In this document: positions 1-64,000 of the stretch, piece by piece
How positions within the stretch are numbered: position 1 is the first letter of the stretch
How the letters are laid out: each line of letters starts with the position of its first letter
Source: Syntrophaceae bacterium UBA4810
GTDB lineage: Bacteria > Desulfobacterota > Syntrophia > Syntrophales > Smithellaceae
NCBI GenBank assembly: GCA_002402545.1
Contig: DHGA01000061.1
Location: 1,239 to 65,238, forward strand
Length of the DNA stretch: 64,000 nucleotides
Direction: 5' to 3'
Translations under genes and position numbers: made by a program
Notes under the pieces: generated by a model
Database searches by the model: none
Told to the model about the DNA's origin: nothing
Seen by the model: the letters and a program-made list of their open reading frames with translations, nothing else

Positions 1-632
1 TCAGCAAACTGGTTTGGACTGGTATTATTAAAACATCTTTGTTTATAGTCATTTCCCCCGCAGTGGGTATGGTCTTGGGATTTTTTTTCATGGTCATTTC
101 CATGAATATGAGCCGCAACTCCAATATTGCTAAATCAGACAGAGCTTTCCGTAAATTACAGCTTTTTTCCGCCGCCGCCTATTCGCTTGGTCACGGCATG
201 AACGACGCACAGAAAACAATGGGTATCATTGCTATGCTGTTATTCAGTAAAGGATTTTTAGGACCGGTATTTTACATTCCTTTCTGGATAGTGCTTCTGT
301 GTCACGCATTCATTGCGCTGGGCACAATGTCCGGCGGCTGGCGTATTGTGAAAACAATGGGAACAAGGATAACAAAACTGCAGCCGATCGGGGGGTTCAG
401 TGCGGAAACAGCCGCTGCTGTTTCAATCATCGGCGCTTCTGTTGCGGGTATTCCCGTCAGTACGACTCACACAATTACGGGAGCAATTGTCGGTGTCGGT
501 GCATCTAAAAGAATGTCTGCCGTACGCTGGGGGGTGGCCGGCAATATCATCTGGGCATGGATTCTGACCATTCCTATATCTGCTTTAATTTCTTCATTTG
601 TTTATTTTACGGTAGGGTATTTCGCTGGTTAA
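1..632 (+). CDS. inorganic phosphate transporter, PiT family (C-terminal part; gene begins upstream of window)
   Basis: Reading frame is open to the window edge. GHGMNDAQKTMGII motif and a multi-TM hydrophobic profile. Confidence 0.85.
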   Translation, partial: SKLVWTGIIKTSLFIVISPAVGMVLGFFFMVISMNMSRNSNIAKSDRAFRKLQLFSAAAYSLGHGMNDAQKTMGIIAMLLFSKGFLGPVFYIPFWIVLLCHAFIALGTMSGGWRIVKTMGTRITKLQPIGGFSAETAAAVSIIGASVAGIPVSTTHTITGAIVGVGASKRMSAVRWGVAGNIIWAWILTIPISALISSFVYFTVGYFAG

Positions 633-762
633 TTTAGCCTGACTCGAAAAAAAGCGACAAAATTATCATTGATAAATTGCTTTTTTTGTCTTAAATGGTC
701 TTAACGCTTAGCAAGAATTACAATTTTTATTATAAAAAATTTCGAATTAGGATTTGATTTAT

Positions 763-2028
763 ATGGCGGCAAAAGTATTGCCTTTTACCAAACAACAAAT
801 CGAAAAAATAATCGCAAAATATCCCACGCCTTTTCACCTTTATGATGAAAAAGCCATTAAGGAAAACGCGCGCGCATTTAAACAGGCCTTTTCCTGGAAT
901 GAAGGCTTCAAGGAATTCTTCGCCGTCAAAGCCGCGCCCAATCCTTATCTCATGAAAATTTTGCAAAAGGAAGGTTTCGGCTCTGATTGCAGTTCACTGC
1001 CCGAACTTCTGCTGGCCGAAAAAACCGGCATCACCGGTGAGGAAATCATGTTTTCTTCCAACGACACGCCGGCGGCGGAATTTGTCAAAGCCAGAGAACT
1101 TAACGCCACGATCAACCTGGATGATCTATCGCACATTGCGTTTTTGGAAAAGCACGCTGGTCTTCCGGAACTTATTTGCATGCGCTATAACCCCGGGCCG
1201 CTAAAAAAAGGCAATATCATTATCGGCCATCCGGAAGAGGCAAAATACGGTTTCACGCGCGAACAGCTTTTTGAAGGATATAGAATTTGCAGAGAAAAAG
1301 GAGTGCGCCGTTTCGGCATTCACGCCATGGTCGCCTCCAATGAACTGGATGCCAATTATTTCGTCGAAACTGCTGAAATATTATTTGAACTGGTCGCGGA
1401 AATATCACAAAAGCTGAAAATCCGTTTTGAATTTGTCAATCTCAGCGGCGGCGTGGGCATTCCTTATCTGCCCGAGCAGGAGCGTATCGATCTTGCGGCA
1501 ATGAGCCGCGGTGTAAAGACTAAATATGACGAGATTATTGTCGCCGGCGGTTTCGCGCCGCTTAAAGTATTCACCGAATGCGGCCGCTATATTACAGGCC
1601 CGTACGGATATTTAGTTACTCGAGTTTTGCATATAAAAGATACTTATAAGAAATTCGCCGGGCTCGATGCCAACATGGCCCATTTGATGCGCCCCGCGAT
1701 TTACGGCGCTTATCATCACATCACTGTCGTCGGCAAAGAAGATAAACCTCACAATATCGCCTATGATGTTACCGGCTCGCTTTGCGAAAACAACGACAAA
1801 TTCGCCATCGATCGCCTCTTGCCGGAAATGGAACCCGGGGATATCGTTGTCATTCATGATGCGGGCGCGCACGGCCACGCGATGGGATTTAATTACAACG
1901 GAAAGCTACGTTCCGCGGAATTGCTACTGAGAGATGACGGCAATGTTGTGCAGATAAGACGCGCGGAAACTGTTGATGATTATTTTGCCACGTTGGATCT
2001 TGAAGGGCTTTCCAAATTCAAAGTTTAA
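763..2028 (+). CDS. PLP-dependent Orn/DAP/Arg decarboxylase family (diaminopimelate decarboxylase-like)
   Basis: N-terminal PTPFHLYDE...FAVKA, HIG/ GGG(V)GIPY-type and CE..D motifs typical of fold-III decarboxylases. The ATG at 763 is preferred over the TTG at 754. Confidence 0.75.
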   Translation: MAAKVLPFTKQQIEKIIAKYPTPFHLYDEKAIKENARAFKQAFSWNEGFKEFFAVKAAPNPYLMKILQKEGFGSDCSSLPELLLAEKTGITGEEIMFSSNDTPAAEFVKARELNATINLDDLSHIAFLEKHAGLPELICMRYNPGPLKKGNIIIGHPEEAKYGFTREQLFEGYRICREKGVRRFGIHAMVASNELDANYFVETAEILFELVAEISQKLKIRFEFVNLSGGVGIPYLPEQERIDLAAMSRGVKTKYDEIIVAGGFAPLKVFTECGRYITGPYGYLVTRVLHIKDTYKKFAGLDANMAHLMRPAIYGAYHHITVVGKEDKPHNIAYDVTGSLCENNDKFAIDRLLPEMEPGDIVVIHDAGAHGHAMGFNYNGKLRSAELLLRDDGNVVQIRRAETVDDYFATLDLEGLSKFKV

Positions 2029-2043
2029 AATTTATCTTCACCA

Positions 2044-2514
2044 TTAAGGAAGCTGTGATTTTTTTCCGGTAAGTTTGTCTATCTTCACGCCGACAATCAT
2101 GGTTTTTTGCACTATATTTTCCGGATAGGTATAGTTGCCCCGTCCCGCGTATTTTTCCATAAGCAGGTTGAGCGCCTTTATTTTTTCCGCTTGATCATTC
2201 ACGAAAAAAGCGCGTCCGCAGCCTATAACGCTCGCGTATTTCATGCCCCACGCGCAGGGAGTTTCACCGGCTATAATCTGCGCGTTAATCTCCATTTCAA
2301 AACACACGTTGTTGTTTTCGTTTAAAATTTCAATTTTCTTTCCCTTGGTTGCCGAGTGGAAATAAAGACAATCACCTTCCACGACAAAATTTAGCGGAAT
2401 CAAATAAGGCATACTTCCTTGCGCCATAGCTATACGGCAGATTTGAGCTTGACGCATGATGTCTTGAATTTCTTCTGGATTACTGATTTCTTTTTCCGCA
2501 CGGTTCATCGTCAT
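2044..2514 (-). CDS. pyridoxamine 5'-phosphate oxidase family flavoprotein (NimA-like)
   Basis: 156 aa. The CRIAM...PYLIPLNFV...LYFHSA pattern matches the PNPOx split-barrel family. Confidence 0.65.
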   Translation of the reverse strand: MTMNRAEKEISNPEEIQDIMRQAQICRIAMAQGSMPYLIPLNFVVEGDCLYFHSATKGKKIEILNENNNVCFEMEINAQIIAGETPCAWGMKYASVIGCGRAFFVNDQAEKIKALNLLMEKYAGRGNYTYPENIVQKTMIVGVKIDKLTGKKSQLP

Positions 2515-2625
2515 ATTCTAAAGCATATGACCAAACAAGAAATATTGCAATATCCTAACCGGTTATGCTATTAATTAAGCGCGGTTGCCACAAAAAACGC
2601 GCTTCTTTTTTTCTAAGGATTTTAG

Positions 2626-3954
2626 ATGAAACCAATTCAAAAATCGATCATCAACGATTTTCGACATGGTATTTTCCTTACTCTTCTGGCTCTCTTCGCG
2701 ATCTACTTCTTCTGGCCCCAACTGGAAAGAATTGAATACGGCCTGTATGACCTGGGTTCGCGCCTGCGGGTAAAGCCCGTGGCCTCGCCCGTCAGCGTTA
2801 TCGCGATTGACGAAAGAAGCATTGCCGATTTCGGCCCGTGGCCCTGGCCCCGATCTTACATAGCGTTTATGATTGATATGCTGGACGTTTATGAGGCAAA
2901 AGTTATCGGCCTTGATATTATCTATTCCGGCAAGGACCTTAATCACGGCCTCAAAGAAGTCGTTAATATTATCAAGACCATTGAAAACAATCCCCAGTAT
3001 TCCAAAAAAAATATGAGTACCGTTGTTTTATTGGCGGCGCTCAAAGACGCGGAAGAACGCCTGGATAACGACGCGATTTTAGCCAATTCCGTTGCCGCAA
3101 GCAAAAAAGTGGTTATGCCCCTGCTGTTTCATCTGAAAAAATCGAAGGAAGCTCCTTATAATTTCTATACCGATTACATGACCGCCAATTCACTTTTCCC
3201 CTACCCCTCGGATAAAAGCGTTGTTGCCCGCGATATTACTGTCCCCATAGATCCTTTCGCGAGCGACGCGCTGCGGCTGGGGCATATAAATATTTTCGCG
3301 GATAACGACGGCGCGGTGCGAAGTGAAAACTTTTTTATCAATTATAATGGCAGAATATATCCTTCTCTCGCTCTTCAGCTTGTGTTGGCTTACTTTGATC
3401 TTGATTTAACGGATTTATCTTTCGGAAAGAATCTAACTTTCGCGCACAAATCCATTCCTCTTTTAAACCAGAACAGGATGCTTATTTCTTTTAAAAACGA
3501 GATCCCTTATTATTCGTTTGTAGATGTTATTAATAAAAAAATCCCCGCTGACGCGTTTCGGAATAAAGTTGTCATCATCGCTCCCAGCACGGCAGGCTTG
3601 GGGGAACTGCGTGAAACCGCGACGGCTTATAAAGTTCCCTCGGTAAAAATTATCGCCAACATTATCGATAATATTTTAAGCGACGATTATATAATCCGCC
3701 CGGAATGGGCATTGGCGCTGGAATTGATGATGATTTTTTTATTCGGGCTTTTTATTACGCTTATCATACCGCGCCTCGGAGCATTGATCGGCACCATCAT
3801 AACTCTGGCCGTTTTGGCTATGTGGATTGGCGTGAGCTTGTATCTTTTTGTTAATTACAGTTACTGGATCAAAGCAGTGTATCCCGCTTTCGTTCTTTTG
3901 ATGGGGCACATTATCATCGTGTCCAAAAGATATGAAGTAGCTCCAAAAACGTGA
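2626..3954 (+). CDS. CHASE2 sensor-domain membrane protein lacking any output domain
   Basis: N-terminal TM, VIAIDERSIADFGPWPWPR...VIGLDIIYS CHASE2 signature, and C-terminal TM bundle. The protein stops right after the TMs. Confidence 0.7.
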   Translation: MKPIQKSIINDFRHGIFLTLLALFAIYFFWPQLERIEYGLYDLGSRLRVKPVASPVSVIAIDERSIADFGPWPWPRSYIAFMIDMLDVYEAKVIGLDIIYSGKDLNHGLKEVVNIIKTIENNPQYSKKNMSTVVLLAALKDAEERLDNDAILANSVAASKKVVMPLLFHLKKSKEAPYNFYTDYMTANSLFPYPSDKSVVARDITVPIDPFASDALRLGHINIFADNDGAVRSENFFINYNGRIYPSLALQLVLAYFDLDLTDLSFGKNLTFAHKSIPLLNQNRMLISFKNEIPYYSFVDVINKKIPADAFRNKVVIIAPSTAGLGELRETATAYKVPSVKIIANIIDNILSDDYIIRPEWALALELMMIFLFGLFITLIIPRLGALIGTIITLAVLAMWIGVSLYLFVNYSYWIKAVYPAFVLLMGHIIIVSKRYEVAPKT

Positions 3955-4094
3955 AGGTGGTGAAAACACTTTAATTTACACTGCTGACTTTTTTCTAGCC
4001 CTGGCTATGACACTATGGTAAAGCCGTTACAAACTTGCCTTCGGACAGGAATTTTGCCAGAAAAAAGATGGACAAGGAGTTTTAATTTTTACCC

Positions 4095-4895
4095 GTGAAA
4101 AATGACCGTGCCATAGGCGTTTTCGATTCCGGAGTCGGCGGCCTGACCGTTGTGCGATCCCTCATGGAGCGCCTGCCGTCAGAAAATATCATTTATTTCG
4201 GTGATACCGCGCGCGTACCTTACGGCATAAAATCAGTCGATACGATCAATCGCTACGCCTCCCAAATCACTGAATTTCTTTTAAAAAGAGATGTTAAGCT
4301 GCTGATTGTCGCCTGCAATACGATGGCAGCTGTCGCCTATCAGACAATCAAGGATTTATCCGACGTTCCGGTTTTAGAAGTCATCGAGGCCAGCGCCCAT
4401 AACGCTGTGCGCCAATCGCGCGCGAAGGTTATCGGCGTTATCGGAACGCCGGCTACTATCAACTCGAACGCCTACGCGCGCGCGATCCGTCATTGTGACA
4501 AGACGATTAAAATTTATTCTCAGGCCTGCCCGCTTTTTGTGCCCCTGGTGGAAGAAGGTTTGTTTGAACATGAGGCGACAAATCTTATCGCGCGGGAATA
4601 TTTAAAACCGCTTATGGCCGAAAAAATTGACACGCTTGTGCTGGGATGCACTCACTATCCGTTATTAAAACCGTTGCTTCAGGATATTGCCGGCCCCGAA
4701 GTAACTCTTATCGATTCGGCGCAGGCAATGGCGGATATCGCCGCGGATCTGATCGCGAAACAAAAAATTGCCAATGACGGCAATGATCATCCCGATTACC
4801 TGTTTTGCGTAAGTGACGTTCCGTACCGTTTTCAGGCTATCGGTGAAAAGTTTTTGGGTCGGAAATTTGACCGCGTGGAAGTGGTTAACTTATAA
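4095..4895 (+). CDS. murI: glutamate racemase
   Basis: GVFDSGVGGLTV, ACNT and GCTHYP motifs. GTG start. Confidence 0.9.
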   Translation: MKNDRAIGVFDSGVGGLTVVRSLMERLPSENIIYFGDTARVPYGIKSVDTINRYASQITEFLLKRDVKLLIVACNTMAAVAYQTIKDLSDVPVLEVIEASAHNAVRQSRAKVIGVIGTPATINSNAYARAIRHCDKTIKIYSQACPLFVPLVEEGLFEHEATNLIAREYLKPLMAEKIDTLVLGCTHYPLLKPLLQDIAGPEVTLIDSAQAMADIAADLIAKQKIANDGNDHPDYLFCVSDVPYRFQAIGEKFLGRKFDRVEVVNL

Positions 4896-4938
4896 AAACT
4901 TGATGGAAATTATCTAAAAAAAAGGTAAATGACCTGTC

Positions 4939-6507
4939 ATGAAAATTTTACTTGCCGGCTATAACCTTGATTATGAGCTTATCAGTGAACTCAAACAAAA
5001 AAAATCTCTCGCTGAAGATTTGACACCGGAGACAATCTCCGCCGCTTACGCGCGCATCAGCCGCAGCCCCAAACCTGTTGATGAATTGCGCCAGCTGGCG
5101 CGAGGCGAAGTGGAAAAAGCGCGCCAGTCCAACCGCAACATCGTTTTTGAAATGGGACATAGCTCTGTCGCGGAACACGCTGTTTTTAACATCGATGTGC
5201 TGGGTGTTTCGCGCCTGCTGGTTGAAGAAATTGAGAAATTTCGCCTGTGTTCATTCACGGAAAAATCGCAGCGCTATGTTCTTTTCAATAAAGATTTTGT
5301 CGTGCCGGATGAAATCTGGCGGGCGGGTATGACCAATCTTTTCGTGGAGACAATAGCGGCGCAAAATGACTATTATCATGAACTTTATGAGAAGCTTCGC
5401 CCTTTTGTTTTTGAGCAAAACAAAGCGCTGGCCGAAAACCCGTCCAACAAATCCACGCTGGAAGGCTGGGCTAAAGAAGACGCCCGCTACGCCATTTCTA
5501 TGGCCACACAGACACAGCTGGGCATGACCATTAACGCCCGAAATCTAGAACTGATGCTGAGAAGACTCGGCGCGCTACAACTGGAAGAAGCCAAAGAATA
5601 TGCTAATAAATTATATGTGGCTACAAAAAATGTAGCACCTTCTCTTATTCGTTATACTGATGCAACATCCTATGATCGGCTTACTAGAAAAAATTTATGG
5701 AGACATCCTCTTTCAAGTCAACAGCATTTTCCATTTTTTCTCAGCACCGACTATGACTTGTTTACTAGACAAGGTTTACACGAGCAGGCATCTGCTATTA
5801 TGAATAAATATCCACAACCCAGAAGGAATAAAAAATTGCAAGCCGTACAACTTCTGTCTATCTCGGACGATGCTGATGACCGTATTGTCGCTTCACTTCT
5901 TTATTCTTCATCCCGTGATAATTACATAAATTGCATAAAGCGGGCTAAGCAAATGAACATCAAAGAAAAAAAAGCCTTGTTCAAAACTGCTTTTGAGCAT
6001 CTTGAACCGCATGACTCCGTGCTGCGCGAACTAGAAAATGTTGATCTTCACTTTGAACTCATCGTCAGCTCCACTTGTTTTGCACAATTAAAAAGGCATC
6101 GCATGGCGACAATTATCACGCAGGAATACGACCCCGCACTCGGTGTTACCATTCCTTCTTCTGTGCGCAAAATCGGCCAGCAAAAAAAGTTTATGGATAT
6201 CATCAAACAGACAAACAAAATTTACTCGCAAATCCGCAAGAAAGCGCCCGAAGCCGCGACCTACATTCTTACCAACGCGCACCGCAAAAGAGTATTGATG
6301 AAATTAAACGCGCGCGAGATGTATCATCTGGCGCGTCTGCGCGCCGACGCTCACGCCCAATGGGATATCAGAAACCTTACCGAAAGCATGCTCAAAAAAG
6401 CGAATATAATTATGCCTTTGACGCTTGCGCTGGCCTGCGGAAAAGACTCCTTCGAAAAGCTTTATAAAAAGACTTTCGGCGCTCAAGGCAGGCAGGGCAA
6501 ATCCTAA
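4939..6507 (+). CDS. thyX: FAD-dependent thymidylate synthase, double-length (tandem ThyX domains)
   Basis: 522 aa. The N-terminal half has GHSSVAEH...FTEKSQRY, and the C-terminal half has LKRHRMAT. Confidence 0.7.
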   Translation: MKILLAGYNLDYELISELKQKKSLAEDLTPETISAAYARISRSPKPVDELRQLARGEVEKARQSNRNIVFEMGHSSVAEHAVFNIDVLGVSRLLVEEIEKFRLCSFTEKSQRYVLFNKDFVVPDEIWRAGMTNLFVETIAAQNDYYHELYEKLRPFVFEQNKALAENPSNKSTLEGWAKEDARYAISMATQTQLGMTINARNLELMLRRLGALQLEEAKEYANKLYVATKNVAPSLIRYTDATSYDRLTRKNLWRHPLSSQQHFPFFLSTDYDLFTRQGLHEQASAIMNKYPQPRRNKKLQAVQLLSISDDADDRIVASLLYSSSRDNYINCIKRAKQMNIKEKKALFKTAFEHLEPHDSVLRELENVDLHFELIVSSTCFAQLKRHRMATIITQEYDPALGVTIPSSVRKIGQQKKFMDIIKQTNKIYSQIRKKAPEAATYILTNAHRKRVLMKLNAREMYHLARLRADAHAQWDIRNLTESMLKKANIIMPLTLALACGKDSFEKLYKKTFGAQGRQGKS

Positions 6508-6511
6508 TTTC

Positions 6512-7882
6512 ATGACCGACAAAAACAATTTTTATATTCTGCTCGCCGTCACGTTAAGCGCGTTTCTGACACCATTTATGGGTTCGGCTGTTAATGTCGC
6601 CCTGCCGGTTATCGGCAAAGAATTTTCCATGACCGCGCTGGCCTTGGGCTGGATTGTTTCTTCGTTTATTCTGGCCGCCGCGATCACGCTTGTTCCTTTA
6701 GGCAGAGTATCGGACATTTACGGGCACCGTAAAATATTTCTCTACGGCGCGCTGATTTTTACTATCTCCTCATCTTTGTGCATCTGCGCGCCCGCGTCTT
6801 CTTTGTTAATTTTTTTCCGGACTATTCAAGGCGTTGGCGGAGCGATGATTTTCAGCACGGGAACGGCTCTTTTGATTTCTCACTATCCGGCACAAAAACG
6901 CGGCATGATTTTGGGCATTAATCTGGCCGCGGTTTACAGCGGCTTAACCATTGGCCCTTTTGTGGGCGGACTTTTAACGCAGCATTTCGGCTGGAGATAT
7001 ATTTTTCTTTTTGCCGCATTTTTGGGCGTAATTATTATCTTAACCATCGCTCCCCTGGCGCGGCAGGAACGCCCTGAAGCCCGCGGTGAAAAATTTGATT
7101 ATACAGGATCTCTTATATACGGAGCGGCTTTGTTTTCTATTATGTACGGCTTTTCACTATTGCCTGCGTGGTCTGCCGCTTTTCTTATTTTCGCGGGTAT
7201 CCTGGGACTCATATTCTTTATCCTGCGGCAGCTTAAAATTCCCTTTCCGCTTTTGGATATTCGTCTTTTTATGGAAAATAGGGTTTTTGCCTTTTCCAAT
7301 CTGGCGGCGATGATTCATTATTGCGCCACGTTCGCGGTGACATTTTTGCTGAGCCTTTATTTACAGCAGGTAAAAATGCTTTCACCCGCGCAGACGGGAT
7401 TCATTCTGGTTGCCGAACCGGTTGTCATGGCGCTGTGTTCGCCTTTCGCGGGCAGGCTATCCGATCGTTTCGAACCGCAGATCATTGCTTCTTCCGGAAT
7501 GGCTCTCACCGTTGCCGGTCTTATTTTGCTGATGTTTATCAGTCCTGCTACCACCACCTGCTACATCATCACCTCGCTGATTCTCCTGGGCGTCGGTTTC
7601 GCGTTTTTTTCCTCGCCCAACGTCAATGCCACCATGAGTTCCGTCGGAAATAAATTTTACGGCGTCGCTTCGGCAACTCTGGCCACTATGCGGCTTACCG
7701 GCCAGATGTTTTCCATGGGCATTACCATGCTGGTTTTTGCCGTTATTCTGGGGCAGCACACACTCGGCGCGGCGGATAATTTGCTTCTTTTAAAAAGCGC
7801 GCGTATAATTTATTTTATTCTTGCGGTAGTTTGTGTGTTTGGTATTTTCGCCTCGGCGGCGCGGGGAAAGGTGCATAAATGA
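6512..7882 (+). CDS. MFS transporter (about 14 TM, DHA2/EmrB-like)
   Basis: Hydrophobic repeats and a GRVSDIYGHRK motif-A-like loop. The ATG at 6512 avoids overlapping thyX. Confidence 0.8.
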   Translation: MTDKNNFYILLAVTLSAFLTPFMGSAVNVALPVIGKEFSMTALALGWIVSSFILAAAITLVPLGRVSDIYGHRKIFLYGALIFTISSSLCICAPASSLLIFFRTIQGVGGAMIFSTGTALLISHYPAQKRGMILGINLAAVYSGLTIGPFVGGLLTQHFGWRYIFLFAAFLGVIIILTIAPLARQERPEARGEKFDYTGSLIYGAALFSIMYGFSLLPAWSAAFLIFAGILGLIFFILRQLKIPFPLLDIRLFMENRVFAFSNLAAMIHYCATFAVTFLLSLYLQQVKMLSPAQTGFILVAEPVVMALCSPFAGRLSDRFEPQIIASSGMALTVAGLILLMFISPATTTCYIITSLILLGVGFAFFSSPNVNATMSSVGNKFYGVASATLATMRLTGQMFSMGITMLVFAVILGQHTLGAADNLLLLKSARIIYFILAVVCVFGIFASAARGKVHK

Positions 7883-8646
7883 AACTAAACGTTATCAGCT
7901 TAATCATCGGAATTTGCGCCGGCGCTTTCGGCGGCCTTATCGGCATCGGCGGCGGTTTAATCATGATTCCGCTGATGATGCTGTTTTTGAAATTCGGCCA
8001 ACATAAGGCTCACGGCACGAGTTTAGTCGCCCTTATTTTCACGGGAATCAGCGGCGCGATAATCTACGGCCTGCATGGCTCTGTGGATTACGTGGCTGCT
8101 ATTACGCTGGCCGTGCCCGCGATTTTTACCGCGAGATTAGGGGCAAAATACGCTCATTCTCTAGCGGAATGGAAATTGCGGAAATTATTTGGAATTTTTT
8201 TATTTTTCTGCGCGATGATGTTATTTTTCAAACCTTACATGGGAAACGCGATTGTCATCACATCTCCCGCGTTTATCATCATTATTTTTGTGATTGCCGG
8301 CGCGGCCACCGGATTTCTTTCCGGCATGATGGGTGTGGGCGGCGGAACAATAATGGTTCCGGTAATGGTGCTGCTGGCGGGATTCGGCCAGCACATGGCG
8401 CAGGGCACATCGCTTTTGGTTATGGTTCCGGCGGGTGCCGTGGGTGCTTATACGCACTGGCGGCTCGGAAACGTTAATCATCAAATTCTTTACGGCCTTA
8501 TCGTGGGAATTCTTGCCGGCACATATTTAGGCGGATACCTGGCGCATCTGATCGCGGAAGATATATTAAGGTTGATTTTTGTGACAATAATGATAGTGCT
8601 TAGTTTCCGTTATATTAAAACCGGTTATCCTGAAGAAGTTGAATAA
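7879..8646 (+). CDS. TauE/SafE (DUF81) family anion exporter-like membrane protein
   Basis: Two internal repeats with G-rich TM helices (GIGGGLIMIPLM / GVGGGTIMVPVM). Its start overlaps the upstream stop by 4 nt. Confidence 0.8.
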   Translation: MKLNVISLIIGICAGAFGGLIGIGGGLIMIPLMMLFLKFGQHKAHGTSLVALIFTGISGAIIYGLHGSVDYVAAITLAVPAIFTARLGAKYAHSLAEWKLRKLFGIFLFFCAMMLFFKPYMGNAIVITSPAFIIIIFVIAGAATGFLSGMMGVGGGTIMVPVMVLLAGFGQHMAQGTSLLVMVPAGAVGAYTHWRLGNVNHQILYGLIVGILAGTYLGGYLAHLIAEDILRLIFVTIMIVLSFRYIKTGYPEEVE

Positions 8647-8648
8647 TC

Positions 8649-9143
8649 ATGATTCGCCAATGCACACAAAATGATTTTGAAGAAATTCTGGCCATCATCA
8701 ACGACGCGGCAACTGCCTACATTGGATTCATCCCTGATGACTGCTGGCACGAGCCTTACATGTCTGCCGATTATCTACGCCACGAAATGGATGACGACGT
8801 GAACTTCTGGGGGCTGGAAGAAGAAGGCCGGCTTATTGGTGTAATGGGCATTCAGGACAGAGGCGATGTTACGCTGATTCGCCACGCTTATGTCCGGACA
8901 GCTTCGCGCAATAAAGGAATCGGCTCTCAGCTATTAAATAATTTACAAAACATGGCCGACAAGACCATCCTTATCGGCACCTGGGCTGCCGCCACTTGGG
9001 CGATATCTTTTTACGAGAAAAACGGCTACAGTCTGGTCTCCACTGAAGAAAAAAACCGCCTGCTTAAAAAATACTGGAAGATTCCCGCGCGCCAGGTAGA
9101 AACATCCGTGGTTTTATCTTCAAAAATCAAAACTCTCATCTAA
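8649..9143 (+). CDS. GNAT family N-acetyltransferase
   Basis: RNKGIGSQLL acetyl-CoA-binding motif. 164 aa. Confidence 0.75.
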   Translation: MIRQCTQNDFEEILAIINDAATAYIGFIPDDCWHEPYMSADYLRHEMDDDVNFWGLEEEGRLIGVMGIQDRGDVTLIRHAYVRTASRNKGIGSQLLNNLQNMADKTILIGTWAAATWAISFYEKNGYSLVSTEEKNRLLKKYWKIPARQVETSVVLSSKIKTLI

Positions 9144-9151
9144 AAAAAGTT

Positions 9152-9622
9152 TTAACGGAGAGCTCTTTCGTAGGCGCTTTCGGAATAGCCGTGAATGGCG
9201 CGACCGTTAATGATGGCAAAGGGCACACCGCTTCTTGGGTCAAGCTCCCTTTTTCTGGCCGCGGCCTCGCGGTCTTTTTCCACGTCATATTCGGTAAAAG
9301 GAATATTGCGGGACAGAAAAAAATTGCGCGCTTTCGTGCAGTAGGGGCACCAGCTTGTCGTATAAAGAACAACTTCTTGATTCTTATCCTGAATTGCCTC
9401 TTTTTTATCCGCGGATGTTTTTTCTTTTTCCGGCCTGATGCAAATCTCTTGGGGAGTATCCGCATCTTTGCTCGTCTTTACTTTTTTGCCATACTTCGCG
9501 GGCGGCGGATAATCGGTTATATGGACATTGCCCTGATCATCTTCCCACGTATAGAAATCCGCAACGGCAATTCCCTGCAGGGCAAAAAATATAGCAATAC
9601 AAATAAATAAATGTTTTATCAT
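9152..9622 (-). CDS. secreted DUF4124 / glutaredoxin-fold fusion protein
   Basis: Signal peptide, FYTWEDDQGNVHITD (DUF4124-like), and VVLYTTSWCPYCTKAR glutaredoxin CPYC motif. Confidence 0.7.
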   Translation of the reverse strand: MIKHLFICIAIFFALQGIAVADFYTWEDDQGNVHITDYPPPAKYGKKVKTSKDADTPQEICIRPEKEKTSADKKEAIQDKNQEVVLYTTSWCPYCTKARNFFLSRNIPFTEYDVEKDREAAARKRELDPRSGVPFAIINGRAIHGYSESAYERALR

Positions 9623-9717
9623 CCGTTCCTGTCGCTGATGTTTATGACATTGAGATTATTATATTTTTAGCCCCGGCATTTGTCCAGAACAATATTATTA
9701 CGGCGCAAACAAACAAT

Positions 9718-9746
9718 TTGACAGACAAATATCTTCTTCATATACT
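9718..9746 (+). promoter_or_regulatory. sigma70-type promoter (TTGACA-17-TATACT)
   Basis: Exact -35 and near-consensus -10 with a 17-nt spacer, about 80 nt upstream of the 9828 start. Confidence 0.5.
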
Positions 9747-9827
9747 CTTGCCACAAAAGCCTCCCCCGGCCGGTTAATTTGCTCATAAAAACGCAATTAT
9801 TTTAATAAAATACAGGAGGAAAAAGTA

Positions 9828-10943
9828 ATGTTAAAAACGAGACTAACAGAATTATTGGGAATTAAGTACCCCATCATGCAGGCAGGCATGGGCCCATTTT
9901 CCAACAACAACCTTTGCGTGGCCGCGGCCAACGCCGGCTGCCTGGGACTGCTTTCCACCAGCGGTCTTTTCAACAAAGACGACCAGCCCTGGGTATACAA
10001 CGCCTTTTGTGACACCGGCGAAGCGAAACGTGACGACGATATGGCCACCGTGCTGGACACTGTTCTGAAACGCACGCATCGTCTGGTCAAAGACAAAGGC
10101 GGCGTTTTCGGCCCCAATGTGATGGTATCGGCAGAACTAAAAGACAAAGCCAACATCATGATCGAAACGGCCATCAAGGCGCGGGAAGAAAATCCCGACA
10201 TGAAAAAAACCCTCAAGGTAATTTATACATCTGCCGGTGATCCAATGGGCTGGGGAGAAAAAATTAAAGGCGCCGGCTTCATCTGGATTCATATCATCCC
10301 TTCCGTCAGAGCCGCATTGCGCTGCAAAAAGGCGGGTGTGGACGTGATTGTCGCTTCCGGCCATGAAGGCGGATTCCACACACATTGGGAACCGCTTCAT
10401 TCTATGGTTCTTTTCCCCGCCGTTGTCGAGGCAGTGTCCGACGCAAAAACGCTCGTAGTGGGCGGCGGCGGCGTATCCGACGGCAAAACTCTGGCCGCCA
10501 CTTTGGCTTTAGGTTGTGACGGAGCGCTGATGGGAACCCGCTTCCTCGCGACACAGGAAAGCGATTTTCCCCCGCTGTGGAAGCAATCCGTTGTAGAAGC
10601 GCAGGATCGCGGCACGCTCGTCGCCCGCGGTTATGTGGGCCCCGCCCGCTGGCTGAGAAATCCCCGCAGTGAAGAGCACGCGGTGAACACGCTGAAAAAA
10701 TCTCCCGGCGTGTTCCTCGGCACACCGGACAGCTATACAACCATGGAAGATATGTCTTTGATTGATTTTGAAAACGAATCTATCAAGGCCGTGTTTGAAG
10801 GAGACAAATCAAAAGCGATGATGGCCGCCGGCGAAGCCGCCCAGCGCATCAACGACATGCCCAAGGTTGAAGATTTGGTTAAAGCCATGGCCAAAGAGGC
10901 GGAAGACATTATCGTCAACATGCCCAAGAAATACGTTAAATAA
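9828..10943 (+). CDS. NAD(P)H-dependent flavin oxidoreductase (nitronate monooxygenase / FabK-like family)
   Basis: LLGIKYPIMQAGMG N-terminus and GG(G)VSDG...GTRF FMN-binding pattern. Confidence 0.8.
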   Translation: MLKTRLTELLGIKYPIMQAGMGPFSNNNLCVAAANAGCLGLLSTSGLFNKDDQPWVYNAFCDTGEAKRDDDMATVLDTVLKRTHRLVKDKGGVFGPNVMVSAELKDKANIMIETAIKAREENPDMKKTLKVIYTSAGDPMGWGEKIKGAGFIWIHIIPSVRAALRCKKAGVDVIVASGHEGGFHTHWEPLHSMVLFPAVVEAVSDAKTLVVGGGGVSDGKTLAATLALGCDGALMGTRFLATQESDFPPLWKQSVVEAQDRGTLVARGYVGPARWLRNPRSEEHAVNTLKKSPGVFLGTPDSYTTMEDMSLIDFENESIKAVFEGDKSKAMMAAGEAAQRINDMPKVEDLVKAMAKEAEDIIVNMPKKYVK

Positions 10944-10964
10944 AGATTTACACGCCAAACAAAA

Positions 10965-10991
10965 GCCGGAGGCGATTTCTGCGCCTCCGGC
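10965..10991 (+). terminator. GC-rich hairpin downstream of 9828-10943
   Basis: CCGGAGGCG-atttctg-CGCCTCCGG. No clean T-run follows. Confidence 0.4.
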
Positions 10992-11124
10992 AATTACAAT
11001 AAGGGGTGTTTTTATGCGTCACCTCGAATTTATTAAACCTGTAAACTGTTTCAAAAAGCAACTGATATATTTACCAGACATTACCCAGTTGTTATGATAA
11101 ATAAAATGAAGGAGGCTCAATGAA

Positions 11125-11664
11125 ATGGTAGAGCAACCAAAAAGAAGTTTAGGAAAAGCAATTGATTCAATTGTTGACGCACTAGAGACCTTGGATGATG
11201 ATTCAAAACTTATTGCGGTTAAAGCTGCATGTGCTCACCTGAATATCCCTTTGGGTAACGAAGCACAAACAGTTCTACCACCACGGACAGTAACGCCAAC
11301 TCAATCTGAACAGATAGCACCATCCTCAACTCAATCACCAGATAATACACAAATTATTGATATCAGGTCTCTCAAAGAGAGCAAAAACCCTAACAATGCT
11401 GTTGAGATGGCTTGTATTGTAGCATTTTACCTTGGAAACACTGCCCCAACCGAAGAAAGAAGGAATGAAATTTTTACCAAAGACATTGACCGCTATTTTA
11501 AGCAAGGAGGATTTCCTCTTCCTAAAGTGCCTGGCCAGGTATTACGTGATGCCAAGGCCGCTGGCTATTTGGATTCTGCCGGTCGAGGATCTTTTAAATT
11601 AAATCCTGTCGGTTATAATTTAGTTGCACATACTTTACCGCGAGCAAAAGGTAAAAAATCTTAG
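11125..11664 (+). CDS. hypothetical protein (AT-rich accessory DNA)
   Basis: GGAGG RBS and a 179-aa ORF. I recognised no family. Confidence 0.55.
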   Translation: MVEQPKRSLGKAIDSIVDALETLDDDSKLIAVKAACAHLNIPLGNEAQTVLPPRTVTPTQSEQIAPSSTQSPDNTQIIDIRSLKESKNPNNAVEMACIVAFYLGNTAPTEERRNEIFTKDIDRYFKQGGFPLPKVPGQVLRDAKAAGYLDSAGRGSFKLNPVGYNLVAHTLPRAKGKKS

Positions 11665-11713
11665 CTTTGTTCTTGGCTGGTATCAAATCTTTGAAGGATT
11701 TAGGTCTTATTAA

Positions 11714-12517
11714 ATGATTGAACATATCAGAACTTTACAAGAAGCTCTTAATTCTCTGCAAATTGGCCTTCGTAAAATAAGATCAAAACAGATTCATCAT
11801 AAAAAGATCATTGCTGCTTCAAAAAAGATAGTTGATATTTATTTTAGAGAACTTCGTGAATTTCTTTTGAGTGCCTGCAACAACACGTCTGTTATTACAG
11901 ATCTGGATGCTAATATGCAAGACCTTCTTGAAGCAACACATAAGAAGACTAGTATCGGTATTTATAAGAGCAGGGTATCAAAAATAAAAAATCTACTATT
12001 GGAAACAGAAAAACTTATCCTTTTATCAGCAAGTAATTCTAATAACAGACATCAACTTACCCCTGCTGACAGAAGGGTAATAGAGACATTAAAGAAAATT
12101 CTCCCCTCGGCTGCGTTATCGTATGAGCAAGCATTAATAGATATGGAATCGTCGCACCGCTTATCCTGGAGGGGACCAGCGACAGATTTACGTGAGGCAT
12201 TAAGAGAGTGTTTAGATCATTTAGCCCCTGATAAGGAAGTTGAAGATGCCCCCGGATTTAAACGCGAACCAAATGCAAATGGCCCCACTATGAAACAAAA
12301 AACTACATATATACTGAGGAGTAGGCAATTATCTAAGGAATCAATTAAATCAGCACAAGATTCGGTTGCACTGATTGATGAAATGCTTGGATCATTTGTC
12401 CGATCAATTTATACACGCGCAAGTATATCAACACATACACCAACGGATAAAAAAGAAGTGGGGCGTATTTGTGATTTGGTAAGATTTGTTCTATGTGAAC
12501 TATTATCAATTTCATAA
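11714..12517 (+). CDS. hypothetical protein with C-terminal Rx5H (HEPN-like?) motif
   Basis: 267-aa ORF with RASISTH near the C-terminus. Family not recognised. Confidence 0.5.
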   Translation: MIEHIRTLQEALNSLQIGLRKIRSKQIHHKKIIAASKKIVDIYFRELREFLLSACNNTSVITDLDANMQDLLEATHKKTSIGIYKSRVSKIKNLLLETEKLILLSASNSNNRHQLTPADRRVIETLKKILPSAALSYEQALIDMESSHRLSWRGPATDLREALRECLDHLAPDKEVEDAPGFKREPNANGPTMKQKTTYILRSRQLSKESIKSAQDSVALIDEMLGSFVRSIYTRASISTHTPTDKKEVGRICDLVRFVLCELLSIS

Positions 12518-12520
12518 GAA

Positions 12521-12587
12521 TCCTAACCAGTCGCTAAAGCCGATCGCAGCGCCTGCGGCGCCGCTCCGGCTTAGCTTTTCGTTGGGC
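12521..12587 (+). repeat. attC-like recombination site 1
   Basis: TCCTAAC...CGCTAAAGCCGATCG...GCCGCTCCGGCTTAGCTTTTC-GTTGGGC. Imperfect palindrome with unpaired bases. It begins 4 nt after the upstream stop and ends 8-20 nt before the next start. Confidence 0.65.
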
Positions 12588-12606
12588 AACAAAATTGAAT
12601 ACAATC

Positions 12607-13686
12607 ATGAAGCGAGAAAACAGGCTTTTCATAGATGAATGTGGTTATACGGGAGAAGACCTCTTTAATGAGGATCAACCCGTTTTTGTCCTAGCCAGTT
12701 TCTGGTTAGCTGAAGAATATTGCGTCGATTTAAAACACAAATATTTCTCAAAAGTAAAAGCCAAAGAGCTGAAACATTCACGTTTATCAAGATATCCCGC
12801 CCAACAAAATATGGTTATTGATTTTCTTCGTGATATAGCAAAGGAATCAGACTCAGTCAAATTTGCCATTGCCCATAAACATTATGTTCTTATAACTAAA
12901 ATTGTTGACCTTCTTATCGAACCAATGGCGTATGAAGATGGTTTAGATTTCTATCAAGATGGTCTCAATATAGCTTTTTCAAATATGCTATACATCCAAA
13001 CCAAAAGACTCGCAGGAGATGATTTTTTTAAATGTATGCTCAAAAGTTTTCAGCAAATGATGAGAGAAAGGACATATCCCGCGTATGAAGCTTTTTTTAG
13101 GCCCATTTGCGAAAAAAAATTTCATAAAAAGCTTGATGAATTTTTTATTTTTCTTAAGGCACATCACGTACGATATGGCCCCAATTTTTTACGTACAATT
13201 CCGAAAGATGCGCTTGAAATTGCCTTTGCTGAAGCATTCAATTTGGTAGCTGAGTGGTCGAAATCTATTCAAGGCAATTTTTCACTTATACATGACAAAT
13301 CTTCAAATATGGCCAAAAATAAAAAGGCCTGGGATAAAGTGCTTCACCCTGCGGTTCCACCCAAAGTTGTAGGCTACGACAGGAGAAAAATGTATTTTCC
13401 CATTCGGACGGAAAAATCAGACTTCGAGAATTCATCTGATTTTGCAGGATTGCAACTTGTGGACATATTAGCAGGAGCAATGGCCAGATGTATGAAATGG
13501 AATATTCAGGGGGAAGAAGATCATGACGACTATGCGAAAGAATTGTCATCCTTTTTGCCAGAGTCATTTGGAGGACATATGCTTTGGCCTAGTACAAATG
13601 TAACTCCCAAAGATCTTGGGACAACTGGTCCAAAGGCTGAAGATGCAATACAGCATTTCATTGACTTGATCAAAGATGTTATCTAA
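12607..13686 (+). CDS. DUF3800 domain protein
   Basis: N-terminal FIDECGYTG (DE motif) and C-terminal LQLVDILAGA motif typical of DUF3800. The ATG at 12607 is preferred over the TTG at 12595. Confidence 0.65.
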   Translation: MKRENRLFIDECGYTGEDLFNEDQPVFVLASFWLAEEYCVDLKHKYFSKVKAKELKHSRLSRYPAQQNMVIDFLRDIAKESDSVKFAIAHKHYVLITKIVDLLIEPMAYEDGLDFYQDGLNIAFSNMLYIQTKRLAGDDFFKCMLKSFQQMMRERTYPAYEAFFRPICEKKFHKKLDEFFIFLKAHHVRYGPNFLRTIPKDALEIAFAEAFNLVAEWSKSIQGNFSLIHDKSSNMAKNKKAWDKVLHPAVPPKVVGYDRRKMYFPIRTEKSDFENSSDFAGLQLVDILAGAMARCMKWNIQGEEDHDDYAKELSSFLPESFGGHMLWPSTNVTPKDLGTTGPKAEDAIQHFIDLIKDVI

Positions 13687-13708
13687 CAATAATGAACTTA
13701 AGGGCAAT

Positions 13709-13772
13709 GCCCAACACCCGCTAAAGCCGATCGTGGCCACAAGGGCCGCTCCGGCTGAGCTTTTCGTTGGGC
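13709..13772 (+). repeat. attC-like recombination site 2
   Basis: GCCCAAC (RYYYAAC) ...CGCTAAAGCCGATCG...GCCGCTCCGGCTGAGCTTTTC-GTTGGGC (GTTRRRY). The ends are exact reverse complements. It shares an obviously related internal sequence with site 1. Confidence 0.7.
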
Positions 13773-13783
13773 AGGAGAAGGAC

Positions 13784-14386
13784 ATGAAGAAGCGATGCGA
13801 GTGGTGCGGCGGTGATCTCCTGTATATTGCCTACCACGATGAAGAGTGGGGTGTCCCTGTTCATGATGACCGCCTGTTGTTTGAGTTCCTTGTGCTGGAA
13901 GGAGCACAGGCGGGACTAAGCTGGCTGACCATCCTGAGGAAACGGGAGAACTATCGGAAGGCGTTTGACGCCTTCGAGTGTGAGCGTGTTGCCAAATACA
14001 CAGGGCATGACGTAACGCGCTTGCTCTCGGACTCCGGAATCGTACGGAATCGGCTCAAGATCGAATCGACCATCAAGAACGCTCGCACCGTTCTTGAAAT
14101 CCAGAATGAATGGGGCTCTCTGGATGCGTACTTATGGCGCTATGTTGATGGCATCCCAAAGCAGAACATGTGGAAATCTATGGCGGAGTTGCCCGCGAAG
14201 ACCGAAACGTCCGACATGATGAGCAAGGATTTGAAGAAGCGCGGATTCAACTTCGTGGGCTCAACAATCTGCTACGCATTCATGCAGGCGGTCGGCATGG
14301 TGAACGACCACACCACAGACTGCTTTCGCTACAGGGAGATCAAGAAGCTGAGATCGTCCAACCAGCCATCGGAAGCGACTCGCTAA
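13784..14386 (+). CDS. tag: DNA-3-methyladenine glycosylase I
   Basis: CEWC...YHDEEWGVPVHDD...LEGAQAGLSW signature. GGAG RBS, with the start 12 nt after the attC R' box. Confidence 0.9.
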   Translation: MKKRCEWCGGDLLYIAYHDEEWGVPVHDDRLLFEFLVLEGAQAGLSWLTILRKRENYRKAFDAFECERVAKYTGHDVTRLLSDSGIVRNRLKIESTIKNARTVLEIQNEWGSLDAYLWRYVDGIPKQNMWKSMAELPAKTETSDMMSKDLKKRGFNFVGSTICYAFMQAVGMVNDHTTDCFRYREIKKLRSSNQPSEATR

Positions 14387-14417
14387 AGCTCGCTCCTAAA
14401 TGGCTAACGTTAAGGGA
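14355..14417 (+). repeat. attC-like recombination site 3 (more divergent, overlaps tag 3' end)
   Basis: GTCCAAC...AGCCAT.GGAAGCGA-loop(CGCTAAAGC)-TCGCTCC...ATGGCT-AAC-GTTAAGG. Arms pair with bulges. The next ORF starts 11 nt downstream. Confidence 0.5.
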
Positions 14418-14428
14418 AAAAACATATT

Positions 14429-14782
14429 ATGCAGTACACCACTGTTCCTTTGTATGTCTCTACGCCGACAATGAAGAGCCTGGGCAATGAATATACTATC
14501 TTCGAGGACAAAATAGATTTGAGGTGCAGGTATTTGTTTTTCAATAAGATAATTACCGTGAAAAAGGAGGATATCGTTTCTATCGACGTATTCAGGCCAC
14601 CGGTAATCAGAACTTCGTTTAAAGCGCTAAAGCTTGATCTCGCGGATTTTTATGAGCATGTCGGCATAACCAGAAAGGGCGGCGTTTTCAGTCAATTGCG
14701 TTTTACCCCGGAAGACCCGCAGAAATTTGTTGCCGCGGCCAAAGAGGTTTTTGATATTGCTAATAAATCAAAGGAGATTTAA
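14429..14782 (+). CDS. hypothetical protein
   Basis: 117-aa ORF immediately after attC-like site 3. Confidence 0.5.
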   Translation: MQYTTVPLYVSTPTMKSLGNEYTIFEDKIDLRCRYLFFNKIITVKKEDIVSIDVFRPPVIRTSFKALKLDLADFYEHVGITRKGGVFSQLRFTPEDPQKFVAAAKEVFDIANKSKEI

Positions 14783-14784
14783 AC

Positions 14785-15120
14785 ATGCCCGAAAAGTTAT
14801 CAGAGATAAAAGATTTGACCAATGTATTGAAGCTAAAAGATATCGTCGCCTATCAGGAGCATTCCGTGGTGAGCCGGGAATTAATCCGCAAGCCAACCGG
14901 AACGCTGAGCGTTTTTGCCTTTGACCAGGGCGAAGGCTTAAGCGAACATACCGCGCCATTTGACGCAGTGGTCTGCATCCTGGAGGGCGAAGCGCAAATC
15001 AGCATTGATAAAAAGCCCCATACGATTAAAGAAGGCGAGATGCTGATTATGCCCGCCAACAAGCCACACGCGCTGCAGGCTGTCACCAAATTCAAAATGT
15101 TATTGGTGATGATTAAATAA
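14785..15120 (+). CDS. cupin domain protein
   Basis: GEMLIMPANKPHAL and H..P....V.EG cupin motifs. 111 aa. Confidence 0.7.
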   Translation: MPEKLSEIKDLTNVLKLKDIVAYQEHSVVSRELIRKPTGTLSVFAFDQGEGLSEHTAPFDAVVCILEGEAQISIDKKPHTIKEGEMLIMPANKPHALQAVTKFKMLLVMIK

Positions 15121-15209
15121 AGATTAGGATTATTATATAAATACACTTTTTTAACATTCCAAATGTTTGGCAGCAAAACAAATGACTTGATTTTCAAAAA
15201 GATTACTTC

Positions 15210-15238
15210 TTGACATTAGTAAACATATTGTTTATCAT
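15210..15238 (+). promoter_or_regulatory. sigma70-type promoter of higBA (TTGACA-17-TATCAT)
   Basis: The -10 box ends 6 nt before the higB ATG, which implies a leaderless or near-leaderless mRNA. Confidence 0.5.
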
Positions 15239-15244
15239 GCCTGC

Positions 15245-15526
15245 ATGATCAAGTCTTTTCGTTGCCGTGAAACCGAGAAGATATTTCGGCGTGAGTTTTC
15301 ACATAAGTTTCCTCGAGACATCCAGCAGCGCGCCTTCATAAAACTCAACGCCCTTGATGCGGCAATAAAAATTGAAGATTTGCGTTTGCCACCTTCTAAT
15401 CGGCTGGAGACATTAAAAGGAAAGCGACAGGGACAATGGAGCATCAGAATCAATGACCAATGGCGTCTTTGCTTCACATGGAAAGACGGCCATGCAGAAA
15501 ACGTTGAAATCGTTGATTATCATTAA
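15245..15526 (+). CDS. higB: HigB-type (RelE/ParE superfamily) toxin
   Basis: 93 aa. The pattern ...LKGKRQGQWSIRINDQWRLCF.W......VEIVDYH is typical of plasmid-maintenance killer HigB. Confidence 0.8.
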   Translation: MIKSFRCRETEKIFRREFSHKFPRDIQQRAFIKLNALDAAIKIEDLRLPPSNRLETLKGKRQGQWSIRINDQWRLCFTWKDGHAENVEIVDYH

Positions 15527-15537
15527 GGAGATTTAAA

Positions 15538-15840
15538 ATGGCAAAAAAACCAATAAAGCCAGTTCATCCGGGAGTTTATTTAAAAGAGTTGCTCAATGAG
15601 CTCGAGCTTTCACAGTATCGCCTCGCAAAAGAGTTGAATGTTCCGGCGATGCGTATTAATTATGTAATAAACGGCAAACGCCCCGTGAATGCATCTCTAG
15701 CTTTGAGATTGGGAAGGTATTTCAGCCAAGACCCGCGTTACTGGATCAATCTGCAGAGCCGCTACGATATGGATATAGCCGAAGACGCGCTGGAAAATAA
15801 AATCGTCCGCGAGGTTCATCCCCTGAGAATGGCAGGATAG
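15538..15840 (+). CDS. higA: HigA-type XRE-HTH antitoxin
   Basis: PVHPGVYLKELL...LSQYRLAKELNVPAMRINYVINGKR pattern. Toxin-first gene order. Confidence 0.8.
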   Translation: MAKKPIKPVHPGVYLKELLNELELSQYRLAKELNVPAMRINYVINGKRPVNASLALRLGRYFSQDPRYWINLQSRYDMDIAEDALENKIVREVHPLRMAG

Positions 15841-15875
15841 CATAAATAATTTAGATGCTGAAATTTATTGATTGT

Positions 15876-15910
15876 GAGGCGGAGGCCTTTTGGCCGCCGC
15901 CTCTTTTTTT
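15876..15910 (+). terminator. intrinsic terminator after higA
   Basis: GAGGCGGAGGCC-tttt-GGCCGCCGCCTC followed by T7. Confidence 0.7.
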
Positions 15911-15916
15911 AATAAC

Positions 15917-16540
15917 CTAAATCCACTTAAGAATTCCCGCAAAAACAATCAGCATCAGGGCATTGACGCCAAAGAACGTGCCAATAACTATCTTCTGCGT
16001 TTTGGGCTTCCAATCGTAGGAATACATGGAGACGACAAAGAAGGGAATGTACACGGTGATAAACACGGGGATCGAGCCCCACCACGGATATACCCAGACG
16101 AAAGCGGGCGTTTTGGCCAGAAATATCTCAAAGATGGAGAAAAAGGCCGCGGCGCCCAGCGCGATAAAGAGACGGTTGTTGATGCCCAGTATTTTCTTTT
16201 TCGGTTTGGGATCGAGCAGCTTGCTGTAGACTAACCCTGCGGCGGCAAACATGATGCTGAGTTCCGCGCACACGCCTACCAGCAGCAAAAAACCCGTGCC
16301 GGTGGGAACAGTCCAGAGCGCGTGTCCGCTGAAATGCTGAATTAAAGCGTTGATAATTTCATAAAACCAGTGAACCATATACAAAGACAGGCCCGCGGCG
16401 ATGCCTTTGTAATTCTTTCGCGCGTACTCATCGAAGTAAATGTAGAAGAGAAACATCAAAAGCGGAATGATATACCACTGGAAATTCTCGCCGTTTCTGA
16501 GGATCGCCAGCGCCTGTGTTGTTGCTTCGGGATTGTTCAT
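15917..16540 (-). CDS. hypothetical integral membrane protein
   Basis: 207 aa with about 6 TM segments. Confidence 0.55.
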   Translation of the reverse strand: MNNPEATTQALAILRNGENFQWYIIPLLMFLFYIYFDEYARKNYKGIAAGLSLYMVHWFYEIINALIQHFSGHALWTVPTGTGFLLLVGVCAELSIMFAAAGLVYSKLLDPKPKKKILGINNRLFIALGAAAFFSIFEIFLAKTPAFVWVYPWWGSIPVFITVYIPFFVVSMYSYDWKPKTQKIVIGTFFGVNALMLIVFAGILKWI

Positions 16541-16778
16541 AATTGTGCCCTCCCTTTTCTGGTTTATTTCCGCATAATGTACCGATCCGCAAAGGCGGCG
16601 TCAATCGGAATTTATATTCTGAAATTATTCCACTTTTTTATAAATTCTCCGGCTTCATTGTTTTGTGTTCTTTTTTTTTCTTAATGAAGGTATAATCCAA
16701 AAACCTGCCAAGCGGGTATATTAATCGTTGCACAGGCGCATAGCGACTCGCCTACGCCGCAAAGGGGATAGATTGCCA

Positions 16779-17483
16779 ATGAGAACGCTCATCAATCCTT
16801 TTGGAATCATTGCGCTGGGGTTGACTTCAATATTTATCGTCGTCCAGGGATGGTCACTTCCGGAATTCTGCTGGAGCATCTGGCTGGCCGGACTTGTTTA
16901 CGCATGGGGCTGTATCCTGACAGCGCTTCTGCATATAGTTCTGACTGCCCGGTCGCAAAAAGCTTTCTACGAGCAAAAATGGCCATTTCTTCAGCGTCTT
17001 TCTCCGATGCCTTTCCTTATGTGCGTAACCGTTGCCGCCATATGTGCGGGATTTTTAGGTTTTCGCATATATACTTTTTTATTCGGTTTTTATGGCTTGT
17101 TTCTCTCTGTTTTTGCGGAAATGGAGCCTTTTTCTCTTTTCGGAAGAAATGGATTTATTAACTCAGATTTTTTCACCCCTGTGGCATACCTCTTAAATCG
17201 CTTCTGGCCCATGGCAGCAGGTGTAGTTATTGCGAACTGGGACGATTTCTTGCGTCATAACCCGTGGAAGCGTATCGTGTTACCCTTTCAAAAAGAAATA
17301 GTACGTCTGCATATCATGATTCTTGCCTTGCCTTTTTTATCGCTTATCGCGTGGTTTATCTTCGGAGAGGCATACCAGCTAATAACCATTTTACTGCTCT
17401 TGGGACTTTTCTATCTTTTGCCCAAGAAGGCATTGATAAATCAATCGGCGAGGAAAAATGAAGTCGACAATCGCTCCCAATAG
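16779..17483 (+). CDS. hypothetical integral membrane protein
   Basis: Multi-TM ORF. ATG at 16779 with an AAGGGGA RBS. Confidence 0.55.
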   Translation: MRTLINPFGIIALGLTSIFIVVQGWSLPEFCWSIWLAGLVYAWGCILTALLHIVLTARSQKAFYEQKWPFLQRLSPMPFLMCVTVAAICAGFLGFRIYTFLFGFYGLFLSVFAEMEPFSLFGRNGFINSDFFTPVAYLLNRFWPMAAGVVIANWDDFLRHNPWKRIVLPFQKEIVRLHIMILALPFLSLIAWFIFGEAYQLITILLLLGLFYLLPKKALINQSARKNEVDNRSQ

Positions 17484-17484
17484 A

Positions 17485-17604
17485 GAAGCCCTTGATCCGC
17501 TCCCTGCGCACGGGTTTCGGGATAACAACTATGTCGGACTGGAGCACCCACCGCAAAGCTATCTGCGACGGTTTTTTGCCGTATGCCTTGCCTGGCGCGG
17601 CCAA
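17485..17604 (-). pseudogene. aldo/keto reductase C-terminal remnant
   Basis: AYGKKPSQIALRWVLQSDIVVIPKPVRRERI matches the conserved AKR C-terminal block (..GKTPAQVALRW.LQ.G..VIPKS....RI). The roughly 230-aa N-terminal part is absent. Confidence 0.6.
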
Positions 17605-17616
17605 GCGTTGAAAGTT

Positions 17617-17774
17617 AATCTTTCATTGACACACAAAGCCGTCTGTCTTAATATTACAACAGTGTAAAACACTTTTTTATTTCCGGCGCATAGGCAAAAC
17701 CCATCTATGGATAGTCCCACAGGCGAAATCAAAGGAGTGGAATACCGCGAGGAATTTGTTGCGGTTGATGATGC
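17617..17774 (+). repeat. left copy of a direct repeat (promoter box plus first 23 codons of the alpha/beta-hydrolase gene)
   Basis: 17617-17651 matches 21726-21760 (35 bp, 2 mismatches) and 17706-17774 matches 21806-21874 (69 bp, 2 mismatches). Contains TTGACA(17626)-17-TAATAT. Confidence 0.85.
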
Positions 17775-17880
17775 GGACGGAAAACCAGGCGGTACACAAG
17801 CAAAGCAAAAATCAATCGGCAATATCGCGAGGCACTGCATTGTTTGCATGAAAAGGAGGAATCTCAAGCATGGCAACTGA
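17707..17880 (+). pseudogene. 57-codon chimeric ORF: duplicated hydrolase N-terminus (MDSPTGEIKGVEYREEFVAVDDA) fused to unrelated sequence
   Basis: My own translation. Its TGA (17878-17880) overlaps the ATG region (17870) of the next gene. Confidence 0.5.
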
Positions 17881-18892
17881 TTTGATCCGTTCCCGCCGGC
17901 AGGCAAACTGGACACGCTACCTTCCCGGCCAGAAAAAAGGTCACTATGAAAGTTTTTTTCAGCGCGCCAACCACCCGACGCGCCCTCTGGCCTTCTGGAT
18001 CCGTTACACCATCTTCAGCCCTCATGAACGCCCCGCGGATGCCCTGGGCGAGCTCTGGGCTGTCTATTTCGACGGCGAGAATGGCCGCCATGTTACGGTC
18101 AAAAAAGAGGTGCCTTTTCAGCAGTGCTCTTTCAGCACGGAGGGATTTTCCGCCAAAATTGCCGATGCTTTTTTAGAAAACCGCAAACTAAAAGGCGAAG
18201 CGGCTTCCGGCGGCCGTCAGATTTCCTGGAATTTACAATTTGCAGGCCAGGAAAATCCTCTCTTCTTTCTGCCGCTTAACTTATACGAAACCGGTCTCCC
18301 CAAAGCCAAAAGCCTGGTGGGTTTGCCTCTGGCCGTTTACAACGGATTGCTCACCGTGGATGGCCGGGAAATCGCCATCACTGATTGGGTGGGCAGTCAA
18401 AATCATAACTGGGGAAGCAGGCACACAGACCAGTACGCCTGGGGACAGGTGGCGGGCTTTGACGCTGACCCCGATAGTTTTCTGGAAGTGGCTACCGCGC
18501 GTATTAAAATCGGCCCCTTCTGGACGCCGTATATGACGCCGCTGGTGCTTTGCCATCAGGGGGAGGAGTTTGCCCTCAACGGCCTGACACAGATATTTCG
18601 CGCCCGGGGAATGTTTGATTACTTTACCTGGAAATTCCGATCGGAAACGGACTCTGTTTGCGTGGAGGGCACAATCACCGCGCCCAAGGAAGCTTTCGTC
18701 GGGCTCAACTACTACAACCCGCCGGGCGGCAGCAAGCACTGCCTGAATACAAAGATCGCTTCCTGCCAGATCAAATTCACGCGCAAGCTGCAAGGCAGGA
18801 CCGATGATGTAGAAATTTTTTCCACAAAACACCGGGCTGCTTTTGAGATTTTAACCAACGACCGGGATCACGGTATCGAGATCAGCGCCTAG
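17870..18892 (+). CDS. hypothetical protein, possibly tocopherol-cyclase/CrtC-like fold
   Basis: AAGGAGG RBS. HYESFFQRANHP...LAFWIRYTIFSP loosely resembles the FFEGWYF...FAFMYSI block of tocopherol cyclases. Tentative. Confidence 0.35.
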   Translation: MATDLIRSRRQANWTRYLPGQKKGHYESFFQRANHPTRPLAFWIRYTIFSPHERPADALGELWAVYFDGENGRHVTVKKEVPFQQCSFSTEGFSAKIADAFLENRKLKGEAASGGRQISWNLQFAGQENPLFFLPLNLYETGLPKAKSLVGLPLAVYNGLLTVDGREIAITDWVGSQNHNWGSRHTDQYAWGQVAGFDADPDSFLEVATARIKIGPFWTPYMTPLVLCHQGEEFALNGLTQIFRARGMFDYFTWKFRSETDSVCVEGTITAPKEAFVGLNYYNPPGGSKHCLNTKIASCQIKFTRKLQGRTDDVEIFSTKHRAAFEILTNDRDHGIEISA

Positions 18893-18965
18893 GGGTCAAA
18901 GTCAATCACTTACCGTCTAATCAGTCGTTCATCTGGATAGTGCTTTAAGAGCTATGTTTTAATTA

Positions 18966-18993
18966 TTGACATATGGAATCCCCCTGCTACTAT
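18966..18993 (+). promoter_or_regulatory. possible internal promoter (TTGACA-16-TACTAT)
   Basis: Lies in the 130-bp gap before the MaoC-like gene. Confidence 0.35.
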
Positions 18994-19023
18994 GTCATGG
19001 TCAATGACGAAAAGGGGCACTCG

Positions 19024-19899
19024 ATGCATCTTGATTCTTCCTTCGTCGGCACAACTCTGCGCGAATATAAAACTACAGTCCACTGGCGGCATACGATGAA
19101 CTATGCCGCCGCGGTGAACGATCCCAATGAAGCGTATTTTAACGATGAAAGGCCGGAGGGAATTAGCGCCCACCCGATGAATTGCGCCGCTTTAACCTGG
19201 CCCATAACCGAACGGATACAGGATTTTATCGAATCAGAGGATTTCCCAAAGGAGCTGCTTGCAAGGCAGGTGCATTTCACCGAGCATCTGGAATTCCATC
19301 GGCAGGTCGTGCCGGGGGATGAATTGCTGATACAGGGACGCATCGCGGCAATTGAGCCCCACCGCGCCGGTACCCACGTAATAATACGTTTTGACGCGAC
19401 AGACAGAGAGGAGCAGCCCGTGTTTACCGAGCACATCGGCGGCCTCATGCGGGGAATCGAATGCAGGGGTGATGCCCGTGGAATGGATGATGTTCCCATG
19501 GTACCTAAATCTTCATCCGCCGACGTGCAATGGGAATCGGCCATCCCTATCGATAAAATGGCTTCTTTTATATATGACGGATGCACAAATATTTTTTTTC
19601 CAATACATACCTCCAGAAAATTCGCGCGTCAGGTCGGTCTGCCGGATATCATCCTGCAGGGAACCGCGACCCTTGCCTTTGCCGTGAGAGAACTCATCAA
19701 CAGGGAGGCCGGTGGAGATCCCGCGCGCGTTTCAAAGATATACTGCAAGTTTACCGGAATGGTTATGCCCGCATCTAATATCAGGGTACAGCAGACCGGC
19801 AAACTGAACACAGGCGCGGGTATAGATATTTTTTTTGTCGTACTGAACAGCGAAGGACAGAAAGCCTTAAATAACGGCTACATACAGATAACATCATAA
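19024..19899 (+). CDS. MaoC-like double hot-dog dehydratase
   Basis: The two hot-dog halves have the dehydratase-N / MaoC layout. ATG at 19024 follows AAAGGGG. Confidence 0.6.
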   Translation: MHLDSSFVGTTLREYKTTVHWRHTMNYAAAVNDPNEAYFNDERPEGISAHPMNCAALTWPITERIQDFIESEDFPKELLARQVHFTEHLEFHRQVVPGDELLIQGRIAAIEPHRAGTHVIIRFDATDREEQPVFTEHIGGLMRGIECRGDARGMDDVPMVPKSSSADVQWESAIPIDKMASFIYDGCTNIFFPIHTSRKFARQVGLPDIILQGTATLAFAVRELINREAGGDPARVSKIYCKFTGMVMPASNIRVQQTGKLNTGAGIDIFFVVLNSEGQKALNNGYIQITS

Positions 19900-19911
19900 A
19901 TGGAGGGTCAC

Positions 19912-21612
19912 ATGACAAACAGCATTGAAGAACTGAACCTGCCCCTGGTAAATTCCTATGTTGAATACTGGGCAAAAAAAACTCCCGACGCTATCGCGAT
20001 GATTCAGCATGAGGATGACAGAGCCTTTTCGTATAAAAAGTTTGCATCCCTGATCGACTTCTTCGCGTTGAGGCTCCTGGACATGGGCATTAAAAAGGGC
20101 GACACCATAGCCACGCTGCTCGTGCTTCTTCCCGAGCATATCATGCTGATGTACGCGTGTTTCAAAATCGGCGCCATCATCGCACCCCTTGACGTGCGCC
20201 TTCAGGATGATGAAGTCGTGCGGGATATCGATAAGATTAAGGCGAAGGCCTTTTTCTTTCTCGGTAATACGCCGGTAAGGGACTTTCGCACGGCAGGAAA
20301 AGCAGTTAAAGAAAAGTGCCCCTACGTCGAGCATCTCATTCAATTCACACCTGATCCGCAACCGGGCGACCTCATCGCAGGCGCTACCGGCATCACGGGA
20401 ATGATGGATAAAAAACGGCTGATCTGGCTGAAAATTAAAGATGTCATATCGGGCAATCTGAAAAAAGTTTACGCGAATATCGATAAGAGAACCCCCGCGC
20501 TTATTATCTATACCACAGGGACTACGGGCGAACCTAAGCCCGCGCTCCTCTGCCATGAAAATATCATCGTGCAGAACAGAATTCTTTCACGGGGGATAAA
20601 CGTTGATAGTATTAAAATACTGGTGAACCTGCCGCCGAGCCACGTGGGGTGCGTCACTGAAACTTTTATGACCACAATATTTCTGGGTGGCACCGCGGTT
20701 CTGCTCAGAATATTTGATGTCGCCATGAGCCTTGAGGCGATACAGAAGCACAAGATCAATGCGATAGGTCAGATCCCCACTCAGTTCAGGATGATGTGGG
20801 CGCATCCTGATTACAAAAAATTCGATCTCAGCAGTCTGAAGGCCGCGGCCTACGCGGGATCCGCAGTTGATGTTGAATTTCTAAAAAAATTATCCACAAT
20901 GGCCCCGAATATCGGTACGGGCATCGGCATGACTGAAAACGCGGGCTTCGCTACATTCACTCCCGCCGGTATAAGCGTCGAGGAGATGGCCGGTCAGGTG
21001 GGGCGCGCTTTCCCGGACCTCGCACAGGTGTCGATCAGAAAACCGATGAACGCCAACGGGACAGCCGGCAATGAATTGGCAGACGGCGAGATCGGCGAGA
21101 TATGTTATCATCCCCCGATAGTCTTTCTCGGTTACTACGGCCAGCCGGAGGCCACTGCAAAGGCGATATCTAAAGAGGGAATTCTTTATACCGGTGATAT
21201 AGGATGCTTCAAGGACCTGGGCACATACCGGGCTCTGTATCTCGCGGGAAGAGAAAAATTCATGATCAAGCAGAAGGGCTTCAAGGTATTTCCTGGTGAG
21301 GTCGAAGACCATATTTCGAAACTGGATAAGGTCGATGTAGTCGAGGTAATCGGTATGCCGCATTCAATATTCGATGACGGTATTTTCGCCTTCGTAAAAC
21401 CGAAACCGGGAGAAGAGCTCACCGCTCAGGCTGTGATGGAACACTGCAAAGAGATCGCGTCATACAAACGTCCGCAGCACGTAGAAATATGGCCGGCTGA
21501 TAAACTTTTCCCATTGACCAGAAGCACCAAGGTTGACAAACTCGCCCTGAAGAAACTCGCGGCACCGATAATAGAATCGCTCAGAAAAGGGGGCGGATGG
21601 GACGCGTCATAA
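19912..21612 (+). CDS. AMP-dependent acyl-CoA synthetase/ligase
   Basis: IIYTTGTTGEPKPA AMP-binding motif, YTGDIG, and C-terminal K. GGAGGG RBS before the ATG at 19912. Confidence 0.85.
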   Translation: MTNSIEELNLPLVNSYVEYWAKKTPDAIAMIQHEDDRAFSYKKFASLIDFFALRLLDMGIKKGDTIATLLVLLPEHIMLMYACFKIGAIIAPLDVRLQDDEVVRDIDKIKAKAFFFLGNTPVRDFRTAGKAVKEKCPYVEHLIQFTPDPQPGDLIAGATGITGMMDKKRLIWLKIKDVISGNLKKVYANIDKRTPALIIYTTGTTGEPKPALLCHENIIVQNRILSRGINVDSIKILVNLPPSHVGCVTETFMTTIFLGGTAVLLRIFDVAMSLEAIQKHKINAIGQIPTQFRMMWAHPDYKKFDLSSLKAAAYAGSAVDVEFLKKLSTMAPNIGTGIGMTENAGFATFTPAGISVEEMAGQVGRAFPDLAQVSIRKPMNANGTAGNELADGEIGEICYHPPIVFLGYYGQPEATAKAISKEGILYTGDIGCFKDLGTYRALYLAGREKFMIKQKGFKVFPGEVEDHISKLDKVDVVEVIGMPHSIFDDGIFAFVKPKPGEELTAQAVMEHCKEIASYKRPQHVEIWPADKLFPLTRSTKVDKLALKKLAAPIIESLRKGGGWDAS

Positions 21613-21725
21613 AAGACCATCGCCGTAAAACAAAGGATTGAAGAGGGCAATTCGGAGGATATAAAACTTAATTATCTTCAGGGACATCAGGGCTGTTGTC
21701 CCTGATTAGTCCACAGACAGGACTC

Positions 21726-21874
21726 AATCTTTTATTGACACACAAAGCCGACTGTCTTAAATTCGCCTATTAGAAAGCCATGTCGTATCAGAAGTTAGAG
21801 GCAGTTATGGATAGTCCCTCAGGCGAAATCAAAGGAGTGGAATACCGCGAGGAATTTGTTGCGGTTGATGACGC
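21726..21874 (+). repeat. right copy of the direct repeat (native promoter and 5' end of the hydrolase gene)
   Basis: See the left copy. Contains TTGACA(21735)-17-TAAATT. Confidence 0.85.
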
Positions 21875-22670
21875 CGTGCGGCTCAAGGTAATGGTTTTTA
21901 AACAGACTGCCGCGCAGGGCAAAGCGCCTGTTCTTTTTGTATCGGGCTGGGTTTCCGCATTTTCCGGCTGGGCTTCTTTTATCCGGGCGCTGGCCGGCGA
22001 GCGCGATGTTTATTATCTGGAGACAAGAGAAAAGTCCTCGGCGCTAATTGACGAAAAAGCTCCTTTAACCGATGACGACTTCAGTATATTTCAAATCGCA
22101 AAAGACATCATTAAGGTCTGTGAACACTTCAAGATAAACAATCCGCAAACGCTGGCCTGCGGCAGTTCGCTGGGCGCGACATCGCTTTTGGAAGCGCTCA
22201 AAAATGGCAAGCTCAAAGTCGGTGGCGCGTTTCTGGTAGGGCCCAATAGTGAATTCACCGCGTCACGCTTTCTTTTGTGGATTTTATATTTGCACGTCAG
22301 CTTCTACAAGCCCTTCACCTACTTTTTGGTTTGGTATTTGCGCCACTTTCGCGTGGATGCCAAAACGGAGCCCGAGCAGTTAAAGCGCTATAAAGCAATG
22401 CTCAATGATGTTGAACCAAAGCGGCTGAAACACTCCGCGCGATCGGTCATTTTGGGAAAATACCGGGTGTGGAACGATTTGGAAACAATAAAAATCCCTG
22501 TTGCTGTTGCCTACGCGCCTACCGACAAACTGCATAATCTGAATAACCTTTTATTAATCGCCCGGCGTCTTCCTTTCGGAAAGTTGAACCCCTGCCCGAC
22601 AAATCTCTATATGCACTCAGAGCAACTGCTTGATGATATCAACGCCTTTGAGCGGGAAATCCGGTATTGA
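21780..22670 (+). CDS. alpha/beta hydrolase
   Basis: 296 aa with a GSSLGA nucleophile-elbow-like motif. An alternative start at 21807 coincides with the repeat boundary. Confidence 0.65.
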   Translation: MSYQKLEAVMDSPSGEIKGVEYREEFVAVDDAVRLKVMVFKQTAAQGKAPVLFVSGWVSAFSGWASFIRALAGERDVYYLETREKSSALIDEKAPLTDDDFSIFQIAKDIIKVCEHFKINNPQTLACGSSLGATSLLEALKNGKLKVGGAFLVGPNSEFTASRFLLWILYLHVSFYKPFTYFLVWYLRHFRVDAKTEPEQLKRYKAMLNDVEPKRLKHSARSVILGKYRVWNDLETIKIPVAVAYAPTDKLHNLNNLLLIARRLPFGKLNPCPTNLYMHSEQLLDDINAFEREIRY

Positions 22671-22719
22671 ACCCGCACGCATCCTCTCTTCTGCGCGATA
22701 GGCGTCTGCAAAAAACAGC

Positions 22720-23943
22720 TTATGTAATTTCTTCGATACCAAGCGGATACTTAGACATAACTTCACAGCCGTCTTTAACAATAACAATATCATTTTCGTA
22801 GCGAAAACCGATATTCTCTTCCGGCGCGGCATACTGCATAGCGCAGACAACCACTTCATTTTCCTGATAGACATGGTCCTGGTCTGTCCAATAGGGCAGA
22901 TCAGGATTGACCACCGCGCCAATGCGCCACTCGTCGCCGAAAAGGCCGATGCCGTGCTCGCACGCTGGCTGAATAAAGTCGCCGCAGCCGCGCGACTCGG
23001 CGTAGTCCATCATAATCGCGGCAAGCGTTCCGGGAGTGGTGCCGGCCCGGTAATTATCAAGCACTTTCTGAATAATCGCGACAAAATTATCCGCGTGCCA
23101 TCGCTGACGCTTTGTTGCCGGCCCGATCAGATAATTGTGCGAATGATCTCCCAGCGCGAGTTTAAACATCGCGTGAAAATCCAGCATCAGCGGCTCGCCC
23201 GCTTTTATTTCTTTCGTGGTCGGAGGAGTACACGCCCCCAGTCCCGTGCGGTAGCCGCTGGAAATCTCGTTCAGTCCCGCAAAATTCCACTCCGACACGC
23301 TTCCCGCTTTGCGCATCGCCAGCGCGGCAATCCCGGCAATGACTGTTTCCGTCATTCCTTTGTAGCCGCCGTTTTCCAGCGCCGCACGCGCCGCTTTATG
23401 GCCTTCATCAACAATAAGCGATGCGGTGCGAAAACGCTCAATTGTTCCTTTGTCTTTTATTAAAGAAAGGGCGTCAATAATGTCATGGGCGTTTACCCAT
23501 TCAAAACCGGGCAGAGCGTCTTTAAAATGAGTGTATTCCCAATGCGTTAGATTTCCCTCGGCTGTATATGCGGAAATGCCATCTTCATAGCCGAGGCGCC
23601 CTTTATTGATTCCTATCTCATCTTTTATATAATCAGTGATGGCGGAGACCTGATCCATGCCGCCCATTGGTCCGTAGGCGCGAACATGATCACCGTCCAG
23701 CCAGGTCTCGTCTCCTATCCGCAACGCGTCCACGACAAAAGTAAAATAGGTCGGCTGTCCTTCGGGCGGAATAATGATATAACTTCTCCACGGGCAAAAC
23801 GTATCCATGACAAAGCTCATGGTGCGAATGCGCGAACCTAGATACACGTCAATGCCGCGCTTGTGCATTTCGGCCTGTATCGCCTTAACACGTCCGGGAT
23901 TATCGATGTAATATTTGTCTTTCGGATCAAGTTTTCTGGGCAT
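22720..23943 (-). CDS. M24 family metallopeptidase (creatinase/Xaa-Pro peptidase-like)
   Basis: Creatinase-N-like N-terminal domain plus a pita-bread C-terminal domain (DFH...GD.SH...CEHGIG). Confidence 0.7.
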   Translation of the reverse strand: MPRKLDPKDKYYIDNPGRVKAIQAEMHKRGIDVYLGSRIRTMSFVMDTFCPWRSYIIIPPEGQPTYFTFVVDALRIGDETWLDGDHVRAYGPMGGMDQVSAITDYIKDEIGINKGRLGYEDGISAYTAEGNLTHWEYTHFKDALPGFEWVNAHDIIDALSLIKDKGTIERFRTASLIVDEGHKAARAALENGGYKGMTETVIAGIAALAMRKAGSVSEWNFAGLNEISSGYRTGLGACTPPTTKEIKAGEPLMLDFHAMFKLALGDHSHNYLIGPATKRQRWHADNFVAIIQKVLDNYRAGTTPGTLAAIMMDYAESRGCGDFIQPACEHGIGLFGDEWRIGAVVNPDLPYWTDQDHVYQENEVVVCAMQYAAPEENIGFRYENDIVIVKDGCEVMSKYPLGIEEIT

Positions 23944-23955
23944 ATTTAGTCTCCC

Positions 23956-24357
23956 TTAATAATTGGTTGGTATTTTTGCTAAAACTTTATTCAGGCGGTC
24001 GGAAACCGCCGCGAGTTTGAGCGCTTTGGCCAGGTTGCCTTTGAGCTTGAGCTTCCCCGTCATCAGCGCTTTCTGCGCGCCCAGCTCCGCGCGGGAAATT
24101 TTGGCAAATGTTTCGTAATTGCCGGTGATGAGAAATTCCGCCTTGGGCGGCTCGCCCGTGCCTGTTTCCACGCGGGTTACTTTCCCTTCTTTGCATTCGA
24201 CAAATAAAAACATTTCCGCGCCGCTGGGACAGTTTTTATAAATGTTGGACATAGACGTGGTTACATTGTTCATTTTTTCCGGTGTGAGTTCTGACTGAAG
24301 CCTATTGAGCGCTTCATCACGCCATGCCGGGCTCAGGTACGCGTGTTGTTCGGACAT
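23956..24357 (-). CDS. SCP2 sterol-carrier domain protein
   Basis: ...ALMTGKLKLKGNLAKALKL C-terminal SCP2 signature. Confidence 0.7.
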   Translation of the reverse strand: MSEQHAYLSPAWRDEALNRLQSELTPEKMNNVTTSMSNIYKNCPSGAEMFLFVECKEGKVTRVETGTGEPPKAEFLITGNYETFAKISRAELGAQKALMTGKLKLKGNLAKALKLAAVSDRLNKVLAKIPTNY

Positions 24358-24546
24358 GTTATTTTCCTCCTGGCTGATAAGTTATCATATTTTTATGCCG
24401 CAAGCATAGGTTAATGCTTCGCGATATGTCAATGAATTTATATCCTTATTGCTGAATACCTGATTTAGCAGCTAATATTCAGATTTATTTACGATAAGCA
24501 GCGCAATGAGGAGATATTGAACTAAAATATTGGTGGCAATCTTTCA

Positions 24547-24575
24547 TTGACTCTCAAAACCGTGTGTCTTAAAAT
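24547..24575 (+). promoter_or_regulatory. promoter (TTGACT-17-TAAAAT), third copy of the conserved 37-bp promoter box
   Basis: TCTTTCATTGACTCTCAAAACCGTGTGTCTTAAAATC compared with 17619 TCTTTCATTGACACACAAAGCCGTCTGTCTTAATATT. Confidence 0.5.
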
Positions 24576-24626
24576 CAGCTTGTTGAAAAAGGTCCATGGA
24601 AAAATGAACGGAAAGCGTAAAAACCC

Positions 24627-25886
24627 ATGAAATATGTCGGGCAGGATTCTAAAGAAAAAATTGTACAGCGCTTCGCCCAATATGTCAGCCCGGGCAAGGC
24701 GGAAACATTCAAGGCCTACGATATGCAGTTTGTCTTTGGCCGGCGTGAAGGGCCTTATGTCTGGGACGCGGTAAGCGGCAAGCGCCTGATCAACTGTCAT
24801 TGCAACGGAGGCGTCTTCAACTTAGGGCACCGCAACCCCATAATTATTCAGGCACTCAAAGATTCTCTGGATGAACTGGACATCGGCAATCATCACCTGA
24901 TCAGCGAGCAGCGCGCTTTGCTGGCCGAGAAACTGGCGGGGCTGATGCCGGGCGACATCGACTGCACGGTATTCGGCGTGGGCGGCGGCGAGGCGATTGA
25001 TCTGGCTATTAAACTGGCGCGCGGCTACACTGGTAAATTCAACATTATCTCCGCGCAGGGCGGCTATCACGGGCATACAGGATTTGCCCTCGCCACGGGC
25101 GATGAACAATACCGCGCTCCCTTCGGCCCCAACCTGCCCGGTTTTATTCAGGTTCCCTTCAACGACATTGATGCCCTCAGCAAAGCCTTGAACAAAGAAA
25201 CCGCTGCGGTTATCTTTGAAACCATACCAGCCACGCTGGGCATGCCTCTGCCTGATCCTGATTATTATAAGAAAGTAAATGAACTCTGCGCTCGCCACAG
25301 CACCCTTCTGATTATCGACGAAGTACAGACGGGACTGGGGCGCACCGGCAAACTTTGGGGCATAGAAAACTACGACACAGTGCCGGACATCATCGTCATC
25401 GGCAAGGGGCTCTCCGGCGGCATCTATCCGATGAGCGCCACCTGTTTCCGTCGCAAATACATGGACTTTTTTCGTCAAAATCCCTTTATCCACATATCCA
25501 CCTACGGCGGCGCGGAAGTAGGATGCCCGGTGGCGGCCGCGGTGCTGGAAGAATCATCAAGGCCGGAATTTTTACAAAATGTCACCGATCTGGCTTCGGT
25601 ATTTGCGGAAGCTTTTGCCGCATTAAAGAAAAAACATTCACGCATTCTGGTTGGGTTGAGGCAGCTGGGGCTGATGATGGGCATAGAGATGGTCAACGAA
25701 GATTGCGGTCCGCTTATGACCAAGGCCTGCTACGACCAGGGCATACTCGCCATTTACGCCAACAACAATAAACGCGTCTGCCAGCTTCTGCCGCCACTCA
25801 TTATCGACAGCAATGTTGCCGGAGAAATTATTTCCGGCATTGACACAGCGCTCAAAGAAACCGCGGATTTTCTGGGCCTTAAATAA
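24627..25886 (+). CDS. class-III (acetylornithine/GABA-type) aminotransferase
   Basis: DEVQTGLGRTGKLWG and IVIGKGLSGG (PLP Lys) motifs. Confidence 0.85.
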   Translation: MKYVGQDSKEKIVQRFAQYVSPGKAETFKAYDMQFVFGRREGPYVWDAVSGKRLINCHCNGGVFNLGHRNPIIIQALKDSLDELDIGNHHLISEQRALLAEKLAGLMPGDIDCTVFGVGGGEAIDLAIKLARGYTGKFNIISAQGGYHGHTGFALATGDEQYRAPFGPNLPGFIQVPFNDIDALSKALNKETAAVIFETIPATLGMPLPDPDYYKKVNELCARHSTLLIIDEVQTGLGRTGKLWGIENYDTVPDIIVIGKGLSGGIYPMSATCFRRKYMDFFRQNPFIHISTYGGAEVGCPVAAAVLEESSRPEFLQNVTDLASVFAEAFAALKKKHSRILVGLRQLGLMMGIEMVNEDCGPLMTKACYDQGILAIYANNNKRVCQLLPPLIIDSNVAGEIISGIDTALKETADFLGLK

Positions 25887-25905
25887 AAACATTCAGGAGG
25901 CCGTC

Positions 25906-26871
25906 ATGCAAATAGACATCGAACTTCTAAAAGAATTTGAACGTGGGCTTGACCCGGAACACCCGGAGCGCAGCCGCATACCGGCAAAAGTGCTGGGTTA
26001 CGGCGAGATCAGCACCATTTTTGAAATCGACAGCCCCACCACAATGGGCCTGGCCTGCAAACGCATGCCCATTTTTCAGACGGAAGAAGAAATCGCGCAC
26101 TACGCCCGCATCTATAACGACTACAACAACGTGCTGCAAAAAGAGATAGGGATAAACGTGCCGGATTTCGGATTTGTCTGGTTTGCCGCGGATGGCGGCA
26201 AAATAGTGGCTTTTGACCTGCAACGCAAACTGCCCGCCGAATCCATCGGCAACCGCGCCATCCATCTTATGGACAAAGAAAACATACGCGCGCTTTTTGT
26301 CTGTGTGCTGCGCGAACTGCTGAAGGTATGGTCCTTCAACAAAGCTCATCCCTCGCGCGCGTTGGGCATCGACGGGCAAATTTCGAACTGGTCTATCGCT
26401 GAGTTCAGCGCGGAAAAACTTCATATTAATTCCGCCACCAAACTTTTGTATATCGATACCAGCACGCCGCTGATGAAGAAAAGCGCGGTAGAACAGCTTG
26501 ATCCGGAACTCTTCCTGCGCAGCGCGCCGTCTTTTTTACGCTGGCTTATCCGCTGGCTTTTTCTGGAAGGAGTGATGACCAGATATTACGACGCCCGCCT
26601 TGTGACCATTGACCTCATCGCCAATTTCCACAAGGAGCAGCGCCCGGAACTGGTGCCGATGCTTATAGAGGCAGCCAATGAATTTTATAGTACCGAAGGC
26701 AGCCTGCTGGGTCTTGCGCCCTTTACCGAAAAAGACATCAGCGCGTATTACCGCGAGGATAAAACCATCTGGATTGTTTTTCTGGCGCTGCGCCGTCTTG
26801 ACCGCTGGCTGCATAAGTACATTTTACGCAAACCCTACGTCTATATTCTGCCGGGTAAAATCAGGCGTTAA
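25906..26871 (+). CDS. hypothetical protein, possibly an atypical kinase fold
   Basis: GYGEISTIF (G-loop-like), ACKRMP (Lys), IDGQISNW and YIDTSTP. AGGAGG RBS before the ATG at 25906. Confidence 0.35.
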   Translation: MQIDIELLKEFERGLDPEHPERSRIPAKVLGYGEISTIFEIDSPTTMGLACKRMPIFQTEEEIAHYARIYNDYNNVLQKEIGINVPDFGFVWFAADGGKIVAFDLQRKLPAESIGNRAIHLMDKENIRALFVCVLRELLKVWSFNKAHPSRALGIDGQISNWSIAEFSAEKLHINSATKLLYIDTSTPLMKKSAVEQLDPELFLRSAPSFLRWLIRWLFLEGVMTRYYDARLVTIDLIANFHKEQRPELVPMLIEAANEFYSTEGSLLGLAPFTEKDISAYYREDKTIWIVFLALRRLDRWLHKYILRKPYVYILPGKIRR

Positions 26872-26918
26872 TTTTTCCCGCCGTTGTTCGCGCGGTAGAA
26901 ATATAAAGAAGGCGCAAA

Positions 26919-28271
26919 ATGATTATCATGAATCATTTGGATAACCTCGTTAAGATGTACTGGGAGGCGGTGCGCACCGTTGACCCTGGCATGCTCATCA
27001 CCTCCTACGTAAAAAAAGAAAACGGCAAGCTAATCATCAAAAATCCAGGAACCATCATTTCCGAAGACTTGTCCCGCTACAAACAGATAATCGTTTGCGG
27101 CATCGGCAAGGCTGCGGCAAGGATGGCCGCGGCAATAGAACAAGTTTTGGGAGACGATATTGCCCACGGCCTGGTCATCACCAAATACGGACATACGGTT
27201 AAAACCAAAAAAATAAAAGTAATGGAAGCGGGGCATCCGCTGCCGGATGAAAACAGCGTGCGGGGCGCCAAAGTTCTCACGCAAATGGCGCGTGAAGCTG
27301 ATGAAGAAACTCTGGTTATTAATCTAATCTCCGGCGGTGGCTCGGCTCTTTTTTGCCTTCCCGCAGGCGCTCTCACCCTCGCGGATAAAATACAGACAAC
27401 AAAGCTACTTTTGGCCTGCGGCGCGGATATCGACGAAATGAATTGCGTGAGAAAGCATCTCTCGCGGGTAAAAGGAGGCGGCCTGGCCAGAATCGCTTAT
27501 CCGGCGCGGCTTATCAATCTGATTTTATCGGATGTAATCAGCGACCGAATCGATACCATCGCTTCCGGTATTACCGCGCCCGACCCGACCACTTTTGCCG
27601 ACGCGCTCGCCATCGCACGGAAATATTCTCTGGAAGATAAGCTTTCACCGGCGGTAATGGAACACCTGCTTCAGGGAACAAAAGGCCTTATCCCGGAAAC
27701 ACCAAAAGAAAATGATTCCGCATTTAAAAAAACTGTAAATATTATTCTCGGTAATAACAAGCTTGCCTGCCAGGCGGCCTTAAGAGAAGCGAAAAACTTG
27801 GGTTACGAGGCGCGTGTCCTGACCACAACTCTCACAGGAGAAGCCTCTGAGGCAGGAGTTATGTTTGCACAAAGAGCAAAAGAGTTAATCACAGATAAGA
27901 CGGGCGAGACGAAAAATTCCCTGCTGATCAACGGAGGCGAAACCACGGTTACCATACAAGGAGAAGGAAAGGGAGGCAGGAATCAGGAAATGGCGCTGGC
28001 CTTCGCCTGTGAACTCAACCGCATACAGCCCGGCGCTCGCAACGTTTATTTTCTGTCCGCCGGCACAGACGGCAGCGACGGGCCCACTGATGCCGCGGGG
28101 GCTTTCGTCACGCCGGAACTGATAGAAGAAATGAAAAACATCGCGGCCACGGCGGAAGCGCATCTGGCGCGAAACGACTCGTATAATTTTTTCGCGAAGA
28201 CGGGCTGCCTGTTCAAAACAGGCCCCACTTACACCAATGTCTGCGATATTCAAATTTTATTGGTTGTGTGA
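26919..28271 (+). CDS. glycerate 2-kinase (DUF4147/MOFRL family)
   Basis: GIGKAAARMA, ISGGGSAL, and GGETTV...GKGGRNQE...GTDGSDGPTD motifs. Confidence 0.8.
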   Translation: MIIMNHLDNLVKMYWEAVRTVDPGMLITSYVKKENGKLIIKNPGTIISEDLSRYKQIIVCGIGKAAARMAAAIEQVLGDDIAHGLVITKYGHTVKTKKIKVMEAGHPLPDENSVRGAKVLTQMAREADEETLVINLISGGGSALFCLPAGALTLADKIQTTKLLLACGADIDEMNCVRKHLSRVKGGGLARIAYPARLINLILSDVISDRIDTIASGITAPDPTTFADALAIARKYSLEDKLSPAVMEHLLQGTKGLIPETPKENDSAFKKTVNIILGNNKLACQAALREAKNLGYEARVLTTTLTGEASEAGVMFAQRAKELITDKTGETKNSLLINGGETTVTIQGEGKGGRNQEMALAFACELNRIQPGARNVYFLSAGTDGSDGPTDAAGAFVTPELIEEMKNIAATAEAHLARNDSYNFFAKTGCLFKTGPTYTNVCDIQILLVV

Positions 28272-28298
28272 TAAACTTGCCCTCAAAAGGAGGTTTTT

Positions 28299-29570
28299 AT
28301 GTGCGATACATGCGGCATCGGGCCTGAATTCACGGGCTCCGGCATCAGCATTTTCGGCAAGAATTCCGACCGCGAGCCGGATGAAACACAGCTTGTGGTG
28401 TCTGTGCCGTCAAAAAATGACGGCGCGAAAGAAGAACTGCGCTGCACTTATATCAGCATTCCTCAAGTTGAGGCTACTTTCGCCATGGTGCTCTCCAAGC
28501 CTTTCTGGCTGTGGGGCGCGGAAATGGGCGTCAACGAAAAAGGCGTGGTTATCGGCAACGAAGCGCTTTTTACCAAAGTAAAACAAGAAAAATCACCGGG
28601 GCTAATCGGAATGGATTTGCTTAGGCTGGCGCTGGAAAGAGGAGGCGATGCCCGGCAAGCGGCACAAATAATAATAGATCTATTAGAAAAATACGGGCAG
28701 GCCGGAGCCTGCGGCTACCGTGATAAAAAATTCAGCTATATGAATTCCTTTATCATCATGGACCGGAAGGTTATCATCAAACTGGAGACAGCGGGCAGGG
28801 ACTACGTCATGAAGGATGCCGGCACGCATGCCGCGATTTCCAACGGCATCACCATCGCGCGGGATTGGGACTCATCGTCGCTCGCGCCGAATACAGACTT
28901 CAGCAAATTCAGCGACCCGTTGATTACCTATTTTTCTGGCAGCGCTTTCCGTAAGGGCGGAAACGAAACCGCCATCAATCAGGCAAAAGGAAAAATCGAC
29001 GCCGGAGAAGTTTTTGCGATGCTCAGGGCTCATCACGGTGACGCGCCGGGAAAGAGCTTCAATCGCGATGTCTGTATGCACGCCGCCGGCCCGCTCATCA
29101 GAAAATCACAAACCACCGGCTCAATGGTGGTGGAGCTGCACCCGGAGGATAAATTCCGGATCTTTGTAACCGGCGGCTCGGCGCCCTGCCTCACCGCCTT
29201 TAAACCGTTTCTGCCGGCAGCGCCTTTTCCTGATACCGTCATCGGCGCCGGTCATTATTCTGATGATTCATACTGGTGGAGGCATGAGGCCTACCATATC
29301 AATGCCTTTTTGCGTTATGAATCCGTCAGGGATTTGGCGCGGCAATACATAAGGGAAATCGAAGGCAAATATGTCGAGAAATTCCCTCCGCACGCGTGGC
29401 GTGAGACTGATGCCTCTTTGGTCGCCAAATCTCACAGCGCCTTTAAAGAATCGGAAGGGCAGGAAAAAATTATTCTCGGACGAATGAAAACAATGAAAAA
29501 ACAGGCGCCGCGGCCGTCCGCTTTATTCTGGAAGCACATTGCCGGGCGTTGTGGCGTGCCACTTGTATAA
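28299..29570 (+). CDS. Ntn-hydrolase, C69 dipeptidase-like
   Basis: Met-Cys N-terminus (MCDT..) and a GKNSDREPDE block. Confidence 0.5.
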   Translation: MCDTCGIGPEFTGSGISIFGKNSDREPDETQLVVSVPSKNDGAKEELRCTYISIPQVEATFAMVLSKPFWLWGAEMGVNEKGVVIGNEALFTKVKQEKSPGLIGMDLLRLALERGGDARQAAQIIIDLLEKYGQAGACGYRDKKFSYMNSFIIMDRKVIIKLETAGRDYVMKDAGTHAAISNGITIARDWDSSSLAPNTDFSKFSDPLITYFSGSAFRKGGNETAINQAKGKIDAGEVFAMLRAHHGDAPGKSFNRDVCMHAAGPLIRKSQTTGSMVVELHPEDKFRIFVTGGSAPCLTAFKPFLPAAPFPDTVIGAGHYSDDSYWWRHEAYHINAFLRYESVRDLARQYIREIEGKYVEKFPPHAWRETDASLVAKSHSAFKESEGQEKIILGRMKTMKKQAPRPSALFWKHIAGRCGVPLV

Positions 29571-29619
29571 TAGACAAAGCGGCAGAACTGTTCACTGGCT
29601 TGCGTTAACCAATTCATTA

Positions 29620-29648
29620 TTGACTTATAGAATTATCTTTTCTATATA
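29620..29648 (+). promoter_or_regulatory. promoter at the left edge of the RiPP-like cluster (TTGACT-17-TATATA)
   Basis: Consensus-like boxes 65 nt upstream of the nucleotidyltransferase start. Confidence 0.5.
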
Positions 29649-29712
29649 AGGTTGGTGACAGCCTGATATTTTTTTAACGGCCTTATTATTAATTCCCCAT
29701 CTAAGGATTTTG

Positions 29713-30906
29713 ATGCGGCAGTCCAACTCAAATATAAAAATTTTATCTCTGTTTTCTCTTTTATATTCAGGCGGCAATTTTAAAAGCAACGCGTCGGCTC
29801 TGTCCGTCATTGATTGGCCGGAAATGACCACTTTTATTATGGAAAAAGGTTTGGCTGGGCATTTCTACAGCATTCTCTATCAAAATCCAACCGCCGCCGC
29901 ACTCATTCCTGCAGATACAATGGAAAGATTGAAAACCGCCGCTCGACGCGTCGCCGCTCACAATGTTTTTTACGAAACCCAATGCGCGGCAATACTCAAA
30001 GATTTGTCCGCAGCGGGAATAGAAAGCATTTTGCTTAAAGGCTTTTCCTATATGCGGGATATTTATGGCGACACTTCTTCCCGCAGCATGAGCGATATTG
30101 ATCTGCTTGTTCGCCCGGCCGACCGGATTAGAGCGCACGAATACCTGATAGATAACGGATTTTCTCTTTGCGTAATCCCTTCTTTCCGGGGCAGCCGGGA
30201 GGATTTCCTGCGCCTGACCGATATTATCGGCGAAACGCATTACATGAAACAAACCGGCGCGCTCACCGCGAGCGTCGACCTGCACTGGAAAATGCGCGCG
30301 GAATTTCCCATGAATAATTACATGGATTTGGATAAATTTCCCTGGTGGAAAAACGCCACGACTGTAGACATCGGCGATGCCCAGGCAAGAAGACTTGTGC
30401 CGGAGATGCAGTTCATTCATCTGGCGCTGCATTTCGCCATTCGTCATCACTATTGGGGGTTGAGATGGTTTGTGGAATTATTTCTTTTTCTGAAAACGTT
30501 CGGAGAAAAGCTGGATTGGGATTTCGTTTATCAAACAACTTCATCAAGTGACTGCCGCAAACTGCTGGGAGTCTGCCTGCGCCTTGTTAAAGATTATTTA
30601 GGCGATGCGTGCCCCGCTTCTGCAGAATGGCAAAAATTTCTGCCTGTCCGTTCTCTGTTACCCGGTGAATACAGCTTTTATAAAAGCTACCTTGCGCGGG
30701 ATAAAAAATCACGGCTGGCCGAATATCTTTGCATGCCGCTCAGCCCCGCGACGATTACCGGCCGGCTGAAGATGATTTATTATTTCCTCTTTGACGCGCA
30801 GGGAGTCGTTTTCTGGCAGGGAGCAGAAACCAGAGTGCCAAAAATGTTGCATCCTTTCTATGTTTTGTATATTGTTGCCCGGCAGTTACTGCGCCGTAGA
30901 AACTGA
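29713..30906 (+). CDS. nucleotidyltransferase family protein (NTP_transf_5-like)
   Basis: GFSYMRDIYGD...SMSDIDLLV NTase motif. The size and context (next to PqqD and an HPrK-like kinase) fit the family seen in lasso and other RiPP loci. Confidence 0.65.
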   Translation: MRQSNSNIKILSLFSLLYSGGNFKSNASALSVIDWPEMTTFIMEKGLAGHFYSILYQNPTAAALIPADTMERLKTAARRVAAHNVFYETQCAAILKDLSAAGIESILLKGFSYMRDIYGDTSSRSMSDIDLLVRPADRIRAHEYLIDNGFSLCVIPSFRGSREDFLRLTDIIGETHYMKQTGALTASVDLHWKMRAEFPMNNYMDLDKFPWWKNATTVDIGDAQARRLVPEMQFIHLALHFAIRHHYWGLRWFVELFLFLKTFGEKLDWDFVYQTTSSSDCRKLLGVCLRLVKDYLGDACPASAEWQKFLPVRSLLPGEYSFYKSYLARDKKSRLAEYLCMPLSPATITGRLKMIYYFLFDAQGVVFWQGAETRVPKMLHPFYVLYIVARQLLRRRN

Positions 30907-30944
30907 TGAAACGCCAATTTGCATAAAATAACGGAGAAATGCAT

Positions 30945-31211
30945 ATGAAAAAAATCCCGAAGAAGAACCCGGATATTATCTGGAAAAATGTAAAAGGAGA
31001 GACCGTGCTTCTCAATCCCCAAAGCGGAAAGTATTACGGCCTCAACAAGGTCGGCTGCGCCTTCTGGGAAAAGGTAGACGGAAAAAAAGCAATGCCGGAG
31101 ATCGCCGACTTATTGCTCAAAGAATTCACCGTGGAAAGAGAAAGGCTTCTGGGGGACTTGGAAGATTTACTTAAAACGCTTACCGAAAACAATATTATAA
31201 CAATAGAATAA
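30945..31211 (+). CDS. PqqD-family RiPP recognition element (lasso B1-like peptide chaperone)
   Basis: About 88 aa with the ...GETVLLNPQSGKYYGLNKVGCAFWEKVDGK...EIADLL..EF.V pattern typical of PqqD. Confidence 0.8.
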   Translation: MKKIPKKNPDIIWKNVKGETVLLNPQSGKYYGLNKVGCAFWEKVDGKKAMPEIADLLLKEFTVERERLLGDLEDLLKTLTENNIITIE

Positions 31212-31221
31212 AGAGGCCGGA

Positions 31222-32214
31222 TTGCAGAAATATTCTTATATTTTTGATGCTTTTGGAAGTTCGTTTGGAGTATCGGGCAACTGGCCTGACTGCCTCAAAG
31301 ATATCAGCGCCTGGTATGCCTTGCCGCAAAGCAAAATATCGGGCAAGCCGGATTTATCTTTGCAAATCTCCGGCGCCAAAATAGAAGAAATTGACCGGCG
31401 GCTTCCCCTGCCCTCTGAGAATCATAAACTCAAAAAAGGCGTCATGCTGGCCAATGAAAATTTTGATTATACATCTTACGCGGACAACGAAAGGCAATGG
31501 ATTGATTACGCCCGTGTCGGGCGAATTATGATTGATTACGTCAATGGTTCTGCGATAGCGCTTATGTGCGGCAGCGCCATGCTCCCTACCTACCAGAAAA
31601 TTCTTTTTCCCGACTATGCTTTGGACAAACTTCTTACCTCCCGGGGAATTTTTTCGATGCATGCCTCCTGCGCTGTGGTTAACGGCAAAGGCATAGCCTT
31701 TACAGGCAATTCCGGCGCGGGTAAGTCCACGGCGGCTTTTATGCTGATGCAGAAAGGAATGCAGATACTTACCGATGAAAAATTGTATGTTTTTAAAAAA
31801 GATTGCTACCGGGCGGGGGCGGTTTCGGATATTATTAAGGTAAACGATGATTCCATGTCGAGATTTTTTGCCGGGCGGGATTCTTACAGCGAATATGACG
31901 TTATCGCCGGGGAACATTATTTAAAAATCAGCGCCGCGACAAAATCCGCCGGGCAAAATCAGGTGCCGCTCAAAGCGCTGTGCCTGCTGGAGCAGACAGG
32001 CTTTCCCCAAACGCAGATAACCTCCGTCAATCCCACCAAGCTTGTCGGCGGCCTCTTCCCCGTTACCATAACAGGGACAAGCCGCAGATATAAAGCAGCC
32101 AAGTTTGATTTTATTATGGAAATGCTGGAGAACATCGAGTGCCGTCTGGTTAAATTCGGCACTAATATGGATAGTTTTACGGAAAAAATTAAGGAACTGG
32201 CAGATACATTATAG
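31222..32214 (+). CDS. HPr-kinase-related (HprK-like) P-loop kinase
   Basis: GIAFTGNSGAGKST P-loop in HPrK C-domain context. TTG start after AGAGG. Confidence 0.65.
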   Translation: MQKYSYIFDAFGSSFGVSGNWPDCLKDISAWYALPQSKISGKPDLSLQISGAKIEEIDRRLPLPSENHKLKKGVMLANENFDYTSYADNERQWIDYARVGRIMIDYVNGSAIALMCGSAMLPTYQKILFPDYALDKLLTSRGIFSMHASCAVVNGKGIAFTGNSGAGKSTAAFMLMQKGMQILTDEKLYVFKKDCYRAGAVSDIIKVNDDSMSRFFAGRDSYSEYDVIAGEHYLKISAATKSAGQNQVPLKALCLLEQTGFPQTQITSVNPTKLVGGLFPVTITGTSRRYKAAKFDFIMEMLENIECRLVKFGTNMDSFTEKIKELADTL

Positions 32215-32226
32215 TTATCTGATAAT

Positions 32227-32286
32227 AAAAAAGGCGTTCAATGACCGGATTTAACCCGATTCACTGAGCACCCGATAAAAACAAAA
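32227..32286 (-). terminator. conserved hairpin terminator module, copy 1 (after precursor A1)
   Basis: GGCGTTCAATGA...TCACTGAGCACC flanked by A/T runs. The loop CCGGATTTAACCC is conserved with copies 2 and 3. Confidence 0.55.
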
Positions 32287-32295
32287 TCTGATATT

Positions 32296-32382
32296 TTAAG
32301 GGTCTGGTTGTTTGCTCGAAGTGGTTATATCCGAAAGATCTTCATAAACGACAAGTTCCGGTTTTTCGTAGTCTTGCTTCAT
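32296..32382 (-). CDS. RiPP precursor peptide A1: MKQDYEKPELVVYEDLSDITTSSKQPDP
   Basis: My own codon-by-codon translation. AAGGGGGA RBS. The leader is shared with six paralogs. Confidence 0.8.
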   Translation of the reverse strand: MKQDYEKPELVVYEDLSDITTSSKQPDP

Positions 32383-32642
32383 AGTTGTTCCCCCTTTGAT
32401 TGAATATTAAATTGTTTTTATGCATACGACAAAAATCCATCACAAGCAAGTTTGTTTTTTTTTGCAATGATTCTAGTGAAACAATTCTTCAGAAGCAATA
32501 TATTATAAGCTCAGGTATTTGTGCCTTTTTATGACTTAATAATACTGCTCCATTGGCCAATTTCCCTTGACATATAAGACAGTCTTATCCTACGATTTTG
32601 CAACCAAATATAATATATTATCACAATTAGAGGTGGCTTTGC

Positions 32643-34190
32643 ATGAAGGAATTGGACCTTGCCTGGTACATGATACGACTGCACACGCGGCTGCGGCGTT
32701 TTGATCATAAGCGAAATAGTCAAGATAAGATAAATATTTTTCACCATGCCAGGAGGGTCACGAGTAAGTTGAGTTCCGTCCTGATTCGCTTTTCTGTAGC
32801 CGAGGCAAAAACCCCGTGGTTTACTGATGACGAAGCTAAAGCGATTCATCAAGAGAGAGAAAAACTATTAGAGAAGCTTTCCGGTCGGACAAACCTCAGT
32901 GCCAACGGGACTAAACTCCATCTCGGTAAGCTGTCTCGGGGTTGCACCATTTGCATGGATGGATACTGGGGTTGTAACTATATCAACGGGCGGTGCCACA
33001 GAAACTGCTTTTACTGCATGCGAGATCATTCAATGCAAACGGAACCAAATTCCAAAAGTGATGGTTTTGATTTTGGCACTTCCGAAGAACACATAGAATT
33101 CCTCAAAACTTTTCAGATCAGGGGTGTCGGATTTTCCGGGGGAGAACCCTTGTTGGTTCTCGATCGGCTCTTGGAGCACATTGTTGCGATACGTAAGGAA
33201 CTCGGTTCCACAATTTATCTCTGGATGTATACCAATGGCGATTTGGTAAACCGCGAGACGCTTAGTGCGCTCAGAGATGCCGGGCTAAACGAGATCCGTT
33301 TCGATTTGAGCGCCCGAGGTTATGACTTGTCACCTCTTGTGCTCGCCAAGGAATATATCCCCACCGTAGCTGTTGAAATACCGGCCATCCCTGAGGATTT
33401 TCTCTTGGTGAAAAAGTTGCTGGTCGATATGCAGGCTGTTGGCGTCAATCACCTCAATCTTCATCAATTAATGGCTGGGCAGCGTAATTGGAAGGCTTTG
33501 TGCCGTCGGCACTATCACTTTTCGTTTCAAAGTACGCCTGCTGTTCATGAGTCAGAGCTTTGCGCCTTGCGTTTGATTCTGTACGCTTGTGAGCAAAAAC
33601 TGAACCTGCCAATCAATTACTGTTCCGTAGCCTACAAATTTCGTTTTCAGGGACGAGCATTCAGAATGCGGCGCGCCTTGGTTCTTCGGGAAGGGTTTCA
33701 GGAAATAACGGAAGCGGGCTATATCCGATCACTGTGTATATCTGATTCCGCCGATAAGATTGAAGCGCTAGCTAGGCGGTTGAAGGGTGATCATGTGGAA
33801 CCCATATTGTGGAAAGAGGAATGCGATCATGGTGAAATCTCCTTGCACAGCAACCTGATGTCCTATGTTGATTGGTCTTCTGCGACGTTGGCTATCAAAT
33901 ACTATCAGGCTGGTGTTGCGCTCAAGAATAAATCCGCTCGATTCGAACCTGGAAATCTGAAAAGGGATAGGCGTACCGTCAAGACGGTTACCGGCTTGGG
34001 TTGTTCAGCCTTCGATTGTTGGCATAGGCTTTATGTTCAGAAGGAAGCCGCAACAGATGTTTTCAGCCCCACCCATCTTAAACACCTCGGTGTTTCGGAA
34101 GAGAAAAATCGGTTTAAGAATATAATCGGTCAACTGCTTTCTGTGGCCACATACGAACAATTGGAGGCTGGCTTGCCTGATGTGACTTGA
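32643..34190 (+). CDS. radical SAM protein (515 aa, large C-terminal extension)
   Basis: GRCHRNCFYC CX3CX2C motif preceded by an extra Cys cluster (CTICMDGYWGC). GFSGGEPLL glycine-rich SAM motif. Confidence 0.75.
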   Translation: MKELDLAWYMIRLHTRLRRFDHKRNSQDKINIFHHARRVTSKLSSVLIRFSVAEAKTPWFTDDEAKAIHQEREKLLEKLSGRTNLSANGTKLHLGKLSRGCTICMDGYWGCNYINGRCHRNCFYCMRDHSMQTEPNSKSDGFDFGTSEEHIEFLKTFQIRGVGFSGGEPLLVLDRLLEHIVAIRKELGSTIYLWMYTNGDLVNRETLSALRDAGLNEIRFDLSARGYDLSPLVLAKEYIPTVAVEIPAIPEDFLLVKKLLVDMQAVGVNHLNLHQLMAGQRNWKALCRRHYHFSFQSTPAVHESELCALRLILYACEQKLNLPINYCSVAYKFRFQGRAFRMRRALVLREGFQEITEAGYIRSLCISDSADKIEALARRLKGDHVEPILWKEECDHGEISLHSNLMSYVDWSSATLAIKYYQAGVALKNKSARFEPGNLKRDRRTVKTVTGLGCSAFDCWHRLYVQKEAATDVFSPTHLKHLGVSEEKNRFKNIIGQLLSVATYEQLEAGLPDVT

Positions 34191-34320
34191 TTAATTAACA
34201 AGCTGCCGACACTGGTTACCCAAAATAGTTGTGCCGTCCAGGGACTTTAATAGCGGATAAGATTGTTTTTATTATTGAGATGCTGGCAAATGCTGTCAGA
34301 AACATTATAAATGCTTGATA

Positions 34321-34376
34321 AACAAAGGCGCTCAATACCGGGATTTAACCCTATTCATTGATCGCCAGATAAAAAA
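34321..34376 (-). terminator. conserved hairpin terminator module, copy 2 (after precursor A2)
   Basis: GGCGCTCAAT-loop(ACCGGGATTTAACCC..)-ATTGATCGCC, with a T-run on the minus strand. Confidence 0.6.
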
Positions 34377-34387
34377 GATACTTACTG

Positions 34388-34477
34388 TTATACAGGACTG
34401 GTACTCAAGCCACCTGTCGTTACATCCGAAAGGTCTTCGTAAACAATCAGTGCGGGTGTTTCATAATCTTGTTTCAA
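34388..34477 (-). CDS. RiPP precursor peptide A2 (TTG start): MKQDYETPALIVYEDLSDVTTGGLSTSPV
   Basis: In-frame TAA two codons upstream of the TTG, and GGAGGG 6 nt upstream. Confidence 0.7.
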   Translation of the reverse strand: MKQDYETPALIVYEDLSDVTTGGLSTSPV

Positions 34478-34538
34478 AATTTACCCTCCTCAGATAATTA
34501 AAATACCTTTTAAGGTTTAAGGTTAAAAATATCCTGTT

Positions 34539-34634
34539 TTAATCTACTACTGTTTTGCTTATTGGCCCGCCTGTCGTGACGTCAGAAAGATCTTCATAGA
34601 CAACAAGTTCGGGTTTTTCGTATTCTTTTTTCAT
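34539..34634 (-). CDS. RiPP precursor peptide A3: MKKEYEKPELVVYEDLSDVTTGGPISKTVVD
   Basis: GGGAGG RBS. My own translation. Confidence 0.8.
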   Translation of the reverse strand: MKKEYEKPELVVYEDLSDVTTGGPISKTVVD

Positions 34635-34760
34635 GGTTACGCCTCCCTGGATTTCTTACTATAATGAATTGCTGAATAAATACAACAAAAACAAACAGTA
34701 GTCAATTTATTTTAGGGTTATAAAAACATAAAAATGCAAAATGGTGGAGTAGACAATATA

Positions 34761-34789
34761 TTGACACAAAAGTTCAATGTTCTTATACT
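34761..34789 (+). promoter_or_regulatory. promoter (TTGACA-17-TATACT) upstream of the formyltransferase gene
   Basis: Consensus boxes 52 nt upstream of the ATG at 34841. Confidence 0.55.
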
Positions 34790-34840
34790 TTCTGACCGCA
34801 TACTCGGCGGTAAACAAAAGAGGTTAAGGGGCATTTTTTT

Positions 34841-35779
34841 ATGAGAGTATTATTTATCGGCCAAAACGGGTCTTTCAGCACATATCCTCTGCGCAAAATC
34901 GCGGCGGAGCACGAAATCGTGGGCATTGTGGAATCCGTACCGCAAAAGTACACGCCAATGAAAGCAAAGCTGCTAAAATTTTTAACCCGCTACAATAAAA
35001 AGCAGACGCTCAGATCATTGGCCCGACAAATGTCCGTGCCCTACTTTTTGCTGCAGAGAGGCAAAAAAAATGGCCTCGCTTCTTTCGTTAAAACACTTAA
35101 CCCGGATATTATCTGCGTGGCTTCTATGTCGGAGCTTTTGCCCAAAGAAGTTTTTTCCATGCCTCCATTCGGGACAATAAATTTCCACCCCGCGTTGCTT
35201 CCCCAATACCGCGGCCCTCGGTCGTTTTTCTGGCAGTATTATTTTATGGAACCGGAAACAGGCGTAACCATTCATTACATAGACGAAGGCGAAGATACGG
35301 GTGATATCATCAGGCAAAAAAGCATTCCCATATTTTTGGGCATGAAAAGCGGGGAACTAGTAAATGAAATAACCATTATTGGAGCGGCACTCATGGCAGA
35401 GGCGCTTGACGATATAAGCAAAGGGACTGTCCAGAGCGTACCGCAAAAGCATCTGCCCTGCCCTTTTCGAGCAAGGCGCGAGAAAAAGGGCGAAGAGCTT
35501 ATTGACTGGAACTGGCCGATTGAACGCATCTGGCATTTTCTACGCGGAACGGCGTATCAGGATAAATCGTTCAAATACAGGTTGCCCGGCTCTTCCTGGA
35601 TTGTGAGGGATTTCAAAAAAGGCGAAACTGACGGCACAGCGGGGATGCTGAAAATCAGCTTACAGGGTTTCTACATGACCCACAGGGAAGGAAAAATCTT
35701 TGTTACCCTGAAATGGTCGCTAATAGATTTCGCCCGCGATTTATATCACTTTGCTTTAAAATTAACGGGACAAGATTGA
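34841..35779 (+). CDS. formyltransferase (Fmt/PurN-fold, with Fmt-like C-terminal domain)
   Basis: NFHPALLPQYRG (catalytic His block) and IHYIDEGEDTGDII (Asp block). Confidence 0.75.
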   Translation: MRVLFIGQNGSFSTYPLRKIAAEHEIVGIVESVPQKYTPMKAKLLKFLTRYNKKQTLRSLARQMSVPYFLLQRGKKNGLASFVKTLNPDIICVASMSELLPKEVFSMPPFGTINFHPALLPQYRGPRSFFWQYYFMEPETGVTIHYIDEGEDTGDIIRQKSIPIFLGMKSGELVNEITIIGAALMAEALDDISKGTVQSVPQKHLPCPFRARREKKGEELIDWNWPIERIWHFLRGTAYQDKSFKYRLPGSSWIVRDFKKGETDGTAGMLKISLQGFYMTHREGKIFVTLKWSLIDFARDLYHFALKLTGQD

Positions 35780-35803
35780 ACAAAAAAAGATTAGTGCTCG
35801 AAA

Positions 35804-35860
35804 TAAAAAAGGCGCTCAATGCCGGGATTTAACCCCGTATATATTGAGCGCCCGATAAAA
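35804..35860 (-). terminator. conserved hairpin terminator module, copy 3 (after precursor A4)
   Basis: Perfect 10-bp stem GGCGCTCAAT/ATTGAGCGCC, 22-nt loop, and T6 on the minus strand. Confidence 0.7.
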
Positions 35861-35872
35861 AAGATGCTTACT

Positions 35873-35959
35873 CTATCTTACGTCGCTAGGAACTCCAGTT
35901 GTTATCTCTGAAAGATCTTCATACACAACAAGTTCGGGTTTTTCATATTCTTCTTTCAT
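35873..35959 (-). CDS. RiPP precursor peptide A4: MKEEYEKPELVVYEDLSEITTGVPSDVR
   Basis: AAAGGA RBS. My own translation. Confidence 0.8.
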   Translation of the reverse strand: MKEEYEKPELVVYEDLSEITTGVPSDVR

Positions 35960-35991
35960 GTTTTTTTCCTTTCTGTGTGTGCTTTTCTACG

Positions 35992-36087
35992 CTAAAATGC
36001 TGTGCTTGGTTCTTGTGCGAATCCCTGCGTTATAACCAAAAGGTCTTCGTAAACTACAAGTTCAGGTTTCTCGTATTCTTTTTTCAT
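35992..36087 (-). CDS. RiPP precursor peptide A5: MKKEYEKPELVVYEDLLVITQGFAQEPSTAF
   Basis: GGGAGG RBS. The 5' UTR is nearly identical to that of A3. Confidence 0.75.
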   Translation of the reverse strand: MKKEYEKPELVVYEDLLVITQGFAQEPSTAF

Positions 36088-36177
36088 GTTTACGCCTCCC
36101 TGGATTTCTTACAATTGCGCAGTTATCTTCGCAAGAGCTTCATCAATAACCCTTTTCGGCGGGAAGCACTCGATCAA

Positions 36178-36261
36178 TTAAGCAATAGTCGTGCTTCCTG
36201 TTGTTATCTCTGAAAGATCTTCATAAACAATCAGTTCAGGTTTTTCATAGTCTTGTTTCAT
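36178..36261 (-). CDS. RiPP precursor peptide A6: MKQDYEKPELIVYEDLSEITTGSTTIA
   Basis: My own translation. Weak AAGAGA RBS. Confidence 0.75.
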   Translation of the reverse strand: MKQDYEKPELIVYEDLSEITTGSTTIA

Positions 36262-36317
36262 CGTTTTTCTCTTTTTATTAGCGGCTTGATTTTACGACGT
36301 TATCAACTACGGCGCTA

Positions 36318-36410
36318 TCACATGGTGTCGCCCGATACGAATATTCCCATTGTCACATCAGAAAGGTCTTCATAAACAATCAGTGCGGGTTTTTCATATT
36401 CTTGTTTCAT
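36318..36410 (-). CDS. RiPP precursor peptide A7: MKQEYEKPALIVYEDLSDVTMGIFVSGDTM
   Basis: AGGAGG RBS. My own translation. Confidence 0.8.
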   Translation of the reverse strand: MKQEYEKPALIVYEDLSDVTMGIFVSGDTM

Positions 36411-36498
36411 GGTTTTTCCTCCTGTTATGGAATCAGTCATGAAATGTTTACAATAAAGATTCACGTTGGTCAACTTTTTTTGTTATCGAATTATCACG

Positions 36499-36527
36499 TT
36501 GACACACAAGTGGAACTTTCTTATATT
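36499..36527 (+). promoter_or_regulatory. promoter (TTGACA-17-TATATT) upstream of the DUF362 gene
   Basis: Consensus boxes. This implies the annotated ORF start at 36466 is upstream of the transcription start. Confidence 0.55.
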
Positions 36528-36579
36528 TCAACTCCAAATAAGTTACCTGTTGTCAAAAAAGTCTGCCCGGGAGGATAAG

Positions 36580-37506
36580 TTGCTATTCCGCCGTTTATTG
36601 CGCTATTTGAACCGGCCTGCCGTCTTGCGCCGTATAGTGGTGAGCGGCCAGGCAAAGCCGCGCATCGCAAAAAACCATCCGGCCAAAGACCAGGTTTTTG
36701 TCTATCTATACAATAACGAAGATGCAGGCCTGAAAGATTTGTGTAGCTCTATTGCGCCAGCTTGGGAAAAAACCGAGCGGATTTTAATAAAGATTAACCT
36801 CAATACGGCGGATGCTTATCCTGCCTCGACCGACCCGGAATTTCTTGTCGCCCTGCTTGACGCGTTTCGCGATAGAGGTTTTAAAAATTTGCTGGTGGGT
36901 GATTGTTCTTCCATGGGCGCGCTACCCACGCGCAAAGTGGCGTATCAGGCAGGTCTTACCAACGTGCTGCGCGGCCGGGCACGGCTTATTTACTTTGATA
37001 ACGAACCGTGGGTGCAAGTTAGCCTCAACGGAAAATATCTTTCTTCAGTTGTTGTCCCCAAAGAAGTATTTGAGGCAGACCGAATAATTCATCTGGCAAA
37101 TATGAAATCACACGCGCTGGCGAATTTCAGCTTCGGCATGAAATTGGGCGTGGGATACATGCATCCCTTGGAGCGCTGTGACTTGCATGATGAATTCTTA
37201 CAGGAAAAAATCGCGGAACTGGCTCTCGCTATTCAGCCGGATCTGACGATAATTGACGGGCGACAGGCGTTTGTTTCCGGCGGGCCGGTTAAAGGCCGGG
37301 TGGAGAAGGCAAACGTTTTGCTTTGGGGAGAAAATCCCCTGGCGGTTGATGTGGAAACATATCGCAGATTGTATGCGTTAAAGAAAAAATTTGCATGTTT
37401 GGAAGGATTCACGCAAGATCCTTTTGCCATGCGCCAGTTGAAACACGCGCGCCAGATTGGTGTCGGAAACAAAGATTGGCAGGAATACAACATTGTGGAA
37501 ATATAA
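36580..37506 (+). CDS. DUF362 domain protein
   Basis: ILIKINLNTA...STDPEFLVALLDAFRDRG...LVGDCSS pattern of DUF362. TTG at 36580 after GGGAGGA. Confidence 0.65.
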   Translation: MLFRRLLRYLNRPAVLRRIVVSGQAKPRIAKNHPAKDQVFVYLYNNEDAGLKDLCSSIAPAWEKTERILIKINLNTADAYPASTDPEFLVALLDAFRDRGFKNLLVGDCSSMGALPTRKVAYQAGLTNVLRGRARLIYFDNEPWVQVSLNGKYLSSVVVPKEVFEADRIIHLANMKSHALANFSFGMKLGVGYMHPLERCDLHDEFLQEKIAELALAIQPDLTIIDGRQAFVSGGPVKGRVEKANVLLWGENPLAVDVETYRRLYALKKKFACLEGFTQDPFAMRQLKHARQIGVGNKDWQEYNIVEI

Positions 37507-37921
37507 GGGCTATGAACTGCCGCAAGATTTACCTCTGATTATCGGAGCGCTTCTGCGGCTGCTTTATTTTGAGTTGATACTTCACCGAAGGCCGCTACCG
37601 GATATTTTAGCGGAAATTAGCGGGATGCCTTCCGTTTTATCTGCGCCTGCGGCGGAAGTAGCCGTTACCTTGGATAAATTATGGCGCGCCTGCGGCTTCT
37701 GGATGGCAAGGGTGCTTAAAAATCCCCGTCCCTGTCTGCGCCGCTCGCTGGTTTTGTATCGCTGGTGTAAAAAGCATGGCGTGGAGAGCAAAGTGGTTGT
37801 TGGCGTGGATAAAGACGGGGACATCCTCAAGGGACATGCCTGGCTTTACGTGCACGGGCAGGTGTACAGAGAAGACCCGGAGTTACTGGCCAGAGATTAT
37901 ACCATAATGCTGGAAGGCTAA
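37457..37921 (+). CDS. lasso-peptide B2-type leader peptidase (transglutaminase-core Cys protease)
   Basis: PCLRRSLVLYRW....G......VGV......KGHAWLYVHGQVY carries the Cys and His blocks of McjB-C/B2 proteins. The start is uncertain (TTG at 37457 or 37493). Confidence 0.75.
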   Translation: MVSETKIGRNTTLWKYKGYELPQDLPLIIGALLRLLYFELILHRRPLPDILAEISGMPSVLSAPAAEVAVTLDKLWRACGFWMARVLKNPRPCLRRSLVLYRWCKKHGVESKVVVGVDKDGDILKGHAWLYVHGQVYREDPELLARDYTIMLEG

Positions 37922-37943
37922 TCGCAAGGTAAAAGGTTTTTTT

Positions 37944-39356
37944 ATGCGCTTTTTATTTATCACGCACGGCATAGAACCAAACTTGTTTCAGGGCCCGCAC
38001 TGGCTGCCTTTGGGCTTTGCCTATATCGGCGCGTTGCTGAAACAGCATAGGCATGCTGTACAAGTTTTTGATCGTTACGCTGCGATAGATCGTTTAGGGC
38101 AAGACGCGGAAAAAATCGATCAGGCGATGTTGAATGCGATAACAATTTTTGCGCCGGATGTTGTCGGCCTGTCCACTGTTTCACCAATGATTCATGATGC
38201 AGTTCATTGCGCCAAAATAATCCGGGATGTTTTCAATGGGACAATGCTGGCCGGCGGGCACCACGCGACTGCCCTGCCTCGCCTCACTATGGAAAAGATC
38301 GCCGAGCTGGACGGCGTGGGAATTGGGGAAGGAGAAGAATCCCTGCTGGCTTTAGCCCAAGGCAAAAAACCAGATGAAATCAAAGGACTTTATTGGCGAA
38401 AGAATTCCGGCAAAGAAAGTTTCGGCCGTGTGGAGCAACTTGATTTGCTGCCTTTTCCCGATTTTTCATTGTTTGACACGGATTTTTACACACGACGTAC
38501 TTCGTCCATAATTCGCGGTTTTCATCTTTCGACACTTTCCATGCTTACATCACGAGGCTGTTCTCAGCGCTGTTCTTTCTGTACCGAATCACTGACCTAT
38601 GGCGGCGGCGTGCGTTTCCATAGCATAGATTACATTACGGAACTGGTTAAACGCGCCCTCAAACAGTATCCGCATGTTGAAGGCATCTATTTTCACGACA
38701 ACGACTTTATGGTTGACCCGGCCCGCGTGGAAAATATTTGTCGCCGCTTTATCGAGACGGGACTTGCCAAGCGCTTTGCCTGGGCGATTCAGGCGCGCGC
38801 AGACAGGTTAAAGCCTGCCCTGCTGCGGCTGATGCGCAAGGCGGGATGCATCAAGATGGAAATCGGCGTGGAAGCTGCCTTGCAAAAAAACCTGGATTCG
38901 GTGCGAAAAGGCACCACGGTAAACGTCAACGAAAAAGCGCTAAGGCTATGCCGTGATGCCGGAATCAGCGTGCACGCGTATATTCTGACAAAAACACAAA
39001 ACGAGTTACTCGCAGATTTGGATTTTACGCTCAATTGGCTCAAGAAAAATCGGCCGGATACATTCAGCTTGCATCCTTTATTGCGTCACCCGGGGTCTGT
39101 ATTATACAAGGAAAAAGGAAATAGGTTTTTTGAATCTCACGACTGGACAAGGGAAAACGTTCTTCGCTTTTATAATGAAGATGTTTTTTCTAAGATTAGC
39201 CCACAGGAAAGAAAAAAATGGGCGCTATCACGTTACAATCCTTTTTACAAAAGGCATCACCGCATAATCCGCTACAAGGTGAACCCTCTTCGCAAATGGC
39301 CGCAAATGCTGTATGAGGCGCTGGCGCGCAGGCTGAAAAAATTGTTTGCCAAATAA
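37944..39356 (+). CDS. B12-binding-domain radical SAM protein (class B-like)
   Basis: N-terminal Rossmann-like B12-binding region. SRGCSQRCSFCTE CX3CX2C motif. Confidence 0.75.
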   Translation: MRFLFITHGIEPNLFQGPHWLPLGFAYIGALLKQHRHAVQVFDRYAAIDRLGQDAEKIDQAMLNAITIFAPDVVGLSTVSPMIHDAVHCAKIIRDVFNGTMLAGGHHATALPRLTMEKIAELDGVGIGEGEESLLALAQGKKPDEIKGLYWRKNSGKESFGRVEQLDLLPFPDFSLFDTDFYTRRTSSIIRGFHLSTLSMLTSRGCSQRCSFCTESLTYGGGVRFHSIDYITELVKRALKQYPHVEGIYFHDNDFMVDPARVENICRRFIETGLAKRFAWAIQARADRLKPALLRLMRKAGCIKMEIGVEAALQKNLDSVRKGTTVNVNEKALRLCRDAGISVHAYILTKTQNELLADLDFTLNWLKKNRPDTFSLHPLLRHPGSVLYKEKGNRFFESHDWTRENVLRFYNEDVFSKISPQERKKWALSRYNPFYKRHHRIIRYKVNPLRKWPQMLYEALARRLKKLFAK

Positions 39357-39384
39357 TTTTATTTGCGCTCTAACTAGTTTACTT

Positions 39385-40305
39385 ATGGCCGCAAAAAAGA
39401 AAAATGACTTTTATCTTGCCGACTCAATAAACAATCTGATTGCCAGAGAAATACAGTCGGGCGATTTCACGTGCGACCTTCCATCGCACAAAGGAGACGC
39501 CGAGTGCCGCAATTTGTTTCTCAATATCTACGATGAAGCAATGATCCGCCGGAAGTTCGAGGAGATCGGTTTCGCCGCGCACCTGAAAAATAGAGGTTTT
39601 ACAAAGCTGCAAATAGAAATTGACCGGGGCATGAATTCAGTTTCGAGCCTGAGATTATATAACGGGCCTATTTCGCCGGATAACCGCCTGTTGGACACGC
39701 GTTTCAGCGAAACTATTTTTACTCCTTTCAGGGAGTTTTGTGAACTTGCCGGCGATAAAAAAGACCCCTGCAAGTTTCAGATGATTGTAATCGAGTGGCT
39801 CGAGGCGCTTGACCCAAAAGCCCACTTCACTGCTGAAAAACCCCAGCTTCCCGGCCAGAAAAAACCCGGACTGGGGGCGCTTGTCTATATCAAGAAATTT
39901 TTGGGTGTCGTGGGAAAAGATGTTTCCCGCGACGGGTTTCTGAAAATCGCCGACCATATTCACACAGCTCTTATGTATTCAGATATCTTCATGTTCGTAA
40001 ACCCAGCCCGCCAGGGATATCTCAGCGCGCTGCGGCGTGATATGGAAAAGTACAGTTTAAACGATATCGCCTGGGGTTTTGTGACTGAAACAATCTGTGA
40101 CCGCGAAACCGGCGCGCCGGAAAAATATATTCCTTCCGAGCAGGTTTTGCCGCTTTCCGACAGATTAATGGAGCATTTTACTTCACGCAAATACGCGGAC
40201 GATGTGCGCGCAGTTTATGAAAACAAGGGGTTTCGGTTCGACATTGACCGCATGCTTTTGCTGAAAAAAGAATGGCTTGGCAAAAACAGGCCGGAAGACG
40301 CTTAA
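39385..40305 (+). CDS. hypothetical protein (last gene in the same orientation as the cluster)
   Basis: 306-aa ORF. Family not recognised. Confidence 0.5.
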   Translation: MAAKKKNDFYLADSINNLIAREIQSGDFTCDLPSHKGDAECRNLFLNIYDEAMIRRKFEEIGFAAHLKNRGFTKLQIEIDRGMNSVSSLRLYNGPISPDNRLLDTRFSETIFTPFREFCELAGDKKDPCKFQMIVIEWLEALDPKAHFTAEKPQLPGQKKPGLGALVYIKKFLGVVGKDVSRDGFLKIADHIHTALMYSDIFMFVNPARQGYLSALRRDMEKYSLNDIAWGFVTETICDRETGAPEKYIPSEQVLPLSDRLMEHFTSRKYADDVRAVYENKGFRFDIDRMLLLKKEWLGKNRPEDA

Positions 40306-40364
40306 ACAGCCTGCTATTCAGCAAAAAACTTTTGTCGCCTATCACGCCACAAGAACTCAGGTAA

Positions 40365-41024
40365 TCATTTCGACCGCACAGAGAGCAGTATTCCAAAACT
40401 TAACAGAAAAAGACCTGTAAAGTAGACGGGAATGGTAAACAAAGGCGAGGGGTGTCCGTTAAAAACAAACTTGGCCAATGCCAGCAAAGCATCGGAAAGC
40501 ATGAAAATAAATGCCCCGATAGCGGCGAGTGGACGAACATCAGCCACGATGGCAAGCATTGTCATAAGGGTAATAACAACAAGGTATAACATAACCGGCA
40601 CAAGCAGCGAACCCAGTTTGGGAACAAGCACAAAAGCCATGGCCAGCGAAAAAAGCAACACGGGCATTATCCATATACGGCGGGGACTTTTTGGAACACG
40701 CCGCATCCAAAATAAAATAAGAAAGCCCGCATGACCCAAAAGAAACGCGGCAAGACCGGGAACAAACAGGCGAACCCGATCTATGTCGAGAATCACGTCT
40801 CCGGCGCCACAAAACAGCGCGCCGGTTAACATCGCGATTTTCTGCGGAAGCGCCAACTGGCCGGTGACAAGTATTGCGACAGCCAGAATCAGCGCCGGAA
40901 TCACCTTGATAACAAAGCTGGCCGTAAAGTCGGGTATAAATATTTTGACCAGCATGAAACTTACGGCGGCCGCCACATAGACCACCATGAAGGGTATATA
41001 GGAAAATCCTTTTTCGCTTTTCAT
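40365..41024 (-). CDS. YhhN/lysoplasmalogenase-family membrane protein
   Basis: Multi-TM with GDVILD and FMLSDALLA motifs. ATG at 41024 is preferred because the TTG at 41060 abuts the upstream terminator. Confidence 0.65.
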   Translation of the reverse strand: MKSEKGFSYIPFMVVYVAAAVSFMLVKIFIPDFTASFVIKVIPALILAVAILVTGQLALPQKIAMLTGALFCGAGDVILDIDRVRLFVPGLAAFLLGHAGFLILFWMRRVPKSPRRIWIMPVLLFSLAMAFVLVPKLGSLLVPVMLYLVVITLMTMLAIVADVRPLAAIGAFIFMLSDALLALAKFVFNGHPSPLFTIPVYFTGLFLLSFGILLSVRSK

Positions 41025-41061
41025 GCGTTCATTAATAATTGGATATTCAGCGAAATGCAAG

Positions 41062-41094
41062 AAAAAAAAGCCCCGCCTCTGGAAGAGGCGGGGC
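41062..41094 (-). terminator. intrinsic terminator after the acylase gene
   Basis: GCCCCGCCTCT-tcc-AGAGGCGGGGC plus T8 on the minus strand. Confidence 0.75.
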
Positions 41095-41121
41095 TCAAAA
41101 CAACACCATGTTTACGACGTA

Positions 41122-43695
41122 TTACGGATTAAGGTACAGTTTATACTTGGCAACCGCCTCTACTTTTTCACGGCTCCACAGCATGGGCTGGTATTCGACT
41201 TTAGCCCAGGGTACCATTTGATCCTCGTACCACTTGCTCCCCGGGTGGCCGCTGACGCCGGTCGAATTTATTTTCACGCTCTGGTCAAAATCGCCCAAGT
41301 CAACAATCATGCGCATGGAAGGTATCAGCCCTACACTGAAATTGCCCTTGCTCGCGTACCAGATATTGTTGTTGACCGTTTCCGTGGAGCCGGATGTGGG
41401 CACAGGCCCCCTATTGACCAGCGCTTCAAGCGGTTTGACACGGCTGGCACCCAGCGGATTGCTGACGAACGTGGCGGTATGAAGCTTGCCCCAATTCCAT
41501 TTATTGCGGTCATTGCCCTGAGCTAACTTTGCCGCCGCGTAAGCTTCGGCAAAAGATTTTATCAGTGTCTCATCGCGTGTTTCTTTCCTGTCCGGTGTTG
41601 TGGGATCATCCCACCAAGGGTCGTTGGGATTCTTCAAAAGCAGGGTAATTGCCCACAATTCCTTATCAATGCCATCGGCCTTTCCTATGTCTCCTATTTT
41701 ATTTTGAAAAGTGTTCTGCATTAATTTCATTATAAAATGATTGAACAACACGGCGTGCGGGCTGTCTTCTCCACAGATAGCATCCCACTTTATAAGCCAG
41801 TCGCGGGCATCGGTCAGTTCCGCGTCTTCAAACTTGAGTTTGGCCAGCGCGGGCATAATCTCCTTAGCCGGTATGCTCAAATTATCGCCTTGAATCGCCT
41901 GATAAGTGGCCACGCTGTGCGGCGCGAGTTGCTTCATTAAATCATATGTGCGCTGCGAACGGTAGCCGTAAACCCACTTGTTATATTTGGAACCGAAGTG
42001 AGCATTTACGTTTGGCCCCAGCTTGCTGTTGAGCATGGCAAAATAACGGGGAGGCGCTATTTCCTGATTCGAGGCCACGATGTATTTACGCGCCGGGTTA
42101 TAGAGACGTGGCATCAGATCATAAGGGACATACCCCTTCCATGCGTATTTGTCTGTCCAGCCGGGCACGGGCACCTGGCCGGTGTGGTTTTGAGCACGAA
42201 CGGGAATTTTCCCCGGCATCTGCACGCCGATGTTACCCTTCCGGTCGGCATAAACCAGGTTTTGTGAAGGGGTATCCCAATATTTAAGCGCCGCGATGAA
42301 GTCATTCCAGTTTCGGGCTCGGTTAAGCTTTAGGATGGCCAGCGTAATAGTGCTCGGCTCCAAGCCGGTCCAGCGCAGAGCCAGGGGGTCTTTGTTGTTA
42401 AATCCTGCCAGCTCGCCCGTCTTGGGATCAGCTCTGTTTTCATTAATGATTGGACCCAGGTGCGTGATTCTGACCTTGATGTTGATGGAAGGTTTTCCGT
42501 CGCCGAATCTGATCGTTTCTTCACGAATGGTCATATCACGCCATTTCCCGTTCCACTCATATTGCAGCGGGTTGTCCGGATTGACTTTGATTTGATAAAG
42601 ATCGTTCACATCAGGATAGACATTCGAGTTTCCCCAGGCGATGTCGTTATTATGACCCGCGACCACACCGGGAGAAGGGGCAAAGGCAAAGCCGGTTACG
42701 TCAAAAGGCCGGCCGGTGCCGTCGTCCGGGCAATGCAGCGCGACTTCATACCAGATAGAGGGCTGCTGAATGCCCAGGTGAGGATCGTTAGCCAGAAGCG
42801 GCTTGCCTTGCTTTGTCATCGAGCCGGTCGCCACCCAGGAATTAGTGCCAATCCCTTCGGCCTGACCCATGATGTGGGAAAGATCACCGGCGGGCTGTTC
42901 ATAGCTTTGCGTAACCTCGGCAATTATTTTTTCCCGCGGCTCAGGCGACAAAGCTAAAGAGGCGGGATACATTGCCTTAATATCCTCATCGAGTAAAGTG
43001 GTGGGTTTAAGCCCGAGCGGCCAAGCCGGTACCAGCCACTGTTCCGCCATTTTCGCGCCTAGCTTGACATAGAGCTTGGCGCGGATGATTTCCAAGTCGC
43101 GTGAAAGGCCCAGATCCCAGGCCATCAGCTTGGAGAAAACCAGCGTATCAAGCGGAGACCATGGTTCCACCTTGAACTTGACTCCGGTAAGGCCAAGAAT
43201 CGAATAGTTGACCGAAAGCTGCTGAGGGCTGCGGCCTGAAATATAAGCGTTAACGCCAGCAGCGAAAGCATCCAGGGCAGTGCGGTCTTGCGCGCTAAAA
43301 CTGTTATATTCCTTTTCGGCTACTTTATACAGACCCAGTGACCTCAGGTAGATGTCGGAATTTACCAGCGCGGCTTTCCTGCCGGTGAGTTCCTCAATCC
43401 GCCCACCGCATGTTTTGCGGAAGAATTCCATCTGCCACCAGCGGTCCTGAGCCTGAACGTAACCCTGGGCGAAGAAAAGGTCCTGCATGTTGTTCGCGTA
43501 GATATGTGGCTTGCCGCCGGAATCGCGTAAAATCTCCACGCGCTCCTTAAGCCCCGCCACCTTCAGTTCACCTTTAACCTGTGGCTGAGGGCGTATTTTG
43601 TAGTAAGCACAACCGCCTAGCATATTCACTAACATCAATGAGAATAAAGTAATTACTGCACCTTTAAAAATCGTGCCAAATTTTTCCCTTTCCAT
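41122..43695 (-). CDS. penicillin/AHL acylase family (S45 Ntn-hydrolase)
   Basis: 857 aa, signal/TM N-terminus, and GTNSWVATG...LLANDPHL nucleophile block. Confidence 0.85.
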   Translation of the reverse strand: MEREKFGTIFKGAVITLFSLMLVNMLGGCAYYKIRPQPQVKGELKVAGLKERVEILRDSGGKPHIYANNMQDLFFAQGYVQAQDRWWQMEFFRKTCGGRIEELTGRKAALVNSDIYLRSLGLYKVAEKEYNSFSAQDRTALDAFAAGVNAYISGRSPQQLSVNYSILGLTGVKFKVEPWSPLDTLVFSKLMAWDLGLSRDLEIIRAKLYVKLGAKMAEQWLVPAWPLGLKPTTLLDEDIKAMYPASLALSPEPREKIIAEVTQSYEQPAGDLSHIMGQAEGIGTNSWVATGSMTKQGKPLLANDPHLGIQQPSIWYEVALHCPDDGTGRPFDVTGFAFAPSPGVVAGHNNDIAWGNSNVYPDVNDLYQIKVNPDNPLQYEWNGKWRDMTIREETIRFGDGKPSINIKVRITHLGPIINENRADPKTGELAGFNNKDPLALRWTGLEPSTITLAILKLNRARNWNDFIAALKYWDTPSQNLVYADRKGNIGVQMPGKIPVRAQNHTGQVPVPGWTDKYAWKGYVPYDLMPRLYNPARKYIVASNQEIAPPRYFAMLNSKLGPNVNAHFGSKYNKWVYGYRSQRTYDLMKQLAPHSVATYQAIQGDNLSIPAKEIMPALAKLKFEDAELTDARDWLIKWDAICGEDSPHAVLFNHFIMKLMQNTFQNKIGDIGKADGIDKELWAITLLLKNPNDPWWDDPTTPDRKETRDETLIKSFAEAYAAAKLAQGNDRNKWNWGKLHTATFVSNPLGASRVKPLEALVNRGPVPTSGSTETVNNNIWYASKGNFSVGLIPSMRMIVDLGDFDQSVKINSTGVSGHPGSKWYEDQMVPWAKVEYQPMLWSREKVEAVAKYKLYLNP

Positions 43696-43927
43696 ACTTA
43701 CATCCTTTCCGCGCCCGGATAAAAAACTACAGACGCATGAAACTTTATCATCTCTTAATTATCAAAAGTCAATACCTAGCTTTTTAAATCATTTGTTATG
43801 AAGACTGCGGGTCATGATAAAAAAGATGTTGCTTTCAGCGTAAAAAACTTTAATAATCACATCTACAGGGATCTTTCCGCTCAAAGAATTATTCAGACTT
43901 GTTGGTATATCACAAACTGGTAAAACC

Positions 43928-43955
43928 TTGACGTAAAGACACTTATCAATATACA
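43928..43955 (+). promoter_or_regulatory. promoter (TTGACG-16-TATACA)
   Basis: Upstream of the XRE-cupin regulator gene. Confidence 0.4.
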
Positions 43956-43969
43956 TACGGTGAATCATT

Positions 43970-44518
43970 ATGGCAAAAGTCAAAGAAGTTAAAAAATCTT
44001 TCGGCCAGGGCATAAGAGCTTATCGCGAAGAAAGAAAGATGAGCATAAAAGACCTGGCGCATGAAACCGGATATCCCGCAGACGTTCTGGAAAAAGTGGA
44101 AGCAGACAAGGTGACTCCGCCGGTGGCTCTTGTATTGCAGCTGAGTCGCGCGTTAAAGATTGATGTGGAAGCGCTGGAAGACGAAAAAGGCAAAAAAACC
44201 GCGTCGCGCGTGAAAAGCCAGAAAAAACGCGCTGGTTCCTACGCCTACACTCAATTGACCAAAGCAGGTTCGGACAAGCACCTGGGCGCATACCGCGTAA
44301 CCATTGAACCGAACACGGCCCATGAAGGGGTGGAATACCACCATGATGGTGAAGAATTCATTTATGTTTTAAAGGGCAGGCTTTCCATATCGGTGGGCAA
44401 AAATACCAGTGTATTGGAGCGGGGGGAATGCATTCATTTTAATTCGGCGCTTCATCACGCGCTCAGCAATCCTTCCGGCGAAAAAACAGAATTACTTGTG
44501 GTTTTATACATTCCCTGA
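43970..44518 (+). CDS. XRE-family HTH regulator with C-terminal cupin domain
   Basis: HTH_3-like N-terminus and a cupin block (GEEFIYVLKG...IHFNSALHHA). Confidence 0.75.
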   Translation: MAKVKEVKKSFGQGIRAYREERKMSIKDLAHETGYPADVLEKVEADKVTPPVALVLQLSRALKIDVEALEDEKGKKTASRVKSQKKRAGSYAYTQLTKAGSDKHLGAYRVTIEPNTAHEGVEYHHDGEEFIYVLKGRLSISVGKNTSVLERGECIHFNSALHHALSNPSGEKTELLVVLYIP

Positions 44519-44529
44519 CGGCGGCATCT

Positions 44530-45669
44530 ATGGCTTTTGAAATCTCCAGCGAACAAGAAATGATCAGGCTCATGGCGCGTGATTTTGCTAAAAAAGAGCT
44601 CGAACCTAAGGCGGCCGAATGGGACAGACACGGCATCTTTCCCCTGGAAGCAGTAAAAAAGATGGGTGATGTTGGGCTGTTGGGAATGATGGTCCCGCCG
44701 GAGATGGGCGGCTCGGGCGCCGGCGCGGTTGCCTACTCGCTGGCCTTGCAGGAAATCGCCTACGCCTGCGCATCAAGCGCCGTTACCATGTCGGTGGCCA
44801 ATCTCTCCACGGAGCCACTGCTTAAATTCGGCACCAAAGAGCAAAAAGAAAAATGGCTGACCGGATTGGCGGCTGGTTCCCTTCTGGGGGCATTCGCCTT
44901 GACGGAGCCGGGTGCTGGTTCCGACCCCGGTTCGATGACAACTACGGCCGTGTTAAAAAAAGATAAATACATACTAAATGGCTCAAAAGTATTTATCACG
45001 CACGGTCAACAAGCCGATTTAATTAATCTCATCGCCCGCACCGGTCAGGAAAAGGGAAGCCGGGGCCTTTCCGCTTTTCTCGTGGAAAAGGGAACGCCCG
45101 GTTTTAAGATAGGAACAAAAGAAGAAAAGCTGGGGCTGAGAGCGTCAAACACGGTAGAGCTTATTTTTGAAGACTGTGAAATTCCCGCGGCAAATTTATT
45201 GGGCAATCCAGGCGAAGGATTCAAGGTGGCCATGCTCGCGCTGGACAGCGGACGAATCGGCATCGCATCCCAGGCGGTGGGAATCGCCCGCGCCTGCCTG
45301 GACGAAGCGGTTTCCTACACAAAGGAACGGCGGCAGTTCGGAAAAACCATAAACTCTTTTCAGGCAATACAGTTCATGATCGCCGATGCCGCCACGCAGA
45401 TTGAAGCCGCATCCTGGCTTACGCTGGCGGCCGCAGACCGTAAAGACAGAGGCGTGAAATTCACTAAAGAAGCTTCCATGGCAAAGCTTTTCGCCTCGGA
45501 GGCGGCAAACGCGATTTCCTATATGGCGCTGCAGGTGCACGGCGGCTACGGATACACAAAGGACTACAAAGTGGAGCGCCTGTTCCGTGACGCGAGGGCC
45601 ACAACTATTTATGAAGGCACTTCAGAAATTCAGCGTATTGTCATCGCCAGAGAAATTATCAAGGAATAA
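44530..45669 (+). CDS. acyl-CoA dehydrogenase (short/butyryl-CoA type)
   Basis: ALTEPGAGSD, QVHGGYGY and YEGTSEIQR motifs. Confidence 0.9.
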   Translation: MAFEISSEQEMIRLMARDFAKKELEPKAAEWDRHGIFPLEAVKKMGDVGLLGMMVPPEMGGSGAGAVAYSLALQEIAYACASSAVTMSVANLSTEPLLKFGTKEQKEKWLTGLAAGSLLGAFALTEPGAGSDPGSMTTTAVLKKDKYILNGSKVFITHGQQADLINLIARTGQEKGSRGLSAFLVEKGTPGFKIGTKEEKLGLRASNTVELIFEDCEIPAANLLGNPGEGFKVAMLALDSGRIGIASQAVGIARACLDEAVSYTKERRQFGKTINSFQAIQFMIADAATQIEAASWLTLAAADRKDRGVKFTKEASMAKLFASEAANAISYMALQVHGGYGYTKDYKVERLFRDARATTIYEGTSEIQRIVIAREIIKE

Positions 45670-45705
45670 ATTTTTCAGAAAAATCAAGAACGGCAGCAGG
45701 CGAAC

Positions 45706-46257
45706 ATGAAAATTTTAATATTAAACGGTAATCCATCCGAAAAAGGCAAAGAAATTGACGGATACATTGAACGGCTGGCCGGCGGAATAAAAAATGCCGG
45801 ACACACTGTTCAGGTCTTCACTTTGCGGGATATGAAAATCACTCCTTGTCTGGGCTGTTTCGACTGTTGGGTTAAAACACCTGGTTTATGCAGCATCAAA
45901 GACGACGCTGTCGAAATAGCGAAGACATTCATCACGGCGGACCATGTAATCTTCTGTTCACCGCTGCTTATGGGTTTTGTGAGTTCTGTTTTGAAAAACG
46001 CGATGGACAGAAAGCTCCCTTTGATTCATCCCCATCTGGAAGAAATAGAAGGCGAGGTGCACCATAAAAAGCGTTACGACAAATATCCGCTTCTTTCCTT
46101 CCTCCTGGAAAAAGAAGAAGGCACTGATGAAGAAGACCTGTCAATCGTCACGGATATTTTTCGGCGCGAGTCAATTAATTTGAGATCCGCGTTGGGCTTT
46201 GTCCACGTGACCGATACACCCGTCAAGGAGATGCTCAATGAACTTGGTATTCATTAA
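45706..46257 (+). CDS. flavodoxin-fold NAD(P)H-dependent oxidoreductase (iron-sulfur flavoprotein-like)
   Basis: MKILILNGNP... and a CLGCFDCWVKTPGLC Cys cluster. Confidence 0.6.
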   Translation: MKILILNGNPSEKGKEIDGYIERLAGGIKNAGHTVQVFTLRDMKITPCLGCFDCWVKTPGLCSIKDDAVEIAKTFITADHVIFCSPLLMGFVSSVLKNAMDRKLPLIHPHLEEIEGEVHHKKRYDKYPLLSFLLEKEEGTDEEDLSIVTDIFRRESINLRSALGFVHVTDTPVKEMLNELGIH

Positions 46258-46894
46258 CGGTTCGCCGCGCACAACAAAAAGCAATACCGGAAAACTGATG
46301 GATCGTTTTCTCCGGGGTTTTCAGGAAACTGCCGGTAACACCTTTGATCAGGAATATTTGTTCAAGCACAGGAAATATTTCGGTCAGCTGGTGGAGAAAT
46401 TCGCGGCGGCAGAAAACGTAATTATCGGCTTCCCTCTCTATGTGGACGCGATGCCGGGAAGTGTTAAGGAATTCATTGAAGCGCTGGAGCCTCTTACCGG
46501 TAGAAAAAATCTACCCGCACTGGGGTTCGTTGTTCAGTGCGGTTTCCCGGAAACTGCGCATCTGCGCTTTGTGGCCAGATATTGTGAAAAGCTTGCGCGC
46601 CGTCTCGGCTGTCAACCTCTGGGCAGCATTCTGAAAGGCGGCTGCGAGGGTCTTGATGTTCAGCCAGATTTTCTGAAGGCCAAATACTTTTCTTCCTTCT
46701 ATGCCATCGGTGCCCATTTCGGCAAGACAGGCAATTTTGACGAAACCCTTCTTAAAAAACTAGCCCATCCGGAACACCTGAAAGCGGAAAACATGCTTCA
46801 GCTCATTCCGTTTATCAACCAGGGTTTATGGGACGCGCAGATGGAAAAAAACAACGTGCTGGATAAGAGCTTTGACCGGCCTCTGCTGCCTTGA
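46238..46894 (+). CDS. flavodoxin-fold NAD(P)H-dependent oxidoreductase
   Basis: VFINGSPR... N-terminus. Overlaps the upstream gene by 20 nt. Confidence 0.55.
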   Translation: MNLVFINGSPRTTKSNTGKLMDRFLRGFQETAGNTFDQEYLFKHRKYFGQLVEKFAAAENVIIGFPLYVDAMPGSVKEFIEALEPLTGRKNLPALGFVVQCGFPETAHLRFVARYCEKLARRLGCQPLGSILKGGCEGLDVQPDFLKAKYFSSFYAIGAHFGKTGNFDETLLKKLAHPEHLKAENMLQLIPFINQGLWDAQMEKNNVLDKSFDRPLLP

Positions 46895-46906
46895 AAATCA
46901 GGCTGG

Positions 46907-47929
46907 CTATTCCCGAATACGTTTTTTTAGTTCTTTAATCAGACTGTTGAGGACATCGCTCGCGTCAGCCACCATGGCAACATCGGCCATTTTCATCATC
47001 GTGGCCTGCGGGTTTTTATTGATGGCCACGATAAAATCCGCCTCGCCCAGTCCCGCCGTGTGCTGAATCGCGCCACTGATGCCGAAGGAAAAAAGAATTT
47101 TCGGTTTGATGTGCTTTCCCGCTTGGCCGACCAGTGCGTCATGATCCGCCCAGCCCGCGTAGACAACAGGCCGCGTCGCACCGACGCCGCCGCCTAAAAT
47201 TCTGGCCAGTTCATGAAGTTTGGCAAAATTATTTTTATTACCCATACCGCGGCCGCCGCAGACAATCACCTGCGCGTTTTCAATGGAATGCTCTTTTTCC
47301 GCGCAACGTTCATACTCGATAAGCCGTACACGCGGTTCGGGCAAATCCTTTATCAATGGCAGTCGCTCCACCTGCGCTTTGCGGCTGTTGTCATGCGGGA
47401 TTTCCTTAAACGTTCCGGGACGGACAGTCGCCATCTGCGGGCGGTGATATTCGGTGACGATTTCCGCCAGCATGTTGCCGCCGAAAGAAGGCGCGATCTG
47501 TACCAGCAGTCCCTCCGGGGAAATTTCCAAGCCGACGCAATCAGCCGACAAACCTGTTTTCAGGCGTTTGGCCAAACGCGGGGCGAATTCACGGCCGAAA
47601 TCCGTCGCGCCGATTAAAATTATTTCCGGATCACGCTCGCGGGCCAGATTTTCCATAATCACCAGATATTGCTCCGTGCTGTAACTTTTGAGCGCCGGGT
47701 CATCGATGGCCAGAATCCTGTCCGCGCCGTGCGCCGTGTATTCCATAATCCATTCGTTGATTTCATGGCCGAAGACCAGAGCGCACACTTCCGCGTTAAT
47801 GGCTTTGGCCAAATCCATCGCTTTGGAAATAAGCTGCAGCGTTACACGGTTCTGATAATAATTGCGGTAATCGCCGAAAACCCAGATGCTTTTCTTTTTA
47901 TTTTCCACGCGTGCGTTCTTTCCCTTCAA
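46907..47929 (-). CDS. etfA: electron transfer flavoprotein subunit alpha
   Basis: C-terminal FAD block (GGRG...SRP.VD.GW....QVGQSG-like, GISGAIQH). The start is uncertain: TTG at 47929 or GTG at 47908. Confidence 0.85.
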   Translation of the reverse strand: MKGKNARVENKKKSIWVFGDYRNYYQNRVTLQLISKAMDLAKAINAEVCALVFGHEINEWIMEYTAHGADRILAIDDPALKSYSTEQYLVIMENLARERDPEIILIGATDFGREFAPRLAKRLKTGLSADCVGLEISPEGLLVQIAPSFGGNMLAEIVTEYHRPQMATVRPGTFKEIPHDNSRKAQVERLPLIKDLPEPRVRLIEYERCAEKEHSIENAQVIVCGGRGMGNKNNFAKLHELARILGGGVGATRPVVYAGWADHDALVGQAGKHIKPKILFSFGISGAIQHTAGLGEADFIVAINKNPQATMMKMADVAMVADASDVLNSLIKELKKRIRE

Positions 47930-48734
47930 TCGATTTGCCGATTACCGTGCTGATTTTTCTTTCGTACTTATTGAGAAATTCATGGACCACATTTACCGCG
48001 ACGCCGGTGAAAAACTCGTTTTCTTTTTGTGTCTTTCGCAAAAACACCCGGCGGACTTTCGTCCGCGAGCCTTCCTTCTGGACATCCGCGGCGACAATAC
48101 CCAACGTGGCAGTATCCATAACTTTAATCTGGTTTTCGTCAAAGGCGCTTTGCAGTCCGCCCAAGCCCACGTAGCGCGGCAGATAATTTTCCATGGATAC
48201 GGTCACGAGCGCGGGGCATTCCATTTCCATCGTTTCGCGGAAATTATCGACGATACGCCGCACGCGCAGCGTCCTGCCGTTAACTTCAATTTTTTCCGCG
48301 TAAGCAACCGCGGGAAGATTCATTCTTTCCGCGAGCTGCGGCCCGACCTGCGCCGTTTCGCTGTCCGCGGTAAACGCGCCGCATAAAATCAGATCCGCCT
48401 TATCGCATTGTTTATTTATCGTCTGCGCGAGAATCCAGGATGTCGCGTAAGTGTCGGAGCCGGCCAAAATTTTATCACAGATTAAAATAGTGCTGTCCGC
48501 GCCCATCGCCAGCGCCTCATAAAGCACCTCTTTAGCCGCGGGAGGCCCCATCGTGATAACCGTAAGATGCGCGGAATGTTTTTCTTTTATTTGCAGCGCC
48601 GCTTCGAGGGCGTGCTTGCAGGCGGGATTCATCATTCCCGGCGCGAGATCACGCCTGAGTGTGCCGGTTTTTTCATCCCACGGAAGTTCCGTCACCATGG
48701 GAACCTGCTTTATGCAAACGACAAGTTTTAACAT
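47898..48734 (-). CDS. etfB: electron transfer flavoprotein subunit beta
   Basis: MLKLVVCIKQVP N-terminus and a ...DLILCG...D... block. Confidence 0.85.
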   Translation of the reverse strand: MLKLVVCIKQVPMVTELPWDEKTGTLRRDLAPGMMNPACKHALEAALQIKEKHSAHLTVITMGPPAAKEVLYEALAMGADSTILICDKILAGSDTYATSWILAQTINKQCDKADLILCGAFTADSETAQVGPQLAERMNLPAVAYAEKIEVNGRTLRVRRIVDNFRETMEMECPALVTVSMENYLPRYVGLGGLQSAFDENQIKVMDTATLGIVAADVQKEGSRTKVRRVFLRKTQKENEFFTGVAVNVVHEFLNKYERKISTVIGKSIEGKERTRGK

Positions 48735-48740
48735 GAAAAC

Positions 48741-49874
48741 CTACAGTGTCAGTTTTGACAGTACCGCGCGCGCGATGACCATGCGCTGAATTTCGCTCGT
48801 GCCTTCATAAATCTCCGTTACTTTGGCGTCGCGGAAATATCTTTCCACATCGTATTCCTTACTGTAACCGTAACCGCCGTGAATCTGCACAGCCAGTGAT
48901 GTTGTCTTGGACGCAAGCGTACTGCAATAAAGTTTTGCCATCGCCGCTTCGCAGCCGTAAGGCTCGCCCGCGTCTTTTAGCTCGCAGGCGCGGTATAAAA
49001 GCAGGCGCGCCGCCGCCTGCTCGGTCGCCATATCGGCAATATAATTTTGAATGGTCTGGAGCGAGGCAATCGGCTTTTTAAACTGCTGTCTTTCCTTGGC
49101 GTATTTTACCGCCGCTTCAAACGCGCCCTGAGCGATGCCCAAAGCCTGCGCCGCCACGCCGATGCGGCCGTTATCCAGCGTGGTCATACCGATTTTCATT
49201 CCCATGCCCAGTTTGCCCAGAATATTTTCTTCCGGCACGCGGCAGTTTTCAAAAAAAAGTGAAGAGACGGGATTGGCGCGCATGCCGCAGAGGTCTTCAA
49301 GCTCGCCGCGCAAGAAACCTTCGCAGGAACTCTCCACGATAAACACGGAGCTTTGCAGTTGCTTCTGATCGGAATTAGTCAGCGCGAAAATCAGCGCCAA
49401 ATCACAAATGCCGCCGTTGGTGACAAAAATTTTTGTACCGTTTAAAACATAACCCTTGCCGTCTTGCACCGCCGTGGTTTCCACGGAACCAGCGTCGGAG
49501 CCGGCATTGGCTTCCGTAAGGCTAAACGCGCCGATCATTTCCCCGCTGGCCAGCTTGGGCAGATAGTGTTCATTTTGTTTTTTGTTGCCGAACTGCAGAA
49601 ACGGAAAAACAGCAACACCGTTGTGCACGGTAACACACAGGCCCACCGCCGCGCATACGCGGGAAAGCTCTTCCACCACAATGGCCGCGCTAACCGAGTC
49701 CAGCGCCGCGCCGCCGAATTCCTTCGGAACCTGCAGACCGAAATAGTTAAGCTTTTTCATTTTTTCGGCCACCGCAGTTGGAAAGGTGGCGTTTTTGTCA
49801 ATTTCCGCAGCAATCGGTGCCAATTCTGTTTCCGCGAAATGGCGCGCGGAATCGCGGATAAGTTTGTGTTTCAT
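48741..49874 (-). CDS. acyl-CoA dehydrogenase
   Basis: SLTEANAGSD, QIHGGYGY and YEGTSEIQR motifs. ATG at 49874 is preferred over the TTG at 49892. Confidence 0.9.
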   Translation of the reverse strand: MKHKLIRDSARHFAETELAPIAAEIDKNATFPTAVAEKMKKLNYFGLQVPKEFGGAALDSVSAAIVVEELSRVCAAVGLCVTVHNGVAVFPFLQFGNKKQNEHYLPKLASGEMIGAFSLTEANAGSDAGSVETTAVQDGKGYVLNGTKIFVTNGGICDLALIFALTNSDQKQLQSSVFIVESSCEGFLRGELEDLCGMRANPVSSLFFENCRVPEENILGKLGMGMKIGMTTLDNGRIGVAAQALGIAQGAFEAAVKYAKERQQFKKPIASLQTIQNYIADMATEQAAARLLLYRACELKDAGEPYGCEAAMAKLYCSTLASKTTSLAVQIHGGYGYSKEYDVERYFRDAKVTEIYEGTSEIQRMVIARAVLSKLTL

Positions 49875-50150
49875 GCAGGGATTAAATTGCAAAACGCGGG
49901 CTCCACTATAATTTTATCTGCGTCAAATAACTTAAAATCAGCGTAAAATCAAGGAAATGAATATGGTTTTCTATGTGTTAAGGCGCGCGTAATGCGCCTT
50001 GATACATTTTACCTAATCCGTCAATTTTTTCGATTACCGGCTCTTAGATACCTGTTATTATTATTGATATAATTTGTTTGTTGGTCTACCCGGGAAACAA
50101 TCGTATTTTTAATGCTTACGGCTTTTTTCCCATTAGCATCCGTGTGGTCA

Positions 50151-50456
50151 TCAAATCGCTTTTGCTTTTTCCTGATTTAAGTAATAGCGCCCATCTTCGG
50201 TACGGCAAACAGCCTCGCTGATAACCAGCATCTCCAGAGCTTTTGGCCGGTAATCGCGATACCCAATTTTGAAATATTCAGACTTATCATACTGTAATGC
50301 AACAGCTTTTGCTTCATTGACCGCGCCTTTTGTTTCCAATTCCCGCATGATTGCCAGGCATATTTTCTTAGTCCACCAGCCTGTCCCGAGCATCGCCAGG
50401 ATTAAAACAATGAGCAGTGCTAACATACCAAGAATGATTTGCGTTGATTCGGGCAT
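50151..50456 (-). CDS. hypothetical membrane-anchored protein
   Basis: One N-terminal TM. 101 aa. Confidence 0.45.
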   Translation of the reverse strand: MPESTQIILGMLALLIVLILAMLGTGWWTKKICLAIMRELETKGAVNEAKAVALQYDKSEYFKIGYRDYRPKALEMLVISEAVCRTEDGRYYLNQEKAKAI

Positions 50457-50651
50457 AATTTACGTTCTCTGAGAATAATTTTTAACTTTTTAAACAATTT
50501 AATTACATGAAGCAAGACATTTGTCATAACCTGGGCAATAATTTTTTCCTTTTTTAGCGCTGTCATAAAATATTGCTTTTTTCATTATACTTGCTATATT
50601 ACCTAGCAAAGCTTCATAAAATCCTTATTCAGCAATCAAAGAGGAGGGAGT

Positions 50652-51452
50652 ATGAAAAAGAAAAAACCAGCAAAAAAGAAAGTGCCGGCAAAGAAAAAAG
50701 CTAAAGCGTTAAAAAAATCAAAACCCATCAAAAAGAAAAAAGTCGTTAAAAAAGCGGCGGCTCCAAAAAAGAAAAAGGTTGTAAAAAAAGTCAAAGCGGT
50801 CAAAAAGGCCAAACCTGTTAAAAAAGCAAAGGCCGCTAAAAAGGCGAAACCAAAGAAAGCCGCTGTGTCCAAAAAAGCAAAGGCAAAAAAAGTCGCTAGT
50901 CCTAAAAAAGCAATTGCCAAAAAGGTGAAAGCGGTTAAAAAGCCCGCTGTGAAAAAGGCGGCCGCTCCAAAAACAAAAGTATCGCTGCCCGCGACGCCTG
51001 CTGTGCAGGATTTACAAAGACAAAAAGCGGTCTTCACGTTATGTTCCTGCCAGATGGCAGATCCGTGGTCCATAGAGCAGCAGGCGGCAGAATTAAAAGT
51101 TGATCCGCATTGCATTATCCAAACATTGGTTATGGAAGACGAAGTCGGCAAACCAATGCTGGTGTTGATGCACGGTGATCAGGAAGTTTCTCCGGAAGAG
51201 CTGGCCGCGACCATCGGAGCTCGGCAGATTGCGGCGTGCAATGAAGAACTGACTGAGGTGCACACCGGCTATGAAAGAGGCGCGATTTCTCCTTTCGGCA
51301 TCCAGAAAGTAATGCCCGCTTTTATGGAAAAATCTATCGCCATGATGCCCGAAATTTATGTGGGCGCGGGGCAGCGCGGGCTTCTGGCAAAGATGAAACC
51401 TGGCGAACTTATTGAGAAATTAAAACCTTTTATGGTGAGCATCGCCAAATAA
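50652..51452 (+). CDS. ybaK: Lys/Ala-rich histone-H1-like N-terminal tail fused to a YbaK-type aminoacyl-tRNA deacylase domain
   Basis: About 115 aa of KKAxKK repeats, followed by ...TGYERGAISPFG...IYVGAGQRGL as in YbaK/EbsC. Confidence 0.7.
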   Translation: MKKKKPAKKKVPAKKKAKALKKSKPIKKKKVVKKAAAPKKKKVVKKVKAVKKAKPVKKAKAAKKAKPKKAAVSKKAKAKKVASPKKAIAKKVKAVKKPAVKKAAAPKTKVSLPATPAVQDLQRQKAVFTLCSCQMADPWSIEQQAAELKVDPHCIIQTLVMEDEVGKPMLVLMHGDQEVSPEELAATIGARQIAACNEELTEVHTGYERGAISPFGIQKVMPAFMEKSIAMMPEIYVGAGQRGLLAKMKPGELIEKLKPFMVSIAK

Positions 51453-51502
51453 CGCGCGGATGTTTTTGGCTATATTGATTCAGTGCCGCAGGTGACAAAT
51501 GT

Positions 51503-52060
51503 ATGCCGGACAACGTTATTATCCGCTGTCTCAAATGCGGAACGAAAAATCGCATACCAAACAAAAAATTTCAGGGGCGTTCCGTATGCGGCAAATGCGG
51601 CACGCCGCTGGATGAATTGATTATCCCATGCCTCAAGTGCGGGACAAAAAACCGCGTGGCGGAAGATAAGCTTAACAAAAAACCATTGTGCGGCAAATGC
51701 GGCGATCCGCTGGTGGTAACACAGCAAAAACCCAAACCGCTTGACGTTACAGATAACACCTTCGCGCGTGAAGTATTGGCTTCCGATATTTCCGTGCTCG
51801 TCGATTGCTGGGCGCCCTGGTGCGGACCTTGCCGCGCCTTGTCGCCCATAATCGATGAACTCGCCTCCGATTACGTAGGCGGCGTCAAGGTTGCCAAGCT
51901 AAACGTAGACGAGAATCCGCTGACTGCTTCGCAATACGGCATCCAAAGCATCCCGACAATGCTTTTTTTTAAAGAAGGAAAGCTGGTGCAAAGACTGACC
52001 GGCGCGCTCCCAAAAGAAGAAATTGAAAAAAATTTACTGAGCATCATCAAAACAAACTGA
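51503..52060 (+). CDS. thioredoxin (Trx2-like) with two N-terminal zinc-ribbon repeats
   Basis: CLKCGTKNR...CGKCG occurs twice, followed by WAPWCGPC. Confidence 0.85.
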   Translation: MPDNVIIRCLKCGTKNRIPNKKFQGRSVCGKCGTPLDELIIPCLKCGTKNRVAEDKLNKKPLCGKCGDPLVVTQQKPKPLDVTDNTFAREVLASDISVLVDCWAPWCGPCRALSPIIDELASDYVGGVKVAKLNVDENPLTASQYGIQSIPTMLFFKEGKLVQRLTGALPKEEIEKNLLSIIKTN

Positions 52061-52077
52061 TTGCGGACGCCCTCTTC

Positions 52078-52611
52078 ATGGAAAACAATAAACCTTCCCG
52101 TGTTTACCGTTGCAAAATATTCGATGTTTATGAAGAAGATGTGGCGCTGCCCAATGGTCAATCCATTAAACAGACCTGGATTGACCACAAACCAACCGTG
52201 GCAATCATTCCGATAAATGAAAAAAACGAAATCTTTTTGGTAAAACAATACCGCGTAGCCGTGAAAAATCAACTGCTGGAAATTCCCGCCGGAGCTTTTA
52301 ACGACCATGACGAACCTGCCGAAGAATGCGCGCAAAGAGAGCTCGCGGAAGAAACGGGTTTTCGCGCCGGTAAAATGACCCGACTTTACGAAGGCTATTT
52401 GCTTGCCGGATACTGCAATGAATATATGTATTTTTTCCTCGCTTCCGACCTTGTTTACGCACCACTTAAACCCGATGAGGATGAATTTATCGAAGTCGTT
52501 CCGAAAAAACTTTCCGATTTAGAGGCGATGCTGAAAAAAGGCGAAATAGCCGACACAAAAACCGCGCTGGGCATACTCCTAACTTCAAATTACTTTAATA
52601 ACCATAAATAA
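52078..52611 (+). CDS. NUDIX hydrolase (ADP-ribose pyrophosphatase-like)
   Basis: Nudix box: GAFNDHDEPAEECAQRELAEETGF. Confidence 0.8.
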   Translation: MENNKPSRVYRCKIFDVYEEDVALPNGQSIKQTWIDHKPTVAIIPINEKNEIFLVKQYRVAVKNQLLEIPAGAFNDHDEPAEECAQRELAEETGFRAGKMTRLYEGYLLAGYCNEYMYFFLASDLVYAPLKPDEDEFIEVVPKKLSDLEAMLKKGEIADTKTALGILLTSNYFNNHK

Positions 52612-52712
52612 ATAGACGCCCTTTCGCGCAGGAAAGATTCTTGCCAGAGCAACAAAGTTTTGTTAGACTTTATTCATAATTGTTCTTTACGACGAAGAGA
52701 CTAAACTAACAC

Positions 52713-52805
52713 GTCTTTGCGAGGGAAAGCAGAGACCGAAGCAATCTCGTATTTAACTGATGTATAATGGATTGCCACGCTCCCCTTGGTCGCTCGCAAT
52801 GACAA
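52713..52805. repeat. degenerate hairpin repeats of the '...GCAATGACAA / GAAGCAATC' family
   Basis: GTCTTTGC-gagggaaa-GCAGAGAC + CGAAGCAATCTCG; GGATTGCCACGCTCCCCTTGGTCGCTCGCAATGACAA. Confidence 0.5.
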
Positions 52806-52845
52806 ACAGTTACTGATATATTATTAAATAAAGGGAGGCCCTTCC

Positions 52846-54141
52846 ATGTTCTACAACGAAGAATTTGAAACCCTGCCCCGCGAAGCGCTCAAAGCACTGC
52901 AGCTCAAAAGACTCCAGCAGGTTATGCAGCGTGTTTATCACACGGTGGGATTTTACAAAAAATCATTCGATGCCGCTCAAATCAAGCCTTCGGATATAAA
53001 ATCGATGAATGATTTGAAAAAACTGCCGTTTATCACCCGCAAGGACATGAGCGATAACTACCCCTATGGAATGTTTTCCGTCCCGATGGGCAGCATCGTT
53101 AGGCTTCACGCCTCTTCCGGCACTACCGGCCGCTCCGCAGTTTTCGGTTATACAAGACACGATATTGAAACATGGTCGGATCTGGTCGCGCGCTGCCTGG
53201 TTGCCGCGGGCATTACCAAAAATGACATTATCCACAACGCTTTTTCTTACGGCTTATTTACCGGCGGCCTGGGTCTGCACTACGGCGCGGAAAAGATTGA
53301 CGCGAGCGTTATTCCGATTTCCGGCGGCAACGCCAAACGGCAACTGATGATTCTGCGTGATTTCGGCCCCACGGTAATATGCTGCACGCCTTCATACGCG
53401 CTGCATCTGGCGCAGGAAGCTAAAACGATGGGTATGGATTTAAAATCATTCAAACTGCGCGTGGGCATTTTCGGCGCGGAGCCGTGGAGCAAAGCCATGC
53501 GCGAGGAAATCGAAAAAACTTTTAGCATCACCGCGCTGGATATTTACGGCCTTTCCGAGGTCATCGGCCCAGGGATCGCGATAGAATGCATCGAAGCGCA
53601 TAACGGCATGCATATTTTCGAAGACCATTTTATCGTCGAAACAATCAATCCGCAAACGGGAGAAGTTCTTCCGGAAGGCCAGGAAGGAGAACTTGTTTTC
53701 ACTTCTCTTTCGCGCGAGGCAATTCCGCTTATCCGCTACCGCTCCGGAGATATCTCCAGGCTGATCACCGAGCCGTGCCGTTGCGGGCGCACGCATATCA
53801 AAATGGAAAGAGCGCTCAAAAGAAGCGACGATATGCTGATCATCAGCGGTGTCAATATTTTCCCCGCGCAGATCGAAGCGATTCTGGTGGAGATCGAAGG
53901 CCTTGAGCCGCGCTATCAGATTATTGTAGATAAAGCAGGCGCTCTGGACGCGCTGGAGCTGCAAGTGGAAGTCAGCGATAAAATTTTCAGCGATTCTGGC
54001 AGCGTCAAGGAACTGCAGAAAATTGAACAGCGCATTGTCAAAGACATGCAGGATTATCTGGGCGTCGAGCCGCGCGTGAAGCTTGTGGGGCCCAATACGC
54101 TAAAAGCAGGCGATAAGGTAATCGACAAACGCCGTATGTAA
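52846..54141 (+). CDS. paaK: phenylacetate-CoA ligase family (PaaK-like)
   Basis: SSGTTG, YGLSE and the overall PaaK pattern ([15 protein letters not shown]...). Confidence 0.85.
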
Positions 54142-54168
54142 CAATATTACAGAAAGGGGTGGTAGGCC

Positions 54169-54600
54169 ATGAAAGTCGAACAAATATCAGTATTTCTGGA
54201 AAATAAACCCGGCACTCTGCAGCAGGCAACGCGCGTGCTTATGGATGCCAATATCAATATCCGCACTCTGTCCGTCGCGGAAACGGCGGATTTCGGCATT
54301 TTACGCTTAATCGTCAATGATGTGGAAAAAGCAAATACGGTACTTAAAGAAAATGGCTTTCAGGTCAGTAAAACTCCTGTGGTCGCCGTGGAAGTCCCGG
54401 ATAAACCGGGCGGACTGCACAGCGTGATGGAAGCCGTCTCCCGGGAAGGGGTGAACGTGGAATACGTTTACGCCTTTGTGGAAAAAAGCGGTGAAAACGC
54501 CGTCATCATCTTCCGTTTTGATAACCCGGAAAAAGCCATCGAGATTTTAACTAAGAAAAATTTCACGGTCGTACCGGGCAAAAAGCTCTACGAATTCTAG
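54169..54600 (+). CDS. ACT domain protein
   Basis: Two ACT-like halves. Typical partner downstream of paaK-like genes. Confidence 0.75.
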   Translation: MKVEQISVFLENKPGTLQQATRVLMDANINIRTLSVAETADFGILRLIVNDVEKANTVLKENGFQVSKTPVVAVEVPDKPGGLHSVMEAVSREGVNVEYVYAFVEKSGENAVIIFRFDNPEKAIEILTKKNFTVVPGKKLYEF

Positions 54601-54610
54601 ATATGTTTTT

Positions 54611-55369
54611 ATGGCCACAACCTTAAAACAAGCCATCAAAAAATTTTTGCGCCCGCAGGTGGACGCGGTGGGCTTTGCTCCCGTGTCACGTTTTGACGAC
54701 GCGCCGGAAAAACATCATCCCGCGCGTGTCTGTAAGGAGGCAAAAACCGTTATCGTAATCGGCATTCCTGTGCCGCAGGGGATGCTCCGCTCGCCTGATT
54801 ATAATCTTTACGGCGTGCACAGAACTTATCATAGCGCCTATACCTCTCTCGATCATGTCGCTCTTGCCCTGAGTAATTTTATTGAAGCCAAAGGCAAATA
54901 TCTGGCCATACCCATTCCCTGTTACGCGCCGATGGTTTTTCATGGGTTCGAACCCTGGGGTTTGATGTCATTAAAACACGCCGCAGTAAAAGCAGGCATG
55001 GGACGTTTTGGACGCTCCGGACAAGTTTATCACCCCAAATACGGCTCACTTTTACGACTTGCCGCCGTTGTGACCAGCGCGCCCATCCCCGGTGATAAAC
55101 TCCTTTCTAATGAATTGCCCTGCCCGCCCAAATGCAGTGCCTGCATGAAAGTCTGCCCCTCAAAAGCCTTCGATGAACACGGAAAATTCCATAAAATGAC
55201 CTGTCTTGCACACACAATAAAACACGCCATTTATCCGCTGGCACTTAAAACCGAAGAAGGCCTAAAAAACATCGAACGCGTCATCAACACCGCCGGCCAC
55301 AATTACTGGATTGACTGCGACGAATGCGTCAAGGTTTGTCCGTTGAATAAAAAGAAAGAGCGGAACTAG
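54611..55369 (+). CDS. 4Fe-4S cluster protein, QueG/reductive-dehalogenase-related
   Basis: CPPKCSACMKVCP and CDECVKVCP motifs. Confidence 0.5.
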   Translation: MATTLKQAIKKFLRPQVDAVGFAPVSRFDDAPEKHHPARVCKEAKTVIVIGIPVPQGMLRSPDYNLYGVHRTYHSAYTSLDHVALALSNFIEAKGKYLAIPIPCYAPMVFHGFEPWGLMSLKHAAVKAGMGRFGRSGQVYHPKYGSLLRLAAVVTSAPIPGDKLLSNELPCPPKCSACMKVCPSKAFDEHGKFHKMTCLAHTIKHAIYPLALKTEEGLKNIERVINTAGHNYWIDCDECVKVCPLNKKKERN

Positions 55370-55479
55370 GACGGATGTTTGGACGAAGCAATTACAGCAA
55401 GGTAAGCCAGGCGCGCAAGAGATCATGGCAAAAAATTAAAGATGCGACCCCTTATTTGCTCAAAGATAAGGAAAGATCA

Positions 55480-56010
55480 ATGAAGAAAATAATCACAGTA
55501 ATAATGATAATGCTTATCTGTTTTACGGGTTGTGCGACGGCAGACCCGACCACACCACCCGTTGAATTGCCTTTTGCTGTTCATCAAAAAGGTGCGACAG
55601 TTTCGACTGAACTGCGGATTATAGAGGAGGGTCCTTATAGATATCCTTTTGATCTTAAATTTATGTACAATGAGAAAGATAAGGCAGATAGAGAGCGTGT
55701 CCGAAAATTGGTTGGGAGATACGAAAGAGATGCACGAGGTAAACTACGTGAACCCGGTATTCCGATTCCTTTGAAATTAACAATCAGCGCCATTGATTCG
55801 TCAGCGTCAGGGGAACGGTTTTTATTGAAGAAAGAAGTCTTTGTTGGGGCATGTTACGCCTATGGCCGCAATGATTTCCTAAGAAGAATTGACGAGGATC
55901 AGAGCAAAATGTCCCCAGGGATTTACCGCGTTACAGTGCAGAGCTTGAAAGATATTCCGGAATTAGCAGATACAAAAGTATTTTTCACTATTTATAATCC
56001 AAGAAAATAA
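55480..56010 (+). CDS. lipoprotein, function unknown
   Basis: MKKIITVIMIMLICFTGC lipobox. Confidence 0.6.
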   Translation: MKKIITVIMIMLICFTGCATADPTTPPVELPFAVHQKGATVSTELRIIEEGPYRYPFDLKFMYNEKDKADRERVRKLVGRYERDARGKLREPGIPIPLKLTISAIDSSASGERFLLKKEVFVGACYAYGRNDFLRRIDEDQSKMSPGIYRVTVQSLKDIPELADTKVFFTIYNPRK

Positions 56011-56126
56011 CTATTAAGGAGGACATTATGGCATATTATTTAAGAGTCTATATAGAAGCAGCAGGCGGTATATAGGATCAAATCTTTACATTTCCCTTTG
56101 CTGCTTTCATCCAGCTGCGATGAATT

Positions 56127-56435
56127 TTATTTAAGTGGTTTGCCACATTCCTTGCACTTGCCATCCGGGCCGATAACACCAATACAGGCTTCGTCAGAAC
56201 ATAGAACACGTTTTTCCCAATCATCATCTTCAGACACTGTTTTTTCTGGTTTTTGTTCTGCTGGCGCAATCGGGTTACTGCTTACTGTGCCGTGGTCTTC
56301 TGGTAATTTTCCTTCGTAAACCTTGCCGCATTCCTTACAACGGCCATCCGGGCCGATGGTGCCGATACAGGACTCATCAGAGCACAAGATTCTTTTTTCC
56401 CAATTCTCGTTTTCATCAAATATGATTTCGGTCAT
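56127..56435 (-). CDS. small protein with two tandem Cys-rich (zinc-ribbon-like) repeats
   Basis: WEKR(I/V)LCSDE(S/A)CIG(T/V)IGPDG(R/K)CKECGK occurs twice. ATG at 56435 after GGAGA. Confidence 0.6.
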   Translation of the reverse strand: MTEIIFDENENWEKRILCSDESCIGTIGPDGRCKECGKVYEGKLPEDHGTVSSNPIAPAEQKPEKTVSEDDDWEKRVLCSDEACIGVIGPDGKCKECGKPLK

Positions 56436-56508
56436 TTGTTGTCTCCAATAATTAGCGAAGTTACTTATAACAGCTTTAAAAATATTTCCAGAAAACAATT
56501 ACACTTTG

Positions 56509-56681
56509 ATTGTCATTCCCGCGAAAGCGGGAATCCATCATATTAATAAGTATTTACTGGATTCCGGGTCAAGCCCGGAATGACAACGCGATTGCTTCAC
56601 CTGCCAGAGGCAGATTTTTACCCGGCGGCTGCCGGGCGCAAGGACAGAACACTGGATTCCCGCTTTCGCGGGAATGACAAT
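56509..56681. mobile_element. 173-bp MITE-like element bounded by 29-bp perfect inverted repeats
   Basis: 56509-56537 ATTGTCATTCCCGCGAAAGCGGGAATCCA is the exact reverse complement of 56653-56681. A third related hairpin, GGATTCCGGGTCAAGCCCGGAATGACAA, lies at 56559-56586. Confidence 0.6.
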
Positions 56682-56691
56682 GTACCGTTTT

Positions 56692-56813
56692 GCCAAGTCG
56701 CATTCAAAAGGATACCGAGGCGGCAAGGAGGAGGCTCCGCAGGCGTATTACTAATACGTTGAGGAAGCCGACGACGCTGCCAACAAAGGTAGCCGAATGA
56801 AGGCGGTCTTGGC
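56692..56813 (-). ncRNA. candidate structured RNA / long nested hairpin abutting the rtcB stop codon
   Basis: Four nested helices paired by hand: 56692-97/56808-13, 56719-24/56776-81, 56733-38/56763-69 and 56744-48/56754-58. Confidence 0.3.
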
Positions 56814-56815
56814 AG

Positions 56816-58258
56816 TCAGCCTTTAATACAGGCTATTGCTTTCAGTCTCGCAACTTTTTTGGCAATACCCGCGTCATGCATCACCTGCACGACATCCTGC
56901 AGGTTTTTATAAGCCTCCGGCATTTCTTCTTTGAGTGTCCCTTTGCTGGAAGCCATCACCAAAACACCTTTTTGAGCCAGTTCCTGGGTAATAGAGCGCC
57001 CCTGCGAGGCTTTGGTGGCCTGCGTGCGGCTCATCACGCGCCCCGCGCCGTGGCAGGCAGAACCAAATGTCTCTTCCATCGCTTTTTGCTGGCCTGCCAA
57101 AACAAAAGAGCCTGTGCCCATATCGCCGGGGATTAAAACCGGCTGACCGACGCTTTTGTAGCGGGCGGGCAAAGCGTCATGCCCCGCGGGGTAAGAACGC
57201 GTCGCGCCTTTGCGATGCACACATAATTTTTTTTGCTTACCGTCAATATCGAATGCTTCAATCTTGGCGATATTGTGGCAAACATCGAACACCAAGCGCA
57301 TGGCTAAATCGCGCGGCGAAAGCTGCAGCGTTTTTTCAAAAAGCTGACGTGTCTGCTGCATGAGCACTTGCCGGTTAGCCCAGGCGTAATTCGCGGCGCA
57401 GGCCATCGCCGCCAAGTAATTTTGTCCGCGCGTAGATTTTAGATAAGCGCAGGCAAGCTGCCTATCGGGCAGTTCAATGCCGGTTTGTGCCGCGTGCTTG
57501 ACCATCAGCGCCAGATAATCGTCGCAGACCTGATAGCCCAGGCCCCGCGAGCCGCTGTGAATCATCACGGCAATTTGGCCTTTTTGCAGGCCGAAAACAT
57601 GGGCGGCTTTTTCATCAAAAATTTCCTGCACCAGTTCTATTTCCAGAAAGTGATTGCCCGAACCAAGCGTCCCCAGCTGTTCTTTGCCGCGCTCAATAGC
57701 TCGGGCTGATACCTGCTCCGAATCAGCTCCTGGCATTATGCCGCCGTCTTCTGTGGCCTCCAAATCTTCTGGCTGGCCAAAACCATTTTTGACCGCCCAT
57801 ACAGATCCTTCTTCCAGAACTTTCTTCTGATCTTTGCCGGATAATTTTACAAATCCCTTTGTGCCGACGCCAGAAGGAATGCCCTGATAAAGAGCAGTGG
57901 TGAGTTTATCGATTTTGTTTTTAATGTCATCAAGCGTCAAAGTTGTGGTCATCAGGCGGCAGCCGCAATTGATATCGTAGCCCACGCCGCCAGGCGAAAT
58001 AATTCCACTATCCATGTCAAAAGCCGCCACGCCGCCGATGGGAAAACCATAGCCCCAGTGGACATCGGGCATCGCCAATGAATATTTCACGATGCCCGGC
58101 AGGCAGGCGACATTTGCCACTTGCTTTGCGCTCTCGTCGCTTTTTAAAAGCTCAAAAATTTTATCGTTGGCGTAGATGATCCCCGGTACGCGCATTTTTC
58201 CCGACTGCGGGATCAGCACACGGTTTTCATCAAGTCTTTCCATCTTGATTTCAGACAT
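56816..58258 (-). CDS. rtcB: RNA-splicing ligase RtcB
   Basis: GYDINCG, GSGNHF, HSGSRG, H...HNI and CHGAGR motifs. Confidence 0.9.
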   Translation of the reverse strand: MSEIKMERLDENRVLIPQSGKMRVPGIIYANDKIFELLKSDESAKQVANVACLPGIVKYSLAMPDVHWGYGFPIGGVAAFDMDSGIISPGGVGYDINCGCRLMTTTLTLDDIKNKIDKLTTALYQGIPSGVGTKGFVKLSGKDQKKVLEEGSVWAVKNGFGQPEDLEATEDGGIMPGADSEQVSARAIERGKEQLGTLGSGNHFLEIELVQEIFDEKAAHVFGLQKGQIAVMIHSGSRGLGYQVCDDYLALMVKHAAQTGIELPDRQLACAYLKSTRGQNYLAAMACAANYAWANRQVLMQQTRQLFEKTLQLSPRDLAMRLVFDVCHNIAKIEAFDIDGKQKKLCVHRKGATRSYPAGHDALPARYKSVGQPVLIPGDMGTGSFVLAGQQKAMEETFGSACHGAGRVMSRTQATKASQGRSITQELAQKGVLVMASSKGTLKEEMPEAYKNLQDVVQVMHDAGIAKKVARLKAIACIKG

Positions 58259-58667
58259 CAAAAATCACCCTGGCGCGCCAGCCTTGATCGCGTTTCTCGA
58301 TTTTCAGCGTGTGGTAGGTGACAGCCTTGATTTCCATTTTCAGATGATGCTTTTTCGCGTCATATGGTTCACCCTGCAGTCGCGCGGTAATTTTTTCTTC
58401 TTCCATCTCCAGTATTTCGCACGTTTTACAAAGCCAGGATTTGCTGTGAAAAAGATAAAGGGCTTCGCGCAAAAGATTAATCAGCATATCGGCCGTATCC
58501 GCGCCGCTTACGGCAATCTTTTTTTCCTCCAGTTCTGCCACGCTATCGTTTGCCGCGATTAAATCAAACATCGCTTCAACGGTCGCGGCGAGCGCTTCTT
58601 CTTTAGTGTTACCCCATACCTCAACGCCGATATCGGCGGTATGATCAAGCAGTGTGTAGTTTTTCAT
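58251..58667 (-). CDS. archease
   Basis: 138 aa with LDHTADIGVEV N-terminal and KAVTYH C-terminal motifs. Overlaps the rtcB start. Confidence 0.8.
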   Translation of the reverse strand: MKNYTLLDHTADIGVEVWGNTKEEALAATVEAMFDLIAANDSVAELEEKKIAVSGADTADMLINLLREALYLFHSKSWLCKTCEILEMEEEKITARLQGEPYDAKKHHLKMEIKAVTYHTLKIEKRDQGWRARVIFDV

Positions 58668-58718
58668 GAGGCAACTATAATGAATTTAACTTTCAAAAAC
58701 AAGCGCCGCAGGAAAACC

Positions 58719-58756
58719 AAAAAAGCCCCTTAACTTAAAACAGTTAAGGGGCTTTT
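58719..58756 (-). terminator. intrinsic terminator after gyrA
   Basis: GCCCCTTAAC-8 nt-GTTAAGGGGC plus a T-run on the minus strand. Confidence 0.75.
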
Positions 58757-58779
58757 GAAACTTTAAGTGACCGCGAATT

Positions 58780-61251
58780 TTATTCTTCGCCTTCTTCCTC
58801 AATTCCGTTTTCGTCATCGCCGCCTTCCGACGTGGTAAGCGCAACGCCAACCAGTTTTTCCTTGGCCTCCAGATCAATGAGCTTAACACCCTGCGCTACA
58901 CGATGATGAATCGGTATATCTTCTCCTTTTAAGCGAATGACTTTGCCTCCGTCGCTGATCAGCATAACGTGCTCTTCGCCCGATACCTGCAAGACACCGG
59001 AGACATTGCCTACTTTGGGAACAATTTTTAAATTAAGCGTGCCTTTACCGCCGCGGCTTTGCAGGCGGTATTCCTTAATCGGCGTGCACTTGCCGAATCC
59101 TTTTTCGGAAACGGTCAAGACGTACGTGTCTTTTTCCGGAATTTCCACGCCCACCACTTCATCATCCTTGCCCAGGCTGATGCCGCGCACGCCTTTAGCT
59201 GTGCGTCCCATGTCACGCACGTCTTTTTCTTTGAAACGAATGGCCAGACCGCGGCGCGTGGCCAGGAAGATATCCTGCTTGCCAGTGGTGACTTTCACAT
59301 CAACAAGTTCGTCGCCTTTATCCAGAGACAGCGCGATAATGCCGCCGGAACGCGGATTGGAATAAGCGGACAGCTCCGTCTTTTTAATCGTGCCTTTCCT
59401 GGTTACCATCACTATAGATTTATCATCATCAAACGCGCGCACGGGCAAAGTGGCGCTGACCCGTTCGCCCTGCCCCATGTTGATCATATTCACGATCGCC
59501 TTGCCTTTGGCGGCGCGACCCGCCTGCGGGATCTGATAAACCTTAAGCCAATGCACCCTACCGGTATTGGTAAACACCAGCAGATAATGATGCGTGGAGG
59601 CGACAAAGATTTTTTCGACAAAATCTTCTTCCTTGGTGCCCATGCCCACCTTGCCGCGTCCGCCGCGCCGCTGACTGCGATACAGGCTTACCGGATTGCG
59701 TTTGATGTAGCCGGCATGCGTAATCGTCACCATCATGTCTTCTTCCACGATCATGTCTTCAATATCGATATCACCGCTGCTGGCGACAATTTCCGAGCGC
59801 CGTTCATCGCCGTAGCGCTCTTTTATTTCGTTTAACTCATCGATAATTACCTGCAGGACTTTCTGCGGATCGGCCAGAATGCCTTCCAGCTTGGCCATGA
59901 GAGCTTTTATTTCTTTGTATTCCTCGTCAATTTTCGCTCTTTCCAGGCCGGTCAGGCGCTGGAGTCTCATTTCGAGAATTGCTTTGGCCTGAATTTCGGA
60001 TAACTTAAATTTGGTGCAAAGTTTTTCCGAAGCCTCCTGCGGATTTTTTGCCGCCTTGATCAGGGCGATAATGGCATCGATATTTTTGAGCGCGATAATC
60101 AGGCCTTCCAAAATATGCGCCCGCTCTTTGGCGCGTGCCAGATCAAACTCGGTGCGCCGCACGACGACGTCGCGGCGGAACACAATGAATTTTTCGAGCA
60201 CCTGCTTTAGATTTAAAACCTGCGGCCGTCCTTCAGCTATCGCCAGCATGATAATGCCGAAAGACGATTCCATTGCGGTTAATTTATAAAGTTTATTCAG
60301 GATAATTGATGAGTTTTCGTCGCGCTTTAAATCAATGACAACACGAATGCCGTCGCGGTCGGATTCATCACGCAAATCGCTAATGCCTTCAATTTTCTTG
60401 TCACGCACCAATTCAGAAATTTTCTCAATCAGCGTCGCTTTGTTTACCTGATAGGGAATTTCCGTAATGACGATAGTCTCTCTGTCGTTACGTGCGTTTT
60501 TTTCTATCAGCGCCCGCGCCCGCATTTTGATAATGCCGCGACCGGTTTTATAAGCGGAAATAATTCCTTCTCGCCCGTTGATAAAACCAGCCGTGGGGAA
60601 ATCGGGGCCCGGGATATGCTTCATCAGTTTTTCGACTGTGATCTCCGGGTTTTTGATGCAGGCTATCGTGCCGTTGACAATTTCTGTCAGGTTGTGCGGC
60701 GGAATATTTGTGGCCATGCCGACGGCGATGCCCGACGAGCCATTGAGCAAAAGCAGCGGGATACGCGCCGCCAAAAGCGACGGCTCCCGCAGAGATTCGT
60801 CGTAGTTGGGGACGAAATCAACAGTTTCTTTGTCCAGGTCGGCCAGAACTTCTTCCGAGATGCGGGACATCCTTATTTCCGTGTAACGCATAGCCGCGGG
60901 AGGATCGCCGTCGATGGAACCGAAGTTACCCTGTCCGTCAACAAGGGGGTAGCGCATGGAAAATTCCTGCGCCATGCGTACGATTGTGTCGTAAACCGCC
61001 ACGTCGCCGTGGGGATGGTATTTACCGATGATGTCACCGACGATGCGGGCGGATTTTTTATAGGGCTTGTTGTAGCGATTGCCCATTTCATACATGGAAA
61101 ACAAAGCGCGGCGATGCACCGGCTTTAAACCATCACGCACATCGGGAATAGCCCGGCCGATGATGACGCTCATGGCGTAATCCATGTAGGATTTTTTCAT
61201 CTCATCTTCTATGTTCACCATGGTTGGCTTTTTGTGGATATCTTGTTCCAT
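58780..61251 (-). CDS. gyrA: DNA gyrase subunit A
   Basis: [28 protein letters not shown] and AAMRYTE motifs. The ORF extends to a GTG at 61284, but the ATG at 61251 is preferred. Confidence 0.93.
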
Positions 61252-61320
61252 CTTAGCTTTTTTCCTCTCTAGATATGCGGTCACGTAATATTTTCAGCAA
61301 AAGTAATTTCCTTGGTCGGA

Positions 61321-63750
<2,430 letters not shown>

Positions 63751-63756
63751 TTATTA

Positions 63757-64000
63757 CTATATTTTTAACGGCATCACGATGCATAGATAATCATCGCCTT
63801 CTGTTTGTTTAACGGCAGTTGGTTTTATACCCACCCCAACTTCCATCAGAATATTTTCTTTATTTATAACTGCAATTGCATCGATTAAATAATTAACATT
63901 AAATCCTACTTCCACATCTTCTCCGGTATAGGAAACGTCTATTTCCTCCGTGGCTTCACCCACATCCAGGTTGGTGGAATTTAACGTCAGCTTTCCTTCC
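63757..64000 (-). CDS. dnaN: DNA polymerase III beta sliding clamp (C-terminal part; gene continues beyond the window)
   Basis: C-terminal ...VGFNVNYLIDA...YLCIVMPLKI pattern. The frame is open to the window edge. Confidence 0.8.
   Translation of the reverse strand, partial: EGKLTLNSTNLDVGEATEEIDVSYTGEDVEVGFNVNYLIDAIAVINKENILMEVGVGIKPTAVKQTEGDDYLCIVMPLKI

Follow-up and report, generated by a model that had tools for sequence, protein, structure and literature searches.

That integron cassettes serve as reservoirs of defence and toxin-antitoxin systems is established (10.64898/2026.03.17.712381 and references therein), and DUF3800 proteins are described as RNase H-like in fold and as associated with mobile elements and defence (PMC10910872, PMC13594972). 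We compared these systems with a locus in a 64,000-nt stretch of DNA from Syntrophaceae bacterium UBA4810, which we refer to as the window. Our favored explanation, to which we give a probability of roughly 0.55, is that the locus holds a mobile toxin-antitoxin-like or abortive-infection module of two genes, here called A and B, on one cassette and an independent DUF3800 nuclease gene, here called C, on another, both from a low-GC donor and lodged between the native nitronate monooxygenase (NMO) and tag genes.

The first distinguishing property of the locus is its composition. The stretch from 11000 to 13690 has a GC content of 0.379 against 0.475 window-wide, the minimum of all 2.7-kb intervals, and the two 1-kb bins at 11–13 kb have GC contents of 0.368 and 0.387 against about 0.48 elsewhere. 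GC3 values are 0.261 for gene A, 0.257 for gene B and 0.314 for gene C, compared with 0.561 ± 0.044 in 26 reference genes, which corresponds to z-scores of −5.6 to −6.9. Neither flank shares this AT-richness: GC3 is 0.62 for NMO and 0.70 for tag. Windowed GC, which the initial annotation had proposed to measure, and GC3 agree with its by-eye impression of a stretch more AT-rich than its flanks and foreign in composition: this is a three-gene stretch that probably came from a low-GC donor. The open reading frames lie where they had been placed, and the GC-rich hairpin reported at the start of the stretch (10965–10991, separating the AT-rich cargo from the NMO gene) is real, with 9 G-C pairs among its 10. 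The hairpin marks a drop in GC from 0.49 to 0.34, and has a T-tract on the minus strand only, with no T-run after it on the plus strand.

The proposed integron cassette context is borne out by two attC sites, which we recognized by an R′′ box (RYYYAAC), an R′ box (GTTRRRY), inner L′′ and L′ boxes, and an imperfect palindrome with an extrahelical base. attC1 (12521–12587, plus strand) consists of R′′ TCCTAAC, L′′ GCTAAAGCCG, a variable central stem, L′ CCGGCTTAGC and R′ GTTGGGC, the first R′′ position being T rather than the R of the consensus. Its G/TT crossover point, between 12581 and 12582, is the 3′ end of the A–B cassette. attC2 (13709–13772, plus strand; R′′ GCCCAAC, R′ GTTGGGC, crossover between 13766 and 13767) has nearly identical L boxes and a central stem that differs in sequence and still pairs. 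The motif occurs twice in the window, where no copies are expected by chance, and both sites fold canonically as R′′/L′′/L′/R′ with a compensated central stem (fold energy −30 kcal/mol for attC1). Together with eight attC sites that flank A–B pairs in other phyla, they share a structure with a 6-bp R stem, a 9-bp L stem, a fixed bulge position and compensatory changes in 7 of 15 pairs, a comparison to be read with the caveat that the sites were picked on their R boxes and fold stability. Lying between the two near-identical attC sites, the DUF3800 gene is an exact cassette of 1185 bp (12582–13766, between two G/TT points), with its ORF directly 5′ of the attC and co-oriented with it, and genes A and B end at attC1.

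In the window the A–B pair has a 3′ attC only; on its upstream side we found no attC, no empty site and no upstream homology to relatives. A weak, degenerate candidate for a third attC (14356–14415) overlaps the end of tag, has CGCTAAAGC in common with attC1 and attC2, and is followed 14 nt downstream by the next ORF, but alone it is not significant, as a loose scan gives 0–5 hits per shuffled window. The ‘cassette array’ of the initial annotation thus holds for two strong attC sites, and with only this weak candidate as a third there is no long array. Integron integrase genes were absent from the Pfam-annotated genes that cover positions 1714–22517 of the window and from 10 integrase-sized ORFs at 22–46 kb, and we found neither the IntI nor the attI by the first cassette that mark a complete integron. 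Because no integron integrase was found among these genes and ORFs, the block at 10.95–13.77 kb is of the CALIN type, that is, two integron gene cassettes in an integrase-less setting.

Gene A (11125–11664, plus strand) encodes 179 aa and follows a GGAGG ribosome-binding site (11111–11115). A promoter-like site, TTTACC-17 nt-TATGAT with the TG of an extended −10 (11070–11098, plus strand), lies 27 nt upstream of the gene; it is a consensus match only, in a region where 11 such sites occur and shuffled sequence yields 7.9 ± 2.9. The structure model (overall pLDDT 84) comprises an N-terminal helical hairpin (residues 9–38), a disordered linker (about residues 47–78) and a C-terminal winged helix (residues 80–168) of topology H-H-H-H-E-E-H, modeled with pLDDT above 90. 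Profile searches found no family match for the window protein. Foldseek returned the winged helices of IclR, MarR, FNR, PadR and Rok (highest probability 0.97, no E below 0.057), and 31 of 75 gene A family members, the window protein not among them, weakly matched PF14338 (Mrr_N; best E 7.5e-4). The C-terminal domain of gene A may resemble the Mrr_N winged helix and is a predicted nucleic-acid binder.

Gene B (11714–12517, plus strand; 267 aa) is all alpha-helical in its model (pLDDT 87.8), with an N-terminal helical domain (residues 1–108) and a PF18165 domain (about residues 117–263). Its score against PF18165 (pP_pnuc_1, ‘predicted pPIWI-associating nuclease’) is 45.5 bits, above the cut-off of 26.3, such that the earlier statement that the first two proteins match no family stands for gene A and falls for gene B. 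All 71 relatives match PF18165, and all 71 also match the PADLOC model Aga_Nuclease, the latter modestly (E about 1e-9 to 1e-11). The gene B match spans the central part of each model, at positions 13–97 of 133 in Pfam and 30–94 of 267 in PADLOC. The family, which has 583 representatives at 50% identity, keeps Q139, D143, S151, R153, G154, R160, E161, R164, D173, P191, Q195, K196, R204, R230, Y233 and H241 invariant or nearly so. Foldseek found no significant match for the gene B fold in the PDB (best E 0.12, catenin) or among viral models, a PDB profile search found none either, and no paper turned up in a full-text literature search for PF18165 and the names it goes by. Of the structure searches suggested at the outset, then, the one on gene A pointed to winged helices and the one on gene B to nothing significant. 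Because neither the PDB nor the viral models offer a counterpart to the fold, the term ‘nuclease’ comes down to the prediction of the Pfam authors and to the conserved polar residues. The C-terminal PF18165 domain is probably the effector and a predicted nuclease and, with no solved structural match, it may represent a fold that is new among nucleases or effectors.

The initial annotation had noted that the sequence RASISTH in gene B (residues 235–241) fits the HEPN RNase motif, which would make gene B a possible HEPN-superfamily RNase toxin with the Rx5H motif R235-ASIST-H241. Both R235 and H241 are invariant in close relatives (at least 43% identity), and the motif sits between the last two helices of the model, a HEPN-like position. 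Agap, a proven HEPN RNase, is associated with an Argonaute (PMC11162769), and two weak Foldseek matches, LsoA (E 2.4) and the Csm complex chain 9g9h_C (probability 0.82), are helical and nucleic-acid-related. Conservation in a wider sample tells against the assignment. Across 147 diverse representatives at 50% identity, R235 is only 83% conserved, and 23 sequences (16%) have Q, K, S, N, L, V or Y there instead; the true invariants are H241 (100%), R230 (99%) and Y233 (98%), and the 10-residue spacing between R230 and H241 falls outside Rx4-6H. HEPN folds were absent from the Foldseek matches in the PDB and viral models, in which nothing was significant, as well as from the PDB profile search, and no HEPN-clan Pfam family recurred among the 71 family members. 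The loop that carries H241 is modeled with pLDDT below 50, which leaves a very divergent HEPN protein some small probability. We do not retain the HEPN claim, and regard gene B being an RNase of this superfamily as distinctly unlikely.

Genes A and B form an obligate and mobile pair. Among 57 loci, spread over more than 10 phyla, 55 have gene A directly upstream of gene B, which answers the earlier question of whether the two genes co-occur elsewhere, and further annotated contexts show the same arrangement. The median gap from the stop of A to the start of B is 4 nt, and the pair has the adjacent, co-oriented, tightly coupled small genes, kept together, of toxin-antitoxin and abortive-infection pairs. 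In one metagenome-assembled genome (L021) the two are fused in frame, though an error in assembly or sequencing could have produced this. In 40 of 48 loci A–B is lower in GC than the DNA on either side of it. Outside the window, attC sites bound the pair as a cassette in about eight loci, including L012, L031, L032, L053, L045 and L021, and in L062 it has an attC on both sides. Sequenced plasmids and phages yielded no homologue.

Restriction-modification (R-M) genes are a further recurrent context. Type I R-M adjoins A–B in about 10% of loci, among them at least five operons from different phyla with the order hsdR-hsdS-[A-B]-hsdM (L018, L022, L030, L036 and L044); elsewhere the neighbors are EcoRV and a D12 methylase (L067), an Mrr nuclease (L065) or HsdR (L062). 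These neighbors and the attC arrays fit the original suggestion of defence or addiction cargo. PrrC and RloC sit at analogous positions in type I R-M loci. Along with the hsd operons this raises the question of whether A–B is a latent effector of the PrrC type, silenced by the Hsd proteins and firing when a phage anti-restriction factor disables them, with cassette and stand-alone copies as inactive passengers. We consider this quite improbable, as type I R-M is adjacent in only that tenth of loci, the pair also stands complete and conserved as a cassette by itself (L062 is an example), and the annotated genes that surround it in the window include no hsd gene.

Ordinary housekeeping genes are the neighbors in about 80% of A–B loci, with 113 Pfam families among 122 neighbors, and the defence-island signal therefore comes from a minority of loci. 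Such neighborhoods would suit a pair with no role in conflict, in which gene A is an ordinary winged-helix regulator of a niche-adaptive, regulatory or structural gene B, and the R-M and integron links only mirror where accessory genes gather. The absence of structural matches to gene B, the failure of any defence model (PADLOC) to recognize the pair as a system, and the many kinds of function carried by integron cassettes are consistent with this account. Strict coupling with gaps of 0–6 nt across more than 10 phyla, combined with patchy, low-GC horizontal spread, is however typical of selfish and defence modules, and the repeated insertion within type I R-M operons and the AbiTii fusion in one relative (P0340) point the same way. 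Moreover, the winged helix of gene A and the motif that flanks it (V162, G163, N165 and L166) are invariant across phyla, which argues against recognition of a locus-specific operator. We thus judge a pair without a conflict role to be unlikely.

The name of PF18165 suggests another possibility, that gene B serves as an accessory nuclease to a prokaryotic Argonaute whose gene lies at some other place in the genome, and the match of all 71 members to Aga_Nuclease agrees with that name. Yet that match is partial and modest, and EcbAgaN, the characterized Argonaute-associated nuclease, belongs to another family. No Piwi or Argonaute gene was present in 11 Pfam-annotated contexts, and no large ORF family recurred near the pair in about 50 loci; the constant partner is gene A. 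A mobile 1.5-kb integron cassette is also unlikely to depend on a distant partner. An Argonaute accessory is therefore, in our view, highly improbable. With a winged-helix partner present and Argonaute never found in the approximately 55 contexts examined, the Argonaute-accessory annotation could be wrong and the family name may mislead.

We propose the following model for the A–B module, in which the interaction, toxicity, nuclease activity and trigger are all inferred. Translational coupling would co-produce gene A with gene B, and the A protein would bind B through the latter’s own N-terminal domain and hold it inactive; A would probably also repress the operon or sense DNA through its winged helix. 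Loss of A, or its titration by, for example, phage DNA or a failing neighboring restriction system, could then free the effector domain of B to attack nucleic acid and stop growth, the outcome being a toxin-antitoxin-like defence or addiction module of the abortive-infection type. Indirect hints of an interaction come from the L021 fusion and from P0340, in which AbiTii replaces the N-terminal domain of B and gene A is absent. The gene B domain is also distantly related to a class of Argonaute-associated proteins in PADLOC. The second cassette independently carries the DUF3800 protein, a predicted nuclease of RNase H fold that likewise recurs in mobile elements and defence loci.

Gene C (12607–13686, plus strand) encodes 359 aa, or 363 aa from a TTG at 12595, and is the sole gene of its cassette. 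Its identification as a DUF3800 protein with DE and VDILAG motifs is upheld by a PF12686 score of 43.4 bits (cut-off 21, E 7e-11) and by a match to phrog_12991 (6e-54); in the 359-aa form the DE (DECG) is at residue 10 and the QxxD (QLVD in QLVDILAG) at residue 283. Homologues with 24–26% identity occupy cargo positions in P2-like phages. DUF3800 never adjoins A–B in other loci, and we predict that gene C is an RNase H-fold nuclease independent of the pair. None of the Rfam RNA motifs DUF3800-I to -XI was detected between 10000 and 17000 at E up to 1.

On the right, the block is flanked by tag (13784–14386, plus strand), the gene for 3-methyladenine DNA glycosylase I, whose Adenine_glyco match (4.7e-83) begins at ORF residue 43. 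The likely start is the ATG at 13784, 11 nt past attC2; the longer ORF from 13676 crosses attC2. Farther downstream is the higB-higA toxin-antitoxin pair noted previously (15245–15840, plus strand; HigB-like_toxin 1.1e-20, HTH_3), which we include as context only. It has a promoter of its own, TTGACA-17 nt-TATCAT, at 15210–15238.

The A–B gene pair is previously undescribed, and neither PADLOC nor Pfam recognizes it as a system. Should it be a working toxin-antitoxin or abortive-infection system, it would be a compact (about 1.4 kb), widespread and experimentally tractable defence candidate. A more far-reaching claim is worth entertaining, though the odds lean against it: that A–B is an undescribed two-gene, Argonaute-independent immunity or addiction system, with about 580 clusters at 50% identity and members in more than 10 phyla. 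In such a system a dedicated Mrr_N-like winged-helix partner would control a helical effector domain hitherto known just by its name of ‘Argonaute-associated predicted nuclease’; this C-terminal domain of gene B would have a new nuclease fold and an R-S-x-Y-x7-H plus R-E-x-x-R-E active-site signature, and the system would spread both in integron cassettes and by insertion into type I R-M operons. As a clean example of defence-type cargo entering an integrase-less genome as integron cassettes, the locus agrees with the picture of integrons as defence ‘biobanks’ that has emerged recently.

Measured against known systems, the block agrees with CALIN and integron cassettes in its R′′/L′′/L′/R′ boxes, imperfect palindrome, fixed bulge and placement of attC directly 3′ of the ORF. 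The near identity of its two attC sites is that of a single chromosomal integron, and small foreign genes as cargo are likewise usual for cassettes, the A–B pair being attC-bounded in other phyla too. It departs from integrons in having neither IntI nor attI and only two strong attC sites, with no attC found to bound the first cassette on the left, and from an integron platform in lying between two native-looking housekeeping genes.

Gene B sides with PF18165 and Aga_Nuclease by scoring above the Pfam cut-off and through its 71 relatives that match both models, but parts from the PF18165 name in having no Argonaute near it in the contexts examined and a winged-helix protein as constant partner. 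In common with type II toxin-antitoxin or abortive-infection pairs that place a DNA-binding antitoxin ahead of a nuclease toxin, such as HigBA or HEPN-MNT, and with PrrC-like effectors inside type I R-M loci, A and B are two small, co-oriented, translationally coupled genes, the upstream product combines a DNA-binding fold with a disordered stretch, and occurrence is mobile and patchy, in integron arrays and inside hsd operons. Neither protein, however, falls into any known family of toxins or antitoxins, and the 267 aa of gene B, which include an extra N-terminal domain, are many for a type II toxin. Likeness to AbiTii (PF18864) of lactococcal AbiT comes through P0340, which fuses AbiTii to a module equivalent to residues 76–267 of gene B, but this fusion is a singleton without a gene A partner, and the first 75 residues of gene B have no detectable AbiTii likeness.

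Gene C resembles other DUF3800 proteins in its score above the Pfam cut-off, its DE and QxxD motifs, its mobile and defence-related context and its P2-like phage homologues. Unlike the TPR-DUF3800 accessories of Cas12a2 and Cas12a3, it has no TPR domain and no CRISPR locus, and unlike the genes linked to the DUF3800-I to -XI RNAs, the structured repeats that flank it are attC sites. What sets it apart from the known DUF3800 genes with which we compared it is that it constitutes a single-gene integron cassette.

The AT-rich stretch at 11000-13690 is of foreign origin and consists of two integron cassettes without an integrase. It carries gene A (11125-11664, 179 aa) and gene B (11714-12517, 267 aa), which together form cassette 1, and gene C, a DUF3800 gene (12607-13686), which forms cassette 2. 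With a GC of 0.379 it is the lowest-GC 2.7-kb stretch in all 64 kb (1-kb bins at 11-13 kb, 0.368 and 0.387; window, approximately 0.48), and the GC3 of genes A, B and C (0.261, 0.257 and 0.314) gives z-scores of -5.6 to -6.9 against a mean of 0.561±0.044 for 26 window genes. The flanking nitronate monooxygenase (NMO) gene on the left and tag (3-methyladenine DNA glycosylase I) on the right have GC3 values of 0.62 and 0.70, read in frame, and neither is AT-rich. The difference in composition from the flanks that the initial annotation had seen by eye is thus borne out by measurement, and the GC-rich hairpin it placed at 10965-10991 is present, with 10 pairs, nine of them G-C, and a T-run on the minus strand only. 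Its ORFs, the RASISTH sequence of B (residues 235-241), the DUF3800 motifs DECG and QLVDILAG, and a downstream HigBA pair likewise match what we found.

The cassette boundaries are marked by a repeat that occurs in two copies, at 12521-12587 (attC1) and 13709-13772 (attC2), where none is expected by chance. Both copies have attC architecture, consisting of R'' (T/GCCYAAC), L'' GCTAAAGCCG, a central stem, L' CCGGCTNAGC and R' GTTGGGC; each has a fold energy of -30 to -36 kcal/mol, and the central stems differ in sequence with pairing kept in both. We aligned attC1 and attC2 with eight attC-like sites flanking homologous A-B pairs from other phyla. Across these 10 sites the consensus has a 6-bp R stem, then a spacer and a 9-bp L stem whose bulge keeps its position, and two-sided changes preserve seven of 15 pairs, of which only the L-box covariation, together with the bulge, counts as independent evidence, since the scan chose for R boxes and stable folds. 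Because attC1 and attC2 bracket it, the DUF3800 gene is an exact cassette of 1185 bp (12582-13766), and A and B end 3 nt ahead of attC1. We found no tyrosine recombinase in the annotated genes of 1714-22517 or among ten integrase-sized ORFs beyond, and therefore classify the sites as a CALIN-type attC cluster. We also considered the flanking repeats as DUF3800-associated RNA motifs (PMC5737381), and rejected this reading given the attC architecture and the lack of a match to any Rfam family, these motifs included, across 10000-17000.

For the A-B cassette no left boundary emerged. Leftward of A-B the sole GTTRRRY, GTTAAAT at 10935-10941, shares bases with the NMO stop codon; public data offered no empty site, as each contig sharing the same NMO gene has this cargo; and A-B relatives showed no upstream homology beyond the ribosome-binding site. 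On the right, a degenerate third attC is possible at 14356-14415, in a loose scan that yields 0-5 matches per shuffled window, so that this match is not significant alone. Between tag and higBA, 14429-15120 holds a 117-aa ORF without a family match, followed 2 nt on by a cupin (Cupin_2) gene, and if the weak third site is real these would be a further two-gene cassette. The longest tag ORF begins at 13676, inside the DUF3800 gene near its end, and crosses attC2. The Tag Pfam domain starts at residue 43 of this ORF, and an ATG at 13784, 11 nt past attC2, has a GGAGAAGG ribosome-binding site; public tag gene calls (236 aa) are probably over-extended at the N-terminus.

Cassette 2 encodes a protein with a DUF3800 Pfam match, both signature motifs and a match to phrog_12991 (6e-54). 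Its distant homologues (24-26% identity) in two P2-like phages lie between a tail-fibre assembly gene and the sheath gene, a position that we take to be the P2 Z/fun cargo locus. A DUF3800 gene stands beside A-B in this genome only. Published work describes DUF3800 proteins as RNase H-like in fold and ties them to mobile elements, to Cas12a2/a3 loci and to retrons (PMC10910872, PMC13594972, PMC7736814).

Elsewhere in the window, seven small ORFs of 27-31 aa on the minus strand (32296-36473) match a 106-nt repeat family (D1) and share the leader M-K-x-[DE]-Y-E-x-P-x-L-[VI]-V-Y-E-D-L-S-[DE]-[IV]-T-T-G, followed by variable tails. Genes for a radical-SAM-like protein of 515 aa (32643-34190) and for NTP_transf_5, HPr-kinase-like, formyltransferase and DUF362 proteins lie nearby, and 29710-37506 resembles a biosynthetic cluster for RiPPs that has several precursor peptides and a YxxPxL-type leader. 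A 38-nt conserved element, AATCTTTCATTGACACACAAAGCCGNCTGTCTTAANAT, which contains TTGACA and TAATAT-like hexamers, is found upstream of separate operons at 17617-17654, 21726-21763 and 24538-24575, and more weakly at 36499-36527; copies are followed by a 69-nt stretch, 97% identical, at 17706 and 21806. The element may serve one regulon as a common promoter or operator. The ORF at 50652-51452 is mostly AAAAAG/GCN repeats (families D2, D4, D15 and D17) encoding Lys/Ala-rich repeats, and its product resembles a histone-H1-like or AlgP-like basic protein.

Genes A and B are an obligate and tightly coupled pair. In profile searches, 55 of 57 fetched loci had an A homologue immediately upstream of B and in the same orientation, settling in the affirmative whether the 179-aa and 267-aa genes co-occur elsewhere; of the two remaining loci, one has a degraded B and the other a B cut by the contig edge. 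The hosts comprise Bacteroidota, Planctomycetota, Alpha-, Beta- and Gammaproteobacteria, Acidobacteriota, Gemmatimonadota, Nitrospirota, Actinomycetes, Omnitrophota, Verrucomicrobiota, Chloroflexota, Desulfobacterales and one CPR lineage. The median gap from the A stop to the B start is 4 nt, overlaps are frequent, and further annotated contexts leave the arrangement unchanged. In an Acidobacteriota MAG (CAVWIZ010000003.1; locus L021, 5101-6807) the two genes form a single in-frame fusion with a linker of approximately 30 residues, and three tandem attC-like sites (2359-2436, 3658-3730 and 4511-4585) lie ahead of the fusion.

The pair is also mobile, and recurs in restriction-modification (R-M) and defence contexts. 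Its GC falls under that of its flanks in 40 of 48 loci, by a mean of 6 points. Neighbour families each appear in at most six of approximately 50 loci, and the 122 nearest ORFs represent 113 Pfam families, among which type I R-M is the only recurring theme. Five loci (L018, L022, L030, L036 and L044) have hsdR-hsdS-[A-B]-hsdM operons; at others the pair adjoins EcoRV and a D12 methylase (L067) or has an Mrr nuclease nearby (L065). An attC lies directly 3' of B in L012, L031, L032 and L053, ahead of A in L045 and L021, and on both sides of the pair, within an attC array, in L062. This last locus, from a Planctomycetota MAG (DASRRH010000032.1), has four attC sites at 4039-8245, immediately downstream of the gene for a type I HsdR of 1209 aa with a Peptidase_S24 match; A-B is one complete cassette of the array, and several DUF1801 cassettes come after. 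In the closest relatives (64% identity), hairpin repeats replace attC around A-B, with a hisF-like gene on one side of the pair and clpP on the other; in L069 the same small repeat, TTTATCCGCC-NNNN-GGCGGATTT, stands on both sides (1210-1245 and 3010-3040). Searches of PLSDB plasmids and INPHARED phages found no B homologues, and none of 11 Pfam-annotated A-B contexts contained a Piwi/Argonaute gene.

None of the family libraries searched recognised the window's A protein. Its model (pLDDT 84) has a helical hairpin (9-38), a disordered linker (approximately 47-78) and a compact H-H-H-H-E-E-H domain (80-168), and Foldseek returned one winged-helix DNA-binding domain after another (IclR, MarR, FNR, PadR, Rok; probability at most 0.97, E at least 0.057). 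A winged helix in the predicted structure is well supported; the weak matches of 31 of 75 A family members to Mrr_N (PF14338) make a link to that family specifically suggestive only.

B had been described as matching no family, which is wrong: it matches Pfam PF18165 (pP_pnuc_1, 'predicted pPIWI-associating nuclease') with 45.5 bits, where the cut-off is 26.3, as well as PADLOC Aga_Nuclease (3.6e-9), and all 71 relatives tested match both. Its AlphaFold model (pLDDT 87.8) is all-helical, with an N-domain (1-108), a C-domain (117-263) and a poorly modelled loop (231-242), and had no significant fold relatives by Foldseek against PDB or viral models or by profile search of PDB sequences. An exhaustive search with the C-domain gave 583 representatives at 50% identity, nearly all of 260-290 aa and B-like architecture. 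Across 147 diverse representatives, Q139, D143, S151, R153, G154, R160, E161, R164, D173, P191, Q195, K196, R204, R230, Y233 and H241 are 95-100% conserved. R235 is only 83% conserved, and the Rx5H motif therefore belongs to a close subfamily and not to PF18165 as a whole, so that a HEPN reading of RASISTH is not supported.

P0259 and P0340 depart from this architecture. P0259 (480 aa) was rejected as a second A-B fusion because the A profile finds nothing in it; its PF18165 module (330-479) follows a 330-residue unrelated, unannotated, non-A-like N-terminal region, and it has a further domain architecture unless the gene call is chimeric. In P0340, an AbiTii abortive-infection domain is joined to a module matching B residues 76-267; this protein has no A gene, and its neighbours are transposases and a UvrD helicase. 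That the N-terminal domain of B is a diverged AbiTii is not supported, as the homology begins at residue 76, and no B family member tested matched AbiTii. An AbiTii fusion that lacks A suggests that A works by way of the N-terminal domain native to B, and that effector function resides in the C-terminal module.

The reading that best fits cassette 1 is a module of toxin-antitoxin-like or abortive-infection type. We infer an interaction in which A, a winged-helix protein that may be a sensor, repressor or antitoxin, would restrain B, a predicted effector and probably a nuclease; a trigger removing A would release B and its toxicity. The proposal that the cassettes carry defence or addiction cargo is plausible, and the pairing is borne out; its HEPN component is not supported.

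The Pfam name of B recalls characterised Argonaute-associated enzymes, such as the nuclease EcbAgaN (PMC13535254) and the RNase Agap-HEPN (PMC11162769). We rejected the idea that PF18165 is the non-catalytic, Argonaute-binding N-terminal helical domain of EcbAgaN: that protein (sequence from the supplement of PMC10620215) matches DpnII-MboI in Pfam and Aga_Helical-REase in PADLOC, and neither PF18165 nor Aga_Nuclease. A full-text search found no paper mentioning PF18165, and as a described system the A-B pair is absent from the literature searched and from PADLOC. The genomic evidence for the pair is clean and testable, yet it stands as one of many candidate two-gene conflict modules, with a predicted function.

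What the first reader, a model, noticed from the sequence alone, without database searches (positions are those of the whole stretch)
12521..14417. Three attC-like recombination sites define integron-type gene cassettes with no integrase in sight (CALIN)
- Site 2 (13709-13772) starts with GCCCAAC (RYYYAAC) and ends with its exact complement GTTGGGC (GTTRRRY).
- Site 1 (12521-12587) is TCCTAAC...GTTGGGC. It shares with site 2 the internal blocks CGCTAAAGCCGATCG and GCCGCTCCGGCT(T/G)AGCTTTTC.
- In both sites the arms pair imperfectly (GCTAA-A-GCCG... against ...CGGC-TTAGC), leaving unpaired bases. This is characteristic of attC folding.
- Site 3 (14355-14417) is GTCCAAC...GTTAAGG. It differs in sequence but has the same length class. 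Its arms pair as AGCCAT/ATGGCT and GGAAGCGA/TCGCTCC around a loop holding CGCTAAAGC, and it overlaps the tag stop codon.
- Each site lies directly 3' of a plus-strand ORF. Each is followed within 8-20 nt by the next ORF, with no room for a promoter. That is the cassette layout.
- Cargo so far: two unknown genes, DUF3800, Tag, and an unknown gene plus a cupin.
- No tyrosine-recombinase gene is present in the window.
Basis: partly seen in the sequence, partly recalled or inferred. Interest (0 to 1): 0.7.

Follow-up and report, generated by a model that had tools for sequence, protein, structure and literature searches.

The report
Integrase-less integron cassette array (CALIN)
Three genuine integron recombination sites (attC) bound three mobile gene cassettes in a Smithellaceae chromosome with no integrase gene nearby, which is a well-known kind of element (a CALIN) and therefore largely ordinary.

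Summary

- **Sites 1 and 2** (12521-12587, 13709-13772) belong to a strongly conserved attC family of Syntrophia and related anaerobes. Covariance models built only from sites in other genomes hit them at 78/62 bits (E 1e-22/3e-17) and 73/58 bits. The hits are strand-specific, and nothing else in the 64 kb scores.
- **Link to integrases.** In other genomes the same family forms same-strand arrays next to integron integrases that pass NCBIfam TIGR02249.
- **Site 3** (14356-14415, not 14355-14417) is missed by both models. It is still the attC of the Tag cassette: the same cassette, about 90% identical, sits in an unrelated long cassette array. Homology starts within 2 nt of the G|TT of site 2 and ends 5 nt before the G|TT of site 3.
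- **No integrase.** No IntI- or XerD-like gene lies 12.5 kb upstream or 49.5 kb downstream.
- **Variable slot.** Sister Smithellaceae carry different cassettes in the same NMO–AF_1327 slot.
- **Correction.** The ORF117 + cupin pair is conserved chromosomal flank, not a demonstrated cassette.

Verdict: a new member of a known kind (CALIN), of low-to-moderate interest.

The parts
11088..11097 (+). Putative left junction GTTG|TTATGA. Cassette 1 would start at T11092.
   Evidence: The junction GTTATGA matches the reverse complement of site 1's R'' (GTTAGGA) at 3 of the 4 variable positions. It maps about 12 nt upstream of the junction ...ATATTAATTG|TTA used in sister lineages. This placement is inferred, not proven.
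11125..11664 (+). Cassette 1, gene 1: 179-aa protein of unknown function
   Evidence: No Pfam or PADLOC hit. Its 90%-identity cluster has one member.
11714..12517 (+). Cassette 1, gene 2: 267-aa protein with a pP_pnuc_1 (pPIWI-associated nuclease-like) domain
   Evidence: Pfam PF18165, E 7.6e-12. PADLOC Aga_Nuclease, E 3.6e-9. Single-member cluster.
12521..12587 (+). attC site 1 (R'' TCCTAAC, R' GTTGGGC). Recombination point between G12581 and T12582.
   Evidence: 78.2 bits, E 1e-22 with model R1, and 72.6 bits with model R2; both hits are strand-specific. The hairpin has an unpaired central spacer, a bulged T and a GAT/GA internal loop.
12582..13766 (+). Cassette 2 (1185 nt), holding the DUF3800 gene at 12607-13686
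   Evidence: Pfam PF12686. Its first bases TTGGGCA complement its own R'' TGCCCAAC at 8 of 8 positions.
13709..13772 (+). attC site 2 (R'' GCCCAAC, R' GTTGGGC). Recombination point between G13766 and T13767.
   Evidence: 61.7 bits, E 3e-17 with R1, and 58 bits with R2. It is the only strict RYYYAAC...GTTRRRY pair in the window.
13767..14409 (+). Cassette 3 (643 nt), holding tag (3-methyladenine DNA glycosylase I) at 13784-14386
   Evidence: Pfam PF03352, E 3e-83. Window 13765-14404 is 90% identical to L117 5982-6621, which lies inside an unrelated cassette array. The gene is 93% identical to one in an Acidobacteriota MAG that carries a different attC.
14356..14415 (+). attC site 3 (R'' GTCCAAC, R' GTTAAGG), a different attC type. 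Recombination point between G14409 and T14410.
   Evidence: The L117 homologue reads GCCCAAC-CAGCCATCGGAGGCGA-TTCGCTAAAGC-TCGCGCCACAATGGC-AGC-GTTGGGA. Homology between the window and sister lineage L100 resumes at 14411. Models R1 and R2 do not detect the site (4.9 bits).
14429..15120 (+). Conserved flank: ORF117 (14429-14782) and the cupin gene (14785-15120). Not demonstrated to be a cassette.
   Evidence: The segment is homologous in L100, and the cupin is also homologous in L104. No attC lies downstream.
15245..15840 (+). higB (15245-15526) and higA (15538-15840) toxin-antitoxin pair with its own promoter
   Evidence: Pfam PF05015 and PF01381. Promoter TTGACA-17-TATCAT at 15210-15238. higB is missing in L100 and both genes are missing in L104.

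Best explanation
**What it is**
- Window 11092-14409 is an integron cassette array without an adjacent integrase (a CALIN). It lies in the chromosome of a Smithellaceae bacterium, between an NMO-family oxidoreductase gene and a conserved ORF117-cupin-(HigBA)-AF_1327 block.
- It holds three cassettes in the same orientation:
  1. A 179-aa gene of unknown function plus a pP_pnuc_1 nuclease-like gene.
  2. A DUF3800 gene.
  3. The Tag DNA glycosylase gene.
- Each cassette ends in an attC site.

**How it works**
- Established integron biology: each attC folds as a single-stranded bottom-strand hairpin. The hairpin has an R-box stem, an unpaired central spacer, extrahelical bases and a variable terminal stem.
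- Established integron biology: an integron integrase cleaves between G and TT of the R' box, so cassettes are excised as circles and inserted as units.
- Inferred: because no intI is nearby, any movement must use an IntI encoded elsewhere in the genome or on an incoming element.
- Inferred: the array either grew by insertion at a chromosomal GTT-type secondary site, or it is what remains after loss of intI.
- Inferred weakly: the cassettes lack obvious promoters of their own and are probably read from upstream. A weak TTTACC-17-TATGAT site overlaps the left junction.
For: **Sites 1 and 2 match the family**
- Model R1 was built from 57 sites in other genomes. It gives 78.2 and 61.7 bits on the + strand, with no other significant hit beyond site 1's own weaker reverse-strand reading.
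- Model R2 was built from 51 diverse sites. It gives 72.6 and 58 bits.

**The family is linked to integron integrases**
- Full-length IntI homologues, 45-50% identical to IntI1, lie within 8 kb of family sites in at least 9 loci, mostly divergently oriented.
- Three of these homologues were tested against NCBIfam TIGR02249. They scored 421-465 bits against a cut-off of 265.

**The family forms arrays**
- Same-strand arrays of 5-7 sites occur in other genomes.

**Covariation supports the fold**
- All 8 variable-terminal-stem pairs and 6 of 9 L-box pairs show compensatory changes. The observed structure exceeds all 500 shuffles and every slid control.

**Cassette-boundary test**
- In other genomes, the variable 4 nt of R'(n) equal the reverse complement of R''(n+1) in 30 of 38 adjacent pairs. 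Random pairing gives 2.5%.
- A site's own R'' and R' match perfectly in only 6 of 68 cases.
- In the window the scores are 4/4 for site 1 to site 2 and 3/4 for site 2 to site 3.

**The Tag cassette is mobile**
- It occurs at 90% identity in an unrelated array. Homology starts within 2 nt of the G|TT of site 2 and ends 5 nt before the G|TT of site 3.

**The slot varies between lineages**
- Homology between the window and L100 breaks at 11036 and resumes at 14411.
- Sister lineages hold different cassettes with family attCs in the same slot.

**Cassette genes are lineage-specific**
- Apart from tag (16 members), the window-specific genes have 90% clusters of 1-3 members, against 29-46 members for the flanking genes.

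**No integrase in the window**.
Against: - Site 3 is not recognised by either surrogate model (4.9 bits). Its central spacer is short and partly paired, and it has a 3-nt bulge on the atypical arm. It may therefore be a poor substrate today.
- IntegronFinder's own attC model could not be run.
- The left boundary of cassette 1 rests on a 3/4 match that I searched for myself.
- All 16 contigs carrying this exact locus have the same layout, so there is no direct sign of ongoing turnover in this lineage.
- It is unknown whether this genome encodes IntI anywhere.
- The count of promoter-like sites is not above the shuffled expectation.
Confidence: 0.87

Rival explanations
1. The array is the inactive remnant of a complete integron that once sat in this slot. 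intI and attI were deleted, and the cassettes have been frozen since.
For: - All 16 contigs with this exact locus are identical in layout.
- Terminal attCs in sister lineages have decayed R' boxes: CATTAGG in L100, GCATGTGG in L104 and L112, ACATGTGA in L114.
- The window has lost the 112/141-aa ORF that precedes the array in relatives.
- Loss of intI is one published route to CALINs (PMC4889954).
Against: - No intI fragment is detectable within 12.5 kb by tblastn.
- No sister lineage has intI within 7-10 kb of the slot.
- Genomes with an identical NMO protein differ by whole cassettes after the same junction. That points to exchange after any integrase loss.
Confidence: 0.25
2. The sites are genuine attCs, but the differences between lineages arose by homologous recombination or transfer of the whole island through the conserved flanks. 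No integrase acted at this locus.
For: - The flanks are 82-86% identical between lineages, which is enough for homologous exchange.
- The window's left breakpoint (11036) lies inside a remnant ORF, not at a GTT box.
Against: - The right breakpoint falls exactly at the G|TT of site 3.
- In relatives the left breakpoint falls exactly after ...ATTAATTG. The next 6-7 nt complement the R'' of the first cassette's own attC (L104 7/7, L114 7/7, L112 6/7). That is the signature of site-specific recombination.
Confidence: 0.12
3. The repeats are not attC sites. They are REP-like extragenic palindromes or transcription terminators that happen to carry AAC/GTT ends.
For: - They are GC-rich intergenic hairpins lying 3' of ORFs.
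- Their folding z-scores are unremarkable.
- Rfam has no match.
Against: - Only one orientation occurs, and only in this cluster within 64 kb.
- No T-tract follows the hairpins.
- The family is linked to integron integrases and forms co-oriented arrays elsewhere.
- Adjacent sites show R'(n)/R''(n+1) complementarity in 30 of 38 pairs.
- The Tag cassette is shared with another array, with homology ending 2 and 5 nt from the G|TT points.
Confidence: 0.02

Closest known systems
[quoted passage not shown] 2016, PMC4889954)
   Same: - Three attC sites on one strand, spaced 1188 and 647 nt apart.
- No intI or recognisable intI pseudogene within 10 kb.
- Small promoterless cassettes, mostly of unknown function and with few homologues.
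   Different: Nothing essential differs. The extra observation is that the array occupies a fixed chromosomal slot whose cassette content varies among sister lineages.
Sedentary chromosomal integrons of environmental bacteria, such as the intI-linked arrays in Smithella, Syntrophaceae and Desulfomonilia MAGs found here (L011, L020, L022, L061, L083)
   Same: - Same attC sequence family.
- Same cassette logic.
- Same kind of cargo, with a toxin-antitoxin pair next to the array.
   Different: - No adjacent intI or recognisable attI.
- Only three cassettes.
- attC types are mixed: two of the Syntrophia type and one foreign type.
attG / SALIN route: IntI-mediated cassette insertion at genomic GWT secondary sites (bioRxiv 10.1101/2022.09.11.507474)
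   Same: - Cassettes sit in a chromosome away from any integrase.
- Junctions lie at GTT triplets (window CAGTTG|TTATGA; relatives ATTAATTG|TTA).
- The right end is a hybrid R' fused to chromosomal sequence.
   Different: - attG insertions were described as dispersed over very many sites.
- Here one junction is followed by at least three different first cassettes, so it behaves more like an attI. The insertion mechanism at this locus is inferred, not shown.
Class 1 integron attC sites (59-base elements), such as attC-aadA7
   Same: - Length class of 60-67 nt.
- RYYYAAC/GTTRRRY boxes and a 5-nt unpaired central spacer.
- An extrahelical base at about position 16 and an unpaired T at about position 23 of the bottom-strand R''-L'' arm, separated by a 6-bp stem, as described in PMC5027507.
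   Different: - The extrahelical base at position 16 is T rather than the usual G.
- The sequence family is distinct.
- The integrases linked to this family are only 45-50% identical to IntI1.

Membership tests
integron attC site | R'' (RYYYAAC) and R' (GTTRRRY) boxes with conserved AAC/GTT triplets at the two ends of a 57-141 nt element | tested here: met
   Site 2 meets the strict consensus. Sites 1 (TCCTAAC) and 3 (GTTAAGG) each deviate at one degenerate position. AAC and GTT are present in all three. Lengths are 67, 64 and 60 nt.
integron attC site | Imperfect hairpin with an unpaired central spacer, extrahelical bases on the R''-L'' arm of the bottom strand, and a variable terminal structure | tested here: met
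   Sites 1 and 2 have a 7-bp R stem, a 4-5 nt spacer, a bulged T, a GAT/GA loop 6 bp further in, and a covarying terminal stem. This geometry agrees with PMC5027507. Site 3 meets the feature only partly: its spacer is short and partly paired, and it has an extra 3-nt bulge on the other arm.
integron attC site | Significant match to an attC covariance model | tested here: inconclusive
   IntegronFinder's attc_4.cm was not available. Surrogate models built from intI-linked sites in other genomes score sites 1 and 2 at E 1e-22 to 2e-12. Site 3 scores 4.9 bits, which is not significant.
integron attC site | Family members occur in co-oriented arrays next to an integron integrase gene | tested here: met
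   IntI homologues lie within 8 kb of family sites in at least 9 loci, and the three tested pass TIGR02249. Arrays of 5-7 same-strand sites occur elsewhere. No such linkage was found for the site-3 type: no IntI was found in the fetched parts of its array.
integron gene cassette | The unit is bounded at G|TT, so the bases after GTT of the preceding site complement the R'' of the cassette's own attC. The same unit is found in other contexts with those boundaries. | tested here: met
   Cassette 2 scores 8/8, cassette 3 scores 6/7 and cassette 1 scores 7/8 (inferred start). The rule holds in 30 of 38 adjacent pairs elsewhere against 2.5% at random. The Tag cassette is 90% identical over window 13765-14404 to part of the L117 array.
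integron gene cassette | Excision and integration catalysed by IntI | not testable with these tools
   This needs a recombination assay.
CALIN | [quoted passage not shown] | tested here: met
   Three sites lie on the + strand, with start-to-start spacings of 1188 and 647 nt.
CALIN | No integron integrase gene or recognisable pseudogene nearby (4-10 kb) | tested here: met
   tblastn with IntI1 and XerD against the whole 64-kb window gives only hits of E > 1 over 9-33 residues. The same queries find IntI at E 1e-71 to 1e-98 in other loci. The query sequences were recalled from memory and are validated by those hits.
complete integron | intI, attI and a Pc promoter adjacent to the first cassette | tested here: not met
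   There is no intI. An attI-like junction and a weak promoter-like site (TTTACC-17-TATGAT, 11070-11098) are present but unproven.
REP / extragenic palindrome family | Many dispersed copies per genome, in both orientations, unrelated to gene-cassette layout | tested here: not met
   Only two copies of the family occur in 64 kb. Both are on the + strand and both are in the array. Elsewhere the family occurs in co-oriented arrays.

The most novel reading that the evidence does not exclude
The slot downstream of the NMO gene in Smithellaceae may be an 'orphan' cassette-acquisition platform. On this reading, a fixed attI-like chromosomal junction (...ATATTAATTG|TT in sister lineages, CAGTTG|TT about 12 nt upstream in this window) has no integrase of its own. 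It is nevertheless used repeatedly by an IntI acting in trans, so different lineages carry different first cassettes there. This would be a natural, evolutionarily maintained example of an attG hotspot behaving as an integrase-less integron. It could represent an intermediate between secondary-site insertion and a true attI.
Probability: 0.3. Interest if true: 0.6.

Novelty: new member of a known kind. Interest (0 to 1): 0.3.

Why it matters
- **Known category.** The locus is a clean, well-delimited CALIN in an uncultured syntrophic anaerobe (Smithellaceae). CALINs are already known to be abundant, so it adds an example rather than a concept.
- **A conserved attC family.** One very conserved attC family (…TAAC-n5-GCTAAAGCCGATCGC…CTCCGGCTTAGCTTTTC-GTT…) is shared by intI-linked arrays across Syntrophia, Desulfomonilia, Desulfobotulus and Syntrophorhabdus. 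That suggests a common cassette pool in methanogenic and sulfidic habitats.
- **A cassette that crosses large taxonomic distances.** A Tag DNA-repair cassette is shared at 90-93% nucleotide identity between Smithellaceae, an Acidobacteriota MAG and a third array.
- **Turnover without a local integrase.** Several Smithellaceae lineages carry different cassettes after the same integrase-less junction. This offers natural material to test the trans-acting IntI / attG route for the origin of CALINs.
- **Possible defence cargo.** The pP_pnuc_1 nuclease-like gene and the DUF3800 gene fit the view that cassettes carry defence-type functions. That link is only suggestive here.

Tried and rejected
- **Rfam.** A gathering-threshold scan of the window returned nothing. 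No attC family matched.
- **Strict pattern scan.** A scan for RYYYAAC...GTTRRRY finds only site 2. The strict consensus is too narrow for sites 1 and 3.
- **Folding energy.** Free energy against shuffles is weak evidence (z -0.8 to -3.4), so I did not rely on it.
- **Site 3 against the models.** Neither the family model R1 nor the broader model R2 detects site 3. blastn-short of site 3 against the 93 loci from the genome-collection scan found no relative. Site 3 was settled only through the Tag cassette homologue.
- **A fourth attC.** I looked after the cupin or higBA genes (TTTTAAC...GATTTTC around 15158-15200) and for a decayed attC after ORF179 (CTTAGCTTTGTTC at about 11660). Neither scores, so both were rejected as unsupported.
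- **DUF3800 cassette elsewhere.** Its only 90% relative (P0033) is the same locus.
- **Chance hits of the collection pattern.** The pattern also hit a conserved 54-nt Bacillaceae element and a few random sequences (L015, L057, L062, L067, L086, L095, L097). These were excluded from the models.
- **A third model.** I considered a covariance model from the heterogeneous L117-type attCs. I dropped it because 8-9 very dissimilar sites would give a weak model.
- **Host species.** None of the 93 stretches returned by the genome-collection scan has the window's paired sites 1 and 2. The window's species is therefore not represented in that collection, or its representative genome lacks this locus.
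Full report
**1. The observation**

Reading the sequence confirms the sites.
- Site 1 is at 12521-12587 (TCCTAAC…GTTGGGC).
- Site 2 is at 13709-13772 (GCCCAAC…GTTGGGC).

The details also hold.
- The 15-mer CGCTAAAGCCGATCG occurs exactly twice in the window, once in each of sites 1 and 2.
- The alignment shows the second shared block.
- DNA folding gives the described imperfect hairpins: an R-box stem, a 4-5 nt unpaired spacer, an L stem with a bulged base, an asymmetric internal loop and a terminal stem.
- Folding energies are not remarkable against shuffles (z -0.8 to -3.4), so energy alone proves nothing.
- The tag stop codon (14384-14386) lies inside site 3.
- The next start codons follow the sites by 19, 11 and 13 nt.

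Pfam confirms most of the cargo.
- DUF3800 at 12607-13686.
- Adenine_glyco (Tag) at 13784-14386.
- A cupin at 14785-15120.
- HigB and an HTH antitoxin at 15245-15840.
- A pP_pnuc_1 nuclease-like domain in ORF 11714-12517. PADLOC also gives Aga_Nuclease, E 3.6e-9, for this ORF.

tblastn with IntI1 and XerD finds no tyrosine recombinase anywhere in the 64 kb.

**2. Are sites 1 and 2 attC sites?**

I scanned one genome per GTDB species with a loose two-block pattern taken from sites 1 and 2. It returned 93 stretches.
- About 55 are the same element in MAGs labelled Syntrophaceae, Smithella, Smithellaceae, Desulfomonilia and 'Deltaproteobacteria'. It also occurs in the isolates Desulfobotulus alkaliphilus and Syntrophorhabdus aromaticivorans.
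- About 30 are an unrelated Bacillaceae element, which I discarded.

The family is linked to integron integrases.
- In at least 9 of the 8-kb loci a full-length protein 45-50% identical to IntI1 lies beside the repeat, mostly divergently transcribed as in classical integrons.
- Three of these proteins were tested against NCBIfam TIGR02249 'integron integrase'. They score 421-465 bits against a cut-off of 265.

Covariance models trained on other genomes recognise sites 1 and 2.
- Model R1, built from 57 non-window sites, hits site 1 at 78.2 bits (E 1e-22) and site 2 at 61.7 bits (E 3e-17). Both hits are on the + strand. The only other significant hit in the window is the weaker reverse-strand reading of site 1 itself (23 bits).
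- In the other loci R1 reveals same-strand arrays of up to 7 sites, spaced 300-1600 nt apart.
- A broader model R2, built from 51 diverse sites in those arrays, gives 72.6 and 58 bits.

Covariation supports the fold. All 8 terminal-stem pairs and 6 of 9 L-box pairs carry compensatory changes. The observed structure beats all 500 shuffles and all slid controls.

The bottom-strand geometry matches the published description in PMC5027507. There is an extrahelical base at about position 16, a 6-bp stem, and then an unpaired T at about position 23 on the R''-L'' arm. The first extrahelical base is T rather than the usual G.

**3. The cassette-boundary test**

Integrase cuts between G and TT of R'. 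The bases after GTT therefore belong to the next cassette and should complement that cassette's own R''.
- In arrays from other genomes, the four variable bases of R'(n) equal the reverse complement of R''(n+1) in 30 of 38 adjacent pairs.
- Random pairing gives 2.5%.
- A site's own R'' and R' match perfectly in only 6 of 68 cases.

The window follows the rule.
- Site 1's R' (GTTGGGCA) is the exact complement of site 2's R'' (TGCCCAAC).
- Site 2's R' (GTTGGGC) matches the complement of site 3's R'' (GTTGGAC) at 6 of 7 positions.

**4. Site 3**

Neither model recognises site 3. It scores 4.9 bits at exactly 14356-14415. Its spacer is short and partly paired. By the surrogate attC-model criterion it fails.

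Independent evidence settles it.
- The 90%-identity cluster of the Tag protein has members in other contexts.
- One member, P0036, lies in a 17-19 kb contig made of about 20 co-oriented small ORFs separated by heterogeneous xxxCAAC…GTTRRRY sites.
- Window 13765-14404 is 90% identical to L117 5982-6621. Homology begins at the (C)GTTGGGCA of site 2's R' and ends just before site 3's R'.
- The L117 copy of the attC is GCCCAAC-CAGCCATCGGAGGCGA-TTCGCTAAAGC-TCGCGCCACAATGGC-AGC-GTTGGGA. Its R'' complements the cassette's own TTGGGC start perfectly.
- An Acidobacteriota MAG carries the same gene at 93% identity with a different attC that keeps R'' GCCCAAC.

Site 3 is therefore the attC of a mobile Tag cassette that came from a different attC lineage than sites 1 and 2.

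**5. Context and boundaries**

Names given to the ≥90% relatives of the flanking NMO protein place the host in Smithellaceae.
- Apart from tag (16 members), the genes specific to this lineage have 90% clusters of 1-3 members.
- The flanking genes have clusters of 29-46 members.

The exact locus recurs unchanged in 16 metagenome contigs. Sister lineages carry other genes in the same slot between NMO and AF_1327.
- L100/L101 carry a 202-aa ORF followed by a family attC (45 bits, R' decayed to CATTAGG), then HhH-GPD, DUF3783, ORF120, cupin and HigA.
- L104-L112 carry a 112/141-aa ORF, then a 144/148-aa ORF followed by an attC with a decayed R', then DUF3175, DUF3783 and cupin.
- L114/L116 have an identical NMO protein but carry a different 145-aa cassette plus a GNAT cassette.

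blastn maps the segment specific to the window to 11037-14410.
- Homology with L100 resumes at 14411, at the TT of site 3's GTT.
- ORF117, the cupin and higA are conserved flank. The cupin is present in all three lineages, and no attC follows it.

The left junction behaves like a recombination point.
- In the relatives, conserved sequence ends at ...ATATTAATTG. The next bases (TTACAC, TTAGCT, TTACAA) complement the R'' of the first cassette's own attC at 7/7, 7/7 and 6/7 positions.
- A metagenome scan for this junction found a third, different first cassette.
- L100 has ATT|GGCC at this point, matching its attC's R'' GGCCAAC.
- No intI lies within 7-10 kb in any of these loci.
- In the window the 112/141-aa ORF is deleted. 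The likely junction is CAGTTG|TTATGA at 11091/11092, about 12 nt upstream of the relatives' junction. It matches the complement of site 1's R'' at 7 of 8 positions. This last point is an inference.
- A weak promoter-like site (TTTACC-17-TATGAT, 11070-11098) overlaps the junction. Such matches are not enriched over shuffles.

**6. Mechanism**

*Shown*
- The three sites are attCs.
- The units between successive G|TT points behave as cassettes.
- Family members sit next to integron integrases elsewhere.
- No integrase lies nearby here.
- The slot varies between lineages at G|TT-type breakpoints.

*Established knowledge*
- attC bottom strands fold and are cleaved by IntI at G|TT.
- Cassettes move as circles.
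- CALINs can arise by loss of intI, by rearrangement, or by insertion at secondary (attG, GWT) sites (PMC4889954; bioRxiv 10.1101/2022.09.11.507474).

*Inferred*
- An IntI acting in trans supplied or exchanged these cassettes. A Smithellaceae chromosome in the collection, OY820932.1, does encode one (L083).
- I cannot tell whether this array is still active or whether this genome has an intI.

**7. Comparison and verdict**

The locus meets every testable criterion for a CALIN and fails those for a complete integron and for REP elements. It is a new member of a known kind. The most novel reading left open is that the slot is an integrase-less, attI-like acquisition platform reused across Smithellaceae. 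I put that at about 0.3 probability.

Noticed in passing
window 32296-36454, minus strand: Five to seven paralogous ORFs of 27-31 aa (MKQ[E/D]YEKPEL[V/I]VYEDLSD[I/V]T...) each have their own ribosome-binding site. They are interleaved with + strand genes for a radical SAM enzyme (32643-34190), a formyltransferase (34841-35779), DUF362 (36466-37506) and an HPr-kinase-C-like protein (31222-32214). This looks like a multi-precursor RiPP cluster.
   Followed up: partly
window 17617-17654, 21726-21763, 24538-24575 (and 36499-36527): A 38-nt promoter-like repeat (AATCTTTCATTGACACACAAAGCCG.CTGTCTTAA.AT) occurs at these positions. The first two copies are followed by 69-nt ORF starts that are 97% identical (17706 and 21806). 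They may be co-regulated paralogous operons.
   Followed up: no
window 15124-15527, compared with L100 and L104: higB and its strong promoter (TTGACA-17-TATCAT, 15210-15238) are present in the window. They are precisely absent from sister lineage L100, which keeps only higA. Both genes are absent from the L104 lineage.
   Followed up: partly
L007, L009, L019, L023 and about 25 other Bacillaceae loci: A highly conserved 54-nt-plus element (GGGGTTGATTGTATCGCTAAAGCCGCATACAATGAATTTATATTAAATATAGCGGCTAAGCGTTACGTTAATC) is found in many Bacillaceae genera. It was picked up by chance by the attC search pattern. Its identity is unknown.
   Followed up: no
L104:12113-12164 compared with L112:9114-9171: The same 144/148-aa gene, the same R'' (GTGTAAC) and the same decayed R' remnant (GCATGTGG) occur in both loci. 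The attC bodies differ: a 56-nt type in one and a 61-nt type in the other. This suggests exchange or conversion within attC sites.
   Followed up: no
L117 intergenic regions (for example 1213-1592, 5178-5499, 7949-8290, 9066-9359, 11615-11931): Repeated intergenic elements of about 300 nt, sharing blocks such as CCGTTCAACAACATT and GCAAGAATACGCTTGTTTGCAAACAG, are interspersed among the cassettes of this array.
   Followed up: no
window 50650-50980: A lysine/alanine-rich repetitive coding stretch (AAAAAAGC.AAAGC-type repeats) lies at the N-terminus of a protein with a tRNA_edit domain (50652-51452).
   Followed up: no

Follow-up and report, generated by a model that had tools for sequence, protein, structure and literature searches.

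In the 64,000-nt stretch of DNA analysed here (the window), three lipid/acyl-CoA genes are interposed between a conserved predicted promoter and the alpha/beta hydrolase gene that this promoter would normally drive. We conclude that this module is probably a strain-variable composite gene set, which was wired into an existing promoter family and moved by homologous recombination.

The DNA comes from an uncultured syntrophic bacterium of the Smithellaceae (Syntrophales), and the arrangement belongs to one strain. Its features are collected in Table 1. The direct repeats that a first-pass annotation had placed around the module were recovered, with the same coordinates and mismatch counts, by a repeat search and a two-sequence alignment: block 1, 17617-17651 against 21726-21760 (35 nt, 94%, 2 mismatches), and block 2, 17706-17774 against 21806-21874 (69 nt, 97%, 2 mismatches). 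The spacers separating the blocks, 54 nt on the left and 45 nt on the right, were unlike in the alignment. A 26-nt pattern of the promoter box gave 2 matches and a 41-nt core of the coding block gave 2 exact matches, each against 0.00 expected by chance. Right block 2 translates as MDSPSGEIKGVEYREEFVAVDDA, in agreement with the proposed hydrolase N-terminus, and the 294 hydrolase homologues, mostly of 287 aa, favour the start at 21807 over that at 21780. The hydrolase itself gave weak Pfam matches to Hydrolase_4/Abhydrolase_1.

Table 1. Features of the module and its surroundings (positions in the window)
Feature	Position	Strand	Remarks
Membrane-protein gene (251/234 aa)	16728-17483	+	Left flank; shared with empty-site relatives
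Promoter box P1, predicted (left block 1)	17617-17651	+	Repeat search, promoter scan
Left-type leader	17652-17706	+	55 nt from box to ATG
Hydrolase-gene stub, codons 1-23 (left block 2)	17707-17774	+	Chimeric
57-codon chimeric ORF	17707-17880	+	23 hydrolase codons + 34 junction codons
Left junction segment	17775-17869	+	Carries the g340 Shine-Dalgarno sequence
g340, conserved 340-aa protein	17870-18892	+	Weakly AttH/CrtC/tocopherol-cyclase-like beta-barrel fold
MaoC-like double hot-dog (R)-hydratase/dehydratase (MaoC/FAS1-DH)	18973-19899	+	Pfam
AMP-forming acyl-CoA ligase	19900-21612	+	PF00501 (AMP-binding), 4e-59
Two hairpins past the ligase stop	21678-21724	+	Second followed by a T-rich tract; terminator-like
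Promoter box P2, predicted (right block 1)	21726-21760	+	Repeat search, promoter scan
Right-type (canonical) leader	21761-21806	+	46 nt, ending AGAGGCAGTT before ATG
Alpha/beta hydrolase gene, intact, 287 aa	21807-22670	+	Nt 1-68 are right block 2
M24 peptidase-like gene (22720-23943) and SCP2 gene (23956-24357)	22720-24357	-	Convergent with hydrolase
Promoter box P3, predicted, third family member	24538-24575	+	In front of aminotransferase operon
Class-III aminotransferase	24627-25886	+	PF00202, 3.9e-82; first gene of a conserved operon (DUF6206, MOFRL, others)

The three genes annotated between the repeat copies are all present, although the tocopherol-cyclase assignment of the first was sub-threshold. 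This protein, g340, gave no Pfam match at E <= 0.01, its Tocopherol_cycl match (PF14249) having E = 0.013; the best Foldseek match of its structural model (pLDDT 73) was AttH, 2ich, with probability 1.0 and a TM score of 0.43-0.46. Its 3933 homologues are mostly solitary genes. The second gene matched PF01575 at 1.5e-13 and PF13452 at 1.4e-9. Ligase homologues at 82-87% identity measure 564-566 aa, and the true start is probably 19912, giving 566 aa. The MaoC-like and ligase genes were found together in locus L136, and the pair also occurs without g340. The module is thus a composite of a usually solitary AttH/CrtC-like gene and a conserved MaoC-ligase pair, and the three genes do not constitute a pre-existing mobile unit. 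In the called-gene tables, the 21 kb surrounding the module contained no member of a transposase or integrase family, and we found neither flanking inverted repeats nor a plasmid or phage relative.

Among close relatives, the module is present in some strains and absent from others. In the empty sites (L021, L050 and L013-L016), box, leader and hydrolase come immediately after the membrane-protein gene, with hydrolase amino acid identities of 93% (L021, L050) and 81% (L013-L016). Their collinearity with the window runs to 17769-17776 and resumes at 21726. By tblastn, the membrane-protein gene, which has no Pfam match, is 94-96% identical in L013 and L021, where box and hydrolase come directly after it. 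The empty allele that the first-pass annotation had envisaged therefore exists, and the duplicated arrangement is not common to all relatives. In a second filled allele, L022, identity is 98-100% from the ligase end through hairpins and box to the right leader, but only 80% in the hydrolase; there are two hydrolase allele classes, each found in filled and empty contexts. In sister lineages g340 occupies the slot of the hydrolase, lying in L053 and L054 between AF_1327 and the M24 or aminotransferase gene. The M24 and SCP2 genes form a second strain-variable block, which is absent in L013. Taken together, these alignments show that the locus is a mosaic. Neither a donor of 17775-21806 nor the left side of the L022 allele turned up among the loci compared.

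At the left end, the repeat copy is the predicted promoter, leader and truncated hydrolase 5' end that were resident at the site. This copy lines up with the empty sites, and 17575-17738 is 100% identical to L021, including the P1 box (predicted at consensus level, -35 TTGACA at 17626-17631, 17 nt, -10 TAATAT at 17649-17654). The left leader is 100% identical to L021 and 96% to L013, compared to 31% identity with the right leader. Accordingly, the earlier proposal that the module had captured a copy of the hydrolase promoter and a translated leader holds insofar as a hydrolase-type promoter stands in front of the module, together with a 23-codon leader derived from the hydrolase; the promoter copy itself was not captured, being the resident one.

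Within the stub, the first 32 nt are identical to L021 and nt 33-68 follow the right-copy type. Mismatches between the window and L021 numbered 0/164 over 17575-17738, compared to 7/36 over 17739-17774 (Fisher p = 3.7e-6), which places a recombination breakpoint inside the 23-codon stub on the basis of 7 informative sites. Because the breakpoint lies in this block, the repeats do engage in homologous recombination, as had been suspected. Intragenomic gene conversion between the two stubs would explain the SNP pattern equally well.

A recombining stub would also be expected if the filled state were ancestral in the clade and the empty sites had arisen by deletion through recombination between the 69-bp stubs, leaving the left box, the left leader and an intact hydrolase. 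Each empty site indeed has exactly one copy with a left-type leader, the expected product of a crossover in the 69-bp block, and the filled allele is combined with either of two hydrolase allele classes. However, in outgroup L017 a left-like leader stands immediately before the hydrolase, and both module and membrane gene are absent. Furthermore, the left stub is a gene fragment, so that an intact hydrolase at the left position must have preceded the filled state. In addition, no same-strain empty allele was seen, the structure being invariant in all contigs of the strain. We consider loss from an ancestral filled state rather unlikely and, from parsimony with one outgroup (L017), infer gain of the module.

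The right end gives a different picture from the left. P2 (-35 TTGACA at 21735-21740, -10 TAAATT at 21758-21763, again predicted at consensus level) has the canonical 'GACTGTC' variant, as in L017, L022 and the roughly 70% group, and at both block-1 mismatches it is the right copy that has the canonical state. The right leader is 98% identical to that of L022. Compared to distant relatives, its identity was 43-67% in 13 of 14 loci and 7% for L039, whereas the left leader reached 11-33%. The distant leaders share its AGAGRC-N3-4-ATG ending and the upstream hairpin, with 46-47-nt spacing in most. The 30 nt upstream of the right box are 63-80% identical to distant hydrolase loci, and the hairpin region folds at -37.8 kcal/mol (RNA, z = -3.6) with a terminator-scan match at 21708-21724; the second hairpin is part of the canonical hydrolase promoter unit. 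Rather than a fresh duplicate, the right leader is thus a diverged homologue similar to the leaders of distant hydrolase lineages. The hydrolase gene is also a mosaic: by sliding identity, its core is 95-100% identical to L021/L050 and its 3' end about 95% identical to L022/L013, and its 5' ~190 nt belong to an unsampled allele.

These observations bear on the model of the first-pass annotation, in which a single in-situ duplication of 160 bp, promoter plus 5' coding sequence, bracketed the inserting module, and the right spacer diverged after insertion. The model accounts for block identities of 94% and 97% and for a 160-bp segment of the empty site (L021 2202-2361) that aligns at either end of the insert. 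Nevertheless, a spacer of 31% identity between two such blocks, its resemblance to the leaders of distant lineages, homology that extends ~30 nt to the left of the repeat boundary and the canonical state of both block-1 mismatches in the right copy all argue against it. The identity of the boxes says nothing of a recent duplication, since the box is equally conserved in unrelated contexts. We regard this duplication as improbable; in a variant of it, an original clean duplication of the right type may have had its left leader replaced later by recombination up to the stub.

Somewhat less probable still is that the stub ORF is a functional leader, its 57-codon translation coupling to or regulating g340 and selection keeping the 23 codons. 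The ORF at 17707-17880 is as first described, with its TGA 8 nt past the g340 ATG (17870), within ATGGCAACTGA, giving a stop/start overlap of 11 nt, so that translational coupling would be geometrically possible. It is intact in all contigs and is called as a gene in JGI, ENA and NCBI annotations. Since the hydrolase of the empty-site strains uses this very leader and start codon, translation of the ORF is probable. Against a function, g340 has its own strong Shine-Dalgarno sequence, AAAGGAGG (17853-17860), at the optimal spacing of 9 nt upstream of the ATG; the junction showed no excess RNA structure (z = +0.68) and no Rfam match; and the ORF has no homologue and no Pfam match, with no sequence variation among contigs. 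Among the loci compared from other species, none resembled the left junction segment.

A chimeric or collapsed contig, for which nothing speaks except that repeats exist, has virtually no probability and is refuted by 12 contigs of the same species (L001-L012; nine metagenome samples or sequencing runs from ENA, JGI and Logan, different assemblers), which carry parts of the arrangement and show no repeat difference wherever a repeat is covered, and by Logan unitigs whose breaks, at 17742 and 21849, fall where k = 31 would put them given the two repeat SNPs (17719, 17772), which indicates that both repeat copies are present at read level.

The promoter box is not confined to the module and the hydrolase. 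P3 is 87% identical over 38 nt by blastn, with TTGACT-17-TAAAAT in the promoter scan, and a relaxed box motif gave 3 perfect matches against 0.05 expected; the promoter scan of the region overall found 13 sites against 10.2 expected. The box precedes the aminotransferase in the window, L013, L050 and L054, and it is also found ahead of hydrolases with only 68-71% identity. The gene order of the aminotransferase operon is conserved in L013, L053 and L054. The box is deeply conserved and common to at least three transcription units, and we predict that it is a sigma-70-type promoter.

In the favoured reading, gain by recombination, the module would sit in a recombination-prone 'first-gene slot' upstream of the conserved aminotransferase operon. 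Its insertion would have split the resident promoter and leader from the hydrolase gene body, so that P1 would now transcribe the 57-codon stub ORF and the three module genes, the ligase being followed by the terminator-like hairpins. The intact hydrolase would be served by its own promoter and leader, P2, a diverged family member of canonical type that arrived with the incoming DNA and was not copied from P1, and P3 would drive the aminotransferase operon. All three units are probably under the control of this one sigma-70-type promoter, which an operator may overlap. Recent sharing between the two ends of the module would be limited to the 69-bp coding stub. The founding joint at 17774/17775 was presumably illegitimate, with an unsampled donor. 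Thereafter the stub and box at the left end and the hydrolase at the right end would offer homology through which ordinary recombination carries the filled allele into empty-site strains, or removes it.

Related arrangements have been described. As with the 'putative mobile promoters' of promoter reuse or capture (Nijveen, Matus-Garcia & van Passel 2012; PMC3575422), highly similar promoter sequences of one genome here precede non-homologous genes (module, hydrolase, aminotransferase), and new genes would be rewired into an existing control circuit with no recognisable mobile element. However, at 35-38 nt the shared part falls short of the study's requirement of >= 50 nt at >= 80%; the copies are of old date and have diverged instead of spreading recently; and one copy reaches coding sequence, a case that the study excluded as paralogues (PMC3575422). 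[quoted passage not shown] There, too, foreign genes lie beside a conserved gene end, a truncated resident remnant is left behind and the composite spreads among strains by ordinary homologous recombination with no integrase. The genes here are metabolic instead of toxin-immunity pairs, and the remnant is a 5' stub with promoter instead of a 3' orphan; unlike in that model, the displaced hydrolase stays intact because the incoming DNA would have brought a second promoter and 5' end. Direct repeats also flank genes inserted by transposons/IS and integron cassettes, but the repeat here is 160 bp and imperfect, whereas target-site duplications are 2-14 bp, and the module has no terminal inverted repeats, transposase, integrase or attC-like site.

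As in Campbell-type (single-crossover) integration and excision, the insert is bracketed by direct repeats of the target, with one copy in empty alleles, although the repeats are discontinuous (35 + 69 bp on either side of an unrelated spacer) and no circular form or replicon of the module was found. We conclude that the module is an ordinary, if well documented, example of genes gained or lost at strain level through recombination, in which the likeness to Campbell-type integration predicts that loss of the module would be reversible.

A repeat search recovered both pairs of direct repeats that the first-pass annotation had placed around a three-gene module (see the table), and the rest of the structure it described, including the 57-codon ORF that overlaps the ATG of the next gene and the MDSP(T/S)GEIKGVEYREEFVAVDDA translation of the second block, proved to be real and accurate; the empty sites for which it proposed to look exist as well. 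In pairwise alignment the stretches that separate the two blocks, 54 nt in the left copy and 45 nt in the right, are not related to each other, and the chance expectation is zero for the box and for the coding-block core. Because most hydrolase homologues are 287 aa long, we place the hydrolase start at 21807, as had been assumed. The 296-aa call from 21780 in some public gene calls probably begins 9 codons too early; a start there would leave ~10 nt past the predicted -10, with no Shine-Dalgarno sequence. The 570-aa ligase call from 19900, also in some public gene calls, probably starts too early as well, the closest homologues being 564-566 aa.

Features of the locus and its surroundings (window coordinates)
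Feature	Position	Remark
Relaxed box motif (TTGATAAATTGCTTTTTTTGTCTTAA)	669-694	one mismatch; weak candidate
pP_pnuc_1	11714-12517	extra vs L013
DUF3800	12595-13686	extra vs L013
Adenine glycosylase	13676-14386	extra vs L013
117-aa ORF	within 11714-15840	extra vs L013
HigB/HTH_3 toxin-antitoxin pair	15245-15840	extra vs L013
P1 box (left copy)	17617-17651	35 nt, 2 mismatches to P2 box
Coding block (left copy)	17706-17774	69 nt, 2 mismatches to right copy
Stub ORF	17707-17880	57 codons; TGA at 17878-17880
g340	17870-18892	340 aa; module gene
MaoC/FAS1-DH double hot-dog protein		module gene
AMP-forming acyl-CoA ligase		module gene
Hairpins	21678-21724	
P2 box (right copy)	21726-21760	35 nt
Coding block (right copy)	21806-21874	69 nt
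Alpha/beta hydrolase	21807-22670	after module
M24-peptidase-like gene and SCP2 gene	22720-24357 (-)	convergent, after hydrolase
P3 box (AATCTTTCATTGACTCTCAAAACCGTGTGTCTTAAAAT)	24538-24575	38 nt
Class-III aminotransferase, with DUF6206 and MOFRL genes		downstream
NTP_transf_5	29710-30906	downstream of operon
PqqD	30939-31211	downstream of operon
HPr-kinase-C/ScmC-like gene	31222-32214	downstream of operon
28-aa ORF	32296-32382	minus strand

An assembly artefact was ruled out by concordant contigs and SNP-matched unitig ends. The ENA contig L001 is 100% identical to the window, and the arrangement recurs, in parts, on 12 contigs of the same species (nine samples or sequencing runs, different assemblers), with zero repeat differences wherever covered. 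Two SNPs, 17719 A/T and 17772 T/C, distinguish the copies, and two Logan unitigs end at 17742 and 21849, which are the forced branch points of a k = 31 graph given both SNPs. Contig names such as MLSBCLC suggest that the source samples are oil-sands tailings metagenomes.

A sigma-70-type promoter consists of -35 and -10 hexamers close to TTGACA and TATAAT, 16-18 nt apart. The boxes of the two copies (P1 before the module, P2 before the hydrolase) belong to a family with the consensus ATTGACACaCAaAaCCgnctgTCTTAAaaT (lower case, less conserved), and a third box, P3 (87% identity by blastn), precedes the start of the class-III aminotransferase by 52 nt. All three fit predicted promoters of this type with 17-nt spacing, reading TTGACA-17-TAATAT (P1), TTGACA-17-TAAATT (P2) and TTGACT-17-TAAAAT (P3), with 10/12 consensus positions each, and they match the relaxed motif TTGAC-N13-TGTCTTAA perfectly (0.05 matches expected). 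Since the region is not enriched in sigma-70-type sites overall (13 vs 10.2 expected), the weight of the promoter call rests on conservation across lineages. The box is present upstream of the hydrolase in ~20 relatives, and a box-like promoter also precedes the aminotransferase in the relatives L013 (10860-10886, overlapping the hydrolase stop), L050 and L054. With a box family that is conserved among relatives and has three members here, the 35-bp repeat is thus explained by function and does not point to a recent duplication. An operator may overlap the promoter, to judge from the conservation of the 17 nt that separate the hexamers. A search of the window gave no further box copies beyond the weak candidate at its left end, which may represent a fourth regulon member or match by chance.

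With these assignments, transcripts from P1 would cover the stub ORF and the three module genes and would mostly end at the two hairpins behind the ligase (z = -3.6), while P2 would serve the hydrolase and P3 would serve the aminotransferase operon. The insert would thus have joined one co-regulated set. Translational coupling of the stub ORF to g340, the 340-aa gene that opens the module, had been raised as a possibility. The end of the stub ORF (TGA at 17878-17880) does overlap the start of g340 (ATG at 17870), in a different frame, as in translationally coupled pairs, and coupling is geometrically possible, but it would be unnecessary because g340 has its own Shine-Dalgarno sequence (AAAGGAGG, 9 nt upstream of the ATG), which argues that g340 is translated independently of upstream translation. 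A known RNA element or riboswitch in the leaders was rejected: there was no Rfam match over 16500-25000 at E <= 1, and no excess RNA structure in the left leader plus stub (z = +0.68).

The comparison with relatives, for which the first-pass annotation had called, yielded alleles without the module in L021 and L050 (hydrolase 93% identical, aa) and in L013-L016 (81%), in which box, leader and hydrolase come immediately after the membrane-protein gene. By blastn, L021 is collinear with the window to 17776 (L021 585-2361 to window 16000-17776) and resumes from 21726 (L021 2202-3961 to window 21726-23476); a 160-bp stretch of the empty site, L021 2202-2361, matches both ends of the insert. Between the window and L021 we thus find collinearity with an uninterrupted allele, a sharp joint and homology resuming beyond it, as in a product of homology-facilitated illegitimate recombination. 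A second filled allele, L022, is represented by a contig that begins inside the ligase and covers the right side alone; it shows 98-100% identity to the window over the end of the ligase, the hairpins, the box and the right-type leader, and only 80% in the hydrolase. Module loss through recombination between the two stubs is a live rival to gain. However, the outgroup L017 carries an uninterrupted hydrolase with a left-like leader, and for this reason gain is favoured on parsimony.

The box, the 55-nt leader and the first 32 coding nucleotides of the left copy are identical to L021, and the left copy is resident sequence. The right leader shares just 31% identity with its left counterpart and resembles the hydrolase leaders of lineages in which the hydrolase is only 68-76% identical. 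Most of these distant leaders have the 46-47-nt spacing of the right leader, and they have in common with it the AGAGRC-N3-4-ATG ending and, upstream of the box, a hairpin and then CAATnTTTTATTGACA. Spacer identity to 13 of the 14 distant leaders compared is 43-67% for the right copy (L039, 7%) and 11-33% for the left; over the 30 nt upstream of the box, the values against distant lineages are 63-80% and 3-60%, respectively. In addition, both mismatches in the 35-bp block carry the canonical state in the right copy. From the distant-lineage-like leader and upstream region and these canonical states, the right promoter and leader are a diverged homologue, not a fresh copy of the left, and most simply they arrived with incoming DNA. 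One clean duplication that 'captured' the promoter, as first proposed, is only partly right: the repeats stand, and the fresh copying of promoter and leader does not. In the distant lineages the genes preceding the hydrolase are unrelated, and therefore the hydrolase makes up a self-contained unit together with its hairpin, box and leader.

Recent sharing between the two copies is confined to the 69-bp coding stub, in which they differ at 2/69 positions, vs 5-15 between either copy and any orthologue. The 23-codon N-terminus is ordinary conserved coding sequence, and constraint at the nucleotide level was ruled out by the many synonymous changes with which distant relatives keep the peptide. 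When the left copy is compared with L021, no mismatch occurs in the 164 nt of 17575-17738, but 7 occur in the 36 nt of 17739-17774 (Fisher p = 3.7e-6), and over the latter segment the left copy differs from the right copy at 1 position. Because of this split at 17738/17739 and the near-match to the right copy, the left stub is a chimera. Two explanations account for it equally well: double homologous recombination, its left crossover falling within the stub, may have brought an already filled allele into an L021-like background, or the right copy may have converted the left copy within the genome.

Transposon or IS insertion is marked by a transposase gene, inverted repeats at the termini and a target-site duplication that is short and exact, whereas here the repeat extends over 160 bp and is patchy, 17775-21725 lacks flanking inverted repeats, and no transposase or integrase family is present in the gene tables (~10 kb each side). 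An integron cassette carries an attC site at its end and has an integrase with attI nearby; here those gene tables hold no integrase, the three genes have their own intergenic regions, and the hairpins are part of the conserved hydrolase promoter unit. A plasmid or phage origin was rejected, since 17775-21725 had no blastn match in PLSDB or INPHARED. Because inverted repeats, transposase or integrase families and a plasmid or phage relative are all lacking, the founding joint at 17774/17775 is illegitimate. The insert has no base-composition anomaly (GC 0.49-0.54 vs 0.45-0.50 in the flanks), and the junction segments 17775-17869 and 21613-21725 gave no donor match outside this species and L022. 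Behind the observed anatomy, polymorphism, box conservation, mosaicism and breakpoint, we envisage an insertion by one homologous anchor and one illegitimate joint, which would then have spread by homologous recombination. The overall pattern here fits this course, which earlier work put forward for variable loci elsewhere (PMC3240628, PMC5361080). One promoter before unrelated genes matches 'promoter reuse' (PMC3575422), although the shared stretch is shorter than that required of a putative mobile promoter (a minimum of 50 nt with 80% identity or more in front of non-paralogous genes; PMC3575422), with P1 and P2 sharing 35 nt (94%) and P1 and P3 38 nt (87%).

The module itself is composite. 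A conserved mobile trio was rejected, because 78/80 genome loci and 3 further metagenome contexts have g340 without the MaoC gene or a close ligase. The g340 family (3933 homologues; 54-74% identity to loci from several phyla in a genome scan) is large and well conserved and is usually a solitary gene, and its nearest member outside this species is 76% identical. Close ligase relatives (85-87%) lie directly after another gene (L136, MaoC-family; L137, an unidentified partial ORF), both loci being without g340 and hydrolase; beyond this species and L022, ligase identity reaches 87% at the closest. The earlier tocopherol-cyclase/CrtC label for g340 is tentative at best. There was no Pfam match at E <= 0.01 (PF14249, E = 0.013, 15 bits vs a cut-off of 26.6), g340 homologues also score under this cut-off (18.6-23.4 bits), and the structural model (pLDDT 73) matches 2ich (AttH) with a Foldseek E of 1e-7 and a probability of 1.0, with a TM of only 0.43-0.46. 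Neither g340 nor the hydrolase had a useful match among PDB sequences.

The whole locus is a recombination mosaic with a variable slot. By sliding identity, the hydrolase core (~21975-22514) is 95-100% identical to L021/L050 and ~75% to L022/L013. For the 3' end (22545-22664) the figures are ~95% with L022/L013 and 76-78% with L021/L050, and the first ~190 nt have no matching allele among those sampled. Both allele classes are found with the module (window, L022) and without it (L021/L050, L013). The two classes are only ~75% identical (nucleotide) between flanks of 93-100%, the window copy being a three-part mosaic; such allelic divergence in one gene is unusually high. A second block that varies between presence and absence is the M24-SCP2 pair. 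It is missing from L013-L016, whose aminotransferase lies 75 bp after the hydrolase, and is present at 98-99% aa identity in L022, L050, L054 and L021 (in L021 M24 only, the contig ending inside).

The remaining 2/80 g340 genome loci are the Syntrophaceae MAGs L053 (UBA5764) and L054 (UBA7520), in which a g340 homologue (71-72% aa, at 8001-9020) lies between AF_1327(-) and M24 or the aminotransferase operon, the hydrolase's place in other relatives, behind a different upstream region without the box. We suggest that g340 and the hydrolase may be alternative or related first genes of one pathway. A further idea, which we regard as improbable, is that the box plus the short 5' coding stub could be a recombinase-free 'docking site' in Syntrophales for exchanging alternative first-step enzymes at the head of the conserved aminotransferase operon (hydrolase class A or B, the AttH-like gene, the MaoC-ligase pair), with incoming units bringing or re-using the same promoter and leaving the regulon intact. 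If true, the docking site would be a promoter-anchored cassette slot that uses homologous recombination, not an integrase. Upstream of the locus, the window has extra genes relative to L013 at 11714-15840. Downstream of the operon, 29710-32382 looks like a RiPP (lasso-peptide-like) maturation set, at which L013 has an additional Mur_ligase_M gene. The neighbourhood as a whole is a strain-variable region.

We conclude that the event is of an ordinary kind, strain-level gene gain or loss with promoter re-use in a highly recombining population, and it reveals no new kind of element or mechanism. For annotation, it shows that a 57-aa ORF listed publicly as a 'hypothetical protein' is a gene stub. 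With the insert re-using the promoter already in place and the displaced gene served by a second one from the same family, the locus provides an example, at single-nucleotide resolution, of accessory metabolic genes entering an existing regulon in uncultured syntrophs. As a lead to function, shared position and promoter link three unknowns: the AttH-like 340-aa family, the hydrolase family and the aminotransferase/DUF6206/MOFRL operon.
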